A DNA stretch of 64,000 nucleotides, from the NCBI GenBank assembly GCA_020137815.1, contig CM035359.1, positions 6,696,001-6,760,000 of the forward strand, in the 5' to 3' direction. Below the pieces are notes generated by a model. The model was not told the origin of the DNA and did not search any database. It saw nothing but the letters and a program-made list of their open reading frames with translations. Origin of the DNA: Hormiphora californensis (lineage: Eukaryota > Animalia > Ctenophora). The translations under genes and the position numbers were made by a program. Positions 1 to 64,000 of this stretch are shown one piece after another; position 1 is the first letter of the stretch; each line of letters starts with the position of its first letter.

Positions 1-200
1 ATATCTCTCTCGCTCTCACTCTCTCACTCTCTCACTCTCTATCTCCATCCCCTTTCTCTCTCTCTCTCTCTCTCCCTCTCTCACTCTCTATCTCCATCCC
101 CTTTCTCTCTCTCTCTCTCCCTCTCTCACTCTCTATCTCCATCCCCTTTCTCTCTCTCTCTCCCTCTCTCTCTAGTCTCTTCTTCTCTTTCGCTCTCCAC
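1..200. repeat. (CT)n-rich microsatellite with higher-order unit
   Basis: Visible CT runs with repeated ctcactctctatctccatcccctt unit. Confidence 0.9.
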
Positions 201-2160
201 ATATAATGTTCCATATAATTTCATCATTTATTCCGTCGAATTCCACTCGTAGTTGAGATTCTTCATCAATTAAAGAACTGATCAATAATATTATTACTAG
301 CAAAGCCCCCTGACGTCAGCTGACCCGAACATGATAATATTAATTCAATAACACAGTCCCAATGCGACTGTCGCATCATATCAAGACAATATAATTTCAT
401 CAATCCTGGATGAGTTTCCGATAGCTTCAATGTTTGTTTTGTAAAAATCACATACCACTCGATTGCAAGTCAGAGAGACACGAATCATGAGGAATAATAA
501 TATGTATATATAAAGATAGTTTCCGTAGCAACGACTCTGCGAGTCATAGAGGACTCCAGAGAGCAATCAGAGACCAAGACACAGACAAACATTAATCAAA
601 ACAAACAATTTCTCCTCTTTTCTTATCATGTCTCTCTTCGCCACGACCGAAAATTGAGACCTTTGCTAAAAGAGAGCAAAAGATAGATTGGTATAATAAC
701 AAGAGATAAGATGCCGAAGGAGCTATTCATCTCTGACCACTATACTATTGTTGACTGCTCGTACCAATTACACGATGCTGGTATCAAGGAGATTACATGT
801 ATAATTATACTGATAATAACTCAGTATAATACCTCATGTCATATTAATAAGACTATTTAGTTCTATACTTAGTAGTATTACTAGTAGTATAGTTTTACGA
901 ATCTGCCAACTCTATCAACATTTTGCACCGGGTACAGGTGACAAATTCGAATTTCACGGCTCACACAGCACGCTCACAGAACAATATACAGATACCTCCT
1001 TCAACAAAATCCTCTATATAATATACCTCTCTCATTTCTCAATGACCAAATTCCTCTACTCGCTGAATTCCATAGCAATCTCCCTGGATGAATTCCAAAG
1101 GCGGCTACTGATCACACTATCACCTGCTGCAGAGGCAGCTGGAGGCAATTAGTAGATCAAAATATCACGATCAACAACATGCACAGTACACACACACAGA
1201 CTTCTCCTCATGTCTATCATTATAGTGTGAATAGGAGCCTTCTCAGAAACCAAATCAGACCGGACATCGGTGTCCAGTGTCCACGAAACAAAGCTAATCA
1301 TTTTGGCAGAACTTACAGTTTTCACACAAAACAAACTTCTTCAAGTGTGATACAACATCCGTTATAACCCCTCCTTCCCACCTAATTAGCAGCGAGCAGT
1401 TTCGTTAACTGGGTCCAATTAGTGAGGAATGCAACAGACAACGCTGGTTATATCACGTTAGTATCATGGAAAAGGAAGAAAGGAATAGAGAAAGTACGCT
1501 TCTCACAGAGAGAGATGGCAAAAACAAAAGAGATACAGATTCTAAAATCGGAGCTGCACACGTCGAGATACTGCTGCCTCGTTGCCTTAACTTAATTATA
1601 TGACCAGATAACAAAATATTGTTTCAAGTTACATAAAGTCGGATTTTTTGAAGTTGTCACGTGTGGCGTTGCTGCACTAAAATCCTGTAGAACTCGAATC
1701 CTACATTGGAAATTTTGTGGGGAACTGTCCCACTTCACACTTGGATAAAATTATTACAGATAAAATGAAAAAGCACCCGTCTGGATCGTCTAACCTTATC
1801 CATCCGGAGATCTTCACGGTGAGATAAACATCTGTAAACTGTTTGGAGTCCTTGAGGTTTCGTGCCATTTTGTTTCCGGGAGAAGGCAGAAGCCTGCACT
1901 AAAACGGCTCTAACCGCCAAACCACTCAACCGTTTTGGCTAATCATTAGCCCTAACCGATAACCCCAAAGAAAACACTAACCCGACCCTAACAACAGCCC
2001 TAACCCGTCCCGACCGCCAAAATCGATTGTTAGCAATGGAAGGCACCTATAAAGTCGGATTTTTTGAAACGAAATTTGGAGATTTTTACAGATTTTAGAA
2101 AACAATAAATTATAATAAATTACCCACACACCGTCATACTCTCATACTCCCTCTCTCTGC

Positions 2161-2346
2161 TCACTTGTCTCGAAAGTCTACATCTTCCACACTGACTGGG
2201 ACAACCCTTCTCTTGGTTCCCCGAAGCGCAACAAGAGTTGATCTTAACAAACTGAATCGTGTCTTTTCTCGGATGAAGGACATGGTTTCAGCGTAACTCT
2301 CCTTGTGCCTGTCACAGATCTTCCTGGCCGCTCGCTCCAAAACCTT
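2161..2346 (-). CDS. CRE polyprotein, 3' end (KVLERAARKICDRHKESYAETMSFIREKTRFSLLRSTLVALRG...)
   Basis: Removing 2347-6806 and one TT copy restores in-frame GCC GGA GAA GTA GGG AAG GTT TTG (AGEVGKVL). Confidence 0.85.
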   Translation of the reverse strand, partial: KVLERAARKICDRHKESYAETMSFIREKTRFSLLRSTLVALRGTKRRVVPVSVEDVDFRDK

Positions 2347-3099
2347 CCCTAGTAAAGGTCGCGCGGGCAATTATGGTGAAAATTGGCCAATCTACAAACA
2401 TTAATGCGCGAATCCTCAACAATATTGGCCAATCTTCGCTGGATGCGCAAATAGATTGGCCAATCTTCGCTGGCCATGGCTGAATTTCACAGCTGTTTCG
2501 CGCGCACACAACCCAAGATAACTGGTTTCGCGCCCCACGTCTATGCCACTCGATGCTCGACAAATCCCCCGGTAAGGGATCAGCCGATGATGCTATTTGA
2601 ATAATGTTACTTTGCTGACAGCATGCTTCCAATGAGATTTAATAACATGCAGCAATGTGAATTGAGATGATCCAATTATGAAATGTTACTTTTCGGTAAT
2701 CTGGTACAGTCTTATCGGTGCAGTGATACTATACTGATGTTAGGGATCAGAATGATTTGAAAAGTAGACACCAAGAGGATTGCAGAACACCCGGAATTTT
2801 GATTTTAGCATAACGGGAACCATTTCCTCCCCATGGCGCCCTTTTTAGGGACCAAAACGAGGTCAGGGCCAGAGGGTACTCGCGAAATACGGTCCACGGT
2901 CTCTGCGCCCCCAGCGACTCTCTCGACAGACACAAATTGGGTCGAGGAGAGTTAAAACTTCCTCAGAAATATTCAGGTGTTTTTGAATGACCGATATGAA
3001 AATTCAATTAAATGATATATATACCAAGTAAAATTTAAAATTACAAGAGCGGATTTGGCTCAGTTGATAGCAGCTTGTCTGTCACCCTCAGACAAATAT

Positions 3100-3958
3100 G
3101 TTCTTCTGACCCACAAACACAACCCGAATTCCCACATGAACCTCTTTCCTATGACGGGCATCGAGTACACCACTAGTGGCGGTGCAAAGATCTCACCATC
3201 GGATCATGTAAGGGATCTGGGTATCAAAGTCTCCAGTGACTTATCCTGGAGACCGCACCTCGTAAATTTGGCCAAACGAGGAAGATGCATGGCACAATGG
3301 GTGTTCGGGGTGTTCTCCAGTAGGGAACCAGAGCTGATGATCACTGTATATAAATCACTGGTCAGAAGCTTGATGGAGTACTGCTCTCCATTGTGGAGCC
3401 CGCAAACCGTCGGAGACATCCAACTGCTAGAGTCTGTTCAGCGGGGTTTCACAGCGAAAATCTCGGGTATGAAGGACCTTGACTACTGGCAGCGCCTAAA
3501 AGCCCTTGACTTGATGTCTTTGCAAAGACGACGGGATAGGTATGCGGTGCTAATTATGCACAAGACATATCGGGAGTTGATACCAAACGAAACCGGTGTT
3601 AGCTTCAACCGTACATCCCGCCACGGTGTCAAAGCAGAGTTACCTGACCTGTCACGGGTGAAGAGCAAAAGAACTAGCACAATATACAGCTCTTCTTTCG
3701 GTTCCATCGGCCCTAGACTGTGGAACTGTCTCCCGGACGATCTGAGGGAGATTGAGGACCCTGATTTATTTAAACATAAGTTGGACCTCCTTCTCCGTGA
3801 TATCCCAGACCGTCCGCCTACACCTGGATATCAAGCACCAAACAGAAACTCTTTGTCTGACTGGTGTGTTGGAGCCAGTTTCAATAAACGGTGGTCCGAG
3901 TTCCTGGGATGACCTGACGTATCATGACGAACAACTCAAAAGTATCAAAAAGTAAGTA
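3100..3958 (+). mobile_element. 5'-truncated CR1/L2-group LINE (RT thumb and C-terminus)
   Basis: VRDLGIKVSSDLSW, YKSLVRSLMEYCSPLWSP, LESVQR, SLQRRRDR and PRLWNCLP motifs; short repeat tail before a (CT)n run. Confidence 0.85.
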
Positions 3959-4016
3959 TCTCTCTCTCTCCTCTATCCTATCTCTCTCGTCTCTCTATCT
4001 CTCTCTCTCTGCGATC

Positions 4017-4104
<88 letters not shown>
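3958..4104. repeat. (CT)n microsatellite
   Basis: Direct observation. Confidence 0.95.
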
Positions 4105-4107
<3 letters not shown>

Positions 4108-5290
4108 ACGGTTGTTTCGTTGTATGTCTGTGTAGCACACCGTTCTTTGTGATTTAACCGATATGGAGAGTGAAAATGAAAGTGAAGGTTCTGCATCTGA
4201 TCCAACCCAACTCATTGCCGATGAGATTGTCAACCTTGCCAGCAAATTCTCAGTGACAGTTGGAGGTCACACTTTGTCTTATGATAGTGTTATGTACAAG
4301 ATTGAGAAAAAAGACCTCATTTTTGGTACTTGTGGAGATCCTCGCATTGAGAAACAGAACAAAAAGAAGTTGCTTGAGTTGCTTGAAGAGTTGTCCCGTC
4401 TTCTTTTCTACAAGTGTCTCCCTGTTATTGACACGTTCAACCAACGAGTGAAGATTACTGAGCTAGAGAAGGAGCTGCAAACGCACCAGAAAGATGTGAT
4501 CCAGTTGCAAAAGAAAGTGATCCAGTTGCAAGACAAGGAGCTGAGTGCAGCTAGGCTAAAGCCGTGGCCCAAACAGTAGAGAGAGAGATGAAGCGAGCAG
4601 CAAAACCGCCTAAGAAGGATGAGGAAACTGACAGGAGCAGAAACATCATTTTCTACAACGTTGATGAAGAGGATGGCGAACAGGATACACCCGAAACTGC
4701 TAAGGTGGATCAAGAGTGTGTTGAGGAAATCGTTGGGGCTCTAAACGAGAAGTTCAAGCTGTCTGATGTGAAGAGAATTGGCGTAAAGAGTAGTGACAAG
4801 GCGAGACCAATTGTGGCGACACTGTCATCGAGAGAGAATGTTGTGACTCTATTGAGGAAGGCTAAAGAGTTGAGAGAGACCGAAAACTTTTCTGATATTT
4901 ATCTTTCCCCAGATAGAACGTTTGAGGAGAGAGTGGAGAGAAAGAGAACAGTTGAGATTTTTAAGAAGTTGAAAGCAGACAATCCAACTAAACAATATGT
5001 GATACGGAGAGGGGTCATAGAATGTGTGTGATATCGCCACATTCCATCATTCTCACCCTCACATTCCACCTCATTCACCCTCACTACGCACTCATATTCA
5101 CATTCTCACTGCGCCCTACAAGCTTGTGGAGGTACTTGTATCTCTTCGCATGGGGCGGGGGGCCGGACAAGTGTGTTTTGTGTTTATTGAGTGGTTCATT
5201 TCCATTGTATTTGTCCAACTTTATATTTCTTCAGTTCAGTTCAGTTCAGTTCAGTTCAGTTCAGTTCAGTTCAGTTCAGTTCAGTTCAGT
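4105..5290 (+). mobile_element. ORF1-only LINE-derived element with (TTCAG)n tail; ORF1 at 4163-5031 has one frameshift near 4560
   Basis: Coiled coil then RSRNIIFYNVDE...RIG...ARPIVATL...IYLSPDRTFEER, typical of CR1/L2-type ORF1; no ORF2; (TTCAG)n at 5230-5290. Confidence 0.65.
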
Positions 5291-5412
5291 TCTCTCTCAC
5301 TCTCGCGTTTGCAACATTGTTATCAATCACCTGTTAAAACTGGAAGAACTACAGTAAGTACTCGAGTACTCCAGTACACCAGATCTCTCAGTTCTCAAAT
5401 TTGTGAACTGAG

Positions 5413-5458
<46 letters not shown>

Positions 5459-6808
5459 CCTTCTCTCTCATTCCCCTCTCTCCCAATCCCAGTCCCCCCT
5501 CTCATTCTCCCCTCTCATTCCCTCTTCTCTCCCAAACTCATTCCCCCTCCCATTCCCATCTCTCATTCCCCCTCTCATTCCCACTATATCCCAATCTCTC
5601 ACTCCCCCGCTCATTATCCCCCTCTCATTCCCCCCTCTTTCCCAAACTCATTCCCATATCTCATTCTCCATCTCCCAATCTCTCATTCCCGGTTCCCCAT
5701 TTCATTATGCCCCTCTCGTTATCCCCCTCTCAGGTGTGGCACTGGCTATTAATTATCGCACATTGAGAATCAAGTGTCCTGATTGGCCAGTGGATCTCTA
5801 TCTCAATTCACACATTACGTTCCACGTTATTGTATGTCACGCTGATACCTTCACGTGATGGAAAAGAGAGAGTGCATGCCCATTGGGTGTCGCATTCTAT
5901 CACATGTATAACACCTCAGTATCACGTGGATCGGACCAAGCTCCAAAACATGTTGTTCGTGGACGGTTTTCTAAAGTTTAGCGAAATAATAGTCGCTCAC
6001 TAACTTGACTTCTAAATTTCAACACTAAACTGAATTTAGTTTCGTGGAGGACACCCAGGGAAGGAAAGGTGAAAACATGATGACCAGATGAGAGAAACCA
6101 CAGAAGGAAGTCCAGCACAGCTCAGGAAACCAAGATAAGTAGAAGGGAGGTCCAGTAAGGAAGGGAGATATCCACGATGACCAGATGAGAGAAAGCGGTA
6201 GGAGGGAGAAGAAGATCACAGGGAAGATAGGTGAAAACACCACAGGTGAGAGGAAGCCGCAGGAGGGTCGTAGAAGGAAATCCAGCAGAACCCAGATTGA
6301 GAAGAAAGTGTCCATGAAGGGGGAGTGAAACCACGATTAACAGGTGAGAGAAAGCTGCAGGAAGGATGTAGAATAGGGCTAGAAAGGAACGGTAAGATGT
6401 TTTACAAAAGGTTTACAGCACGGGAAAGGGGGTAGACATGACATTGGCGAGAGGGCTAGAAAGGGAAGGTAAGATGTTTTACAAAAGGTTTACAGCACGG
6501 GAAAGGGGGTAGCAATTGGCGATAGGGTTAGAAAGGGAAGGTGAGATGTTTCACAGAAGGTTCCTTGCATTGTGGTAACCGTTGCCGTGCATCCAACGCG
6601 ACTTTCAGGCTTGCATTTTAAATAATTTTGCGCGGCTTTAACAGTTTTAGCGCGGCTTTACAATTGCGCGTTCTGAATAACAGCGAAGATTGGCCAATAT
6701 ATTTGCGCATCCAGCAAAGATTGGCCAATATTGTTGAGGATTCGCGCATTAATGTTTGTAGATTGGCCAATTTTCACCATAATTGCCCGCACGACCTTTA
6801 CTAGGGTT

Positions 6809-9800
6809 CCCTACTTCTCCGGCAAAACCTCCCGACGTGGAGAATACGAGGGGCGTGAAGGAACCCTGCTCCACTTCTTGCACCCTTCGCATATAGGCAA
6901 GTTTCTTCTGATTTTGGTGCTGTTTATACAGGTTCGTGATGGGCATCTTCAGGTAGGATGGGGCATTAGGATGGAACACCCGTACATCCATGAAACTGGC
7001 CTGCATGTCAGACCATAAGCCACGACAGACTATGTCCATTCGTGCTTCGGCTTTGATATTTGCACTGATTGGCAGGTTGAATCCGTCACAGGGCAACATT
7101 GGCTGTTCAGTGTTAACGGGTTTAAATCCCGCATACCGAAGGATATCGGCTAAGGTATCCCGAAGGTGGTCATGTCTCCACATATCAAAGCCTCCAACCT
7201 TGCAGATCAAGGCGTGGTCACTGGTGTTTTGTGCCCCACAGCCGCATTTCCCTATCAGGTCCGGGAAGTGGAAGCCGTATCTGAGCCGAATGGCATCGAC
7301 AAACTCAACCTGGTTGAGCTCATGGCCCAGTTTCTGCAGCGGTCGAGCAGTTAGCCAACTAGAAGCACCGGGTTCGGAGCACAGCTCCATCGCACGCTGT
7401 GTCTTCATATCAAGTACTGCAAAGATATCTGTACGTTCCGTTGCATGCCTCTCATCAGTGGCGTCGGCACACTTCTTCTTCAACTTTCCGCTTTTCATCT
7501 CGGCATCCATGATGTTATTTGGACAGTCCTCTTCCGCCAGGATAAGAGACACTAGTGGTCCGGTAGCAAAACGGGAATTATTGTATTCTTGATTAGCCGT
7601 TTGTACCGGATTTTCCAATGCCAAACCTCCCATCTTGACGGGGAGTGCTAGGATCCTCCTCTCAATGTCCGAGATATGCTTTCCCACAAATAGGGGTATC
7701 AGCTTGTGCCTCAGGATGTCTTCCATAGGTTGGAACAAGTGCCCTATATCAGGTAGTGTTCGCTGCAGGTACGACCACTTCATTTTCAAACTGCGGACAT
7801 AGTTCGAATATGCAAGGTGGGGGTGAGTTTTCGCAACAGTAACCAGGTTTTCAAGGCAGCTCACCCATTCGGAAACTTTGTTCGTAACAAATGTTGTCTT
7901 GAATTCAGTCGATCCGATTGCTGCACCGAGGTGTCTGGCACCAGCAGTTGTAATCTGTACACCGGTCTCACCAAATAACTCCTGTGCCTTCTCCAGGTGG
8001 TGCTCCTTTGCGATCAGGACACATTTATCGGGGTTGATATGGTACCCGAACGCTGGACCGTGTGTTGTGATGATTTCGTACCACTCATGTAGTCCCGAGA
8101 TGGTTCCTGCAGCATTTCCATCGTCAGCGTACCATACCTGCAGTACATCTTCGAGATCAGCCAGACTAATCAGGGGGAGAATGCCGATACTGTACATTGC
8201 CATTGCAGATGGACAGCCCTGCGTGGCACCCTCTTCGCTCATCAACACTTGGTTTCCGACGTACAATGGTGATGGTGCCCCGTATAGATTGTTGAACAGT
8301 TGTGCAAGTATGGGACAAAGTCTGTCAACACTATGCAGCGCAAGTCCTCTGTTCAAGCGATTGAAGGCGTTACTTGCATCTAACAGAAGAGCACCCTCAC
8401 AATCAGCTTCCTCAAACCGATCGGATAGTGAATGAATGGCTGCCTCACAGCCGCCAGACTGCCCTGCAGCCAACTGTACACAGTTTGCAGCAACTTTAAT
8501 CGCTACACGCTGGGAGAAGATAATAGCTTTGACGACTATTCTTCTGAACACTTCTCCAATACCGATTGGCCGAGTACCTCCATCTGTCTTCTCCAGTGGA
8601 ATCAGGCGAGACGAGCAGAATATTGCAAGAAAGTCACCATGAACTTCGGTAGTTGCAAGTTTCTGGGCAACCAAACTCAAGGCATCACACAGTGCCGTAG
8701 ACGATTGTTTGAATTTCTTTGCACATAGGATTCTGCTCACCCCGGAGGCGTCAAAACCACTGGGACCACCTGAACCTTTGATATTTAAACCACATTTGTA
8801 AATGCTCTCACCGGTTATGCCCTGAAATGTGACTGGCTGGTGGTCGGCAGGTGGGTCACTGTGTACATATTTGCTGCTGATAGGTGAAGCGGGTGGATGC
8901 TTCTTTTCAAGGTCGAGGAGTACCTCGTCAGTGCAGCTTTTGACTCCACATGTGTGTCTGGAAGAGTCAAGCCATCCCGTGGCTTCACTGGTCTGTCCGT
9001 TTCTCATTAGATCGACGAACCGTTTGTTACACCGCTCCTCACTGGGGGATTGGTAATTCAGAGGTTTCTGGATTGCAGCAGCCTCACGGAATAACTGATC
9101 AAATTTCCCACTTTTCCATAGCTCAAGTCTCCGCTCCAACAGGTTTTTATGTCCACCAACCTTGGACTTTTTGCTCGGTTTCTGCAGGAGAAGTGCAGGA
9201 GCTAGCACTAGGGCTGATAATGCATAAGACTCCGCAGCAGTGGATGTCGCGAAAAGGTTTGCCAGCCTAGTGAGTTCATCGATGAAACCTCTGCCAACTG
9301 CTCCAAATGGAACCTCAAACAAGTTGGGAGCCCAGGTGCTGATTAGTGGTGCAAGAGCCTGTAGCTTCACGAATACCTCCTCTGCATTCAAATCTCCCCA
9401 ACAATTCACCTGAGATAGCTGCGGTCTCGGTGGTGGGCCCTGATTTACATCCGAGCAAGCTAAACAGAGGGTTGGTGAGTAATCTGGGATTGGAGATAAC
9501 TCGTTTGTGGGTGGTTGTGCTGGTGTGACACACTGTGGGTGGATGAGATTGCTACATGCAGTGCAACTAACGAACTCGGCAAAGTATATCTTCTCACTGC
9601 ACTCACAGCACACGGCATCAATTGACAGAGCATTTCTGATATTTCTAATGCACTCATCAGTCGAATCGTTACTCTCATCATGACATTCTGAATGTTTGTT
9701 GAATGATATTTCAGAGTCAAAAGTGTTGGAATCGTTTGAACCAAATGATGGGAATTCAGAACGAGGCGTAAAGAATGAGAGTAGGTGAGAATCAGGTCGT

Positions 9801-9847
9801 AAGGTGACTGGAGTTGATTGACATCGTGATGGTGATCCTCTTGACAT
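6809..9847 (-). CDS. CRE polyprotein, 5' part (PHD-like finger, RT, zinc knuckle, RLE)
   Basis: ORF 6749..9877; first ATG at 9847; the last ~14 aa of the ORF-track protein come from the inserted TIR. Confidence 0.85.
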
Positions 9848-10925
9848 CGGGAAAGTGTGATGAGCATCTGGTGACAAGGGTCACCAGGGATCCTCCTCGG
9901 TCCTCAGGCAACAGGGCACGTGACTATGTTTAAGCCACGCGTGCCCAAACAAAAAGACAGAAAAACGAGAAGAGACGAGAGAGAAACCAAAACACACAGA
10001 TTTTTTGAAACTGTCACCCCAAAACGACCGCGCATGTGAAATTTATCAATTTCGACGCGCACACCACACGTTAACATGTGATGTGACGCGCAAAAACATT
10101 CCGCGCATGAAAAGGGGGGTGACAGTTTCAAAAAATCCGACTTTAGATTTTAACGTTTTCCTTGGCATACGTTGCAGGCCCCTTATAATATAATATAAGG
10201 GGCCTGGAGGGAATACCGCGCTGGGGGGGAATACATAAACAATCATATCTCCGGTTCCAGATAAGGTACAGAAATCGTTTTGGTAGCGTTGGAAAGAGGA
10301 AGATAACAGCTTTAAAATGCAACCGGTTTCAGGTCTCTATCTTATCAGGAACAGGAGATATGAACCAAACTCCGCAAAATCGAGTGCGGTAAAATAAAAA
10401 ATTCGAGATTTTAATTCAAATTTGAAACAAAGTGTCCCTGCAGGGATCTGTGACGTCACTTTTTGAAAACAACCCATCTTTGAACGGTTATTGCTCAGCC
10501 TCCTGAAGTCCAATTTACTTCTCTCAAAAACAGCAAGGTAGATAATTGTCAGATCTAACAGCTAGTGAAAGAATCAAGTCAAACGGACTTCAGGGGCCAA
10601 AGTTATAAGCACCGCCGTTTTTTCGCTCGCAAAGTTATCTTCGACCCAGCCGGGCCCGTCCTGAGCTCAGGCCAAACGCGCGCGCGGCATTCCCTTCAGT
10701 CCCCTCGTTGCGGGGGTGCGCGCATGAGGGGGCTGCAGCGCATTCCAAACGTTTTCCCGCGGACGACGCGTGTGTTTTTGATGAGAGATTTTAGCTAAAA
10801 TTTAGTCCAATCTGCGCGCCGCGTCCAAGCGGCGTCGTCGCAATATTAATTTATTCGCGCGCTACGTCTAAATAGCCAACTGCAACGTAACGTATTTAAA
10901 CTAAATTTATTTCCATAAGGAACCA

Positions 10926-11671
10926 TAATAAAGTTCAAGAGCCTCCAAGAGCGCACCCCATCCAAGAGAGACCAAAATCAAGAGCACACCACAATCAAGG
11001 GTAGGCGGTAAATGTTAACCAGATCTGTGAGAATTTCGCACGTTTTTGCCCATAACTCAGCCATTTCTCGACCAATTTGCAAAATCTTTGGCTCATTGGA
11101 AAGATGACATTGAGATCTCTCAAATGAGCTCAAGAAAATGAAAATTGGCGCAAATTGCGCGGCGTGGTGGCGAAAACGCGCATTTTTCGCCATGACGCCG
11201 CGCATTTTGCGCCGATTTTAGTTTTGTTGGGCTCACTTGAAAGAGCTCAATGTCCTCTTTACAACGCACCCAAGATTTTGCAAATTGGTCAAGAAATGAC
11301 TGAGTTATGGACAAAAACGTGGTTTTGCACGTACGTTTTTTCTCAGATCTGGTTAACATTTACCGCCTACCACAATCAAGAGAGACCAAAATCAAGAGCA
11401 CACCACAATCAAGAGAGACCGAATCAAGAGCACACCACAATCAAGAGAGACCAAATCAAGAGCGCACCACAATCAAGAGAGCTCCCTATCCAGAAGATAC
11501 CAGATGTGGTGCGCTCTTGAATTTGGCCTCTCTTGATTGTGGTGTGCTCTTGATTTTGGTCTCTCTTGATTGTGGTGTGCTCTTGATTTTGGTCTCTCTT
11601 GATTGTGGTGCGCTCTTGATTTTGGTCTCTCTTGGATTGGGTGCGCTCTTGGAGGCTCTTGAACTTTATTA
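10926..11671. mobile_element. Foldback element with ~31-bp tandem subrepeats
   Basis: TIR TAATAAAGTTCAAGAGCCTCCAAGAGCGCACC; arms made of caagagagaccaaaatcaagagcacaccacaat units. Confidence 0.75.
11000..11371. mobile_element. 372-bp MITE with 9-bp TSD (Mutator- or Merlin-like)
   Basis: TIR GGTAGGCGGTAAATGTTAACCAGATCTG; TSD ACAATCAAG; second copy at 40518-40889. Confidence 0.85.
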
Positions 11672-11895
11672 AAGTCGGATTTTTTGAAACTGTCACCCCC
11701 CTGGGTATTTTCAAATTTCGTAAATGACCATAAATCCGGTTCCTGACGAGATAGAGACTTGAAATTTAGAGGTTACGAAGATCTTGCTAAGTTCTTCCGA
11801 ACCTCCAAATTTCAAGTCTCTATCTTATCAGGAACCGGAGATATGGCAAATTTTGTTATTTCAGGGGGGTGACAGTTTCAAAAAATCCGACTTTA
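11670..11895. mobile_element. MITE, TAAAGTCGG TIR family
   Basis: TAAAGTCGGATTTTTTGAAACTGTCACCCCCC...GGGGGGTGACAGTTTCAAAAAATCCGACTTTA. Confidence 0.85.
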
Positions 11896-12163
11896 TGGTT
11901 CCTTATTTTTATTTCGAGCCTTTTTTTTTTAAAAAATGGAGTAAACTTTGCATTTTAATTTTGGAAACCAATTGAAAAGCGCTGCCTTATCCCGCGGGGG
12001 CCCGCAGCGCTTGCCAAGGAAATCAATCAAAATTTTCATTTTTAAACGGCCAGCGTTAAAATCTGGGTGTTTCGTGAGTGCTGACAAACGGTTTTTTAGG
12101 GTTAGGGTTGGGGTTTGAGTTGGGTTAGGCCTTGACATTTCCTACCAGATAAACTTTGAATTA

Positions 12164-12357
12164 AGAGTTTATACGTCGCTAAGTAGCGGCGCTTACCACA
12201 CAAGAGAATGAAATCACCATTCTCTTACTCTTAATATCTCTTACACGAAAATAAGAGTTATTTTGGAAATCAGTCAGCACCTGTCGCTTACTCCAGTAAG
12301 CGATTGCGAAATCAATCAGCACCTGCTAACTTCAGTAAGAGTCGTATGATATCCCTC
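12164..12357 (+). repeat. Dispersed repeat end; second copy at about 24323-24516
   Basis: Near-identical ~195 bp beginning AGAGTTTATACGTCGCTAAG; this copy is cut by the LINE that follows. Confidence 0.75.
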
Positions 12358-12359
12358 TA

Positions 12360-14340
12360 TGGTTACGTTATGGAGTTCAGTGCTAGTGAGATTTACGATG
12401 TTTTGTCTAAGCTTAATGCTCGCAAAGCTGCAGGCCCTGACGACATTCATAGCGTTATCTATAAGGAATGTGCTGGTCCCTTGGCGCATCCCCTCTCGAT
12501 ACTTTATAACCAGGCATACAATAGTTCTGCTCTTCCTAACATCTGGAAAGCTGCTAATGTGGTGCCTGTACATAAGTCGGGGGACACCAAGGATGTGCGC
12601 AATTACAGACCTATATCGCTTACTTGTATCATTATGAAGATCCTAGAGAGATTGATTTATAACCGTTTACTTAGCGTTTGTATTAGTAAGCTTGACAGTA
12701 GACAGCATGGCTTCCTACCTGGTAGGTCGTGTCTGACTCAACTCGTCCTGTTCCTCGATGATTTGATTTCTAATGATAATGAGAGAGTTGCTACCGATAT
12801 TATATATTTTGATTTCTCCAAGGCGTTTGACTCAGTTAATCACGACTTGATTCTGAGTAAAATCCGTAATAGATTTGGTATTGATGGCAAACTTCTGGGA
12901 TTAATCAGGGTGTATCTTATGGGTAGAACTCAAAGAGTGGTTGTAGGAGGGTGTTTTTCTTCTTTTCTCTCTGTTCTTAGTGGTGTTCCCCAGGGTAGTT
13001 TGCTAGGGCCGCTTCTATTTGTTATGTTTATTGACGACATCACTGAGTGCCTCGTAGGTAACACCAAAATGCTGTTGTATGCAGATGACCTGAAAGTATG
13101 GAGTAAGGTTGCCTGCCTGCAGGAACACTTGGACTTGCAGTTCACAGTAGATTGTCTACAATCTTGGGCAGTTGCCAATAAGATGGTGTTTCACCCGGGT
13201 AAGTGTAAGGTAGTCTCTACCCGAACGAGCTATTGGGTTGCCACTTGGAGTCAGCTACCTTTCTATCTTTACTCCTACAAACTTGCCGGAGTTGTGCTCG
13301 ATAATGTGGATATTCAGCGAGATCTTGGTATCTATGTATGCCGGGATCTCGACTGGAGGTACCATTGTCAGTACATTCTTGGTAAGTTTACTGACAGATT
13401 TAACTTATTACGTAGAACTATGTATATGATTGTAAACCCACACCAAAAACGTACCCTCTATGTTACCCTGGTGCGCTCATTTCTTGAGCACTGCTCTCCA
13501 ATCTGGACCCCACACCACGTGGGTGTTCTCAATGATCTGGAGGCTGCTCAAAAAAGATGCATTAAGTGGGTGTATGGTGTTAGCCCCCTTGATAGTTGGA
13601 GTGAGCGTGATTATTACGATAAACTAGTGACTCTTCGTATTTTACCCATTCGTGAGCAATTTTATTTCAACGATATGAAACTTTTATTCAAGATTATCCA
13701 TGGCCTAGCTCCGTACGGCCTCCCGGGTTATATTTGTTATATTCTCCCTACGGATTACTCATACAGGTCTAGACTGAATAAAGATATTGTTGACGGGGTC
13801 GATACTACAACTATCAAGTGTACTGTTGACCCTTGCACCAGTACTTTCCGTAACAGTTTTTTCTACCGATCTGTTAAAGCATGGAATTCTATCCCATATG
13901 AGATTAGACAAGCTACTTCGTATGATAGCTTTTGTTTACGTTTCAAATGCCACATTTTCAACTCTCTTGGTGACTAGGTTTAATTTCTATTTACCCCCCC
14001 CCCCCTATGTTACTTCCTCCTTATACATGCGCTCAGTGGTTTTTGACCTCTACCTGTATCCTGCTGGCATACCGGCTGCAACACATCTTCGTCAACTCGT
14101 CAACTCACCTCGCCTGCCCAACTCTTCGGTGTACACGATGGCAGTGTTTGGGAGGCAGCACGGGCTGAGAGATTTTTCATGGACTTGTGTTTCTGTGTGT
14201 ATTTTACAAAATTACCGTATAGTAATTTTAATAGACTCTGTTAAGGTGTGTCCTGAGGGTGCCGCCTGTAACCGCGGGTTTTTACCCTGTTGGTGGAGCC
14301 CTATGAGCTCGTTATGATTTATAAATTTTCCCGTTTTAAC
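12360..14340 (+). mobile_element. 5'-truncated CR1/L2-group LINE with uninterrupted RT domain (ORF ends 13977)
   Basis: KAAGPDDI, NYRPISLT, QHGFLPGRSC, DFSKAFDSVNH, GVPQGSLLGPLLF and LYADD motifs; no endonuclease part; 3' boundary approximate. Confidence 0.9.
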
Positions 14341-14352
14341 TTTTTCACAATA

Positions 14353-15812
14353 AATGTGTCTTCAATGTGTCCACAATGTGTCTTCAATCTGTCCACAATG
14401 TGTCTTCAATGTGTTCACAATGTGTCTTCAATCTGTCCACAATGTGTCCTCAATCTGTCCACGATGTGTCCAAAATGTGTCTTCAATCTGTCCACAATGT
14501 GTGCTCACGATGTGTCCACAATGTGTCTTCAATGTGTCTTCAATGTTTTCTATCACAATGGGTCTTCAATGAGTCCTCTTGTGTCTTCAATGTGTCTTCA
14601 ATGTGTCCACAATGTGTCTTCAATGTGTTCACAATATGTCTTCAATGTGTCCACAATGCGTCTTCAATGTGTCCACAATGTGTCTTCAATGTGTCCTCTT
14701 GTGTCCTCAATGTGTCCATAATGTGTCTTCAATGTGTTCACAATGTGTCTTCAATGTGTTCATAATATGTTCTCAATGTGTCCACAATGTGTCTTCAATG
14801 TGTCCACAATGTGTCTTAAATGTGTCCACAATGTGTCTTCAATGTGTCCTCTTGTATCCTCAATGTGTCCACAATGTGTCTTCAATGTGTCCACAATGTG
14901 TCTCCAATGTGTCTTCAATTTGTCCTCAATCTGTCCACGATGTGTCCAAAATGTGTCTTCAATCTGTCCACAATGTGTCCATAATGTGTCTTCAATGTGT
15001 CCTCAATCTGTCCACAATGTGTTCAAAATGTGTCTTCAATCTGTCCACAATGTGTCCATAATGTGTCTTCAATGTGTCCTCAATCTGTCCACAATGTGTT
15101 CAAAATGTGTCCTCAATCTATCCACAATGTGTCCACAATGTGTCTTCAATGTGACCTCAATGTGTCTTCCATGTGTTCACAATGTGTCCTCAATCTGTCC
15201 ACGATGTGTCCACAATGTGTCTTCAATTTGTGCCCACGATGTGTCTTCAATGTGTTCACAATGTGTCCCCAATGTGTCTTCAATTTGTGCCCACGATGTG
15301 TCTTCAGTGTGTCCACGATGTGTCCACAATGTGTCTTCAATGTGTCCACAATGTGTCTTCAATGTGTCTTCAATGTGTCTTCAATGTGTTCACAATGTGT
15401 CTTCAATGTGTCTTCAATGTGTCTTCAATGTGTTCACAATGTGTCCACAATGTGTCTTCAATTGGTGCCCACGATGTGTCTTCAATGTGTCCACAATGTG
15501 TCTTCAATGTGTCCACAATGTGTCTTCAATGTGTCCACAATGTGTCTTCAATGTGTCCACAATGTGTCTTCAATGTGTCCACAATGTGTCTTCAATGTGT
15601 TCACAATGTGTCCACAATGTGTCTTCAATGTGTCCACAATGTGTCTTCAATGTGTCCACAATGTGTCTTCAATGTGTCCACAATGTGTCTTCAATGTGTT
15701 TACAATGTGTTTTACAATGTGTGCCCACGATGTGTCTTCAATGTGTCCACAATGTGTCTTCAATGTGTCCTCAATGTGTCCACAATTTGTCCACAATTTG
15801 TCCTCAATGTGT
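14353..15812. repeat. 12-bp minisatellite (AATGTGTCTTC/AATGTGTCCAC variants)
   Basis: Direct observation; unit ~11-12 bp. Confidence 0.9.
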
Positions 15813-16170
15813 GCTCTTAAACGAAAACCTGACCCTAATCTCAACCCTAACCCTAACTCATACCTCAAACGCAAATAAACACCCTAACACTTCCAAATGA
15901 AGTTATAGAGGCATAGCAAACTCTCGTTCCGGCCTCATAGGGCAAAGTTTGGTACATACACACAAGTCGTTGAGGAAAGACCAAAATAAAACGAAGAAAA
16001 TGAATTTATTTGAAAAGAAAGCAAAACGAATCAGTCCCCAAACTATAGAACCATCATTTTTCACCTTCAATGTTTACTGCATTAGGCTACTCGACCAGTA
16101 GCAACATTCAGCTGTAGCTAATCCAGTAATCACTAATCAGCTGTAGCTAATCCAGTAATCAGTAATGTAA

Positions 16171-19100
16171 TCAGTAACTATCCTCGTCATCGATATTACC
16201 TTCAGATGTTAGCTCCTCGTACTCCTAAGAAATGGTGTGTTCGAGTAAGACAATTGTGGTTTACAGTGTAACATTGGCAACTATTTAGAATAGTGGGGTG
16301 CTGCGTGGAGTAAGTGCAGTATATTAACTGTTAGAGCTTGCAGCAGGAACCGACCGAATCGTGAAATACTGGTCACTGATTGGTATTTGGTTGATAACCA
16401 GTCACGTGACCTAAATAACGAGTTCTAATTGGTTGGTTAGAGCTTGCAGTTAATGTACCTGGATAAGATCCTGGATGCTTCCAAGTGCGACATCAAACTC
16501 CGACTCCTCAAGTCCCTCGCCCACATACCTGAAACGCAGTAGTGTGGGTACTGTGTGCGAGTGTTCTGTGTATCTAATGGAGATAATAGGGCAGGGTATC
16601 ATGGGAAGCTGGGTCTATTTGAACTTAGTTCGCCAGAAAGGTGACCCATTTTGTGCTTACTCCAGACTTATTCATTTCCAACACTTTTGAGTTGAAGGCG
16701 AATAGTTTACAGATACTTGCTGTATTTGAAGACTATACTTTATACTGCGGATCACGGACACAGCTGCGACTCAACAAAGCTGTGACAGAATTGAAGGAAT
16801 ATTACTAACCAGTGCACGAAGGCTCGTTTCCGGAACATTCTCTGGAACTTCTCAATCAATCTCTGCCAGGGTTGTTGCACGGCAGTGCTATTGCTCAGCA
16901 TGACACAACTTCTGCTGACCTCTGCCATATCGTCATCGGGGAACACACGAGGCTTGTTACTATTCAAACCAACCTAAAATAGAATTAGAAGAGGCTTGTT
17001 ACTTTGATAAGTCACAACCTAAAAGTAGAATTCGGATTTTGTTGCAGTCGGACCCCGGTTTACTGGGATTCTCGGGGAAAAGGCTTTCGCCTTGGTGACA
17101 TAGACACCTGGCGCGACCGAGATTGAGCTCGGGGGTCGCGCAAGGTGTCTATGTCACCAAGCTTTCGCCTGGTAAATCGGGGTTCCGGTATATCGGGGCC
17201 CGGTGAATGGCCCTTCCGCCTACGTACGAACACCGAAAATAAGTAAGCCCAATTGTCTCATGATTCGTGTGCCAACACAACACTATACTGGTACACCCGT
17301 ACAGTCGTGTTCCTCTCACCCACACGGGGACCATATGATGACTTGATGATTCGTGAAAGTACCTTGAATCCGGTAGGCATCCAATCAACGAAATGTGTGT
17401 CTTTCCTTGTTTTTATGTTGGTGATCGCTTTGTTGATGTCACTTGAGCTACCCTGCTCGAAGTCACCTCGGAACAACAAACAACACGACATGTAGAGACC
17501 CTGCCTGGAAATATTATTATAGTTATAGTACAGCTTCCACCGTTAGAAAACAATTGTTTTCGAAGACTTGACTTCGAGATTCGACCTTATAATACTGATA
17601 GCGGTCGTGACATCTCTAAACCAATAATTGATAGACCAAGATTCTAGGGGTCCGTATAAAGCCCCCGCGGTATAGTCACACTTACTTGACATTACATTTT
17701 ACAAACTGTAAGCCTCCGCGGTATAGTTTATTAGATCACTTACTTGACATTACATTTTACAAACTGGCTCTTCTCCTCAAAGACCTCGCTTACAACTTGA
17801 CTTGTGTTGTAGCTGGTGTGGGCGATCCGCTCCTTGCTGATTAGTGGGGCCATACTCACAATTGGGAACCGCACAGACGGGAAGGGAACCTAGGGAGAAA
17901 CATGTGTGTAATTGTCTTCCACGAGGGACAGAGCGAGAGAATTAATGCATTTGATCATTGAATATTAAGTGTCTGCGATGGAAATATGACGATATGTTAG
18001 ATCACTATGTTAGTTTATGGATGTCCATTGTCCTTGCCCCGTGAACTTTGAAGCTTCTGATACAGGCCCTAATATTGGATTTATAAAGTGCATCACGTGT
18101 TGTACGATCTTACCAGGTTGGTTTGGAACTCGTTCAGATCGACATTGAGGGAGCCATCGAATCGTAAACTACCAGTGAAACTACTAACAGCCTGTAAACA
18201 TTAAGTTATTGCCTAATGAGATATAGTAATTTCTTCAAAATCACCCCAATGATTCAACAAGGGTACGCCACCCAACTATAAAAATCACTCCACTAAAATT
18301 GCTCTACCACAATATTGTCCTTATTTGAACGACAACATGCAATAATATTGCTTACCTGAGCGACAAGTCTGTTAAGATTGTAATAGTTAGGCCACTCTAC
18401 ATCAAGTTTCTCCCGGCACAGGTCGAATACTGCTTCATTGTCCATCATAAAACAGACATCGTTTAGGTGCGGTGTCAAAATGGAGTTGTACGGTTCAACA
18501 ATGGACGTGGACACCTGCAGTAGTTGACATGAGTTGTGGTGCGGATCAGCTGCATGGATGTGACATGCTAACGCAGTAAAGCAGCAAGCGCGACGAGAGC
18601 AGATCATGATCATGCGTTTCAAGGTACATGGTTCTGAAATTTGTGATACAATTAATTGAATTATTCTAACGAACTAACGGCGGGCGAAGGGTAAATGGCG
18701 AACTCAAGTTTGCACTTTTTCCCCAGCGAATCCTGGATCCGTTCCACTAAAAGCGAGGAAAACCCGGAGCCGGTTCCACCACCGTATGATCGGAAGAGCA
18801 GGATACCCTGGAGGCTGTCGCAGTTCTCAGCGAGACGACGGTATTTTGATTCAGCATTTTCGATGTGACTCCGACCGATGGAGTAGTAACCACGTGCATA
18901 GTTATCAGAGGAATCCTCTTTACCTGAATTATAGATATGACGATATGTGTTAGCATGTTCTTTTGAATCACCCCCTGCAGTTCTATGGTAGTATATGACC
19001 CCTATTATAATAGTTATCAAACTTACCTCTTGACTATTCACTAACTAACTAACAACTATAATATAACTCTACTAGAGTTACTCTAGACGTGTGATCATGA

Positions 19101-19730
19101 ATTCAACACTGTACAACTTCATCAGCTATTATACCGCTATAGTTACACCTGATCACCGCTACAATTACCACTATAGTTGCCCTAGTTACCACTATAGTTA
19201 CCCCTAGTTACCACTATAGTTACCACTAGTTACCTGTGACCATGAATTCAGGATTATATAGCTTCTTGAACTCTCCCTGCCGTATGGTATCAATCACAGT
19301 AGGTTCAAAGTCGACAAAGAGAGACCGGGGCACGTAGTGGCCTTTGGACGTCTCAGAGAATAGAGATAACATGTTGGATTTTTCATCTGGAAATACAGAG
19401 AAAACAATTACTGACAAGTAGTATGGAAGTTGTGTTGGCGTAGCTTATAGAAGTGATGAATTTGAGTAACAAATTTATCGCGAAAAAAACGGTTTTGGTG
19501 AAAAAAATGTTGATATTGTACCAAATATACATGACTATCAGTTGGGTAACCATGACAGAAGCCAATTAAATCACACACCTGGTTCACTGCACATGACTAT
19601 ACCTACCATCAGCGGCATTAAGTTGATACCCATCGCTAGTTAGACCATGTTCCATCAAGTACAGCTCCCAGCACGTGCTTCCTATCTGAACTCCCGCCTG
19701 GCCCACATGAAGCGATATAACCTCTCTCAT
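16171..19730 (-). CDS. Divergent alpha-tubulin, 444 aa. Exons: 19730-19607, 19386-19234, 18923-18679, 18514-18356, 18191-18114, 17889-17744, 17504-17363, 16973-16810, 16528-16459, 16224-16171
   Basis: [60 protein letters not shown] and AFVHWYVGEG motifs; all introns GT-AG; phases consistent and total 1335 nt. Confidence 0.93.
16344..16435. repeat. Short interspersed repeat flanked by a 14-bp direct duplication
   Basis: GTTAGAGCTTGCAG at 16330-16343 and 16436-16449. Confidence 0.55.
17045..17205. mobile_element. Degenerate CAGTCGGACCCCG-family MITE containing a 71-bp hairpin mini-element (17091-17161)
   Basis: CTTGGTGACATAGACACC...GGTGTCTATGTCACCAAG flanked by duplicated CTTTCGC. Confidence 0.6.
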
Positions 19731-20793
19731 GATTTGCCTGGGGGGAGGGGTGATCTTCAAAGTCATGTATTATATGGTAACCATGGTAACCACTTACTAC
19801 ATGGTTGCCGTGATAAAGAGTGTAAAGAGTCGGAAATTTTTGGAAAATAGAGTGTATCTGAACATACTGTTAATTGTCTCTTTCTCAAGAGATACTGAGA
19901 ACAGTCTAATCTATAACAAGCCCTAACACGGTCGCTTGTAGTGGGAAAACGGTAATGGAAAACGAAGATACAGTAAGACGACGCGCAACCGTGACCAATC
20001 AGGGCGCTAGTACGTGCTGACACATGAACTTTTTGCCGCGCGTTATGCACCGTGCGCGTCTCCTTACTGTATTTTGCGTTACCGTATTTTGACTGCAAGC
20101 AGCACTGTAAGTTTTTGGATAAATTTTCACAAGAAAACTGAAATTTCAGTTTTACTATAGTCCTAGGCATTTGCGTAAGAAAGTGTCCGTTTCAGGAATT
20201 TTTAGATAACCATGCGAGACCTTCACTAAAAGTAGGCTATTGGTCCCTAGAAACACCAAAAAAAAGTCTACGACCTAGACTTCCCGAGAACATCTCTTAA
20301 TTTGGCGTTAATTGGGTATAATTGGCTAAAAAAGAAACAAAAATTCAAAATCATCGTAGAAGGTCGTAACTGGTCGCAATCGTTCAGAAATATTATTCTT
20401 ATCATCGTAAGATCATAAAAGTGACCCAATTATGTAAAATTGGTACCCAATTTGGCGTTAATTGGGTCAAATTGGGTCTAAATTGGGCAAAAATTCAAAA
20501 TCGTCGTGGTTGGTCGCGATCGTTCGGAAATAGCAACCTTATCATCTTGAATTCAAAATAGTGACCCAGTTGTGCCAAATTGGTGCGTAATTGGTCCTAA
20601 TTGGGCCTAATTGGCTAAAATTTATGCTTTTTTATGTTAGAACAAGACCGTCAATTTTCGCCCTGACTAGGGAAATAATTTGGAACAGCGAAATTCCTTC
20701 ACCAACGTGTCCCTAAGGGTTTTCTGGAACAATTATGAGCTTTGGAACTTGCAGCTTGAGGGGAATTATGGTCATTTCCGGGTGTGTGTCCCC

Positions 20794-23468
20794 TGTAATT
20801 TCAGGCTGAGCCCAATATTGTAAATAATTTTAGAATTGGAGTAGAGATAAAAATCAGGGCACGTAAGTGTGTAGCGCCCTCGCATTAGTGGAGGTAGACA
20901 CCCATGAAAAGTTCCTAACTCATTTGGTTAATTGGATAATTGGTTAATTAGATGTATGTATAGCCGTATTTCAACTAGTATTCAGTTCATATTATGACCG
21001 ACCATGCTTTGTGGCTTAGATAAGGTGTAAATGATCCTGAGGCCCTGATAGATATTCTTCAGGTGTTGCTAGAAAGCCTTCATATGTTGCTAGATACCCC
21101 TAGAACTCCCTAGATACACCTACATAATCATCCTAGAAACCCCTCAGAGCCCACAAGATTCTACTAAGTACCCCTCAGACCCGTTTGATAGCCTTTTAAG
21201 AGTTCAGACCCTTCTCTATACCCCTCAGAGCTAATTAGATACCCTCAGAACTTCTTCAGATCTACCTCTAGACCCCCTCAGACCCTGTTAGATACCTCTT
21301 AGGTCTTGTTAGATACCCTAGATAAAACCCTCCAAGATGCTCAGATTATACTAAACACCCATTAGACCGACTAGCAAAACTGGGGCGATCGTACCGATCG
21401 CAAATCGAGGGGTCTGTTTTTCTCTCTGCCTGTCTGCTATATGCTATGTGATGTGATCCCTCTCTTTTTCTCTCTTTCTCTCCCTTTTATACATGTGATG
21501 TGACCCCTCAAGTCGCAAGCAGTTCTCAACACGTGTGATACGTGATACCTACGAATCACGTCGTCACACTGACGGATCATGTCGTCACGCTGACGGATTA
21601 CGTCGTCACATTGACGGATCACGTCGTCACATTGACGATAGGGTGTCACAGTTAGATGAGACGTAAACATACCCTAGACCCTTCTAGCTTCTTATCACTC
21701 TAATAGACACCCTCAAAACAATCTACATACCCTCGAAATAATCTACATAGTAGGGTTTTATGGTTCTGTGGAATATCTAATGCCTAATTGGGTATGGGTG
21801 GTATCTAGAATGGCCTGAGATATATCTACCGTGTGGGGCAATAAAAATGCCCCCCCAAGTCTACCATAGTTCCAGATATCGTGGAGCGCTAAAATTTGGT
21901 TCAGTAACTTTATGAGACAAATAAATAACTTGACCAAAATTTCAGACCTCTAGCTCAAAATTCATTTTTTTGATCGGAATGAACATTGTCATTCATTCCA
22001 GGAAAAAATATTTTCCGGTTCAAAATTTAACCAATTATGTTTGGCTATCGATTAGCTTTCCAATGTGACCAAGATCAGCTAAATTGGACAACCACAAGAG
22101 ACACAGTGTCATGTTTCTTAAAGTTAGTCAGGTTATGTGATCTTCACTGAATCGTTGATCGTGTTCAGTATTACGAATTGGTCTAAGTGGTAGAGAATCA
22201 CGTATCACATCTGCTAATGAGGGATGACGATGCTGATTGGTCATGAGATCTGTAGCTCTTTGATAAATGTCCTCTTTCCTCGAATCACATCACCCTGTAT
22301 TGGTACACATACCCAATTAACGGCCATGATACGAGATTCCTTTGCCCATTGGCCCGATTAGCAATCTCGGAAACTAAACGATTCGATGAAGATCACATGA
22401 CCTGACTAACTTAAAGCAACATGACACTGTGTCTCTTGTGTTTGTCCAATTTAGCTGACCTTGGTCCCATTGGAAAGCAAATCGATAGCCAAACATAATT
22501 AGTTAAATTTTGGACCGGAAAATATTTTTTCCTGGAATGAATGACAATGTTCATTCCGATCAAAAAAATGAATTTTGAGCTAGCGGTCTGAAATTTTGGC
22601 CAAGTTATTTATTTGTCTCATAGAGTTACTGTACCAAATTTCAGCGCTCCACGATATCTGGAACTATGGTAGACTTGGGGGGGCATTTTTATTGCCCCAC
22701 ACGGTACAAGGATCTGATCGAGACTTGAGAGGTATCAAGAAGGGTCTAATGTGTATCTAGTAGAGTCTGAGTAGGTCTTATGGGTACCTAGTACGGTAAG
22801 ATATGGGTATCTAGAAGGATCTGAAGGGCATCTAGTGGAGTCTCAGAGTCTGAGGGGTATCTACTGGGGCCTGAGGGATCAGGAGGGATATCTTGTAGGG
22901 GTATTGTTTGAGGGTTTACTGTACGAGTATCTAGGATGGTTTAGGGGCATCTAGCATTGTCGCAAGATCTTAGGGATATCTAACAGGGTCTGAGGGGGTC
23001 TAGGGGTAGATCTGAAGAAGTTCTGAGGGTATCTAATTAGCTCTGAGGGGTATAGAGAAGGGTCTGAACTCTTAAAAGGCTATCAAACGGGTCTGAGGGG
23101 TACTTAGTAGAATCTTGTGGGCTCTGAGGGGTTTCTAGGATGATTATGTAGGTGTATCTAGGGAGTTCTAGGGGTATCTAGCAACATATGAAGGCTTTCT
23201 AGCAACACCTGAAGAATATCTATCAGGGCCTCAGGATCATTTACACCTTATCTAAGCCACAAAGCATGGTCGGTCATAATATGAACTGAATAATAGTTGA
23301 AATACGGCTATACATACATCTAATTAACCAATTATCCAATTAACCAAATGAGTTAGGAACTTTTCATGGGTGTCTACCCCCTAATGCGAGGACGCTACAC
23401 ACTACGTGCCCTGATTTTATCTCTACTCCAATTCTAAAATTATTTAATTTGGGTCAGCCGAAATTACA
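20794..23468. mobile_element. Large foldback element with ~500-bp near-identical arms
   Basis: 20794-21300 is the reverse complement of about 22978-23468; non-coding. Confidence 0.8.
21829..22704. mobile_element. Long-TIR non-autonomous element with TA TSD (Tc1/mariner-pogo type), nested in the foldback
   Basis: TA-CCGTGTGGGGCAATAAAAATGCC...GGCATTTTTATTGCCCCACACGG-TA; ~310-bp arms. Confidence 0.85.
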
Positions 23469-25730
23469 GAAAACAGCAAACCCCTAACTGCACCAATCTC
23501 GTCAGAAAATAATTTTAAAGGTTTCCATATTTCCACGGGCAAATACACGTTCTAAAATAAAAACATAAATTCAGTTCACTTACCGTTGATTTAGTAGCTG
23601 TAGTAACTTTGTAGTGGTTGACCGAGTAAAGAGAGTCAAGTTATACAATGTAGTGATTGGGCCCATTCACTGTTTATTTTCTCTTTTATATTGCACACCC
23701 GCGGTCATGGGTGACATTATAGTGCTGCTATATTTAGCTGCCATGATCATTGTTTAGCTAAGTTGTCAACTGGGTGGTAGAGGCGGAAATGTAATTGATA
23801 ACATTGGATATATCCGTAACATAATACCCAATACCAATGACTGTCAGCAAGTTAGCAAATGATTGTTTTAGTTTTAGTTCGACATTGAGGGAAATCATAC
23901 GACTCTTACTGCAGTTAGCGACAATCGAGAAAACAGACAGCATAACTCTTTTAAGCGACAGTGCTGTGTAATTTCTCAAAACTCTTATTCTTAGTGAGCA
24001 ACAGGGAAAAGAATTGGGGAGAGAAAGTGAGAGACAGGGTGCCCCCTTGAGAGAGATTATCTCGCGCGGCGCATTGGCACGTGCGGTTTGGGCGCTGGCA
24101 GGCTTTTGCATGTTGCAACATGTAAAAGCCTGCCAGCGCCCAAACCGCACGTGCCAGGGCGCCGCGCGTTACTATCTTGCTCTCTCTCACTCACTAGCTA
24201 CATTCTGATTGGCTGTTATCGATCACATGTACGCAGTCACAGGCTATCCCTGTGCACTAGGACTTATCACGTGACCTTTCACGTGACCACATGCTGAGAT
24301 CCCCGGTCAGTTAAGAGTTTTAAGAGTTTATACGTCGCTAAGTAGCGGCGCTTACTACACAAGAGAATGGAATCACCATTCTCTTACTCTTGATATCTCT
24401 TACAAGAAAATAAGAGTTATTTTGGAAAACAGTCAGCACCTGTCGCTTACTCCAGTAAGCGGTTGCGAAATCAATCAGCACCTGCTAACTTCAGTAAGAG
24501 TCGTATGATATCCCTCATTGCTACGTTCTGGGTGATACATACAAAGAAACAGCTTCCCCTATTATAATAGGGCCCGAGTTGGATTTGAATAACTTTTGAG
24601 TAATGAGTACCGTGTGCTAGGTGTTTGTTTATCTTTATAATGCAGGCAGCTGTAGCATGACACTAGCCATGAGGTGTTTCTATTCTCAGCTAGCAATATG
24701 ATCAATGGGTTTCTAATCCGATTTCCTATGACATCACGAAGATGACATCCCCATTGAATATAATATTCCAGCGAACATGCAGAGGGACGACGCCACACGC
24801 CCAAACATTATCCACAGATATATCCTGTCTATCTCTTTCTCTCCAACTCTTCACTCTCCCACTCCCCGGCCATCTCTTATTGCATTATTATCTTTGAATA
24901 TCGATACCTATAATCCTATCGTACACTCTTCTTTACCTTCCAAACATATTCCTACCCGTCCTGTCCTTTGTACTGCGTTGAACATCGTTTATCCTGCCAT
25001 TGCAGCATGCCCCAAGCTTATAAATATCGTGGTCTTGTTAGTGACCATCAATTACTGAAAGTTCATTCTGTTAGCTTAGTCAAGCACACACATATAATAT
25101 TGTAGGAAGTCCATTATAAAATCAACTCCCGTGATCGGGCTATCAAGGTATTACTTCTTTGCCTTGCTGATCGAGTAGCTCTCGAACTTTTTCTCAGTCC
25201 CCAGTCCCACTCTCAAAGAGATTTAATATGTTCCTGCATGACCTGAATATATGTTCCATTCCACGAAATTCCCACATAATTTAACCATCTAGTCTGCATG
25301 ATGGGAATTTCATATATTCAGCTCATGCTCCTGAAAGGGGGTTGAATTACATCTAAAATAAAATAAAATCACCCTTCCTTTGTGTTTTCTGTTTCTGAAT
25401 TGCCCATCCCTTTAGGAGCTGCAGCTTGTTCAAGTTCGGAGCTCCTTGACCGATTGAGCTGAATCTATCAGCTATGCTTTATGCTATATTGGATCTGGAT
25501 ATTTTAGTATCTTATTCTTAGTATTATGCTATCATCATCATTATTAGGCAGTAGTATATGGCGAGGATTTGGGACCCCTTTTTCGCTCGAATATGTCACT
25601 TCCATATATGGGCATGTCACGTGACACACATGATGTCACGTGACGTCACATGATGTCATATGATGTCACGTGATTATGACGTCACTTTGTGACTTTTGTG
25701 ACGTCACTAGCGCTGACAAGGAATTTTAAA

Positions 25731-25800
25731 GATCAGCTGGGTTTGAACTCGCTACCTTTGTAGCAAAAGTCAATCTCTTAGACCACTCGGCCACCGTGGC
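25731..25800 (-). promoter_or_regulatory. Mirror copy of the tRNA-like Pol III unit in the left TIR
   Basis: Reverse complement of 29346-29415. Confidence 0.6.
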
Positions 25801-26333
25801 AACAAAATCTTTGAAATTTGAGACGTTTTTAAATAGTAGGACTAGTGCCGTGATAATTGATCGTCTCTTTGTGACCTTTGTGACCTAGCCTAATGTACCG
25901 GCAAGGGCCACAGTATAGTGTAAAATGGTTGTACCACCTAAAAATGGGGTACACACGTGATCATAAAATAAATCAGTAAATCTGCGTAGAGCTGGCAAGC
26001 AACATTTGAAAATGGATGTTTTTAGCCGTTCCTAGCCATTCCTAGCTATTCCTTGTTAATTATAGGATTCGGAAAAGAGTTCCGAGTGTTCCTAGTCTAT
26101 TCTCCATATGCTATATGGGTGTTCCTAGCAGTTCTTTGGTGCTTTAATATGTTCCTAGTGTTCCTAGTCTGTTATTCACCGTTATTGGGTGTTTCTTGCC
26201 TGTTTCACACATCAGCAGGAACACACAGGAACATCATAAGAACGCGTTGGAACGGTTAAAAACAACTTAAAACACAGAAAATACGCTATTTTTGGTTGAT
26301 CTAAATAAATAGAATGATAATACATACATCAAC

Positions 26334-27098
26334 TTAATTTTCATATTCTAGACTTGCAATAAGTGATAGTGTTCTCCCGATAATTTGAAAAATATTGTAA
26401 AACTCTTTCGAATGTTTTAAAAGTAGCCGTTTAATTTCTTCTAGGCTTTTGCAATCCACCAGATTGATCAATTTTCTACCGTTCACACTTAGACGCTTTC
26501 TCTGAGGGACAACAAGAGGAACAACTCCATACTTTAGACCGATAAATAGGCTTTTAATCGCTTTGACTAGTCTATTGCTGCGTACAATCGAAGCATAGCC
26601 TTTCATATCCATCAATCGTCGTAGTTCTAGATAGTCTCGGATATTTTTAGAGTTGATTATTGTATCCGAGAACTCATAGAACTTCGTGTCATTAAAATTA
26701 GTCTTGAATTCATCTAATTGTTTCTCAAACAGGAGAATTCTCTCAAGATGCTGTTTTGTTTCATTCAACTTTGATTTGTACAATCTCTCATATTTCCGAG
26801 CTTGTTGATCTCGTTTTCGGTACAACGACTTGAAGTCAATATCCTTCAATGGATCAGATTTTTCCTCAATATCATCTTCCTCAATATCATCTTCCTCAAT
26901 ATCATCTTCCTCATCCTCCAGATCAATATTTACTTCATTAACCTTATTTATTGATGATTCCTCATTTGGAACGTCTTCTGTTTTGTCATCAGCTGAGTCA
27001 CTACCAGTCGGCCCCCATTTTTTGTGATCATATTTTTGATGTTGAAGAAGAAGATAAACAGTCGTAAATTCCTCATCGCACAAATCGCATGGAAACAT
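26334..27098 (-). CDS. Polinton-borne 254-aa protein: C2H2 zinc finger, acidic tract, coiled coil, basic helical C-terminal domain
   Basis: FPCDLCDEEFTTVYLLLQHQKYDH; TATAAAAGG at 27140-27132; intact ORF. Confidence 0.8.
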   Translation of the reverse strand: MFPCDLCDEEFTTVYLLLQHQKYDHKKWGPTGSDSADDKTEDVPNEESSINKVNEVNIDLEDEEDDIEEDDIEEDDIEEKSDPLKDIDFKSLYRKRDQQARKYERLYKSKLNETKQHLERILLFEKQLDEFKTNFNDTKFYEFSDTIINSKNIRDYLELRRLMDMKGYASIVRSNRLVKAIKSLFIGLKYGVVPLVVPQRKRLSVNGRKLINLVDCKSLEEIKRLLLKHSKEFYNIFQIIGRTLSLIASLEYEN

Positions 27099-27165
27099 GT
27101 TTACAGAAATGAATTAAAAAAGACAAGTGTTCCTTTTATAGTCGTCACTGTTCCTACATCGGTGC

Positions 27166-27555
27166 TTACTGTTCCTCTTTATTCCCACAATTTGGACAAT
27201 CTTCGTTCTCTTCCGAGAACACCTTTTCCGTGATATCTTCCACTATTTCTAGATTTTGTTGGAGCAATTCGCGAATCACGAACAATGAGTCGTTATCCTT
27301 TATCGCATTTATCAGAAGCTCCTCTTCTGGTGTCAGCTCAATCTCAGTCAAATCTGCATTAATTAGATATTGCTTCAAACCAAAACATTGCAATAGGCTC
27401 GAGTATGGCGTTTCACTTTCGACTTTTGGTGAATCCATCTCTTCATCAGACAATTCCACCTCCGAGTCAGAGTCTGTGTCAGGGTCAGAATCAGAGCTGT
27501 TTCGCTTTTTGTCATTCAAGCGTATAGTTTTTAGAAAAGAAGTTGAACGAGACAT
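27166..27555 (-). CDS. Polinton-borne 129-aa acidic protein with C-terminal CxxC
   Basis: Intact ATG ORF; TATAAAAGG at 27599-27591. Confidence 0.7.
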   Translation of the reverse strand: MSRSTSFLKTIRLNDKKRNSSDSDPDTDSDSEVELSDEEMDSPKVESETPYSSLLQCFGLKQYLINADLTEIELTPEEELLINAIKDNDSLFVIRELLQQNLEIVEDITEKVFSEENEDCPNCGNKEEQ

Positions 27556-28054
27556 TGTTCGAAATGATTACTTTTCATGGAAAACATCTCCCTTTTATAG
27601 CGTTCCCGGGTGTTCTCTCGACGTTCCGATGTGTTCTTTTCAAAAGCTAATTGGTTCCTCTGTGTTCCTTTCGGAACCCTTTGATTCCTTGCTGTTCTTT
27701 CGATTTCATGTTTATTCTTAGGTGTTCTTAACCGTTCTTACGACGTTCCTGTGTGCTCCTGTGATACGTGAAAACAAACGAGAAACACCCAATAACGGTG
27801 AATAACAGACTAGGAACACTAGGAACAGATTGAACCACAAAGGAACTGCTGGGAACGCCCGTAGAGCACACGGAGAATGGACTAGGAACACTAGGAACGC
27901 TTTTACGGTTCCTAGAATCAGCAAGGAACGGCTAGGAATACCTAGGAACAGTTATAAACACCCATTGGGTTGCTTGTCAGCACGTCGATAAGAGAGGTAG
28001 AACATCCAGTAATTAGGTATATAAACCACGAGTATTCAGTTTTATTATTTCAAA

Positions 28055-28489
28055 ATGGATACATTTATCTCCACTGTACCCGATGACCTCAAAGAAGTCT
28101 ACAAAAAACACTGGGCTACTATTAGACCGAGCGTTAAAAATGGATTATTGAAAGACATGTATCATTTTCCAATCTCTCCTTATGATAGCATCCCTGGGAA
28201 GCTCGGTGGAGTACTGAAATATTACAAAAAACCTGTAAAAGTCAATGTAGCTTTTGGATACATATTAAGGAACACTGAAACGGATGAGTTGAAGTTTTTC
28301 CATCCATCCAACAATACAATGGTGTTTGAAACAGCACAAGTCATAGCAGATCAAGACGATATAATGAAAGTAAAGAATGAAATCGAAAGAGATGATTTAG
28401 TTGAAATAGCACGCGAATCAAGACATTCTTCGAAATGGGTGGTTGAGACCATTGTTTGCATACGTTTTGATGTATACAGATATTCTTGA
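28055..28489 (+). CDS. Polinton-borne 144-aa protein resembling the N-terminal (terminal-protein-like) domain of Polinton pPolB
   Basis: KVNVAFGYILRNTETDELKFFHPSNN...SKWVV pattern recognised from memory; TATATAAA at 28018-28025; CAAAATGG start context. Confidence 0.7.
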   Translation: MDTFISTVPDDLKEVYKKHWATIRPSVKNGLLKDMYHFPISPYDSIPGKLGGVLKYYKKPVKVNVAFGYILRNTETDELKFFHPSNNTMVFETAQVIADQDDIMKVKNEIERDDLVEIARESRHSSKWVVETIVCIRFDVYRYS

Positions 28490-29345
28490 AGTTTTTATTC
28501 ACAAATTCAATGATTAATAGAGTTTAAAATGCAATCGGAGAACACTATCACTTATTACAAGTCTAGAATATGAAAATTAAGTTGATGTATGTATTATCAT
28601 TCTATTTATTTAGATCAACCAAAAATAGCGTATTTTCTGTGTTTTAAGTTGTTTTTAACCGTTCCAACGCGTTCTTATGATGTTCCTGTGTGTTCCTGCG
28701 ATGTGTGAAACAGGCAAGAAACACCCAATAACGGTGAATAACAGACTAGGAACACTAGGAACATATTAAAGCACCAAAGAACTGCTAGGAACACCCATAT
28801 AGCATATGGAGAATAGACTAGGAACACTCGGAACTCTTTTCCGAATCCTATAATTAACAAGGAATAGCTAGGAATGGCTAGGAACGGCTAAAAACATCCA
28901 TTTTCAAATGTTGCTTGCCAGCTCTACGCAGATTTACTGATTTATTTTATGATCACGCGTGTACCCCATTTTTAGGTGGTACAACCATTTTGTTTTTTTC
29001 AACATTTAAAAAAAATCAGTTGTTTTATGACTTTTTATACGTTTCATGCATCCGCTTTCATGAAAAGAAATTGGAAAATACATATCTATATAATCCCCGA
29101 TAGTTGTATAATCAGTCGACGTTCATGGTACATATATAGCTCTCAAATATCTAGATATGTCGTCCTAAGTCCATCCTCCAGCACCTTTCTCTTCACGTAA
29201 ATGTGGTTAAGACCCGATTTTTTCACAGAGTACTGTGGCCCTTGCCGGTACATTAGGCTAGGTCACAAAGGTCACAAAGAGACGATCAATTATCACGGCA
29301 CTAGTCCTACTATTTAAAAACGTCTCAAATTTCAAAGATTTTGTT

Positions 29346-29415
29346 GCCACGGTGGCCGAGTGGTCTAAGAGATTGACTTTTGCTACAAAGGTAGCGAGTT
29401 CAAACCCAGCTGATC
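29346..29415 (+). promoter_or_regulatory. tRNA-like Pol III A/B box unit in the right TIR
   Basis: A box TGGCCGAGTGG at 29353-29363 and B box GTTCAAACC at 29398-29406 with tRNA spacing; stems do not pair well. Confidence 0.6.
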
Positions 29416-29837
29416 TTTAAAATTCCTTGTCAGCGCTAGTGACGTCACAAAAGTCACAAAGTGACGTCATAATCACGTGACATCATATGACATCATGTGA
29501 CGTCACGTGACATCATGTGTGTCACGTGACATGCCCATATATGGAAGTGACATATTCGAGCGAAAAAGGGGTCCCAAATCCTCGCCATATACTACTTTAG
29601 GCGTGTCTAGTATAAAGTTATAGTGATCTTATATACGAGGAAGACCTATAATCTCTTGTGTAGATACTCGAGTAAGCCGGAAGAAGTCTAAGTACCCAAC
29701 ATTCAAACAATGTACCGTAGTTTGTTATGTTCTAATAACCATTAACCCTCCTTCGAAATTTGTTTGCCACTGCGGGGAGAGGTGCACTGATGCAGAGGGA
29801 TGGTCGAGCAAGGCAAGGCCGTAGTGTGACGTGTTAT

Positions 29838-30001
29838 AGGGAAATAGTCGTGCCTGAATCTCAGGTTCAGGTCACGGCTTTTTATCCCTGAGATTTTAGG
29901 GAAATTTATCAGGGAATAGCCTATAACAACCCCGAAACCTCAGGTCTCAAGGGCAAATAATAGTGACCTGAAACTGAGGTTCAGGCACGACTGTTTCCCC
30001 T
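29838..30001. mobile_element. MITE, GGGGAAACAGTCGTGCCTGAA family; other copies about 38319-38480, 32421-32455 and 55355-55427
   Basis: Imperfect TIRs and several copies in the window. Confidence 0.65.
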
Positions 30002-30533
30002 CATATTGTTTTATCTTTGGGTTCGTTCTGCTCTACCCGAATTCTTAGTTTTCCAAACCTTTCATCACGTCCAGTTCAGAATATTTCTCTCTCATTAACT
30101 CTATTTCACTCTCTCTGCTTCTATGCCGACCTCTCACTCTCTCCCTTTATTTATGATTCTGAATCTGGCTCTATTCTATCTTTCTTAAATTCACTGTCGC
30201 TCGCTATCCCTCTCCCTTGATTTCTCTATCTCACCCACTCACACTTCAATTATAGTTCTTCTAACACTGTGCAAATGCATGTGTATTACCGATAGCACAG
30301 CGTATTCAATATAAACACAATCAAATGACCAAGACTCATCAGCTGTTGTTCTAGCTTGTTTCAGGCCATGTTATCACCTGACTTGTAATACAAAACACGA
30401 CATGTCCTACTCCATTAAACTACCTACCTATCTTGTTTTGTTCTAGAAAAATTATCTAGAAATATGCCATTTTTCTAGCTTCAAGAAATTTTCACTATTG
30501 CTTCTCTCCCTCTTCCCTCTCTCTCTAGTCTCG

Positions 30534-30624
<91 letters not shown>

Positions 30625-31099
30625 GTGCCCTGTTTTGTATTACCCATGGGTGTGTGAGTATTTTGAGTGTGTAATTGATTTATAAGCTGCCGCCTGACTG
30701 GGGTGGACCTGCAGACTTGTGTTTGTTTGTAATGTGTATACACACACATTTCCATACCTCACTGCTTTTCTCTTGTCGTTACACCAGCTTGTTCCATGGG
30801 CAGAATCTGAGGCATAATTATACCTGTAGAATATGCCTTAGATTCTGCCCTTAGATTCTACCTCGACGAGATTATTCCTGAAATGGCCTTCAGTATCATA
30901 GCTTAGCAGCAATAAAATGTGCAGTTTAATTTTCCAACGACAGATGCATTTTCTTGACTTTTTTCTTTTTGTACAAAGAAAGTTTATTCACTTGTTAATT
31001 CCTTCGATTCCTGAACAAATGCTTTGCTCTTAAAAGAAATATAATACACTTATCTTTTTATTTTATTTTAGAAGTTTTAACAGTAGGTGATCGTTATAA

Positions 31100-34000
31100 A
31101 TGGGTCGACGACTCTTCGTCTTATGCCTTCTCATTCTTTCCCTGTCCCTGGTGACTGATGCGGCGGTAAGTCATTCAAGACGTTGCAACTCTTTAGACGA
31201 GGGGCCAGAGGAATTTTGCTTTTGTAAACGATTCTTAACGATTCCTAAAAATTGAATTGCGAAACCACCCTCCACCCTCCACCCTCCACCCTCCACCCTC
31301 CACCCTCCACCCTCCACCCTCCACCCTCCACCCTCCACCCTCCACCCTCCACCCTCCACCCTCCACCCTCCACCCTCCACCCTCCACCCTCCACCCTCCA
31401 CCCTCCACCCTCCACCCTCCACCATCCACCATCCACCCTCTATCCTCTACCCTCCACATGGAACACACGATGTCTGGTTATGAATATATCGATTATCTAA
31501 CATTTCAGTATAATAAATTCTTTCCCGTTACAGAAACGCAAGGGACGTAAGGGTGGAAAGGGTGGAAAGGGTGGAAAAGGAGGAAAAGGAGGAAAAGGAA
31601 AGGGATCTAAAATGATGAAAATGGATGGTGAGAGAACAGAGTACATTTTAGTAAACTTTTTAGCTGAGCCTTTTATTACTTTCTACTTAGTATAGTGCTT
31701 TTTACTTTACTTACTCATATAGATTATGCAGTGCTTTTGTTTTTTGAGGTACACCGGTACTGCAGCTGCGGTACAGCTGCGCGCGAAAAACAGTCTAACT
31801 TGGCAACTGCATATATGAACTTGTTAACAATATTCAAACGTCTATGAAACATTTCTATGCTGCTAATTTGCTGTTTCCCTCAGCCTCTACTCACTGTTTC
31901 CCTCTTTTCAGCCTGTACTATGGCAGGACACCCGTGTATGCTGGGGCAGGAGTGTGTAGTGGAGAAGTACACTGGGGAGGAGAAATGTGTATGCACGGAA
32001 CACTGTCCACGGGTTGCTGATGCTCAGGTAGGAATGCACTGCATCCAATTATAGTAGAATTGATGAAAATTTCACCTGGAGGCTTGAGCCTTTAGAAGAA
32101 AAGCCAACTGCTAAGGATGGAACTAGGAGAATAATACACTAATTACTATTTCATATCTACATCTAGGTGTGTGGTAGTGATATGGTGACGTATGAGACCG
32201 CCTGCCATCTTTACCAAAAGGCATGTGATACTCACAGGATGATTAGCGCAGTTGCATTCGGACCCTGCGACATGTGTAAGTGTATTGTGAAATCAGAAAT
32301 CATTATAGTTCTACAACGCTGCATGAATCGCGCTGGATGAATCCCCATTTATTTTTTGAGAAAGAGTATAATTTCAACGTGTCATATATAAGTTATACCA
32401 ATTATACCAGCTGGTTACAATGGGGGAAACAGTCGTGACTGAACCTCAGATTCAGCTCGAAGGATTATAATAGACCCGGTCTAATAGATGGTACAATCTG
32501 AATGAAAGTCATTCAATTATAAGGTCCCATGATCAGGTCCCCTAAACCACTTCTCACACCTGTCTTTCTTCAGACCACACCTCCCATCTAAAGATAGAAC
32601 CGGAGATGGCCCAAGTGTGCGAGAACGGTAACGCTGCCTTCAAATGCCAATACGACAGTAAGCTCTTAATGTATATATCCAGTACCATTTAACTAATCTT
32701 AATAATTTAACAACTCTTATACTGTTTTACGGTTACCTATTAGAATAAACTGTTTAACAACCTTAATAACATTTTGCTTCGAGGATATATTATTATATTA
32801 CTAGTTAACGTCTTCCTCCGCCCCTACATCTATTTATTGTATGTAAAGCCGGAGTAAAGTCGGATTTTTTGAAGTTGTCACCCCCCTTTTCGTGCGCGGA
32901 AAGTTTTTGCGCGTCACATCACATGTTAACGTGTGGTGTGCGCGTCAAAATTGATAAATTTCACATGCGCGGTCATTTTGGGGTGACAACTTCAAAAAAT
33001 CCGACTTTAGCTACTACTGCTTTAAATCAAATAAAATCCAACCTGTTGGTCACTGTAAGCTGTACTAACGGGTTGCAACTAAAAATCGTTCTGGCCCGAA
33101 GCTGTATCTCAAAAAGGAAAAATTCTAGAGCCGTTTAAAACTAGGGACAAGGGTCAGCACACACCAAAGTTAAAATCAAAATTAAAATTTTGATTTTAAC
33201 GCCGCACACACCAGCGGCCGTTAAAATTTCTCTCCCCCATTCTAAAAGTAACGATCTCGCGCGCCAGTTTGACGGCGTGTTAAAATTTTAACACCCGTCA
33301 AACATTGTATAAACCACCCTCTCTGAATTATTATAAATCCTGTCCAGGCATGATTGAGAGTATTGTTGAGTGGAGGAAGGATAACGAGACGATAAGAAAC
33401 AACAGGAAATATCAAATAGATGGAGCTTCCCTCGTCGTCCAATGGGTAATATATCACTCAAATAACCAGTTATGAACCATATGTGATGCCCTCAATGAAT
33501 TGAACAACATCAATTGTGCTACCCTCCATGACTAACAACATGTGTTACAATCCCCCCATGATTAACAACTTGTGTCACTAGGTAACACACTAACACCATG
33601 TGTCAATAGGTAAATGAAATGGATGAAGGTAATTATACGTGTGTAACACAGGGAACGAACGATACCATCCGAACTGCTGATGCCATGCTCAAAATGACAC
33701 GTAAGCAGCTCGATGACAGTGTTTATGATTAGTTTGAACAACAATAAACAAATTAAATTAGCAACAACGTGCAATAGATAATATGTTATGGAAACAAATG
33801 GATAAGATAGTTTGAATCACACAATTCAGCAATTATAATTTAAGAAGCTTCAGGTATAATGCGGTCACGGTATATAGCGCACAAAAAATCAGCAAAATAT
33901 AGCAAAAATATCTCCGAATAGAATATAGTGTCATTGTTTTACAGTTAAATAGTGTTAGTAACGAAAAGTTTTTTTCAAAATCATGTTTAATGGACAATAG

Positions 34001-37000
34001 GGGCAGGATCGTTATACAGTCAGATCCCGACTTGGCGATTTATCGGGCAAATACATTTTACAATTTAGCCGATGTAGGGAATTACAATGTAATTTACATA
34101 ATATAATTATTTAATTTATATTGATAAACCGGGTACCCCAATTTACTGGGCTAAGCATTTTGACATTTTAGTATGGTAATATGGAGCTTTCCATGCTCTG
34201 AATCTCTCGCTATCTTAAAAGAAGGAATAGTTTCTGTTGCAGTCGATGGTTTATACAGTTCCTCCGAAGTAGAGAACGCGAATTCGTCGTTTGAGCTTTG
34301 AAAGCGTTTTCATGTTGGCAGTTCGGACCTGAGAGGTGTTCGAGAATTATTTTTCGACTAAATAAATGGTTTATGAGAAATGCAAATATTGTTCAAATAA
34401 TTATGATTATAGTTAATCAATTAATTAATTAGTTAATCAATTACATTACCTCTCCATTCATAGCACAATAAATGATAGGAGACCACAACGTGCTGGTCTT
34501 TGCCATGAACGCAGGAATAGTAGCATGGATTCCTTTCGAAAATGCATCTGTAAAGAATAGTCTGTGATAAAGAATTATTTATAAAGGAGTAAACAACATA
34601 GTTGGTAACCATGGTAACCTACGTTCGTTGTCGAATGTAACGAGAAGGTTAACCACGGTGTATGGTGTCCAGCTGATAAAGAAAGACATGATGATGACAG
34701 CGATAACGTGAGATATCTTTCTTTCCGCCGCCTGAAGAATTCGATTTGTAAAATCCTAGGAAGGATTTGGAAAAAAAAGTTAAAATACTGATTGATTATA
34801 GCTGTCGGTGCAGTTTGATGATGGAAGTCAAGTAGAGCATCCCGGTAAAGCGGGGTCCACCGATAATACCTTGATGATGTTATGTGATTTCAACCGTGGG
34901 AAAAGAGAGATAGATAGAAATACTAAGAGAGAGAAATTAGTGGTCCGCCGATAATACCTTTATGATGTTATGTGACTTCATGTCTCCAGTGGCAAACTCG
35001 TCGCCTGAATTCGCCTGGTCGGTGTTCGGCTCTATTCTACTGGAACCGCTCTGCTCATCAGTCTTGTTCTTTGAGTTTGACGCTGGAAAAATTATTTTAC
35101 GATTAAAACAATTTATGAGATTGTCATATGCCCCACGGTTGTCGGTTACCCCGATTTACCAGACACCCCGATTTGCCGTGCAAAACCCTATTACCCGAGG
35201 ATCCCGGTAAATCGGGGTCCGACTGTACTAGTACGAGAGAAGCTGTGCAGTAATCACCTAGTGTAGCAGAAGTGCGATTCTGAGAGTTTGTGGCTGATGT
35301 TATGTTCGTTTCCATGGTCCTCTCAGCCTGTTGTCCAACGACAAAGTTCTCCTCATAAACATCAACCGCTTGTTTCACAAAGAAGAGAATTCTGAAAAGG
35401 ATCACTTCAGTTTCATTCAGAATGGGTGTGATGAAAACGATCAGAGCTGGTTTGTTTGTCTGTCCCAGCATTTTATTATGGATAAATCCTTTTCCATGCC
35501 AATCATATCAAAGGGCATAGATACCAGCTTTGATATGATTGTGCGGATCGATGATTCGTATGTTATAAACATTGTGATTGGTTTTGATGGGGTTTCCAAA
35601 TAGGTCTTACCTGTTATAGCAGAAAGCGATAACAAAGAGAGGAATGAAGTACCCGGTGCACATCATACAAATAATGTAAATGAAATCCTCTTTGTTTTTC
35701 GTTTCCCAGGTTATGGAGTTGGAAATTCCAATTCCTGCAGAAATCGAAATATCAAATCGTGTGGTACAAGTGTAACGAACAATCAGATATGGTTTGCATG
35801 GGGTAATTGGGACTATAGTGTGAAGTTAAATTGGTTGGAGTTTGGAATAATGATCATTTTCAAACAGTAAGTAAATCAAATAATTTACCTTCTCCATTCC
35901 ATTTCGCAATTCCATAGAAAGGGAGAGATGCGTAGATAACGTTGAAGACCCATAGGAAGGAGCAGCATTTTACTGCAGTAGGCTCCGTAAAGGGAAACCG
36001 CTGTCGTGGCGTCACTCTGTGTGTAAAAAGCGGATTCATAATTAATTAATCCATTTGAAGTTACATATATATGATTGATTTGATATTCTCGATTGTTAGA
36101 TACAAGACCACCTGCACTAAGCCACGTTACGTTATTGTCAGAACTTCTCGGGGAGCAAAATCGATTTCTAAACCACTTAGACATTTATCACAGCTGGTTA
36201 CAAACCTAATATAGCCCTAACAACTGTAATATTTTCCAATTCTCTAGAAGTATAAACCCACGTTAATATTAATATAAAGTACCTGAGATATCTTTCAATG
36301 GATACCAAAGCAAGAAGAGACATTGCCATGAGACCACAGCTGGTCACGACAAACGCTTCGAATCCTCGACCCATCTCTCCAAATACCCACTTCACTGCAA
36401 AACAGAATCGTGATGATCATCAATCATCATTCATCAATCGTCATGTCTTGCAAAACAGAATTTTGATGAGACATGAATGAGATATATGCTATTTGTTTTT
36501 TTTCCTAGTTTTCACTACGGCTATATTCTGCTATACTCACTTGAATATCCGGAAATAACAACCATGGGTTCTCCAATGGTTGCTATGATCAGGTTGGTGA
36601 CCGCCAAATGGGTCAAAATTATCCGTAGAGGTGCTCCAAGGGGCTTCTCCTTCAAGAACGTGTAAATCACCAACGCGTTGCCTGATGGGAAGATATCAAT
36701 TAATGAATTAATGAAAACAGGTTTTAATCCAACAAACAATATAACTATAGCTACTTCAATTTACAATAGCACTTGTGTCAGTGATATTGCAGCTTTATCG
36801 AAAGTCCCTGCAACTATTTGGTGAGATTTACCTGCGATGCTGCCCAGTGCGTTGAGTGCCAGTAAACTTGCCAGGGAGTACACCACTTTAGGGTCCTCCC
36901 CTACCACTGCATCTGTATCCACAGTTGCTGTTGTCATATTTAATATATCGGGTTCGATGCTAGAGTCAGGACGAATATTAAACATAGACCTATAACAAAG

Positions 37001-40000
37001 ATCAGAAGGTAAGCACATATAGATCGTGCAATACTAGCAATCAACTAATGGTAAACCTGCATTTTACTACTTAATATAACAAAACAAGTACTACTAATAC
37101 AGTCGGATCCCGATTTACCGGGTCCCGATATACCGGAACCCCGATTTACCGGGAAAACCCTTTCCTTCGAGCATACCGGTAAATCGGGATCCGACTGCAG
37201 TACTATCTTATTGCTCTGTTACTGAGCAATATTATAAGCTCTAATTATTATGATTATTATGATTATTATTCCTAGAAAACCTAGAAAACCACATCGCTAT
37301 AAAAGACCACTGACCAGAGTATATTGCCTATCTTGTGGCATAGGAGCTACAAATATCATTATAGGCAATGTTGCACATATGATAATTAATAGAAAGAAAG
37401 ATAGCAGCTGCAGCTCCACCAACCATAAAGCTATAATTGGTATTCCAATAATTTACAACAAGTGCGGTGGGCGGACTCTAGTGCTAACGGACTCTATATC
37501 TAAACCCAAGGAGAACTCTATATCTAACCCTAACCTTTACCCTAACCCCTAACCTCGAACCCAAATAACGGCCCTAACACTTCTAAATTAGTATAGAGGT
37601 ACAGCAAACTCTCGTTTCCGGCCTAACGGCCGAAATCTCGAGTTCGCTTTTCGTGATTTTAGCACTAGAGTCCGCACACCAAATCAAGGTCCGGTAAATC
37701 GAGGTCCGGTAAATCGAGGTCTGGTAAATCGAGGTATGGTAAATCGAGGTCCGGTAAATCGAGGTCTGGTAAATCGAGGTCCGATAAACCAAGGTCTGGT
37801 AAACCAAGGTCCGGTAAATCAAGGTCCGGTAAATCGAGGTCTGGTAAATCGAGGTATGGTAAATCGAGGTCCGGTAAATCGAGGTGTGGTAAATCGAGGT
37901 CCGATAAACCAAGGTCCGGTAAATCTTTGTCCGGTAAACCAAGGTCTGGTAAATCGAGGTTTGCCTATACTAAGTGGTAAAGAAAGATTCAAGAAATATA
38001 TAGAGTGCAGAGTTATTGGAAACCGGTGGAGATGCATTTAGATTCCCAAAAACTACTGCGTGTTCATTCGTCTCCCATCTCCCCTATGGCCTATATGCAT
38101 TTAAATTCCAGTACTTAATTATGCAACTAAATTTTCTCATGGTAATAAAATCTGTGATTATAAGATTAGTCACAAAAAAAGCTAGAATTTATGCATGTTA
38201 TAAATCTAGATTTTCAGACAGTCTCGGAATTGCTAAAATTTAAATAGAATTGAAACAGGTGGAGTGAAAACAATTTTTTGTTTCTCTTGTTATAGCCACA
38301 ATATGTATAGCTATGATAGGGGAAAGCAGTCTTGCCTGAATCTCAGCTCAGGTTCAGGGCTATAATTCTTGGCTATTCTTTGAAAATTCCCTATGAAGTA
38401 GCCGTCACTGAACCCTAAGATCTCAGGTCTCAGGGGCAAATAGCCGTGACCTGATTGATTCAGGCACGACTGTTTTCCCCGAGTGTATCTAGAGAGTAGA
38501 GTGACTTGTCAAGTACAAGTAATTACTTGACAAGCCACTCTACTAGTAAGGGGTGGTCTAGACACCTGTTCTAGTTGTTGAGAAACAACAATGTACTCTA
38601 CGGAACGATCTTTTCATAGAAAATCTTTTCAAAGAAAAAAAGAGTAAAAAGTAGTTTTCACCAGATACTAAACCAGATAACTAACAGATATAACTAACAA
38701 TTATCTAAACGGATACTAAACTGAATTTATTGAAAATGTATATATTTTCCAGGTGTTCCCTATGCTGAGATACCCTCCGAACACATTAACTGCCAGTACG
38801 GAGACCGAGTAATGATTCAATGTGATCACAGCGACGACAGTAAGGTGAGAGCTGATTGACAGCAGTTGTCATTTGTAGCATATATCTACATATTAAGCAT
38901 TTTATTCTTAATAATGAGATCTGAGCAAGAATTAAAATAGGGAAGAAAATCGAAAAAGGGGTTTGGTAGTTAGTGGACAGTGGTATAATATAGCTCCGAG
39001 CATGGCAAACCCAGTATTTTCGATTTTCTTCCCTATTTAATTCTTGCTCAGATCTCATTATTCAGAATAATCAATTAATCTACCCGAGTATGTGTGAGAT
39101 TCAGCTGTTGTTCAGAGCGCGTGAGTGTGTATCAGCACCAGAAGCGAGGAAATGTCAAAATTACATACAGTCGGACCCCGATTTAGGGACACCCTCGGGG
39201 GAAAAGCTCTTGTCCACTAAATCGGGGTGTCCACTAAATCGGGGTCAAATAAGGTTAAATTCCTATATCGGGGGGAAAAAATCCTGTCCCTAAATCGGGG
39301 TGCCACTAAATCGGGGGTCCCTAAATCGGGGTCCGACTGTACTTCTTTTAAGCATTTATAAAATGAATAATCTTATAATGCCACAAAGAATGTGGTTCCA
39401 TTGTTAACTATCAAATATCAATAATATTATTATATTACCGACAAAATATAACACTTTCATAGCAATAATAATCCAACAACCACGGTCATTTCCTGTTAAG
39501 AAGATACATCTTGAATAAAATATATGTGTATACATACATAAAATGTATACATTATATTATTGCGACGATCGTGGGAGTAAAAGAAAATGAATTGAATTGC
39601 ATATTGAATAAACAACAGTGGGAGTGGGAGCTGTATGCAGCATAAAATACATAAGCCAAAGCTTTGCAAGGAGAGGCTCAATACAGCCAAAGAGGGGTGC
39701 AATTAATTTTATCGGACGGGTACACTATTTCTCTTTTTCATTCGAGCTCCTCCGTTTGCAGTAAGAGATAGTAAAAGCAAGAATAAAAGCTTGATAGAAC
39801 ATATCAGGAAAGTGCCCGCACCTAAATATCATCTGTTATGTCTTGAGTTTTTATTGGTCCGTGCATGGAGTAATTAGGCCACGAGAACAAGGCAACTGCT
39901 AAACTGCCGAGAGCGCTATGATATCCGTATCGGTATAGATCAGAAACAGAGTTATATTCGTGAATATTCGGACGCCAATGTACCGAGATGCTCGGGGAGT

Positions 40001-43000
40001 AATTGCAGTGTATGTAGGGGATGACATGATGAATATGCTGTTTTTTCTTGGAACCAGAGCATTCATCATCTGGCAAAGAGGGCTTAGCCATGATCATAAT
40101 TCCATCAGCCTTTTGCGGGATAATTTCTGCAGTCATTGCAGTAGGGGGAGAAGCTTTAAGAAGACAAAACCATTGCGACACTCAGCTCAGGTGTTCCAGC
40201 TATCTGTATTAATTACAAAGCCATATGTTTCAACTTTCATTCATCATACATGCACAATATGTAATTTATTATTGAGAAGTCGAGTTCTATAGAAGCAATT
40301 TCCTATAGGAATTCCTTCTGCAAATCTTCCCGAAAAGCTCGCCTGTCATTTCTCTCTTTTTCTCTCTCCATGAACCAATTGAAACCAGCTATTGCATCAT
40401 GGTCATAAACTCCTATCCCTGCAATGCTTCCAGAAGTTTTAATGCTGTCAGGTATAACACACGTACTTTTCGCTGGTAGTTATTATAGGAGTCATCTTTT
40501 GAAACCACTATCATTCAGGTAGGCGGTAAATGTTAACCAGATCTGAGAGAAAACGTACGTGCAAAACCACGTTTTTGTCCATAACTCAGGCATTTCTTGA
40601 CCAATTTCCAAAATCTTGGGTGCGTTGGAAAGAGGACATTGAGCTCTTTCAAATGAGCCCAATAAAACTAAAATCGGCGCTAAATGCGCGGCGTCATGGC
40701 GCAAAATGCGCGTTTTCGCCACCACGCCGCGCAATTTGCGCCAATTTTTATTTTCTTGAGCTCATTTGATAGATCTCAATGTCCTCTTTCCAATGAGCCA
40801 AAGATTTTGCAAATTGGTCAAGAAATGGCTGAGTTATGGGCAAAAACGTGCGAAATTCTCACAGATCTGGTTAACATTTACCGCCTACCTATCATTCAGG
40901 CTTGAAAAATGAAACAAAGCCTGTATGGCGGCGCCCATTATAACCCAATTTGACAGTGCGCTCAGATGGGGTCAGCGGCGCCAGACAGAACAAAGCTAAA
41001 GCACATATGAAGCAAACTGTTATAAAGCCGGGCCATAAAGCTAGTAAAGTTGATATTTAATTAATTAGTATGGTATCTTCATGCGTCAAACCGAAATCTT
41101 TCAATGCCTTAAATCGTATTGACCTATTTCAATGCTGATCGACAGATTCGATAAACTCGATATAATTAATAGATGATTAATAGGTCTTCACAAAATGTCA
41201 AACGTGTAAATATTTTTCTCTGCCCCCCTCTCTCTCCCTCTCAATCTGGCTCTCTTCTCATTCTTTGTCCATTTTCACTCGTAACTATATGCTCTATGAA
41301 TGTATGATATATGTGAGTCATGACTCGCATAATATATTGCAGTGCAACATACACTATAAGACAGGTGTGAGAAGTAAAACAATTTTCTAGAACTTCCAAA
41401 ATTTCCTTCCTGTGTTCAAAAGCTGAGCAGCATGCAGGCCCCCCACGAAAGGAACCACCCTACCATATAGCTTCTCCTGAAAGGAACCACCCTACCATAT
41501 AGCTTCTCCTGAAAGGAACCACCCTACCATATAGCTTCTCCTGAAAGGAACCACCCTACCATATAGCTTCTCCTGAAAGGAACCACCCTACCATATAGCT
41601 TCTCCTGAAAGGAACCACCCTACCATATAGCTTCTCCTGAAAGGAACCACCCTACCATATAGCTTCTCCTGAAAGGAACCACCCTACCATATAGCTTCTC
41701 CTGAAAGGAACCACCCTACCATATAGCTTCTCCTGAAAGGAACCACCCTACCATATAGCTTCTCCTGAAAGGAACCACCCTACCATATAGCTTCTCCTGA
41801 AAGGAACCACCCTACCATATAGCTTCTCCTGAAAGGAACCACCCTACCATATAGCTTCTCCTGAAAGGAACCACCCTACCATATAGCTTCTCCTGAAAGG
41901 AACCACCCTACCATATAGCTTCTCCTGAAAGGAACCACCCTACCATATAGCTTCTCCTGAAAGGAACCACCCTACCATATAGCTTCTCCTGAAAGGAACC
42001 ACCCTACCATATAGCTTCTCCTGAAAGGAACCACCCTACCATATAGCTTCTCCTGAAAGGAACCACCCTACCATATAGCTACTCCTGAAAGGAACCACCC
42101 TACCATATAGCTACTCCTGAAAGGAACCACCCTACCATATAGCTACTCCTGAAAGGAACCACCCTACCATATAGCTACTCCTGAAAGGAACCACCCTACC
42201 ATATAGCTACTCCTGAAAGGAACCACCCTACCATATAGCTACTCCTGAAAGGAACCACCCTACCATATACTACCTAACCCTACATATAGCTACTCCTGAA
42301 AGGAACCACCCTACCATATAGCTACTCCTGAAAGGAACCACCCTACCATATAGCTACTCCTGAAAGGAACCACCCTACCATATAGCTACTCCTGAAAGGA
42401 ACCACCCTACCATATAGCTACTCCTGAAAGGAACCACCCTACCATATAGCTACTCCTGAAAGGAACCACCCTACCATATAGCTACTCCTGAAAGGAACCA
42501 CCCTACCATATAGCTACTCCTGAAAGGAACCACCCTACCATATAGCTACTCCTGAAAGGAACCACCCTACCATATAGCTACTCCTGAAAGGAACCACCCT
42601 ACCATATAGCTACTCCTGAAAGGAACCACCCTACCATATAGCTACTCCTGAAAGGAACCACCCTACCATATAGCTACTCCTGAAAGGAACCACCCTACCA
42701 TATAGCTACTCCTGAAAGGAACCACCCTACCATATAGCTACTCCTGAAAGGAACCACCCTACCATATAGCTACTCCTGAAAGGAACCACCCTACCATATA
42801 GCTACTCCTGAAAGGAACCACCCTACCATATAGCTACTCCTGAAAGGAACCACCCTACCATATAGCTACTCCTGAAAGGAACCACCCTACCATATAGCTA
42901 CTCCTGAAAGGAACCACCCTACCATATAGCTACTCCTGAAAGGAACCACCCTACCATATAGCTACTCCTGAAAGGAACCACCCTACCATATAGCTACTCC

Positions 43001-46000
43001 TGAAAGGAACCACCCTACCATATAGCTACTCCTGAAAGGAACCACCCTACCATATAGCTACTCCTGAAAGGAACCACCCTACCATATAGCTACTCCTGAA
43101 AGGAACCACCCTACCATATAGCTACTCCTGAAAGGAACCACCCTACCATATAGCTACTCCTGAAAGGAACCACCCTACCATATAGCTACTCCTGAAAGGA
43201 ACCACCCTACCATATAGCTTACTCCTGAAAGGAACCACCCTACCATATAGCTTACTCCTGAAAGGAACCACCCTACCATATAGCTTCTCCTGAAAGGAAC
43301 CACCCTACCATATAGCTTCTCCTGAAAGGAACCACCCTACCATATAGCTTACTCCTGAAAGGAACCACCCTACCATATAGCTTACTCCTGAAAGGAACCA
43401 CCCTACCATATAGCTACTCCTGAAAGGAACCACCCTACCATATAGCTACTCCTGAAAGGAACCACCCTACCATATAGCTACTCCTGAAAGGAACCACCCT
43501 ACCATATAGCTACTCCTGAAAGGAACCACCCTACCATATAGCTACTCCTGAAAGGAACCACCCTACCATATAGCTACTCCTGAAAGGAACCACCCTACCA
43601 TATAGCTACTCCTGAAAGGAACCACCCTACCATATAGCTACTCCTGAAAGGAACCACCCTACCATATAGCTACTCCTGAAAGGAACCACCCTACCATATA
43701 GCTACTCCTGAAAGGAACCACCCTACCATATAGCTACTCCTGAAAGGAACCACCCTACCATATAGCTACTCCTGAAAGGAACCACCCTACCATATAGCTA
43801 CTCCTGAAAGGAACCACCCTACCATATAGCTACTCCTGAAAGGAACCACCCTACCATATAGCTACTCCTGAAAGGAACCACCCTACCATATAGCTACTCC
43901 TGAAAGGAACCACCCTACCATATAGCTACTCCTGAAAGGAACCACCCTACCATATAGCTACTCCTGAAAGGAACCACCCTACCATATAGCTACTCCTGAA
44001 AGGAACCACCCTACCATATAGCTACTCCTGAAAGGAACCACCCTACCATATAGCTACTCCTGAAAGGAACCACCCTACCATATAGCTACTCCTGAAAGGA
44101 ACCACCCTACCATATAGCTACTCCTGAAAGGAACCACCCTACCATATAGCTACTCCTGAAAGGAACCACCCTACCATATAGCTACTCCTGAAAGGAACCA
44201 CCCTACCATATAGCTACTCCTGAAAGGAACCACCCTACCATATAGCTACTCCTGAAAGGAACCACCCTACCATATAGCTACTCCTGAAAGGAACCACCCT
44301 ACCATATAGCTACTCCTGAAAGGAACCACCCTACCATATAGCTACTCCTGAAAGGAACCACCCTACCATATAGCTACTCCTGAAAGGAACCACCCTACCA
44401 TATAGCTACTCCTGAAAGGAACCACCCTACCATATAGCTACTCCTGAAAGGAACCACCCTACCATATAGCTACTCCTGAAAGGAACCACCCTACCATATA
44501 GCTACTCCTGAAAGGAACCACCCTACCATATAGCTACTCCTGAAAGGAACCACCCTACCATATAGCTACTCCTGAAAGGAACCACCCTACCATATAGCTA
44601 CTCCTGAAAGGAACCACCCTACCATATAGCTACTCCTGAAAGGAACCACCCTACCATATAGCTACTCCTGAAAGGAACCACCCTACCATATAGCTACTCC
44701 TGAAAGGAACCACCCTACCATATAGCTACTCCTGAAAGGAACCACCCTACCATATAGCTACTCCTGAAAGGAACCACCCTACCATATAGCTACTCCTGAA
44801 AGGAACCACCCTACCATATAGCTACTCCTGAAAGGAACCACCCTACCATATAGCTACTCCTGAAAGGAACCACCCTACCATATAGCTACTCCTGAAAGGA
44901 ACCACCCTACCATATAGCTACTCCTGAAAGGAACCACCCTACCATATAGCTACTCCTGAAAGGAACCACCCTACCATATAGCTACTCCTGAAGGAACCAC
45001 CCTACCATATAGCTACTCCTGAAAGGAACCACCCTACCATATAGCTACTCCTGAAAGGAACCACCCTACCATATAGCTACTCTGAAAGGAACCACCCTAC
45101 CATATAGCTACTCCTGAAAGGAACCACCCTACCATATAGCTTACTCCTGAAAGGAACCACCCTACCATATAGCTACTCCTGAAAGGAACCACCCTACCAT
45201 ATAGCTTCTCCTGAAAGGAACCACCCTACCATATAGCTTCTCCTGAAAGGAACCACCCTACCATATAGCTATCTCCTGAAAGGAACCACCCTACCATATA
45301 GCTTCTCCTGAAAGGAACCACCCTACCATATAGCTACTCCTGAAAGGAACCACCCTACCATATAGCTACTCCTGAAAGGAACCACCCTACCATATAGCTA
45401 CTCCTGAAAGGAACCACCCTACCATATAGCTACTCCTGAAAGGAACCACCCTACCATATAGCTTACTCCTGAAAGGAACCACCCTACCATATAGCTACTC
45501 CTGAAAGGAACCACCCTACCATATAGCTACTCCTGAAAGGAACCACCCTACCATATAGCTACTCCTGAAAGGAACCACCCTACCATATAGCTACTCCTGA
45601 AAGGAACCACCCTACCATATAGCTACTCCTGAAAGGAACCACCCTACCATATAGCTACTCCTGAAAGGAACCACCCTACCATATAGCTACTCCTGAAAGG
45701 AACCACCCTACCATATAGCTACTCCTGAAAGGAACCACCCTACCATATAGCTACTCCTGAAAGGAACCACCCTACCATATAGCTACTCCTGAAAGGAACC
45801 ACCCTACCATATAGCTACTCCTGAAAGGAACCACCCTACCATATAGCTACTCCTGAAAGGAACCACCCTACCATATAGCTACTCCTGAAAGGAACCACCC
45901 TACCATATAGCTACTCCTGAAAGGAACCACCCTACCATATAGCTACTCCTGAAAGGAACCACCCTACCATATAGCTACTCCTGAAAGGAACCACCCTACC

Positions 46001-49000
46001 ATATAGCTACTCCTGAAAGGAACCACCCTACCATATAGCTACTCCTGAAAGGAACCACCCTACCATATAGCTACTCCTGAAAGGAACCACCCTACCATAT
46101 AGCTACTCCTGAAAGGAACCACCCTACCATATAGCTACTCCTGAAAGGAACCACCCTACCATATAGCTACTCCTGAAAGGAACCACCCTACCATATAGCT
46201 ACTCCTGAAAGGAACCACCCTACCATATAGCTACTCCTGAAAGGAACCACCCTACCATATAGCTACTCCTGAAAGGAACCACCCTACCATATAGCTTCTC
46301 CTGAAAGGAACCACCCTACCATATAGCTACTCCTGAAAGGAACCACCCTACCATATAGCTACTCCTGAAAGGAACCACCCTACCATATAGCTACTCCTGA
46401 AAGGAACCACCCTACCATATAGCTACTCCTGAAAGGAACCAGTACCCTACCATATAGCTACTCCTGAAAGGAACCACCCTACCATATAGCTACTCCTGAA
46501 AGGAACCACCCTACCATATAGCTACTCCTGAAAGGAACCAGTACCCTACCATATAGCTACTCCTGAAAGGAACCACCCTACCATATAGCTACTCCTGAAA
46601 GGAACCACCCTACCATATAGCTACTCCTGAAAGGAACCACCCTACCATATAGCTTCTCCTGAAAGGAACCACCCTACCATATAGCTACTCCTGAAAGGAA
46701 CCAGTACCCTACCATATAGCTTCTCCTGAAAGGAACCACCCTACCATATAGCTACTCCTGAAAGGAACCACCCTACCATATAGCTACTCCTGAAAGGAAC
46801 CACCCTACCATATAGCTTCTCCTGAAAGGAACCAGTACCCTACCATATAGCTTCTCCTGAAAGGAACCAGTACCCTACCATATAGCTACTCCTGAAAGGA
46901 ACCACCCTACCATATAGCTACTCCTGAAAGGAACCACCCTACCATATAGCTACTCCTGAAAGGAACCACCCTACCATATAGCTACTCCTGAAAGGAACCA
47001 CCCTACCATATAGCTTCTCCTGAAAGGAACCACCCTACCATATAGCTACTCCTGAAAGGAACCACCCTACCATATAGCTACTCCTGAGTGAGCTTATCAC
47101 TCTCTAACTTTAGGTTGTTCGAAGCTGTATATAGAAAATCATTTTCCTCCTCTCGCGGGTTGTATCCACAACTTATTATTAATTAATCATAGCTAATTGA
47201 TAATCAATTATAACTTATTAGGTAATTAACTTATCATTAGGTAATTAACTAATTGATAATTAACATTTCAGGTGAGTTGGATGAAGAATGGATTTGAGTT
47301 GGAGATGGATGAGCTTAACATGAAGATGGATAATACTGGAATGCTAATTCTCCAACAGGTAACTGCTCTTCCTTTGGTTACGAAGTCACCCCTTTTATTG
47401 GATATACTCCGTGAGCTATATTACGCGGAGAGGTAATTTCATTACCAAGATCTTCGTCCTCCAACTGTGAGCTTCGGGTACTCTGGAGATTCTAGTATGA
47501 TAGGGGGTAGCCCTATTAGGAGCTCCGACTGGGGGTTCGTGGGCTGTGAGTGTTTTGGGGTTCTCCTGGACGAGTGGGATGTCTCAGTGCACATGCACGT
47601 GAAACAACCGTAGGGAAGGATGACTAGGGGTGGATGAATCCTAGTATAGTACTCGAACACAATAAAACAACACGGTTCACCACGGTATGAACATCAAAGT
47701 ACGAAGTTTGGGATACAACACTAAAAGATACTCGGGTCGGTCACAACTCACACTTTACAATCTTTTCTCGCTCCTTGCTTATAAACTCCTAGTACTCAGA
47801 CATCACGTGACTCTTTACTAAAGCTAGAACCGTGCTTCACCTAGGACCAAAGTTAGCGGATCTGCCGTGCCGATAGATGTCAACAGCAGGCAGGCTAGAC
47901 CAACTCACTTTTCCATATCTCGAGCCTAGCTCTAACACGGGTCTCTGCCAGGGGTGTAGGAATAGTGGGGGGGGGGCGAGGGGGGCGGCCGCCCCCCCCC
48001 CACTTTTGGAGGTTCGCCCCCTCACTTTTGTCGCCAACAGTCAACACTCACTCCCAAATGACGAAATCATGACTTTTTGGCTCAAAACCCTAAAAATTTT
48101 CTCGGGCTCCGCTGTCGCTCCGCCCGATGTATAGTAAATGCAATGGAATAGGTGGCTAAATCTTGCTCACAAAAAAATTTCTTGGGCGCTGGCCAGCGCT
48201 GTAATTGGTCACGTGACTTCGCCCCCTCACTTGAAAAATCATTCCTACACCCCTGGTCTCTGCGTCTCCGAAACTCATCAGTTACAGTTCACCAAACTCA
48301 AGCTAGCTACCAGTCGAGTTCTCTCTTCTTGACACGATGACAAGTTACAAGACGAAAGAACTAAACCAGTGCTACTCTGCTATTTGGCTTCTTCACACTT
48401 GTTTCTTTCCCGAAAACAAGCTACCATACCAAATAATAATATCACTGAGCTAGATGTAAAGGGGGGTATAGGGGGTTCTTGCATACTCTACACAACTACT
48501 AATACATCATGTAGTTTAACGGAATAGGAGTATGTTCATGGAAAGATCATATTGGTGATTTTACAAGTGATTTTACAGACCGAGTACGAAGCTACGGGTA
48601 CCTACCAGTGTGTTGCTAACAACTTCTGTGGCACATCCAAAGCAGAATGCAACGTGAATGTCTGTAAGTCAAGAATATGCAACTGTACTAATTAGCAACA
48701 TTCCTTAATTAGTGTGATATATTACTCGATTCCTATTTGTACTATGTATACATCGGGAAACAAATTTTGTAGACCAAAAAATCAAAATTTACTTCATTTT
48801 ATTAATTTCTATCGAAACTGTTTTACTATTTTTACTGAAAACAGTAAAACAGTAGTATATCAGATCACAATGATTACCTTTCCCAGCTCGTCGAGATCCT
48901 GATAGATGTGAGGAGGGGGTTGCGTTGGTGGAATGTTTTGCGGATCCCTGTATGGACATGGTGTGTGAGGGAATGCCTGAGGTAATTATGATCTGAATTT

Positions 49001-52000
49001 TAATAACCCCCTCAACTCGTGTTCAGTAAGTCATCTTCTTACTCAACAACTCCACTACATGCCCAATAATAAGTTTAGTCTTTTAAAATTATCAAAGGAT
49101 AATTTGGTTTTGGATTACTTTGGTTATTTTCCAGCTTATATAATGCAAACAAACAATGGTCGCTCGTTATATGTCCGGCCTTTCCGACACAAAAGCTGCA
49201 CGAAGCAGTAGAAAATAAAGGGTTACCAATTATAGAGGGGTCACCAACAAATATCTGAGATATAAGTTCCTGAAAATATTCTCGAGAAGGAACGGCCGTG
49301 ACCAATTAACGCACATGTGCCAAACATAAGTACCTTTCTCTCCATCCCTCAGCACATAGTAGTATGAAAATATGCTTCTCAAAGCTACCTCTCGACATGT
49401 GCTAACCATGATACATATGCTAACCATGTGCTAACCATGTGCTAACCATATATGGCCATATATAGCCATATTTAAATCATGCCTTTATAACATAGCATGT
49501 TTCCCCTCTTCCTGCCTCCTCTCTCTCTATCTTTCTCTTTTCTCTCTCTTTCCCTTTTTCCCTCCCTCTCTCTCTGATTTATAAAGAACAGTAAAACCGA
49601 ATATAATTTTTGATCAGACTTTCTCCAGTTAAGCGGCCAGCCTACCCAATATATCACATAATATAAACCCTAGCGGTAGTATCGTCCTGAAATAAATGAC
49701 CGTGTCCCTCTTCGTGTGTTCCCAAAAGCTTCTGCCAATTTACTTGATTTTTATTACCATCAAATCGTTGTTTATATATAAGGGCATAAACCCTATATTA
49801 TACACACACACATATATAGTAGAGGCAATAATTACACTCACCTCCTCTGATTTCTATGAAACTTCTCCCATGCTAAGAGGTGGCAATAGAGGTTCAAATA
49901 CCGCAGAGTTTAAGTCTGAACAATGTTCGGTTCGTTAATTATCGCTAATTGAAAAACGCCAAAATGGCCTAAAATCGCCCTAAGTTCCGAATTGAAATTT
50001 TGGAGTTGAGACTCCAGACTTCGTAGAGATGTCCGCTAGGATGACAATATGCACCAAAATCGGACGGAAGCCTAAATTCGTCCGAATTCGGTACGAAAAG
50101 CCGGGTAGACTGATTTTTGGTCACGTGACATGGGTCCAAAATCAGTTTTTTTTCCATTTACGCCTTTCCTGTACGTCGGAGACAAAAAATATGGCCAATA
50201 CTTGTCATTTCCATCGCTTTCTGCATCTTTTAAGCCCCCTATAAATATCCCTTACTTCAACGGTTCAGAAGTTAGAGTTTTTCAGGAGACTAAATGACGT
50301 CACTTCTGAACCGTTGAAGTAAGGGATGTTTATAGGGGGCTTAAAAGATGCAGAAAGCGATGGAAATGACAAGTACTGGCTATATTTTTTGTCTCCGACG
50401 TACAGGAAAGGCGTAAATGGCAAAAAACTGATTTTGGACCCATGTCACGTGACCAAAAATCAGTCTACCCGGCTTTTCGTACCGAATTCGGACGAATTTA
50501 GGCTTCCGTCCGATTTTGGTGCATATTGTCATCCTAGCGGACATCTCTACGAAGTCTGGAGGCTCAACTCCAAAATTTCAATTCGGAACTTAGGGCGATT
50601 TTAGGCCATTTTGGCGTTTTTCAATTAGCGATAATTAACAAACCGAACATTGTTCAGACTTAAACTCTGCGGTATTTGAACCTCTATTGCCACCTCTTAG
50701 CATGGGAGAAGTTTCATAGAAATCAGAGGAAGTGAGTGTAATTATTGCCTCTACTAATATACATAAACCCTACTCCTACAGTTGAGATGCCAAGCTACTC
50801 GATGTGGAGAGTGTGGATATGAATGGGTGGATGAGATGAACAGAAACATGACTTGCCCCGAATTACAAGGTATACATTTAGTTTACTCATACAAATACAT
50901 TAGTAGAGGGTTGAGCTCAATTGAGGGGGTTGGAGCACTGGGAGATAATGAGTATTGAGCAAGTGTGTGTTTACTCAATACGTTTAGTTTACTTTTACTT
51001 ATTTGTAAAGCTAACAAATTAATATTAAATCAATATTAAATCAATAAATGTCAAACCAATTGATAGTTTTAATATCAAACCTATTTCTTTCGCCCGATCT
51101 CGATTTTTCTCTCTCTCGTTCTCTCCCTATAGCCTCTCGTTCTTTCCTTCTCGTGACACGACGGTCTTTGTCCTCAAATAGTTTATACTTAAAATAATAT
51201 ACGAGAATCACGGCAAAGATAGAAAGAGTGAGATATAGAGAGATATAAATATATCAGAGAGAGAGAGAGGGAGAGAGAGAGAGAGAGAGAAGAGCGATAT
51301 AGATAACGGGAGAGAGATTGGGTAGCTCGGCCTACCTCTACGGACTACTTAAGCCGCAGTCGACTGATTTTGGTCGGGTTTAAATTTCTCTTCCCCCCAA
51401 GGTCTCCCTCCTTTTAACTCGAGATCCCCATGCCGAATGAGAGGAAAGGCAGAATCTAAATAGACATGTTAAATTTAAAACTCTAAAGTACCGCATTAGG
51501 TAATCAAACTTTATACTTTATAGCCCAGTAATATAATTAAAACAACTAAAGTGCATAAAAAGCCCAGTGTTAAACAAATAAACTTCAACATGGTTTATAT
51601 CCCAGTTCAACCCTTTCAGCTCCAATGATAATTGACACACAATTAGTTGCACTGACTCCCGAAGGAGAGGACGCTGTTCTACCGTGCAAGGCTACCGGGT
51701 ATCCCGAGCCTACCATTACATGGTCACTAGCAGGTAATATGTTAGAATTATATTTAGGGTGGAAGTATTCGATAAAGTCACACACCCAGGCGCCTATTAT
51801 AATTGCTGTAGTTTTCAAAATCAGATGGAAGCCCCCCAAAACACATCCCCATTTTCAGATGGCACTAGCATTGAGGGGATGAAGAAACATTCACTCCGCG
51901 GAAATGATACTCTAGTTATTAGACAGGTATGTCTTGTTGAAACAGCTCGATTGTAAAACTTACCATCGCGATGCAGGGAAATAGGGTACCGAGCAAAGCA

Positions 52001-54540
52001 ATTTATCTCTAACTGTTCAACGTTCGTTATGTCTTCATGTGAGAAAAAAAAGGAGACGAATGGTACAATACAACAATACAACATTTCAATTTTTCATCGT
52101 GTCCAGCTAATGCAAAGTGAAGGAAAATATAATGGATCATACATTACACTATTTATACCTAAAATAACATACAGAAAAAAGAAAATTTTATAAGGGTTGC
52201 ACAATTGTCCGGTTTGATGTGTGGGTCTCATGATGACCATTTCTTAGAAACGCCTGAATAATTTAAAAAGCCACCTAACATCATGGAAACATTTCTCAGC
52301 ATATATGTTCTTAGTAATTTAAATGAATTTGATTTATACAGCTGTGTGACACACGTGTACTAATTGGTGAACCACAGTTAGTAAAGATATCCCTGATGGG
52401 TTCGCTAATTGAAAGATGTGAGAAATTCACTTCATATCATCTTACTATAACAGTCGAGCCCCGATCTAACGGCAGGATAATCGTCCCCCGGTATGAGAAA
52501 TTAACAGTATTTGACCCCTATTTAGTGGACACCCCGAGGGTGCCGTTAAATCGGAGTCCGACTGTATAACTGTTTTATGTTACAGCAGACTCACAAATAC
52601 CGAAATTGTATAGCATTTTATAATCAATGCATCAAATAAAAGTAACGAACGCTCCTACGTAGTATAGTTGCAACAACAAATGTGAACAACCAGATATGGC
52701 TAAATCGCGATCGCAACTTAATAGTTCTCGCATATACATATTAATGTTGACACACGCTTAAAAACTCATTCCACGCCTAGATTTAAAAAATGTTTTGCTT
52801 GTTACGAAGAGTAATCTTTAATTAAATTAAAACTTGGACTACATAATAATTTCAAGTTGACAGCTATAAACCAACGCAGAGGAAATTTCCTCCCTGAAGG
52901 GAGATCAACTATGTACCTTAAATAACTACTTCCACAATAGTTGGCGTGTTAGCTGGTCCTCTTTACCATGTAAATTAAATATACTAGTAAACCCGTTCGA
53001 CCTACGGGCGAATTTCGGGGAAATGGTAGCTGGGTTATGGAGCACTGACATCACCAGTCGAACTGTTGACATGCACCATCCCATCTTAAGTTACTGTACC
53101 GTAAAAGGAGCTCAGGCGGGATCGCTGCGAGTTTCAGAACGTCAGATGATGATGATCGGGCGATCAAAGTGATAAAAGAACTTACTATTTTGCAGACTCC
53201 TCGCGTTTCGTCTGTTTGCAGTATTCATTTGAGATTGATCATCGGTTCTGTCTAACCTCCAACGTCTTTTTTGTTGTCTCTGCACTTCTCTTGGTGTTGC
53301 TGTATTTAAATCCCTCAGTGTATGGAAAAGTAGAGAAAAGTAGTGAGATCTCCAATTGTCGCTTTCGTATATCAACGGTTGTTGAAGAGAGTATAATAGC
53401 TGGAACAGTGACACAATACAAAGCAAGAACAGCTGCACGTGCAGCTGCAGTACGTAGTAACAATCCTTGGTAACGACTCACACCCCTGGCCCCACTCCAG
53501 CTATAGTACTCCACCTCTAAACCTGCACGTGCAAAATGCCGTATTTGGTAAAAATATCATCACCCATCATTTCCCTATTTGCTTTAATAATAGTATGATT
53601 TGGGCGTGAAGAGAGAGGGTCTGCAGTAGTTTCAAGAAGTTGTCGACAAGAAAATTTCTGATCACACATACACACACCACACACACGCACACAGATTTAC
53701 CGGAACCCCGAATTACCGGGAGGATAATCTTCCCCCGAGCATCCCGGTAAATCGGGGTCAGATTGCATTTTTTAAGTTGTATTTGTTTTTTCAGTTGGTG
53801 ATGGGAAAAGATAATGGACGATATAAATGTGTCGCAGAGAAACAGTCAGGGGAGAGTCGAGTCTGTAATCGTCGTTGCAATCAGTAAGTAAAGTTTTAAA
53901 CTTACGTAGCTGTCATTTATGCATTACGTTGGTTATATATATACATAATATAGCTATTATATAGAGCGATTAATATAACAGCGATTATATATATACCACA
54001 TAATATGGCTGGGAAGAATCCGCAATCTCTCACGCCCCTCCAACTTGAAACGAGGACCGATATAAATGGCCGCGGCACTGTGTGTGTTATAGGATTTAGA
54101 GCTGACATATACATATACGTAGTAGCATATGTTGCATACATGAGTGTGTGAGAGTTACAGAGGTGTAGAGGCCGGTAATATGATATATATAAGCTATATA
54201 TAGATAGCTCTGGTAAATAATTTATATAAAACCATAAAATATGAAAATATCATGACCACATAAATTATACTACAGGGCGGGAGAATTATGCTATAATAAT
54301 GCCATGACATTAGACTAAGGTCACATGTGTCTTTACTAGTTTACTACTGCTAGCATATGGCCGGCTGACTAAAGCCAAGTCCACATTATATAGTAAATCT
54401 ACTAGCATATGCCATATGCCATCATATGCACAGATGACAAACAAACGCACAAAGACGTCGTGGAGCGAGTGTGAGAGAGATTACATAGCCATGGCATGAA
54501 ATTTTGAGGGAGATAGATTGAGAGAGAGAGAGAGAGAGAG

Positions 54541-54608
<68 letters not shown>

Positions 54609-54728
54609 ACACATGAGAGAGAGATGCAGCTGTTAATAATAGTATATGCATCCTAACATATAATATCATTATGAATATGATGCCCTATGCCCCATCCCTT
54701 GTCCCAAGGTTCATTGAATCTCTCTTCC

Positions 54729-54802
<74 letters not shown>

Positions 54803-57648
54803 TCACTCTCTCTGTCTCTCTCTCACTCTTGAATTGAAAAAAGTTCCCACCTCATTTCATCACGTCTTCACATAGATCAATCGGGCTGCAAGGGTTCGAG
54901 TGCACGCTCTAAATTCAGAGATATGAGTTGAAGAGGGCCGCGCGGTTAGATCAGATTCAGATCACTCTGCAGAATTCATCCCAGAGAAAGAAGAAGGAGC
55001 TGTTAGCTAGCGACCCCTCCCCCTCCTTTTACAAGTTACAACATAACTATTAACTAAGGGGCTAAGGGCTGATAGTCAAGTTACAGAGAGAGACACAGTA
55101 TTTGATATATGACCCCACCCGCCATAAAACGCAAAGATGTTTTTGCCGCTAAAACTTATAATCAATAAATCCTTGCTTATAGAAAGTATAAACCCCTCCC
55201 TTTGGTCGGCTTTTATACCATATACCACCCTCCCTGCTTCGCAGGTCGGGCAGTATATGCTGTAGCGAATCACCCTAGCGGGTGACCCACTACATATAAA
55301 CCCGGGTTTATTGATTATAGAGACCAGCGTGTCTTGTATGTCAGGACAATGGGTGAAATTAACCTGCCTCAGGGGTAATTAGCCGTGAGACCTAAACCTG
55401 AGATTCAGGCACGACTGTTTTTCCCCAATATCACTCTCCCAATTATTATCAAATAATCAATTAATATATCACCCCTCCCTTCAGTGCCCCGAATGACGCC
55501 AATGTGCCCTAACAAAGATGACAAAATTGAGCGGTGTGAGTACGATTTTTGTGCGGATGCCGAGTGCCCTGCCTACGAGGGGACCAACAATGTAACCTGT
55601 ATCAACACTGTGTGTAATGTTTGCACTTACATATTCGTGGATAAAAACCAGAACTACGTCGATTGCTGTAAGTTGCAACTAATATTTGAATACTATTGAA
55701 CACTATTATAGTGCCTCAATAGATTGTAAGGGGAAGAAAATCAGTACAGTCTGAGCCCGATTTACCGAAATGCTCGTAAATTGGAACAGCAAATATAACT
55801 AAGGAAACTAGGGGGATTAAACTAAAGGGGGATGAAACTGAAACCATTTAAGATAAAGAGCTATTATATTAGTCTGACAGGTTGTGTTGTCTAGCCCCCC
55901 CCCCCCTCCGTTCATATGTTGATGGGAGCTGTCCAATGGACAGTGTCCATGTCACATGGTCTTTACGATAGAGACTTCATCGTTAAAATTGTCTGATAAA
56001 CTAATGGGTTCTTGTTTAGAAAGATCTGCAATGTCAAGAATAAATACTTAAATACCACCCCTGAGAAATGAAAGTGGGAGAGAGTAAGAGAGAGTAAGAG
56101 AGAGAGAGAGAGAGAGAGAGAAAACTTCTCTGCTATAATTGATCCCTAAGCTACCTCGAATATAATTATACTATTTAGAGGTTTTACACATACAAATTTG
56201 AACAATAGATACAGAATTTTGGTGGTTGAAGATTGTTTGGCTCACATCCCGCTCTGTTATAGGGTTCGGTAGATCAAGTTGGAAATTAACTGTGGTGGTG
56301 CTCCATAGCACATTATTCGTCAGCTTGACAGAGAAGTTTTAACAGAAAGTACGGGTACTTTTGTCCCATGAGGTTATTTTACGTGGCGCCACACTGTGGA
56401 GCATGATGGGAAATGAGCTTCAAATATTAGTAGCTGATTATTTAACTTAAGGTAGGAGGAGTGGCTAGTATTTTAAATTGTCGGTGGTAGCTTTTATTAA
56501 ACATTTGGAAAGTTTTATACCTTCACAAATCACAATGCAGGTAGAGTATATCGCGGGAATTGAATTGACACCATTGAGTAGCCTAAGCTGGGTCTGTATA
56601 AAAGGGTCTCTCTCTCGCTACGAGCACAAATGAAGTATGAACGTTTGTAGACTGGCGCGTTATGAAGTTGGCTGTTCCCAGCGCGAGCTGGGGACAGCCA
56701 ACTGGAGTTTAATCGCCCGGCAGGGCGATTAAACTGGTTTAAATCCCGACTCCGATCCCGAGGCGCCAGCCGAGGGTGAGGGGGAGGTGATTTAAACCTA
56801 TAACGCGATAGGCTAACAAACGTTCATATTTTATGAAACCCGATAGTAATTACACACAAATAAGAGACACAACACAAGGTGAAACACACTAGAACTGCTG
56901 GTAAATAGTCAACAGATACCCTGAAAATGTGTGTAGACTTAGTGTCTACTGTTCCTAACATGTTTGAGAAAGAGAGAGAAAGATTAGGCGGAAAACATCC
57001 GTACTGAACTGAACTCCAGTACGCCGACTACTTACTGAAGGAAAACTGATTCAGTTATTTTCAGTGAACAGCCGTACTGTACTCGAAACTCGAGTGTTAT
57101 CGCTGTGTTCTCCATCTTACAATTCCAACAATCAAACATCCAAACCTTAGCAGCACGCAAGCACGTCCTCTCTCTCTCATCTCTCTCTTAGAGAGAGCAG
57201 CAGATGTAGCACGAGCAGAGAGAGAGCAGCGCATAGAGCGAGAGAGAGACGAGAGAGCGATAGAGGAGAGAGAGCAGATAGAGAGCGAGAGTCAGAGCGA
57301 TGCTACTCTCTCTCTAGAACCGCGCTCCTCGTCTATCCACCGGCCTCTCTCTTCGCCCCCTCCTATCGTCGTTCTCTCACCCGCCCTCTTTTTTATCTCC
57401 TGATCTCGCTCTCTCTCATCTCTTCTAGCTCGTATCGCGAGCTCGGCTATAGAGCTCTATGCTAGACACAGCGCAGAATGCGTTGGAGAGTGGGGTGTAA
57501 GCAATACCGATATAGTTAATGTAAACATAACTTATCGACAGAACAGTATTGGAGTATCGACGAGGGAAAGAGCTCTCTCAATCTCTCTGTCGTATCTGAG
57601 AGTCTCTAAGATAGCGAGAGAGAGCTCGCTCGCTCGTATCATCTCTTC

Positions 57649-57686
<38 letters not shown>

Positions 57687-60600
57687 TTCTCCCTTACTAT
57701 CTCAGTATCTCTCACTCTCGCGTTTGCAACATTGTTATCAATCACCTGTTAAAACTGGAAGAACTCCAGTAAGTACTCGAGTACTCCAGTACACCAGTTC
57801 TCTCAGTTCTCAAATTTGTGAACTGAGAGAACTCGTCTAGCGCGCGATGGTTTCGAGGTCAGTTCAGTAAATAGCCGTACTGGTGCGCGAACTCCAGTAT
57901 TTTTCTCAGTAAGTAGCCGTCGAACTGGAGTTCAGTTCAGTACGGCTGTTTTCCGCCATAGGGGCAATACACACTGTCAGAGGTAATGAACAGTAAAAGA
58001 GACAATGAGAGAGAGAAATGAATGGAATGTGATTCTTTTCACTCCTTATGAGAGAGATAACATTGAAACGTGTTGCAGACATGTTTCCCCTTTCTTTTGT
58101 TGACAGAACTGTGTGTTTACACACATTTTCAATACTTAGAATTTTACACGCATGTTATTCAAATGAAGAGAAACGCGTGAAAAAGGGCACTGGCCTGATA
58201 AATCGTGAGCAGGGTGTTAAATCCCCCAGCTAGCAGTTATCATGAGCGCGCAAAATGTTCAAACGACTGTCAAATCAGCTATCGGGTTTCATAGCTATAT
58301 GAAACCCGATAGTTGATTTATCAGTCGTTTGAAGATTTTGCGCGCTCATGATAACTGCTAGCTGGGGGATTTAACACCCTGCTCGCGTTTTAACAATCCC
58401 GCTCTCTTTTTCACGCATTTCTCTTCATTTGAATAACATGCGTGTAAAATTCAGAGTAATTAAAATGTGTGTAAACACACAGTTCTGTCAATAACAGAGA
58501 GCGGAACACATCTGCAACACTTTTCAAAGTTATCTCTCTCATAAAAAGTCAAAAGAATCACATTCCTATCTCTTCTCTCTCTCATTCTCTCTTTTACTGT
58601 TCAATATCTCTCACTGTGTGTATTAGCCCCAATCTTGCTCTCTCTTACTCAAATATGTTAGGAACAGTTGCAACTAGGTGCCAGTTAGTCTACACACAGT
58701 TTGGGGACTGTCTGTTGACTATTTGCCAGTACTCCTTGTGTGTTTTACCTTGTGTTGTGTCTCTTGTTAGTGTGAAATTGCTATCGGGTTTCATAAACTA
58801 TGAACGTTTGTTAGCTTGTCACGTTATAGGTTTAAATCGCCTCCCCCTCACCCTCGGCTGCGCCTCGGGTTCGGGGTCGTGATTTAAACCAGTTTAATCG
58901 CCCTGCTGGGCGATTAAACTCCAGTTGGCTATCGCCAGCTCGCGCTGGCGACAGCCAACTTGATAACGCGCCAAGCTACAAACGTTCATAGTTCATATAT
59001 CCAAAACAATACAATTTGGAATATACTTCAAAGATCTAAAGCCGCTAAGAGGAGGGATGCTCGACTCAATAAAAGAATCCAGGCCTTTATACTAACCGTT
59101 TAGAGGTAGTTATCACGCGCTCGAGACGCTTCCTCGGGCGAGACAGTGCAGGTTAAAAGTGGTTTAAGGGTATACGCGGGTTGTGACAGGACATGGGGGG
59201 AGTAAATACTAAACACTTTGGGTGTCATGCCTTATAAACACCTTGGTAATACGAAATAACCCCTCGCGACCGCGCTGGCAAGGGAGGGGTTATTTCGTTA
59301 CCAAGTAAACACCCTGGGAGCAATGCTGCTTTACCGAAGTGCTTATCTTGTTTGGAAAGATTACAAGTTGTTATAGTTACTAACAACCCCAGCCGGGTCC
59401 AGTTATCTGCCAAGTTTCTTCCCCTTTAATTAATTTATTTTGATAGTAGCGTGACGTTCCCTTCGTGGGTGGACACTGGACAGTCCACTGGACACTGTTA
59501 CTCTAATACTCTGCCAGAGAACTGGCCAGACAGCTGACTTAGCTGTTGAACACAGGGAGAACTCATTTGTTCAGCGGCTGAGTAGCAGCGTCAACCCACA
59601 AAGACTCTAATAGAAATGTAAATACCCCCCCTTCAATTATATTATTTAAATAACAAGTTATTTCTTTCAGATGCTGATCTAAAAGCTTTGAAAATGATGA
59701 AGAAAATGAGCAACATGGGAAGTATGGGAGGTATGGGCGCTATGCCTGGGTGGCCCGCTGGGTCTTCAATGGGCGGTTCAATGGGCGGCTCAATGGGCGC
59801 TATGCCTGGATGGCCCGCTGGGTCTTCAATGGGCAGTGGTATGGGTGCTATGCCTGGGTGGCCCGCTGGATCTTCAATGGGCAGCGGTATGGGCGCTATG
59901 CCTGGGTGGCCCGCTGGGTCTTCTATGGGCAGCGGTATGGGCGCTATGCCTGGGTGGCCCGCTGGGTCTTCTATGGGCAGCGGTATGGGTGCTATGCCTG
60001 GGTGGCCCGCTGGATCTTCAATGGGCAGCGGTATGGGTGCTATGCCTGGGTGGCCCGCTGGGTCTTCTATGGGCAGCGGTATGGGCGCTATGCCTGGGTG
60101 GCCCGCTGGATCTTCAATGGGCAGCGGTATGGGCGCTATGCCTGGATGGCCCGCTGGGTCTTCAATGGGCGCTATGCCTGGATGGCCCGCTGGGTCTTCT
60201 ATGGGCAGCGGTATGGGCGCTATGCCTGGATGGCCCGCTGGGTCTTCAATGGGCGCTATGCCTGGATGGCCCGCTGGGTCTTCAATGGGCAGCGGTATGG
60301 GCGCTATGCCTGGATGGCCCGCTGGGTCTTCAATGGGCGCTATGCCTGGATGGCCCGCTGGGTCTTCAATGGGCGGCTCAATGGGTGGTTCAATGGGCGG
60401 CTCAATGGGCGGATCAATGGGCGGAGCGTCCATGATGGACAAGAACGCTTGGCACAACGTTCCCGGATGGCCGGGTCACATGAGCCAAATGGGCAGCATG
60501 GGTCAGGGATCGGGAGCTAAGGCCCAGAGTGGTTCAGGAGGCAGTGGAGGAGATGATGGTCACCTGAGGCAGTTCTACTCGGGGGTCCCTGAAGACGAGG

Positions 60601-60713
60601 AGGATGAGACCGAGAAGGAGGGAGAACAGGAGGATAGTAGCTACGGAATGATGGGAGGAATGATGGGAGGAGGAATGATGGGAGGAATGATGGGCGGTGG
60701 AATGGGACATTAA
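31100..60713 (+). CDS. Secreted multidomain protein: signal peptide, (KGG)n, follistatin-N/Kazal, Ig, Ig, Cys-rich, Ig, Cys-rich, Met/Gly/Trp repeat, acidic tract. Exons: 31100-31165, 31534-31627, 31912-32027, 32167-32275, 32574-32657, 33348-33445, 33610-33700, 38753-38844, 47272-47358, 48579-48663, 48887-48981, 50782-50869, 51620-51733, 51859-51926, 53795-53883, 55485-55667, 59671-60713
   Basis: MGRRLFVLCLLILSLSLVTDA signal; VCGSDMVTYETACHL Kazal; Ig motifs EWRKD..DEGNYTC, SWMKN..TGTYQC and LPCKATGYPEPTITW..DNGRYKC; GT-AG phases consistent apart from one extra A near 53840; 17 coding exons identified. Confidence 0.8.
31265..31440. repeat. (CCACCCT)n heptamer microsatellite in intron 1
   Basis: Direct observation. 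Confidence 0.95.
32855..33009. mobile_element. Intact MITE, TAAAGTCGG TIR family
   Basis: TIRs at both ends; homologous to the split copy at 2050-10145. Confidence 0.88.
34251..36985 (-). CDS. Opsin (type-2 animal opsin), ~408 aa, nested antisense. Exons: 36985-36832, 36681-36541, 36394-36283, 36016-35889, 35734-35611, 35391-35258, 35082-34958, 34755-34623, 34547-34450, 34328-34251
   Basis: TM1 GNALVI, TM3 SIERY, TM5 YFIPL..FCY, TM6 AERK..SWTPY, TM7 PAFMAKTSTLWSPIIY with the K296 equivalent; GT-AG introns; total 1227 nt in frame. Confidence 0.92.
37100..37197. mobile_element. pogo/Tigger-like MITE (CAGTCGGA-CCCGATTTA family)
   Basis: TIR pair; relatives at 35140-35226, 52451-52564, 53692-53765 and 61875 onward. 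Confidence 0.75.
37681..37960. repeat. 15-bp tandem repeat (GGTAAATCGAGGTCC)
   Basis: Direct observation; unit resembles the pogo-like MITE subterminal motif. Confidence 0.85.
39168..39339. mobile_element. pogo/Tigger-like MITE with TA TSD
   Basis: TA-CAGTCGGACCCCGATTTAGGGA...TCCCTAAATCGGGGTCCGACTG-TA. Confidence 0.88.
40518..40889. mobile_element. 372-bp MITE with 9-bp TSD, same family as 11000-11371
   Basis: TSD TATCATTCA at 40509-40517 and 40890-40898. Confidence 0.9.
41447..47086. repeat. 32-bp tandem satellite, about 176 copies, intronic
   Basis: Unit GAAAGGAACCACCCTACCATATAGCT(A/T)CTCCT; no spacers. Confidence 0.97.
47949..48255. mobile_element. hAT-type MITE
   Basis: TIR CAGGGGTGTAGGAAT; 8-bp TSD GTCTCTGC at 47941-47948 and 48256-48263. 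Confidence 0.88.
49819..50754. mobile_element. Near-perfect foldback element, ~450-bp arms, ~30-bp loop, TA-flanked
   Basis: GTAGAGGCAATAATTACACTCAC...GTGAGTGTAATTATTGCCTCTAC. Confidence 0.88.
54520..54830. repeat. Opposed (GA)n and (CT)n microsatellites
   Basis: Direct observation. Confidence 0.85.
56630..58996. mobile_element. Composite A-B-B'-A' element; each module bounded by TATGAA...TTCATA
   Basis: A 56636-56828, B 56832-58293, inverted B' 58298-58795, inverted A' 58799-58990. Confidence 0.7.
56987..57957. mobile_element. TIR element (Harbinger-like termini) inserted in module B
   Basis: GGCGGAAAACATCCGTACTGAACTGAACTCCAGT / ACTGGAGTTCAGTTCAGTACGGCTGTTTTCCGCC; absent from B'; inner 57711-57832 is shared with 5293-5415. 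Confidence 0.65.
59740..60425 (+). repeat. Coding tandem repeat (GAMPGWPAGSSM[GSGM])n
   Basis: 48/36-bp units varying mostly at third codon positions. Confidence 0.9.
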
Positions 60714-62471
60714 TGAATAGTATGATAGACTGAGTATTATACTTGCATGCTACCGCGATGTCACACCTGAAAGAGGTACTAAGTGGACAGCTATACTAAA
60801 TACTGCGTAACATGCAGTTGGCAATAGAGCCAGTATAAATTCTGAGTGAATTTAGCGAGAAAGCTTTTTATACGATTTCTACTCCTTTTTTATAAACTGA
60901 AACAACTTCATTATCTTGCAGTAAAAAGTACATTTATGTTTTTCACATTTCAAAGATATAATTATGTACACGATGATTATTGGCACAGTTTATACCATGT
61001 AAAATATGATTTTTCTCTTTATCTCATTTCTACCTCTTTTAAATAAGTTCGTTTTTACAACTTTCCTGTCCAACTCCAACTGTCTATCTGTGCTCAGCTG
61101 AGCTCAGGTCGGGTCAGCGCCGCCAGAAACTCAGACAGCTGACATTATTCACAAAAATGGAAGTTAACACAAACAGTAACACAAGATAAATTACTATCAG
61201 GCGCAGGCTAGGCATTGTTGCATTGAGTAAGGTGTCTCTCACCCTTTAATCAACAAATCACTGTCTGCCGTCTGGCGGCGCCAGACCCCAATGGCCAATT
61301 TGATTCTCAGATATGGGGTCGGCGCCGCCAGACAAACAAGCATTACGCTGACACACATAGATAATACGTTTAAAGAAGCTTTATCATATTTCCTACAATG
61401 CAGATATCAAAGCATTTATCATGATACCCATCAAGGTACTGCACTGTCCAATTTGATCTTCATTTATTCTTCGTATGGTTGGCCAAATTTCGCCAGTACA
61501 GATGATCCTGAAATAATTTGTTGAGTAAGAACTAATGGAAAAGTGTTTATCTGGAATACACTAAGCTACTATGCAGTCAATTCGGCTTCTAGAAAACGTG
61601 TCTAAAAACTTGTCTAACTATTATAGTTAGCACGTGGAATGGGTATAATTGTACATTGTATAATACCCCCATTTTATACTTGTAATATACGTACGTCGAT
61701 CCTTGATTGATTTGAGTACAAAGTGGAGGATACAGGAGAAAGCGAATGCAAGCAGTGAACATATTCCGAAGATGTTGATGACTCCCTTCCAGTTGAGCAC
61801 TACGTGCCAGCCCATCACAAGAAGACCCTATAATTATGCAAAATTATATTTAGTCTCTTATATATTTTATATTACAGTCGGACCCCGATTTAACGGCACC
61901 CTCGGGGGAAAGGGTTTTGTCCGTTAAATCGGGGTGTCCGTTAAATCGGGGTAGAGCATATTTGGCCCATAAAACCCTATTTTTGTCCAAAATGCTCTAC
62001 TAAAACACCTTAAGTGTTAAATGCAATGTCCGTGTATTGATTACGTGATCATTTCTATTTTCTGATTAGAAAAAGAATTTTTTTAATTTCAAAAAAGGTT
62101 ATAAAAATTTTCTAAGGTACATACTACATATCAACCACGTCCGAATCGTTTATCGAATCAGTGCATCTTATCGCATGTCTTGCTGCTAATTAGACGGCTC
62201 GAAACGAACCGATACGTGATACCATGCCGAATCTGGGCACTTTAAACGGGGTGAGGAAGAATTCGAATTTCAAAATATATTTTCCTCTGAAAATTCATGG
62301 GGAGCACCGATCAAAGCATTGACAATCATTCTGTAGAATTTTGCAAAAAAAAGTTATGAAAATTTTTCAAAGGTATACAAACCACGTCCGAATCGTGTTT
62401 CGAATCAGTGCATCTAAGGGCGCGCACAGACTGTTCATGCGTGATCATGTCCATAAGTGGGCAAGATTTTG

Positions 62472-63341
62472 GGTAAGTCGGAAGAACCTGTCCGTTCCTC
62501 TCATGAGCGCTCATGAGTGTATCATGAGTGTGTCATGAGTGTATCATGAGTGTATCATGAGCGCTCATGAGACGTTTTTAGGTGTTTCAACGTCTCATGA
62601 GCGCTCATGAGTGTGTCATGAGTGTGTCATGAGTGTATCATGAGCGCTCATGAGTGCTCATGAGACCTTGCTCATGAGCGCTCATGAGACATATGTCTCA
62701 TCCCATCTCTGTTTCAATGTCTCATGAGCGCTCATGAGACGTTTTGACCTACATGTGCTCATGAGTGTATCATGAGACATGTCTCATGAGACATATATCT
62801 CATGAGACGTTAGGGTTAGGGTTAGGGTTGGGTTTACGGTTGGGCTAGGGTTAGGGTTATCCTTTAGGTCTAGGGACCCGTAGGGATAGGGTTAGGGTTA
62901 ACCCATAGGCTTGGACCTAGCCCTACCCTCTACAGGTCCCTAAACCTAAAGGAAAGCCCTAACCCTAGCCCAACCCTAAACCCAACCATAACCATAACCC
63001 TAACGTCTCATGAGATATATGTCTCATGAGACATGTCTCATGATACACTCATGAGCACATGTTGGTCAAAACGTCTCATGAGCGCTCATGAGACATTGAA
63101 ACAGAGATGGGATGAGACATATGTCTCATGAGCGCTCATGAGCAAGGTCTCATGAGCACTCATGAGCGCTCATGATACACTCATGACACACTCATGATAC
63201 ACTCATGAGCGCTCATGAGACGTTGAAACACCTTAAAACGTCTCATGAGCGCTCATGATACACTCATGATACACTCATGACACACTCATGATACACTCAT
63301 GAGCGCTCATGAGAGGAACGGACAGGTTCTTCTGACTTACC
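62472..63341. mobile_element. Palindromic element with 8-bp TSD (Merlin-like termini), CTCATGAG arrays and TTAGGG-like core
   Basis: GGTAAGTC...GACTTACC; TSD AGATTTTG at 62464-62471 and 63342-63349. Confidence 0.8.
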
Positions 63342-63360
63342 AGATTTTGATCAAGTCACG

Positions 63361-64000
63361 CAGACTGTTCAAGCTTGATCATCTGATCAAGCTTGGACAG
63401 TAAAAACTGAAACTTATTCATATCAAAGCAAAAACCACTGTACCCGACTAATTTTGATACTCTGAATCACGTAAGCTAGTTTTCAAATCCATCGGAGGTC
63501 GGGAAAGTGTCCTAATTGGGCATAATTGGGTCTAATTGACCCCACTTACAACTTGTCACCTGGAAATGACATGAGGGCACTTTTCCGACTAATTTTGATA
63601 CGCTGAATCACATAAGCAACTTTTCCAAGCCCCCAGAGGTCGGGAAATGCCCTAATTGAGCAATTAAAGTCAATTAGATCCAATTATACTAAATTAGGAC
63701 ACTTTCCCGACCTCTGGGGGCGTGGATTAGTTGTTCATGTGATTCAGCGTATCAAAATTAGTCGGAAAAGTGCCCTCACATAAGCGTCTATTATTTCCAG
63801 GTGACAAGTTTTAAGTGGGGTCAATTAGACCCAATTATGCCCAATTAGAACACTTTCCTGACCTCTGACGGATTTGAAAACTAGCTGACGTGATTCAGAG
63901 TATTAAAATTAGCCGGGTACAGTGGTTTTCGCTTTGATATGAATAAGTTTCAGTTTTTACTGTCCAAGCTTGATCAGATGATCAAGCTTGAACAGTCTGT
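63361..64000. repeat. Long inverted repeat centred near 63670, running off the window edge
   Basis: 63361-63640 is the reverse complement of about 63700-63999. Confidence 0.8.

What the first reader, a model, noticed from the sequence alone, without database searches (positions are those of the whole stretch)
25550..29596. 4-kb mini-Polinton that keeps three intact genes but no polymerase, integrase or capsid
Seen: AGTAGT/ACTACT ends, a perfect 6-bp TSD, near-identical long TIRs and three uninterrupted intronless ORFs, each with a TATA box 37-44 nt upstream of its ATG. Established: those termini and TSD length define Polintons/Mavericks, which are normally 15-20 kb and encode pPolB, integrase, ATPase, protease and capsids. 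Inference: this may be a satellite or defective-interfering element mobilised in trans by a helper Polinton and selected to keep a small gene set.
Basis: partly seen in the sequence, partly recalled or inferred. Interest (0 to 1): 0.85.

Follow-up and report, generated by a model that had tools for sequence, protein, structure and literature searches.

The report
Mini-Polinton keeps primer, loses polymerase
A 4-kb insertion with the ends of a Polinton virus-like transposon, present on some chromosomes and absent from others, has no polymerase, integrase or capsid gene but keeps the gene for a predicted DNA-priming terminal protein, so it likely moves only with help from full-length relatives.

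Summary
Real and young. The 4,047-bp element has AGTAGT/ACTACT ends, 828-bp arms and a true 6-bp duplication: short-read contigs of two samples hold the empty site. (1) ORF C is a stand-alone homologue of the terminal-protein (primer) domain of Polinton pPolB: 35% identity to that domain, little-finger-like fold, Ser126 in the predicted linking loop. (2) The right arm carries a 239-bp insert that starts with the last 29 codons of pPolB; a 97%-identical pPolB end continues in another individual. (3) ORF A ends in a GasderminX-like fold (weak). In relatives C is often the last gene before the tip, so position alone explains its retention. Best reading: a non-autonomous, centre-deleted derivative of a split-terminal-protein Polinton, likely shortened before a helper inserted it. 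A multi-copy satellite family is not shown: the polymerase relic is single-copy, and sister copies could be full length. Split terminal proteins are already known from one coral Polinton. This scan noted a gene-less mini-Polinton earlier on other DNA.

The parts
25544..25549 (.). left target-site duplication TTAGGC
   Evidence: single copy in the empty allele
25550..26377 (+). left terminal inverted repeat, 828 bp, AGTAGT tip (outer part 25550-25915, inner part 25922-26377)
25614..25674 (.). 10/20-bp palindromic tandem array (CACGTG/TGACGTCA motifs) near the tip; mirror at 29472-29532
   Evidence: same motifs near the tip of L002
25740..25793 (-). tRNA-like RNA polymerase III A box + B box, pointing to the tip
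   Evidence: the only 2 matches in 64 kb, 0.01 expected; no tRNA call by ARAGORN or Rfam
26011..26244 (-). repeat R1 (GGAAC/GTTCC-rich), inside the left arm
26334..27098 (-). ORF A, 254 aa: weak C2H2 finger, acidic linker, long helix, C-terminal helical domain with a GasderminX-like predicted fold; TATA box at 27134-27140
27166..27555 (-). ORF B, 129 aa, acidic/serine-rich, no family found; weak match to an ORF upstream of the C homologue in L007; TATA box at 27593-27599
   Evidence: (E 0.037)
27733..27966 (+). repeat R2 between the divergent B and C promoters, 84% like R1/R3; matches the high-depth family variant at 12 of 15 listed sites
28055..28489 (+). ORF C, 144 aa, stand-alone homologue of the pPolB terminal-protein (D1) domain; candidate linking residue Ser126; TATA box at 28018-28024
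28537..28991 (-). inner part of the right arm; its inner edge is a copy of the last codons of ORF A; holds repeat R3 (28670-28902)
28992..29230 (-). 239-bp insert in the right arm only: pPolB 3' end and its downstream flank
   Evidence: spanned by a 100%-identical contig
29143..29232 (-). last 29 codons and stop of a pPolB gene (relic, no start)
   Evidence: 58-60% identity to the pPolB ends of L015 and L022 (E 1e-8, 4e-9) and hits to 11 fetched proteins, 10 of them at or within 5 residues of the C-terminus
29231..29596 (-). outer part of the right arm, 366 bp, identical to the left; ACTACT tip
29353..29406 (+). mirror copy of the Pol III A box + B box
29597..29602 (.). right target-site duplication TTAGGC

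Best explanation
This is a centre-deleted, non-autonomous derivative of a Polinton whose predicted terminal protein (the protein primer) is a separate gene; it keeps both ends and the genes next to them, and was likely shortened before a helper's integrase inserted it here. Shown: the ends, a true TSD, an empty allele, no pPolB/integrase/capsid ORF, a pPolB 3' relic, and homology of C to the pPolB D1 domain. Inferred mechanism: when a full-length relative is active in the same nucleus, its pPolB starts at the AGTAGT tips with a terminal protein as primer (the helper's, or C through Ser126), copies the 4-kb molecule by strand displacement, and the helper's integrase inserts it with a 6-bp duplication. 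Template switches during such copying likely made the mosaic: the 239-bp pPolB tail with short matches at both edges, and a C gene whose two parts resemble two subfamilies. C and A were most likely kept because they lie next to the tips. C may still supply primer, which would be consumed at one molecule per new strand.
For: Empty site in 2 of the 3 samples laid. The arms differ at 3 places in about 820 bp, yet the element carries at least two separate rearrangements (core loss, pPolB-tail insert), more than a young insertion should collect in place. In X5, 3 contigs run on for a median 88 letters past exactly 29232; the listed one is 97% identical over 198 bp at depth 482, against 233-242 for the site. 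By eye, the 30 loose letters shown are stop-free in the relic's frame. C: 35% identity over 136 aa to residues 97-230 of the 1,388-aa pPolB P0034, just before its vOTU-like motifs at 276 and 372; model pLDDT 90.7 with the sheet-plus-two-helix layout; Y-family little-finger domains fill 8 of the top 13 PDB rows (Z 4.5-5.2); best viral hit is an adintovirus protein (E 4e-4); Ser/Thr at position 126 in 36 of 39 relatives. In 5 of 22 related loci the C homologue is the last gene 390-673 bp before an AGTAGT-type tip; in 5 of 22 it lies beside pPolB, integrase or protease genes. The R2-C junction recurs in X5 and X6 and the C-arm junction in X5, which looks empty at this site.
Against: No second full copy of the 4-kb structure was seen, and no contig spans the element. 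The pPolB relic is single-copy. Sister junctions could belong to full-length elements. If the parent had R upstream of both B and C, one recombination after insertion would remove the core. The fold scores are middling (Z under 8), C lacks the Pro/Gly near the linking residue (His124; Pro in 27 of 39), and priming is untested. Contig depth is only a rough guide to copy number.
Confidence: 0.55

Rival explanations
1. A full-length Polinton inserted here and lost its core afterwards, for example by recombination between two R repeats, with host repair copying a piece of its own pPolB into the right arm. It is a dead relic whose three genes have not yet decayed.
For: Single-haploid depth across the pPolB relic (25.2). 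R2 lies exactly where left-end and right-end genes meet. C is subterminal in relatives. Most vertebrate Maverick copies are defective (PMC8097293, passages).
Against: It needs two rearrangements within the short life of a still-segregating insertion whose arms differ at 3 places. No longer allele at this site was listed in the 3 samples laid, though contigs break at repeats and tables were cut.
Confidence: 0.25
3. An assembly artefact: collapse of a full-length Polinton between its repeats.
For: Long near-identical arms, three R copies, and only 0.58 of sampled words held by the best run.
Against: Short-read contigs span 27802-28186 and 28962-29260 at 100% identity in X1 and X3 (this sample may be the source). 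The low word share fits rare variants being dropped in favour of deeper family copies. The B-R2 stretch was not seen at 100% in the rows shown.
Confidence: 0.03

Closest known systems
Polintons/Mavericks (adintoviruses) of animals; PMC8097293, PMC8502044 and PMC10748475, passages read
   Same: (AGT)2/(ACT)2 ends, perfect 6-bp TSD, long TIRs, intronless genes, pPolB relic, GasderminX-like fold in ORF A
   Different: 4 kb instead of 15-20 kb; none of pPolB, integrase, ATPase, protease or capsids as a gene
Polinton of Stylophora pistillata with the terminal protein as a separate gene; adenovirus pTP and PRD1 TP (Krupovic et al. 2024, 10.1101/2024.03.18.585575; section 6 and passages read)
   Same: C matches the D1/TP domain by sequence, predicted fold and a hydroxyl residue in the last loop; stand-alone gene
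   Different: Here TP is the only replication gene left. It belongs to a broad stand-alone clade (34 of 46 short rows, support 94/74) often placed next to the tip. I did not compare it with the coral sequence.
Non-autonomous Polinton derivatives (Repbase N-type families, recalled; TIR-only copies in C. elegans, PMC11414722, passage; earlier scan note e1-7884016)
   Same: Ends kept, core lost, dependent on a helper
   Different: Those seen here are described as gene-less or TIR-only; this one keeps three intact genes and a Pol III-type cassette
Defective-interfering genomes and helper-dependent mini-adenoviral genomes (recalled, including the report that pTP stabilises them; not read)
   Same: Short genome with both protein-primed origins; traces of template switching
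   Different: Integrated and inherited; interference and packaging untested

Membership tests
Polinton/Maverick (autonomous) | (AGT)2...(ACT)2 termini and long TIRs | tested here: met
   motif per PMC8097293
Polinton/Maverick (autonomous) | 6-bp target-site duplication made on insertion | tested here: met
   TTAGGC twice here, once in the empty allele
Polinton/Maverick (autonomous) | protein-primed DNA polymerase B gene | tested here: not met
   only the last 29 codons; no ORF over 259 aa in the element
Polinton/Maverick (autonomous) | retroviral-type integrase, packaging ATPase, protease, major and minor capsid | tested here: not met
   three ORFs only, none matching these, while Pfam found rve, protease and ATPase-like domains in related loci
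Polinton/Maverick (autonomous) | 15-20 kb length | tested here: not met
   4,047 bp
PRD1-type terminal protein (pPolB D1) | homology to the pPolB domain that precedes vOTU | tested here: met
   35% over 136 aa, E 3e-21; 58 of 186 rows have the domain followed by a vOTU-like motif
PRD1-type terminal protein (pPolB D1) | 4-stranded sheet with two helices, like the Y-family little finger | tested here: met
   (Pol kappa Z 5.2, rmsd 3.5, 93 aligned; Pol IV 4IR1 Z 4.9, rmsd 3.1, 86 aligned); scores middling but repeated across the family
PRD1-type terminal protein (pPolB D1) | hydroxyl linking residue in the loop before the last strand | tested here: met
   Ser126; Ser/Thr in 36 of 39
PRD1-type terminal protein (pPolB D1) | Gly or Pro next to the linking residue | tested here: inconclusive
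   Pro in 27 of 39 relatives, His in this copy and its closest kin
PRD1-type terminal protein (pPolB D1) | covalent link to the first nucleotide and the 5' DNA end | not testable with these tools
   needs biochemistry
Helper-dependent satellite / multi-copy non-autonomous family | several copies of one structure at different sites | tested here: inconclusive
   no genome held; sisters share two junctions, the pPolB relic is single-copy
Helper-dependent satellite / multi-copy non-autonomous family | autonomous helper sharing the ends | tested here: inconclusive
   97%-identical continuing pPolB end and variant outer arms in X5, not linked on one contig
Helper-dependent satellite / multi-copy non-autonomous family | free linear DNA, packaging or interference | not testable with these tools
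   only contigs were available
Adintovirus GasderminX | structural likeness of ORF A's C-terminal domain | tested here: inconclusive
   top BFVD hit, prob 1.00, TM 0.73 on target, rmsd 2.8, 114 columns, but E 0.019; profile match to the L017 candidate E 0.053

The most novel reading that the evidence does not exclude
A family of primer-supplying Polinton satellites: integrated mini-genomes that discard the catalytic polymerase but are selected to keep the consumable terminal protein, use it to out-prime their helper, and carry a VA-RNA-like Pol III cassette in their ends; L010-L012 would be such minis in other marine hosts.
Probability: 0.17. Interest if true: 0.8.

Novelty: new variant of a known kind. 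Interest (0 to 1): 0.5.

Why it matters
How Polintons start replication rests on a 2024 structural prediction that pPolB's first domain is the terminal protein. A widespread 144-aa stand-alone version, with one candidate linking serine, is the simplest substrate to test that. A still-segregating 4-kb derivative points to which sequences may suffice in cis, and suggests recent helper-dependent movement. If copies recur with C conserved, Polintons have gene-bearing satellites; my paper searches did not find such a report (search listings only, in a library without most subscription journals). If the copy is single and deleted in place, it is an ordinary young relic that happens to expose the split-TP lineage.

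Tried and rejected
No whole genome was held, so copies could not be counted. Run search: no RNA holder listed, which says nothing on expression. IMG/VR scans with C, A and B found no relatives; the 4 hits to the 17-bp tip match only 20-21 bp, carry no A/B/C homologue and were taken as chance; the inner-arm pattern found 0. Pfam and PHROGs gave only a sub-threshold zinc finger. The PDB sequence search with the C profile gave only weak TAF1 bromodomain hits (E 0.007 or worse), taken as chance. The PDB fold search of A returned coiled coils only. The ESM Atlas did not answer, so B stays unassigned. A real tRNA in the arms was rejected: no ARAGORN or Rfam call and no folding signal, z -0.44; only the A/B boxes stand. 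A as a homologue of the small post-ATPase protein of L017: E 0.053, inconclusive. A nested element with its own tip at about 25913: the motif resembles the tips of L002 and L004, and inner-arm contigs are deeper than outer-arm ones, but it is untested. A high-copy arm-A-B-arm family without C: hinted by joints 27708-28650 and, but R-to-A depth ratios differ between samples, so it is not claimed. One origin for all short C-like proteins was rejected: 12 of 46 short rows fall among fused ones (11 changes); the grouping left those 12 out after I had seen the first tree. Kapitonov and Jurka 2006 was not held. Supplements of the Krupovic preprint (coral Polinton map, Fig. S6) were not seen and may bear on how close this lineage is to it.
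Full report
Observation. The element runs from 25550 to 29596 (4,047 bp), begins AGTAGT, ends ACTACT and is flanked by TTAGGC. These are the common Maverick end motif and TSD length (PMC8097293, passages). The outer arms are identical over 366 bp; the inner arms match over 456 bp with 2 substitutions and 1 indel; between them the right arm has 239 bp where the left has 6. Three ATG ORFs (A 254 aa and B 129 aa leftward, C 144 aa rightward) have TATA boxes starting 42, 44 and 37 nt upstream; 0 of 500 shuffles give three such ORFs. No other copy lies in the window, and no whole genome was held.

Age and reality. Of 22 runs listed, 20 hold part of the element; I laid 4 of them (3 samples). X1 and X3 (one sample, possibly the source) and X5 have a contig that joins the left flank to the right flank with one TTAGGC. 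In X1 this empty allele has depth 25.8, against 45-52 for the flanks and 25.2 for a 100%-identical contig across both edges of the 239-bp insert, which fits a heterozygous single insertion. In X5 the empty contig (233) is as deep as the flank (242). The tool warns that depth is no copy number, so I use single-contig depths as rough guides. No contig spans the element.

ORF C. 33 near-length homologues were found, mostly 142-152 aa, and 1,645 representatives at E 0.001 or better. C matches residues 97-230 of a 1,388-aa pPolB at 35%, just ahead of vOTU-like Cys and His motifs (motif reading from the Krupovic description). The model (pLDDT 90.7) has the sheet and two helices that Krupovic et al. 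give for the PRD1-type terminal protein (10.1101/2024.03.18.585575, section 6). Y-family little-finger domains, including 4IR1 which that paper uses, fill 8 of the top 13 PDB rows at Z 4.5-5.2; these scores are middling, and a designed protein ranks first. The best viral hit is an adintovirus protein (E 4e-4), with densovirus-labelled and MELD-virus polymerases lower down. Ser126 lies in the loop before the last strand, where the linking residue is placed; 36 of 39 relatives have Ser or Thr there, but this copy has His where 27 of 39 have Pro. Of 186 rows, 57 were short, 58 fused to a vOTU-like motif, 29 fused otherwise, 11 C-terminal and 31 partial. On a 75-row tree (46 short rows, every second fused row; 11 near-identical short rows and the C-terminal, partial and other-fused rows dropped), 34 of 46 short rows form a fused-free clade (94/74) and 12 scatter among fused rows; C sits in that clade. 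So C belongs to an old stand-alone family and is not a fresh break of pPolB. A separate TP gene is already reported for a coral Polinton.

Where C sits in relatives. One metagenome scan gave 22 loci from 244 candidates. In 5 (L002, L014, L015, L017, L022) C lies beside integrase, protease, ATPase-like or pPolB genes. In 5 (L002, L004, L010, L011, L012) it is the last gene, 390-673 bp before an AGTAGT-type tip; five other motif matches lay upstream or inside and were judged not to be tips. Zinc-finger, acidic A-like genes adjoin C in L004, L009-L012 and L016; only L004 is significant by tblastn (E 5e-8). A centre deletion therefore keeps such genes by position.

The polymerase relic. The insert begins with the last 29 codons and stop of pPolB, 58-60% identical to the ends in L015 and L022. 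In X5, 3 contigs run on past 29232; the listed one is 97% identical over 198 bp at depth 482. By eye, the 30 loose letters shown are stop-free in the same frame. In X1 the relic's depth is 25-54, so little else like it is seen in that sample. Short sequence matches at both edges of the insert (seen) suggest a double template switch (inference). C is also mosaic: residues 1-39 match P0006 at 36 of 39 but P0003 at 23 of 39, while residues 40-144 match P0003 at 103 of 105 and P0006 at 64 of 105. R2 is 84% like the arm copies and carries the high-depth letter at 12 of 15 listed sites.

Sisters and selection. The R2-C junction is held at depth 45 in X1, 93 in X5 and 77 in X6 (another species label). 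The C-arm junction has two variants in X1 (66 in all) and is present in X5 (88). Sisters therefore exist, but whether they are short or full length cannot be told. A and B contigs are much deeper than pPolB-tail contigs in X1 (375-438 against 25), which hints at many coreless copies or at helpers with a more distant polymerase. Of the 27 coding differences listed (best-supported rows only; 364 and 48 rows were not shown), 17 are synonymous: A 13/6, B 2/1, C 2/3. This shows constraint in the family, not in the mini form.

ORFs A and B. A has 24 near-length homologues at 58-89%, a weak C2H2 finger, and a C-terminal helical domain whose best viral fold match is adintovirus GasderminX (TM 0.73 on target, E 0.019), an accessory gene of beta-type virion modules (PMC8502044, passages). 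With its finger and acidic tract, A is most likely a regulator (inference). B has no family and one weak match in L007.

A side feature. Each arm holds a tRNA-type Pol III A box and B box, the only 2 matches in 64 kb against 0.01 expected. Similar boxes lie downstream of C in L007 and L012, and by eye in L003, where the contig ends. It is not a tRNA by ARAGORN or Rfam. One paper search gave three general reviews, listing only.

Mechanism and verdict. Best reading (0.55): a non-autonomous derivative of a split-TP Polinton, reshaped by template switching while copied beside a helper and inserted in short form by the helper's integrase; C can be read as its own primer but was probably kept by position. 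Rivals: deletion after insertion (0.25), a selected primer-supplying satellite family (0.17), artefact (0.03). It fails membership as an autonomous Polinton but likely works like a helper-dependent one. Non-autonomous Polintons are known (recalled from Repbase; TIR-only copies in PMC11414722, passage), and this scan noted a gene-less one on other DNA. Searches for a gene-bearing or TP-keeping mini (listings, plus passages of PMC6431247, PMC5718144, PMC10748475 and 10.64898/2026.10.13.758929) found none. New variant of a known kind; interest 0.5.

Noticed in passing
window 25740-25793 (-) and 29353-29406 (+); L007 2088; L012 2914; L003 3' end: tRNA-type Pol III A/B-box cassette near the ends of several related Polintons; possibly a VA-RNA-like transcript or an insulator
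   Followed up: partly
window 25912-25934: The inner arm begins with a motif like the tips of L002 and L004, perhaps the relic end of a nested element
   Followed up: partly
L010, L011, L012: A-like gene, C homologue and tip with no core gene in 2.5-3.1 kb; L010 and L011 part right after the tip. Candidate minis or right ends in other hosts
   Followed up: partly
P0019-P0024, P0031-P0033: Near-identical C homologues, some truncated, several on contigs of 168-454 kb: likely a multi-copy family in one other eukaryote
   Followed up: no
P0064, P0073: Proteins with two terminal-protein-like domains; P0064 has them behind zinc-finger arrays with no polymerase, possibly domesticated
   Followed up: no
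window 29839-30000: High-copy inverted-repeat (MITE-like) element 240 bp right of the insertion, with many different loose ends
   Followed up: no
window 6749-9880 (-), 12235-13977 (+), 3016-3912 (+): Long ORFs that look like non-LTR retrotransposon reverse transcriptases (label recalled); the first is a 1,043-aa open frame
   Followed up: no
window 41447-47087: 5.6-kb satellite of a 32-bp unit, 98% matches
   Followed up: no
window 20793-23469, 49813-50761, 56630-58996, 62472-63999: Several large fold-back or palindromic elements
   Followed up: no
window 18293-19044 (-): Frames resembling divergent alpha-tubulin exons (label recalled)
   Followed up: no
window 59622-60713 (+): Met/Gly/Ser-rich repeat ORF with a recurring Pro-Gly-Trp-Pro unit
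   Followed up: no

Follow-up and report, generated by a model that had tools for sequence, protein, structure and literature searches.

A stand-alone homologue of the Polinton terminal-protein domain on a non-autonomous mini-element

The polymerases of Polintons (pPolB) are described as a terminal-protein (TP) domain, D1, followed by a vOTU protease and then by the exonuclease, and the proposal there is that the protease severs itself from the TP, which stays on the DNA (10.1101/2024.03.18.585575). In PRD1-type TPs the linking residue follows the last helix and precedes the last strand, and helical extensions are thought to let the PRD1 and adenovirus TPs bind the polymerase (same source). 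The Stylophora coral polinton (StCAV) has its TP as a separate gene and the vOTU on pPolB, which section 10 of PMC11161782 reads as a split, and polintons without polB are described in 10.1101/2025.02.07.637071. The passage from a fused TP in Polintons to a separate one in adenoviruses is an open evolutionary step, for which published work proposes a simple split, exemplified by one coral polinton, and Polinton protein priming so far rests on models. The comparison with print also covered passages of PMC8502044, PMC11071296, 10.64898/2026.10.13.758929 and 10.1101/2023.08.22.554363, and HPSNN had no match in the part of the PMC8502044 supplement that was searched. Full-text searches of open-access literature turned up, among the matches listed, neither a second TP gene beside a fused one nor a TP-carrying non-autonomous Polinton. 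A separate polinton TP has one precedent; the apparently widespread second copy described below, and its carriage on a mobile mini-element, we did not find in print.

In the 64,000-nucleotide stretch of Hormiphora californensis DNA analysed here (the window), a TP-like gene of 144 amino acids runs from ATG to TGA at 28055-28489 on the forward strand, with its own TATA box (TATATAAA, 28018-28025, same strand) 30 nt 5' of the ATG. This bears out the gene structure of the original prediction, and the three segments that it had quoted as matching animal pPolB (YKKHWATIR, KVNVAFGYILRNTETDELKFFHPSNN and SKWVV) are all present in the translation. TATAAA is also found, as scored by eye, at most 70 nt 5' of the gene in 12 of the 21 locus homologues with upstream sequence. 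The gene is uncovered in RNA runs X19, X20 and X22, whose contigs are shallow and say nothing on expression. No significant Pfam family was found for the 144-aa ORF, and the TP-like family as a whole has no Pfam model and almost no names. A PDB sequence match to the TAF1 bromodomain (E 3e-4) was rejected as an identity, since it covers 50 residues only and the model of the protein is alpha/beta, while the bromodomain fold is all-helical.

The predicted mini-element around the gene is real. It measures 4,047 bp (25550-29596), starts with AGTAGT, ends with ACTACT and is flanked on either side by TTAGGC (25544-25549 and 29597-29602), a 6-bp target-site duplication. The left outer terminal inverted repeat (25550-25915, 366 bp), beginning AGTAGT, is 100% identical to the right one (29231-29596), which ends ACTACT. 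Inside these lie inner inverted arms: the left (25922-26381, 460 bp) is 99% identical to the right (28534-28991) and contains the last 16 codons of ORF A, and the right starts 45 bp past the TP-like stop with an inverted copy of the ORF A 3' tip. A 240-bp part of the inner arm recurs a third time, in diverged form (84%), at 27730-27966 and makes a direct repeat with 28666-28902, so that these two copies flank the TP-like gene. Directly inside the right outer repeat, on the reverse strand, is a pPolB relic consisting of the last 29 codons and the stop (29143-29232), with its 3' flank at 28992-29142, giving the right arm an extra 239 bp. The relic is 59% identical by tblastn to residues 1336-1364 of P0364, a pPolB discussed below, and is the sole match within the window (E 8e-7) to a profile of 77 pPolB C-termini. 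These 29 codons are all that survives of the element's own parent pPolB, and because of this 3' relic in the right arm we regard the element as a deletion derivative of a pPolB-bearing Polinton.

Non-autonomous Polintons have AG termini and 6-bp duplications. The element matches such Polinton/Maverick derivatives in its long terminal inverted repeats with AG(T) termini, its 6-bp duplication, its descent from a pPolB-bearing element and its lack of integrase and polymerase. The whole autonomous set (pPolB, integrase, ATPase, protease, capsid) is absent, and the core genes of related loci match nothing in the element except the pPolB relic. It differs from other non-autonomous Polintons in keeping three intact ORFs, one of them the TP homologue, together with the 29-codon relic; these three are the only ORFs of at least 70 aa inside it. 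ORF A (26334-27098, reverse strand, 254 aa, TATAAA 37 nt upstream) has a C2H2 finger (Pfam zf-C2H2 E 0.002, below the cut-off), an acidic stretch, a coiled coil and a C-terminal helical domain resembling adintovirus GasderminX, which is the top Foldseek match (E 0.024, TMt 0.73, rmsd 2.8) of a model with pLDDT 68. ORF B (27166-27555, reverse strand, 129 aa, TATAAA 39 nt upstream) is acidic, with no relative or family found by Pfam or in the locus comparisons. Runs X3 and X4, from one sample, join both flanks with a single target copy (shorter side 30 letters), and this empty site makes a recent insertion likely.

Likeness of the TP-like protein to pPolB D1 spans the whole 144 aa, at 25-32% identity and profile E values down to 1e-29. 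The family profile matches the N-terminal part of proteins of 1,093-1,487 aa (P0069, P0073 and P0080, E 8e-25 to 2e-23, the lowest value belonging to P0069 with 1,487 aa). Of the 25 long profile matches scanned, six contain Pfam DNA_pol_B_2, and other long matches align to the polymerase of L015, one of the metagenome loci. A word-based search had returned no longer homologues, which we attribute to limited sensitivity since the profile search later found them. In fused copies D1 is followed by an xIG linker, seen in 50 of 60, and by a DNxC[FL]FRC motif, the vOTU domain of Krupovic et al.; the stand-alone family ends there. The predicted stop at the domain end is hence confirmed, as is the assignment to the pPolB N-terminus, although the domain was placed before the exonuclease and the vOTU protease in fact lies between. 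Judged on sequence, the ORF is a stand-alone homologue of the Polinton pPolB terminal-protein domain.

The fold predicted for the protein is in agreement with this homology. The AlphaFold2 model (pLDDT 92, pTM 0.86) has strands at 26-28, 33-39, 61-73, 79-82, 95-97 and 128-142, helices at 46-54, 100-109 and 112-122, and a loop at 123-127. Its topology, b0-b1-a1-b2-hairpin-b3-a-a2-loop-b4, agrees with the published description of PRD1-type TPs, with a four-stranded sheet plus b0 and two helices in an arrangement like that of little-finger (LF)/PAD domains. The top viral match in Foldseek was an adintovirus C2H2 protein of 560 aa (E 8e-5, TMq 0.50, rmsd 12.7); polymerases of bidnavirus type and of MELD viruses came next (E 4e-3 to 4e-2, rmsd 3.5-4.5), and in the PDB nothing was found at E 0.001. 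In VIA-align, eight of the first 15 rows were little-finger domains of Y-family polymerases (Z 4.7-5.5, rmsd 2.9-3.8, 86-98 residues aligned; rmsd 2.9 for the PolIV 240-340 row), the top row being an unrelated designed protein (Z 5.9) and all Z values middling (below 8). Published D1 models match the same little-finger entries at Z 6.2-8.5 (PMC11161782). PRD1 TP and adenovirus pTP are absent from the 50 rows shown of the fold searches, and the homologue P0021 gave no usable Atlas match.

Resemblance to the TP fold was also seen in an uncharacterised protein of Ostreid herpesvirus 1 (V9QMP0, E 6.5e-3, TMq 0.45), in Orpheovirus proteins and, more weakly, in abalone herpesvirus, possibly reflecting TP-like domains captured by larger DNA viruses. 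Two further proteins have D1 in other settings: in P0037 (858 aa) a long array of C2H2 fingers ends in D1 and there is no vOTU, and in P0127 (1,246 aa) D1 lies inside an HLH and zinc-finger protein. Each could be a domestication or a gene-model artefact.

The stand-alone form is a family of its own. Of 44 candidates of similar length, 33 proved to be relatives, with identities of 44-97%; 24 of them are 142-152 aa long. The stand-alone relatives share start, end and motifs, with a family length of 137-150 aa, and the closest named relative of the ORF is Pleurobrachia bachei protein P0002 (90% identity). The family profile reached 1,654 proteins at E 0.001, of which the best 150 were inspected, and a metagenome scan yielded 22 loci out of 244 pattern matches. 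No loci came from IMG/VR, scanned for the TP family and for pPolB, or from phage records, and in GTDB one 725-bp contig in a bacterial bin matches the family and is likely stray DNA.

Sequences were sorted by rule into 114 stand-alone, 60 fused and 53 other, the last left out, and thinned at 90% identity to 51 stand-alone and 60 fused rows. A quick tree on 148 columns placed 48 of the 51 stand-alone rows on one branch (SH-aLRT 85); the other three are likely pPolB fragments, because they fall among the fused D1s and carry the fused signature. Between locus homologues, dN/dS was 0.04-0.24 in all 15 unsaturated pairs, dS being saturated in 11 more; the set comprised 21 genes and 26 pairs above 62% identity, and the window's own gene had no partner so close. 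Going by these codon comparisons, the stand-alone family is under purifying selection.

Could the gene be merely the 5' fragment of a pPolB, left by a deletion, as those three misplaced rows appear to be? The rearrangement junction close behind the stop would suit such an origin. However, the junction lies 45 bp beyond the stop codon, and what the element retains of pPolB is the 3' tip, on the opposite strand, with its break some 650 bp from the TP-like gene. The ORF also ends 4-13 residues past the same conserved Asp139 in 19 of the 22 loci (in two the contig ends first, and in one the stop comes early), and a profile of the linker and vOTU start, built from 55 sequences, detected no remnant in the window or in 23 loci, with controls at E 1e-24 or better. 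With a shared start and the family signature in addition, we find the fragment hypothesis scarcely tenable, and consider it ruled out by the conserved length, the signature, selection and the absent vOTU remnant. Both observations that were named in advance as fatal to the original prediction, a lack of homology to pPolB N-termini and a stop coinciding with the deletion breakpoint of a longer pPolB, are therefore contradicted.

The loop between the last helix (a2) and the last strand (b4) of the model contains Ser125 and Ser126, and by analogy with the position given by Krupovic et al. we designate Ser126 (28430-28432, forward strand), located from model and alignment, as the candidate linking, or priming, residue. 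Position 126 is Ser or Thr in all 60 fused rows, in 47 of 51 stand-alone rows and in 45 of the 48 rows of the stand-alone clade; two of the three clade exceptions have Ser at 125. Pro124 is present in 41 of the 51 stand-alone rows and is His in the window's copy. The protein thus resembles pPolB D1 (Krupovic et al. 2024, PMC11161782) in homology over 144 aa, in predicted fold and in the Ser/Thr of the linking loop. It differs from it in being a separate gene with its own TATA box, in having no zinc fingers, linker, vOTU or polymerase, and in a signature of H37, F81, C135, R137 and D139 that sets the stand-alone family apart from the fused domains. By strand alternation, four of the five signature residues are inferred to lie on the open sheet face of the model, and this altered surface suggests a changed partner or role.

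A changed role is indeed the essence of one alternative, in which the protein would be a re-purposed paralogue that does not prime, its little-finger-like fold instead binding the terminal repeats or origin DNA for end protection, origin opening, packaging or transcription control. The fold does match DNA-binding LF/PAD domains, H37, C135, R137 and D139 are conserved at 82-90% in the family and nearly absent from fused D1, priming is already covered by the fused TP, and the gene often sits 385-668 bp from the element end. Against this, 45 of 48 rows retain the linking Ser/Thr and the R-P-x-[ST]-x-W loop despite deep divergence, although a pure DNA binder would not need to keep either. We judge this alternative unlikely.

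The gene's neighbours in related loci place it in larger Polintons. Core Polinton genes adjoin it in five of the 22 metagenome loci: an rve integrase in L002, an rve integrase with a P-loop ATPase in L017, an adenain-like protease in L014, and a pPolB 3' end in L015 and L022. TACTACT, an end-like motif, occurs 385-668 bp past the stop in L002, L004, L010 and L011, and the similarity between L010 and L011 ends exactly at it. Six loci (L004, L009-L012 and L016) pair the gene with a zinc-finger and helical ORF like ORF A, significantly so for L004, where the homologue adjoining the TP-like gene matches ORF A at BLASTP E 4e-9. As a separate observation, L008 and L018-L021 have accessory genes in common with L017 (1177-3409), a block of four or five unnamed genes after the TP-like gene that marks one Polinton lineage; three accessory genes of the L017 type were scanned and had no Pfam match. 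The idea that the gene was the mini-element's own invention is accordingly not supported, as larger Polintons regularly have it as a separate gene and members of the mini-element family without it seem to exist.

Among relatives both forms of the domain are found: the stand-alone gene beside core genes, and a fused D1 in the pPolBs P0364 and P0317. In L015 the gene directly follows a pPolB that shares 88% identity over 711 aa with P0364. This protein of 1,364 aa has motifs resembling zinc fingers, a complete D1 (hhalign probability 97.6), a VPIG linker and the Cys motif of the vOTU. Similarly, the proteome of Pleurobrachia bachei holds both the stand-alone P0002 and the fused-D1 pPolB P0317. 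No single contig contains the stand-alone gene together with a complete pPolB, and coexistence rests on the 88% relative and the shared proteome. We take the pPolB D1 relatives here to be the zinc-finger, VSR-type pPolB2 group, a label that comes partly from Jeong et al.

An adenovirus-type split, as in the Stylophora polinton, would have left the parent pPolB without D1 and the TP-like gene as its only terminal protein. There is a precedent in print (PMC11161782), the N-terminus of the parent pPolB is absent here, and several long pPolB records start at the vOTU, though many start at internal methionines. However, the nearest full relative of the pPolB beside the gene, P0364, retains the full D1, as does the P. 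bachei pPolB, and the stand-alone protein of L015 is 30% identical to the D1 of P0364 and falls on a different branch of the tree, as expected of an old duplication. A split is for these reasons distinctly improbable; because P0364, so close to the L015 pPolB, keeps both fused TP and vOTU, the stand-alone gene probably represents a second copy of the TP alongside the fused domain. The locus is like StCAV, which we compare by its description only, in that a polinton TP has its own gene and an active-looking vOTU stays on pPolB. In StCAV pPolB begins with the vOTU, whereas here the nearest pPolB keeps D1, and the stand-alone genes form a wide family that is also found on non-autonomous elements. 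The vOTU is inactive in adenovirus, while in P0364 and P0317 the catalytic Cys motif and a downstream His are kept. With adenovirus pTP and phage PRD1 TP the window protein shares, by analogy, the status of a stand-alone primer-type protein and, by published description, the core fold; those proteins are much larger and have helical extensions that it lacks.

Taken together, we propose that the gene is conserved, was likely inherited from a full Polinton that likely kept its fused copy, and likely acts as a free, spare protein primer, a reading we hold to be marginally probable. Mechanistically, each pPolB chain with a fused TP would prime only once, because the vOTU is believed to detach the TP, which then stays on the DNA end. 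If a free TP were expressed from its own TATA promoter and Ser126 accepted the nucleotide, the processed polymerase could restart at the AGTAGT ends. The stand-alone protein ends about where the vOTU cut is proposed. Having neither polymerase nor integrase, the mini-element would depend on a helper and recruit its enzymes in trans; the gene would add a primer and seems optional.

This optional character is suggested by joints from 27708 or 27722 to 28650 that skip the TP-like gene in contigs of X1, X4 and X10 (sides of 33-35 letters); they run between the flanking 240-bp repeats, and repeats can mislead such joints. As joined forms lacking the gene occur, it seems dispensable in cis, and the family of mini-elements appears to move without it. 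In X4 contigs, ORFs A and B reach 10-40 times the depth of the flanks and the TP-like gene stays near flank level, which is a hint only, depth being no copy number. Judging from joints and depth, ORFs A and B (26334-27555) with their flanking repeats seem to make up a TIR-A-B-TIR family that lacks the TP-like gene and is the commoner one, in both organisms coded A and B.

Several findings weigh against the primer. The gene-skipping contigs of X1, X4 and X10 are one, and the remodelled conserved surface (H37, F81, C135, R137, D139) another. The stand-alone family is also without the helical extensions of the PRD1 and adenovirus TPs, and Ser/Thr126 is less strict in stand-alone than in fused copies. 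The middling VIA-align Z values, topped by an unrelated designed protein, and the failure of any contig to show the stand-alone gene with a complete pPolB count on the same side. Carrying no weight either way, a complex prediction that paired the TP-like protein of L015 with the polymerase core from that locus, in which alignments were unused and the partner fold was uncertain, scored 0.00.

The original prediction had offered a decoy as its other option. Such a protein would tie up the polymerase or DNA ends that belong to a helper or rival Polinton, damping its replication, possibly to the host's benefit, which would fit a carrier element without polymerase and a surface unlike that of fused TPs. 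But the gene is a standing component of elements with integrase, ATPase, protease or pPolB, is under purifying selection and keeps the linking residue, and mini forms without it occur. A decoy is in our estimate highly doubtful, and we favour a primer, as far as sequences can tell, on the strength of the retained Ser/Thr at the putative linking site and of the gene's presence in elements with core genes.

More tentatively, and with greater doubt than confidence, we suggest a widespread marine-animal Polinton lineage with a two-primer system, in which a fused TP would be joined by a free TP gene at the genome end and defective mini-elements would exploit a helper's polymerase while bringing their own primer. 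If so, one polymerase could initiate many times, and the arrangement would be a living, duplication-first intermediate towards the adenovirus-type split TP. More generally, if a fused TP is accompanied by a conserved second gene for it, an alternative route to a separate TP is available, by duplication and then loss. A small, well-folding protein of 144 aa with a predicted linking serine suits a first direct test of Polinton protein priming; should it not prime, it would represent a new use of the TP fold.

Further features lie elsewhere in the window. An open frame of 1,043 aa at 6749-9880 (reverse strand) has reverse-transcriptase-like motifs and is presumably of non-LTR retrotransposon type. 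The frame at 3016-3912 (forward strand), between 126-nt inverted repeats at 2347-2472 and 6681-6806, and that at 12235-13977 (forward strand) we likewise take to be non-LTR reverse-transcriptase-like. Foldback elements at 20890-23381, 49817-50756, 56630-58996 and 62472-63341 have inverted arms of 150-420 nt and no long ORF, and at about 41300-47000 units of 32 bp and related ones form a long tandem array that is strongly strand-skewed. The frame at 18293-18613 (reverse strand) presumably contains a tubulin-like exon. Finally, at 59622-60713 (forward strand), where several frames are open, there is a repetitive frame of 363 aa rich in Gly, Met and Ser.
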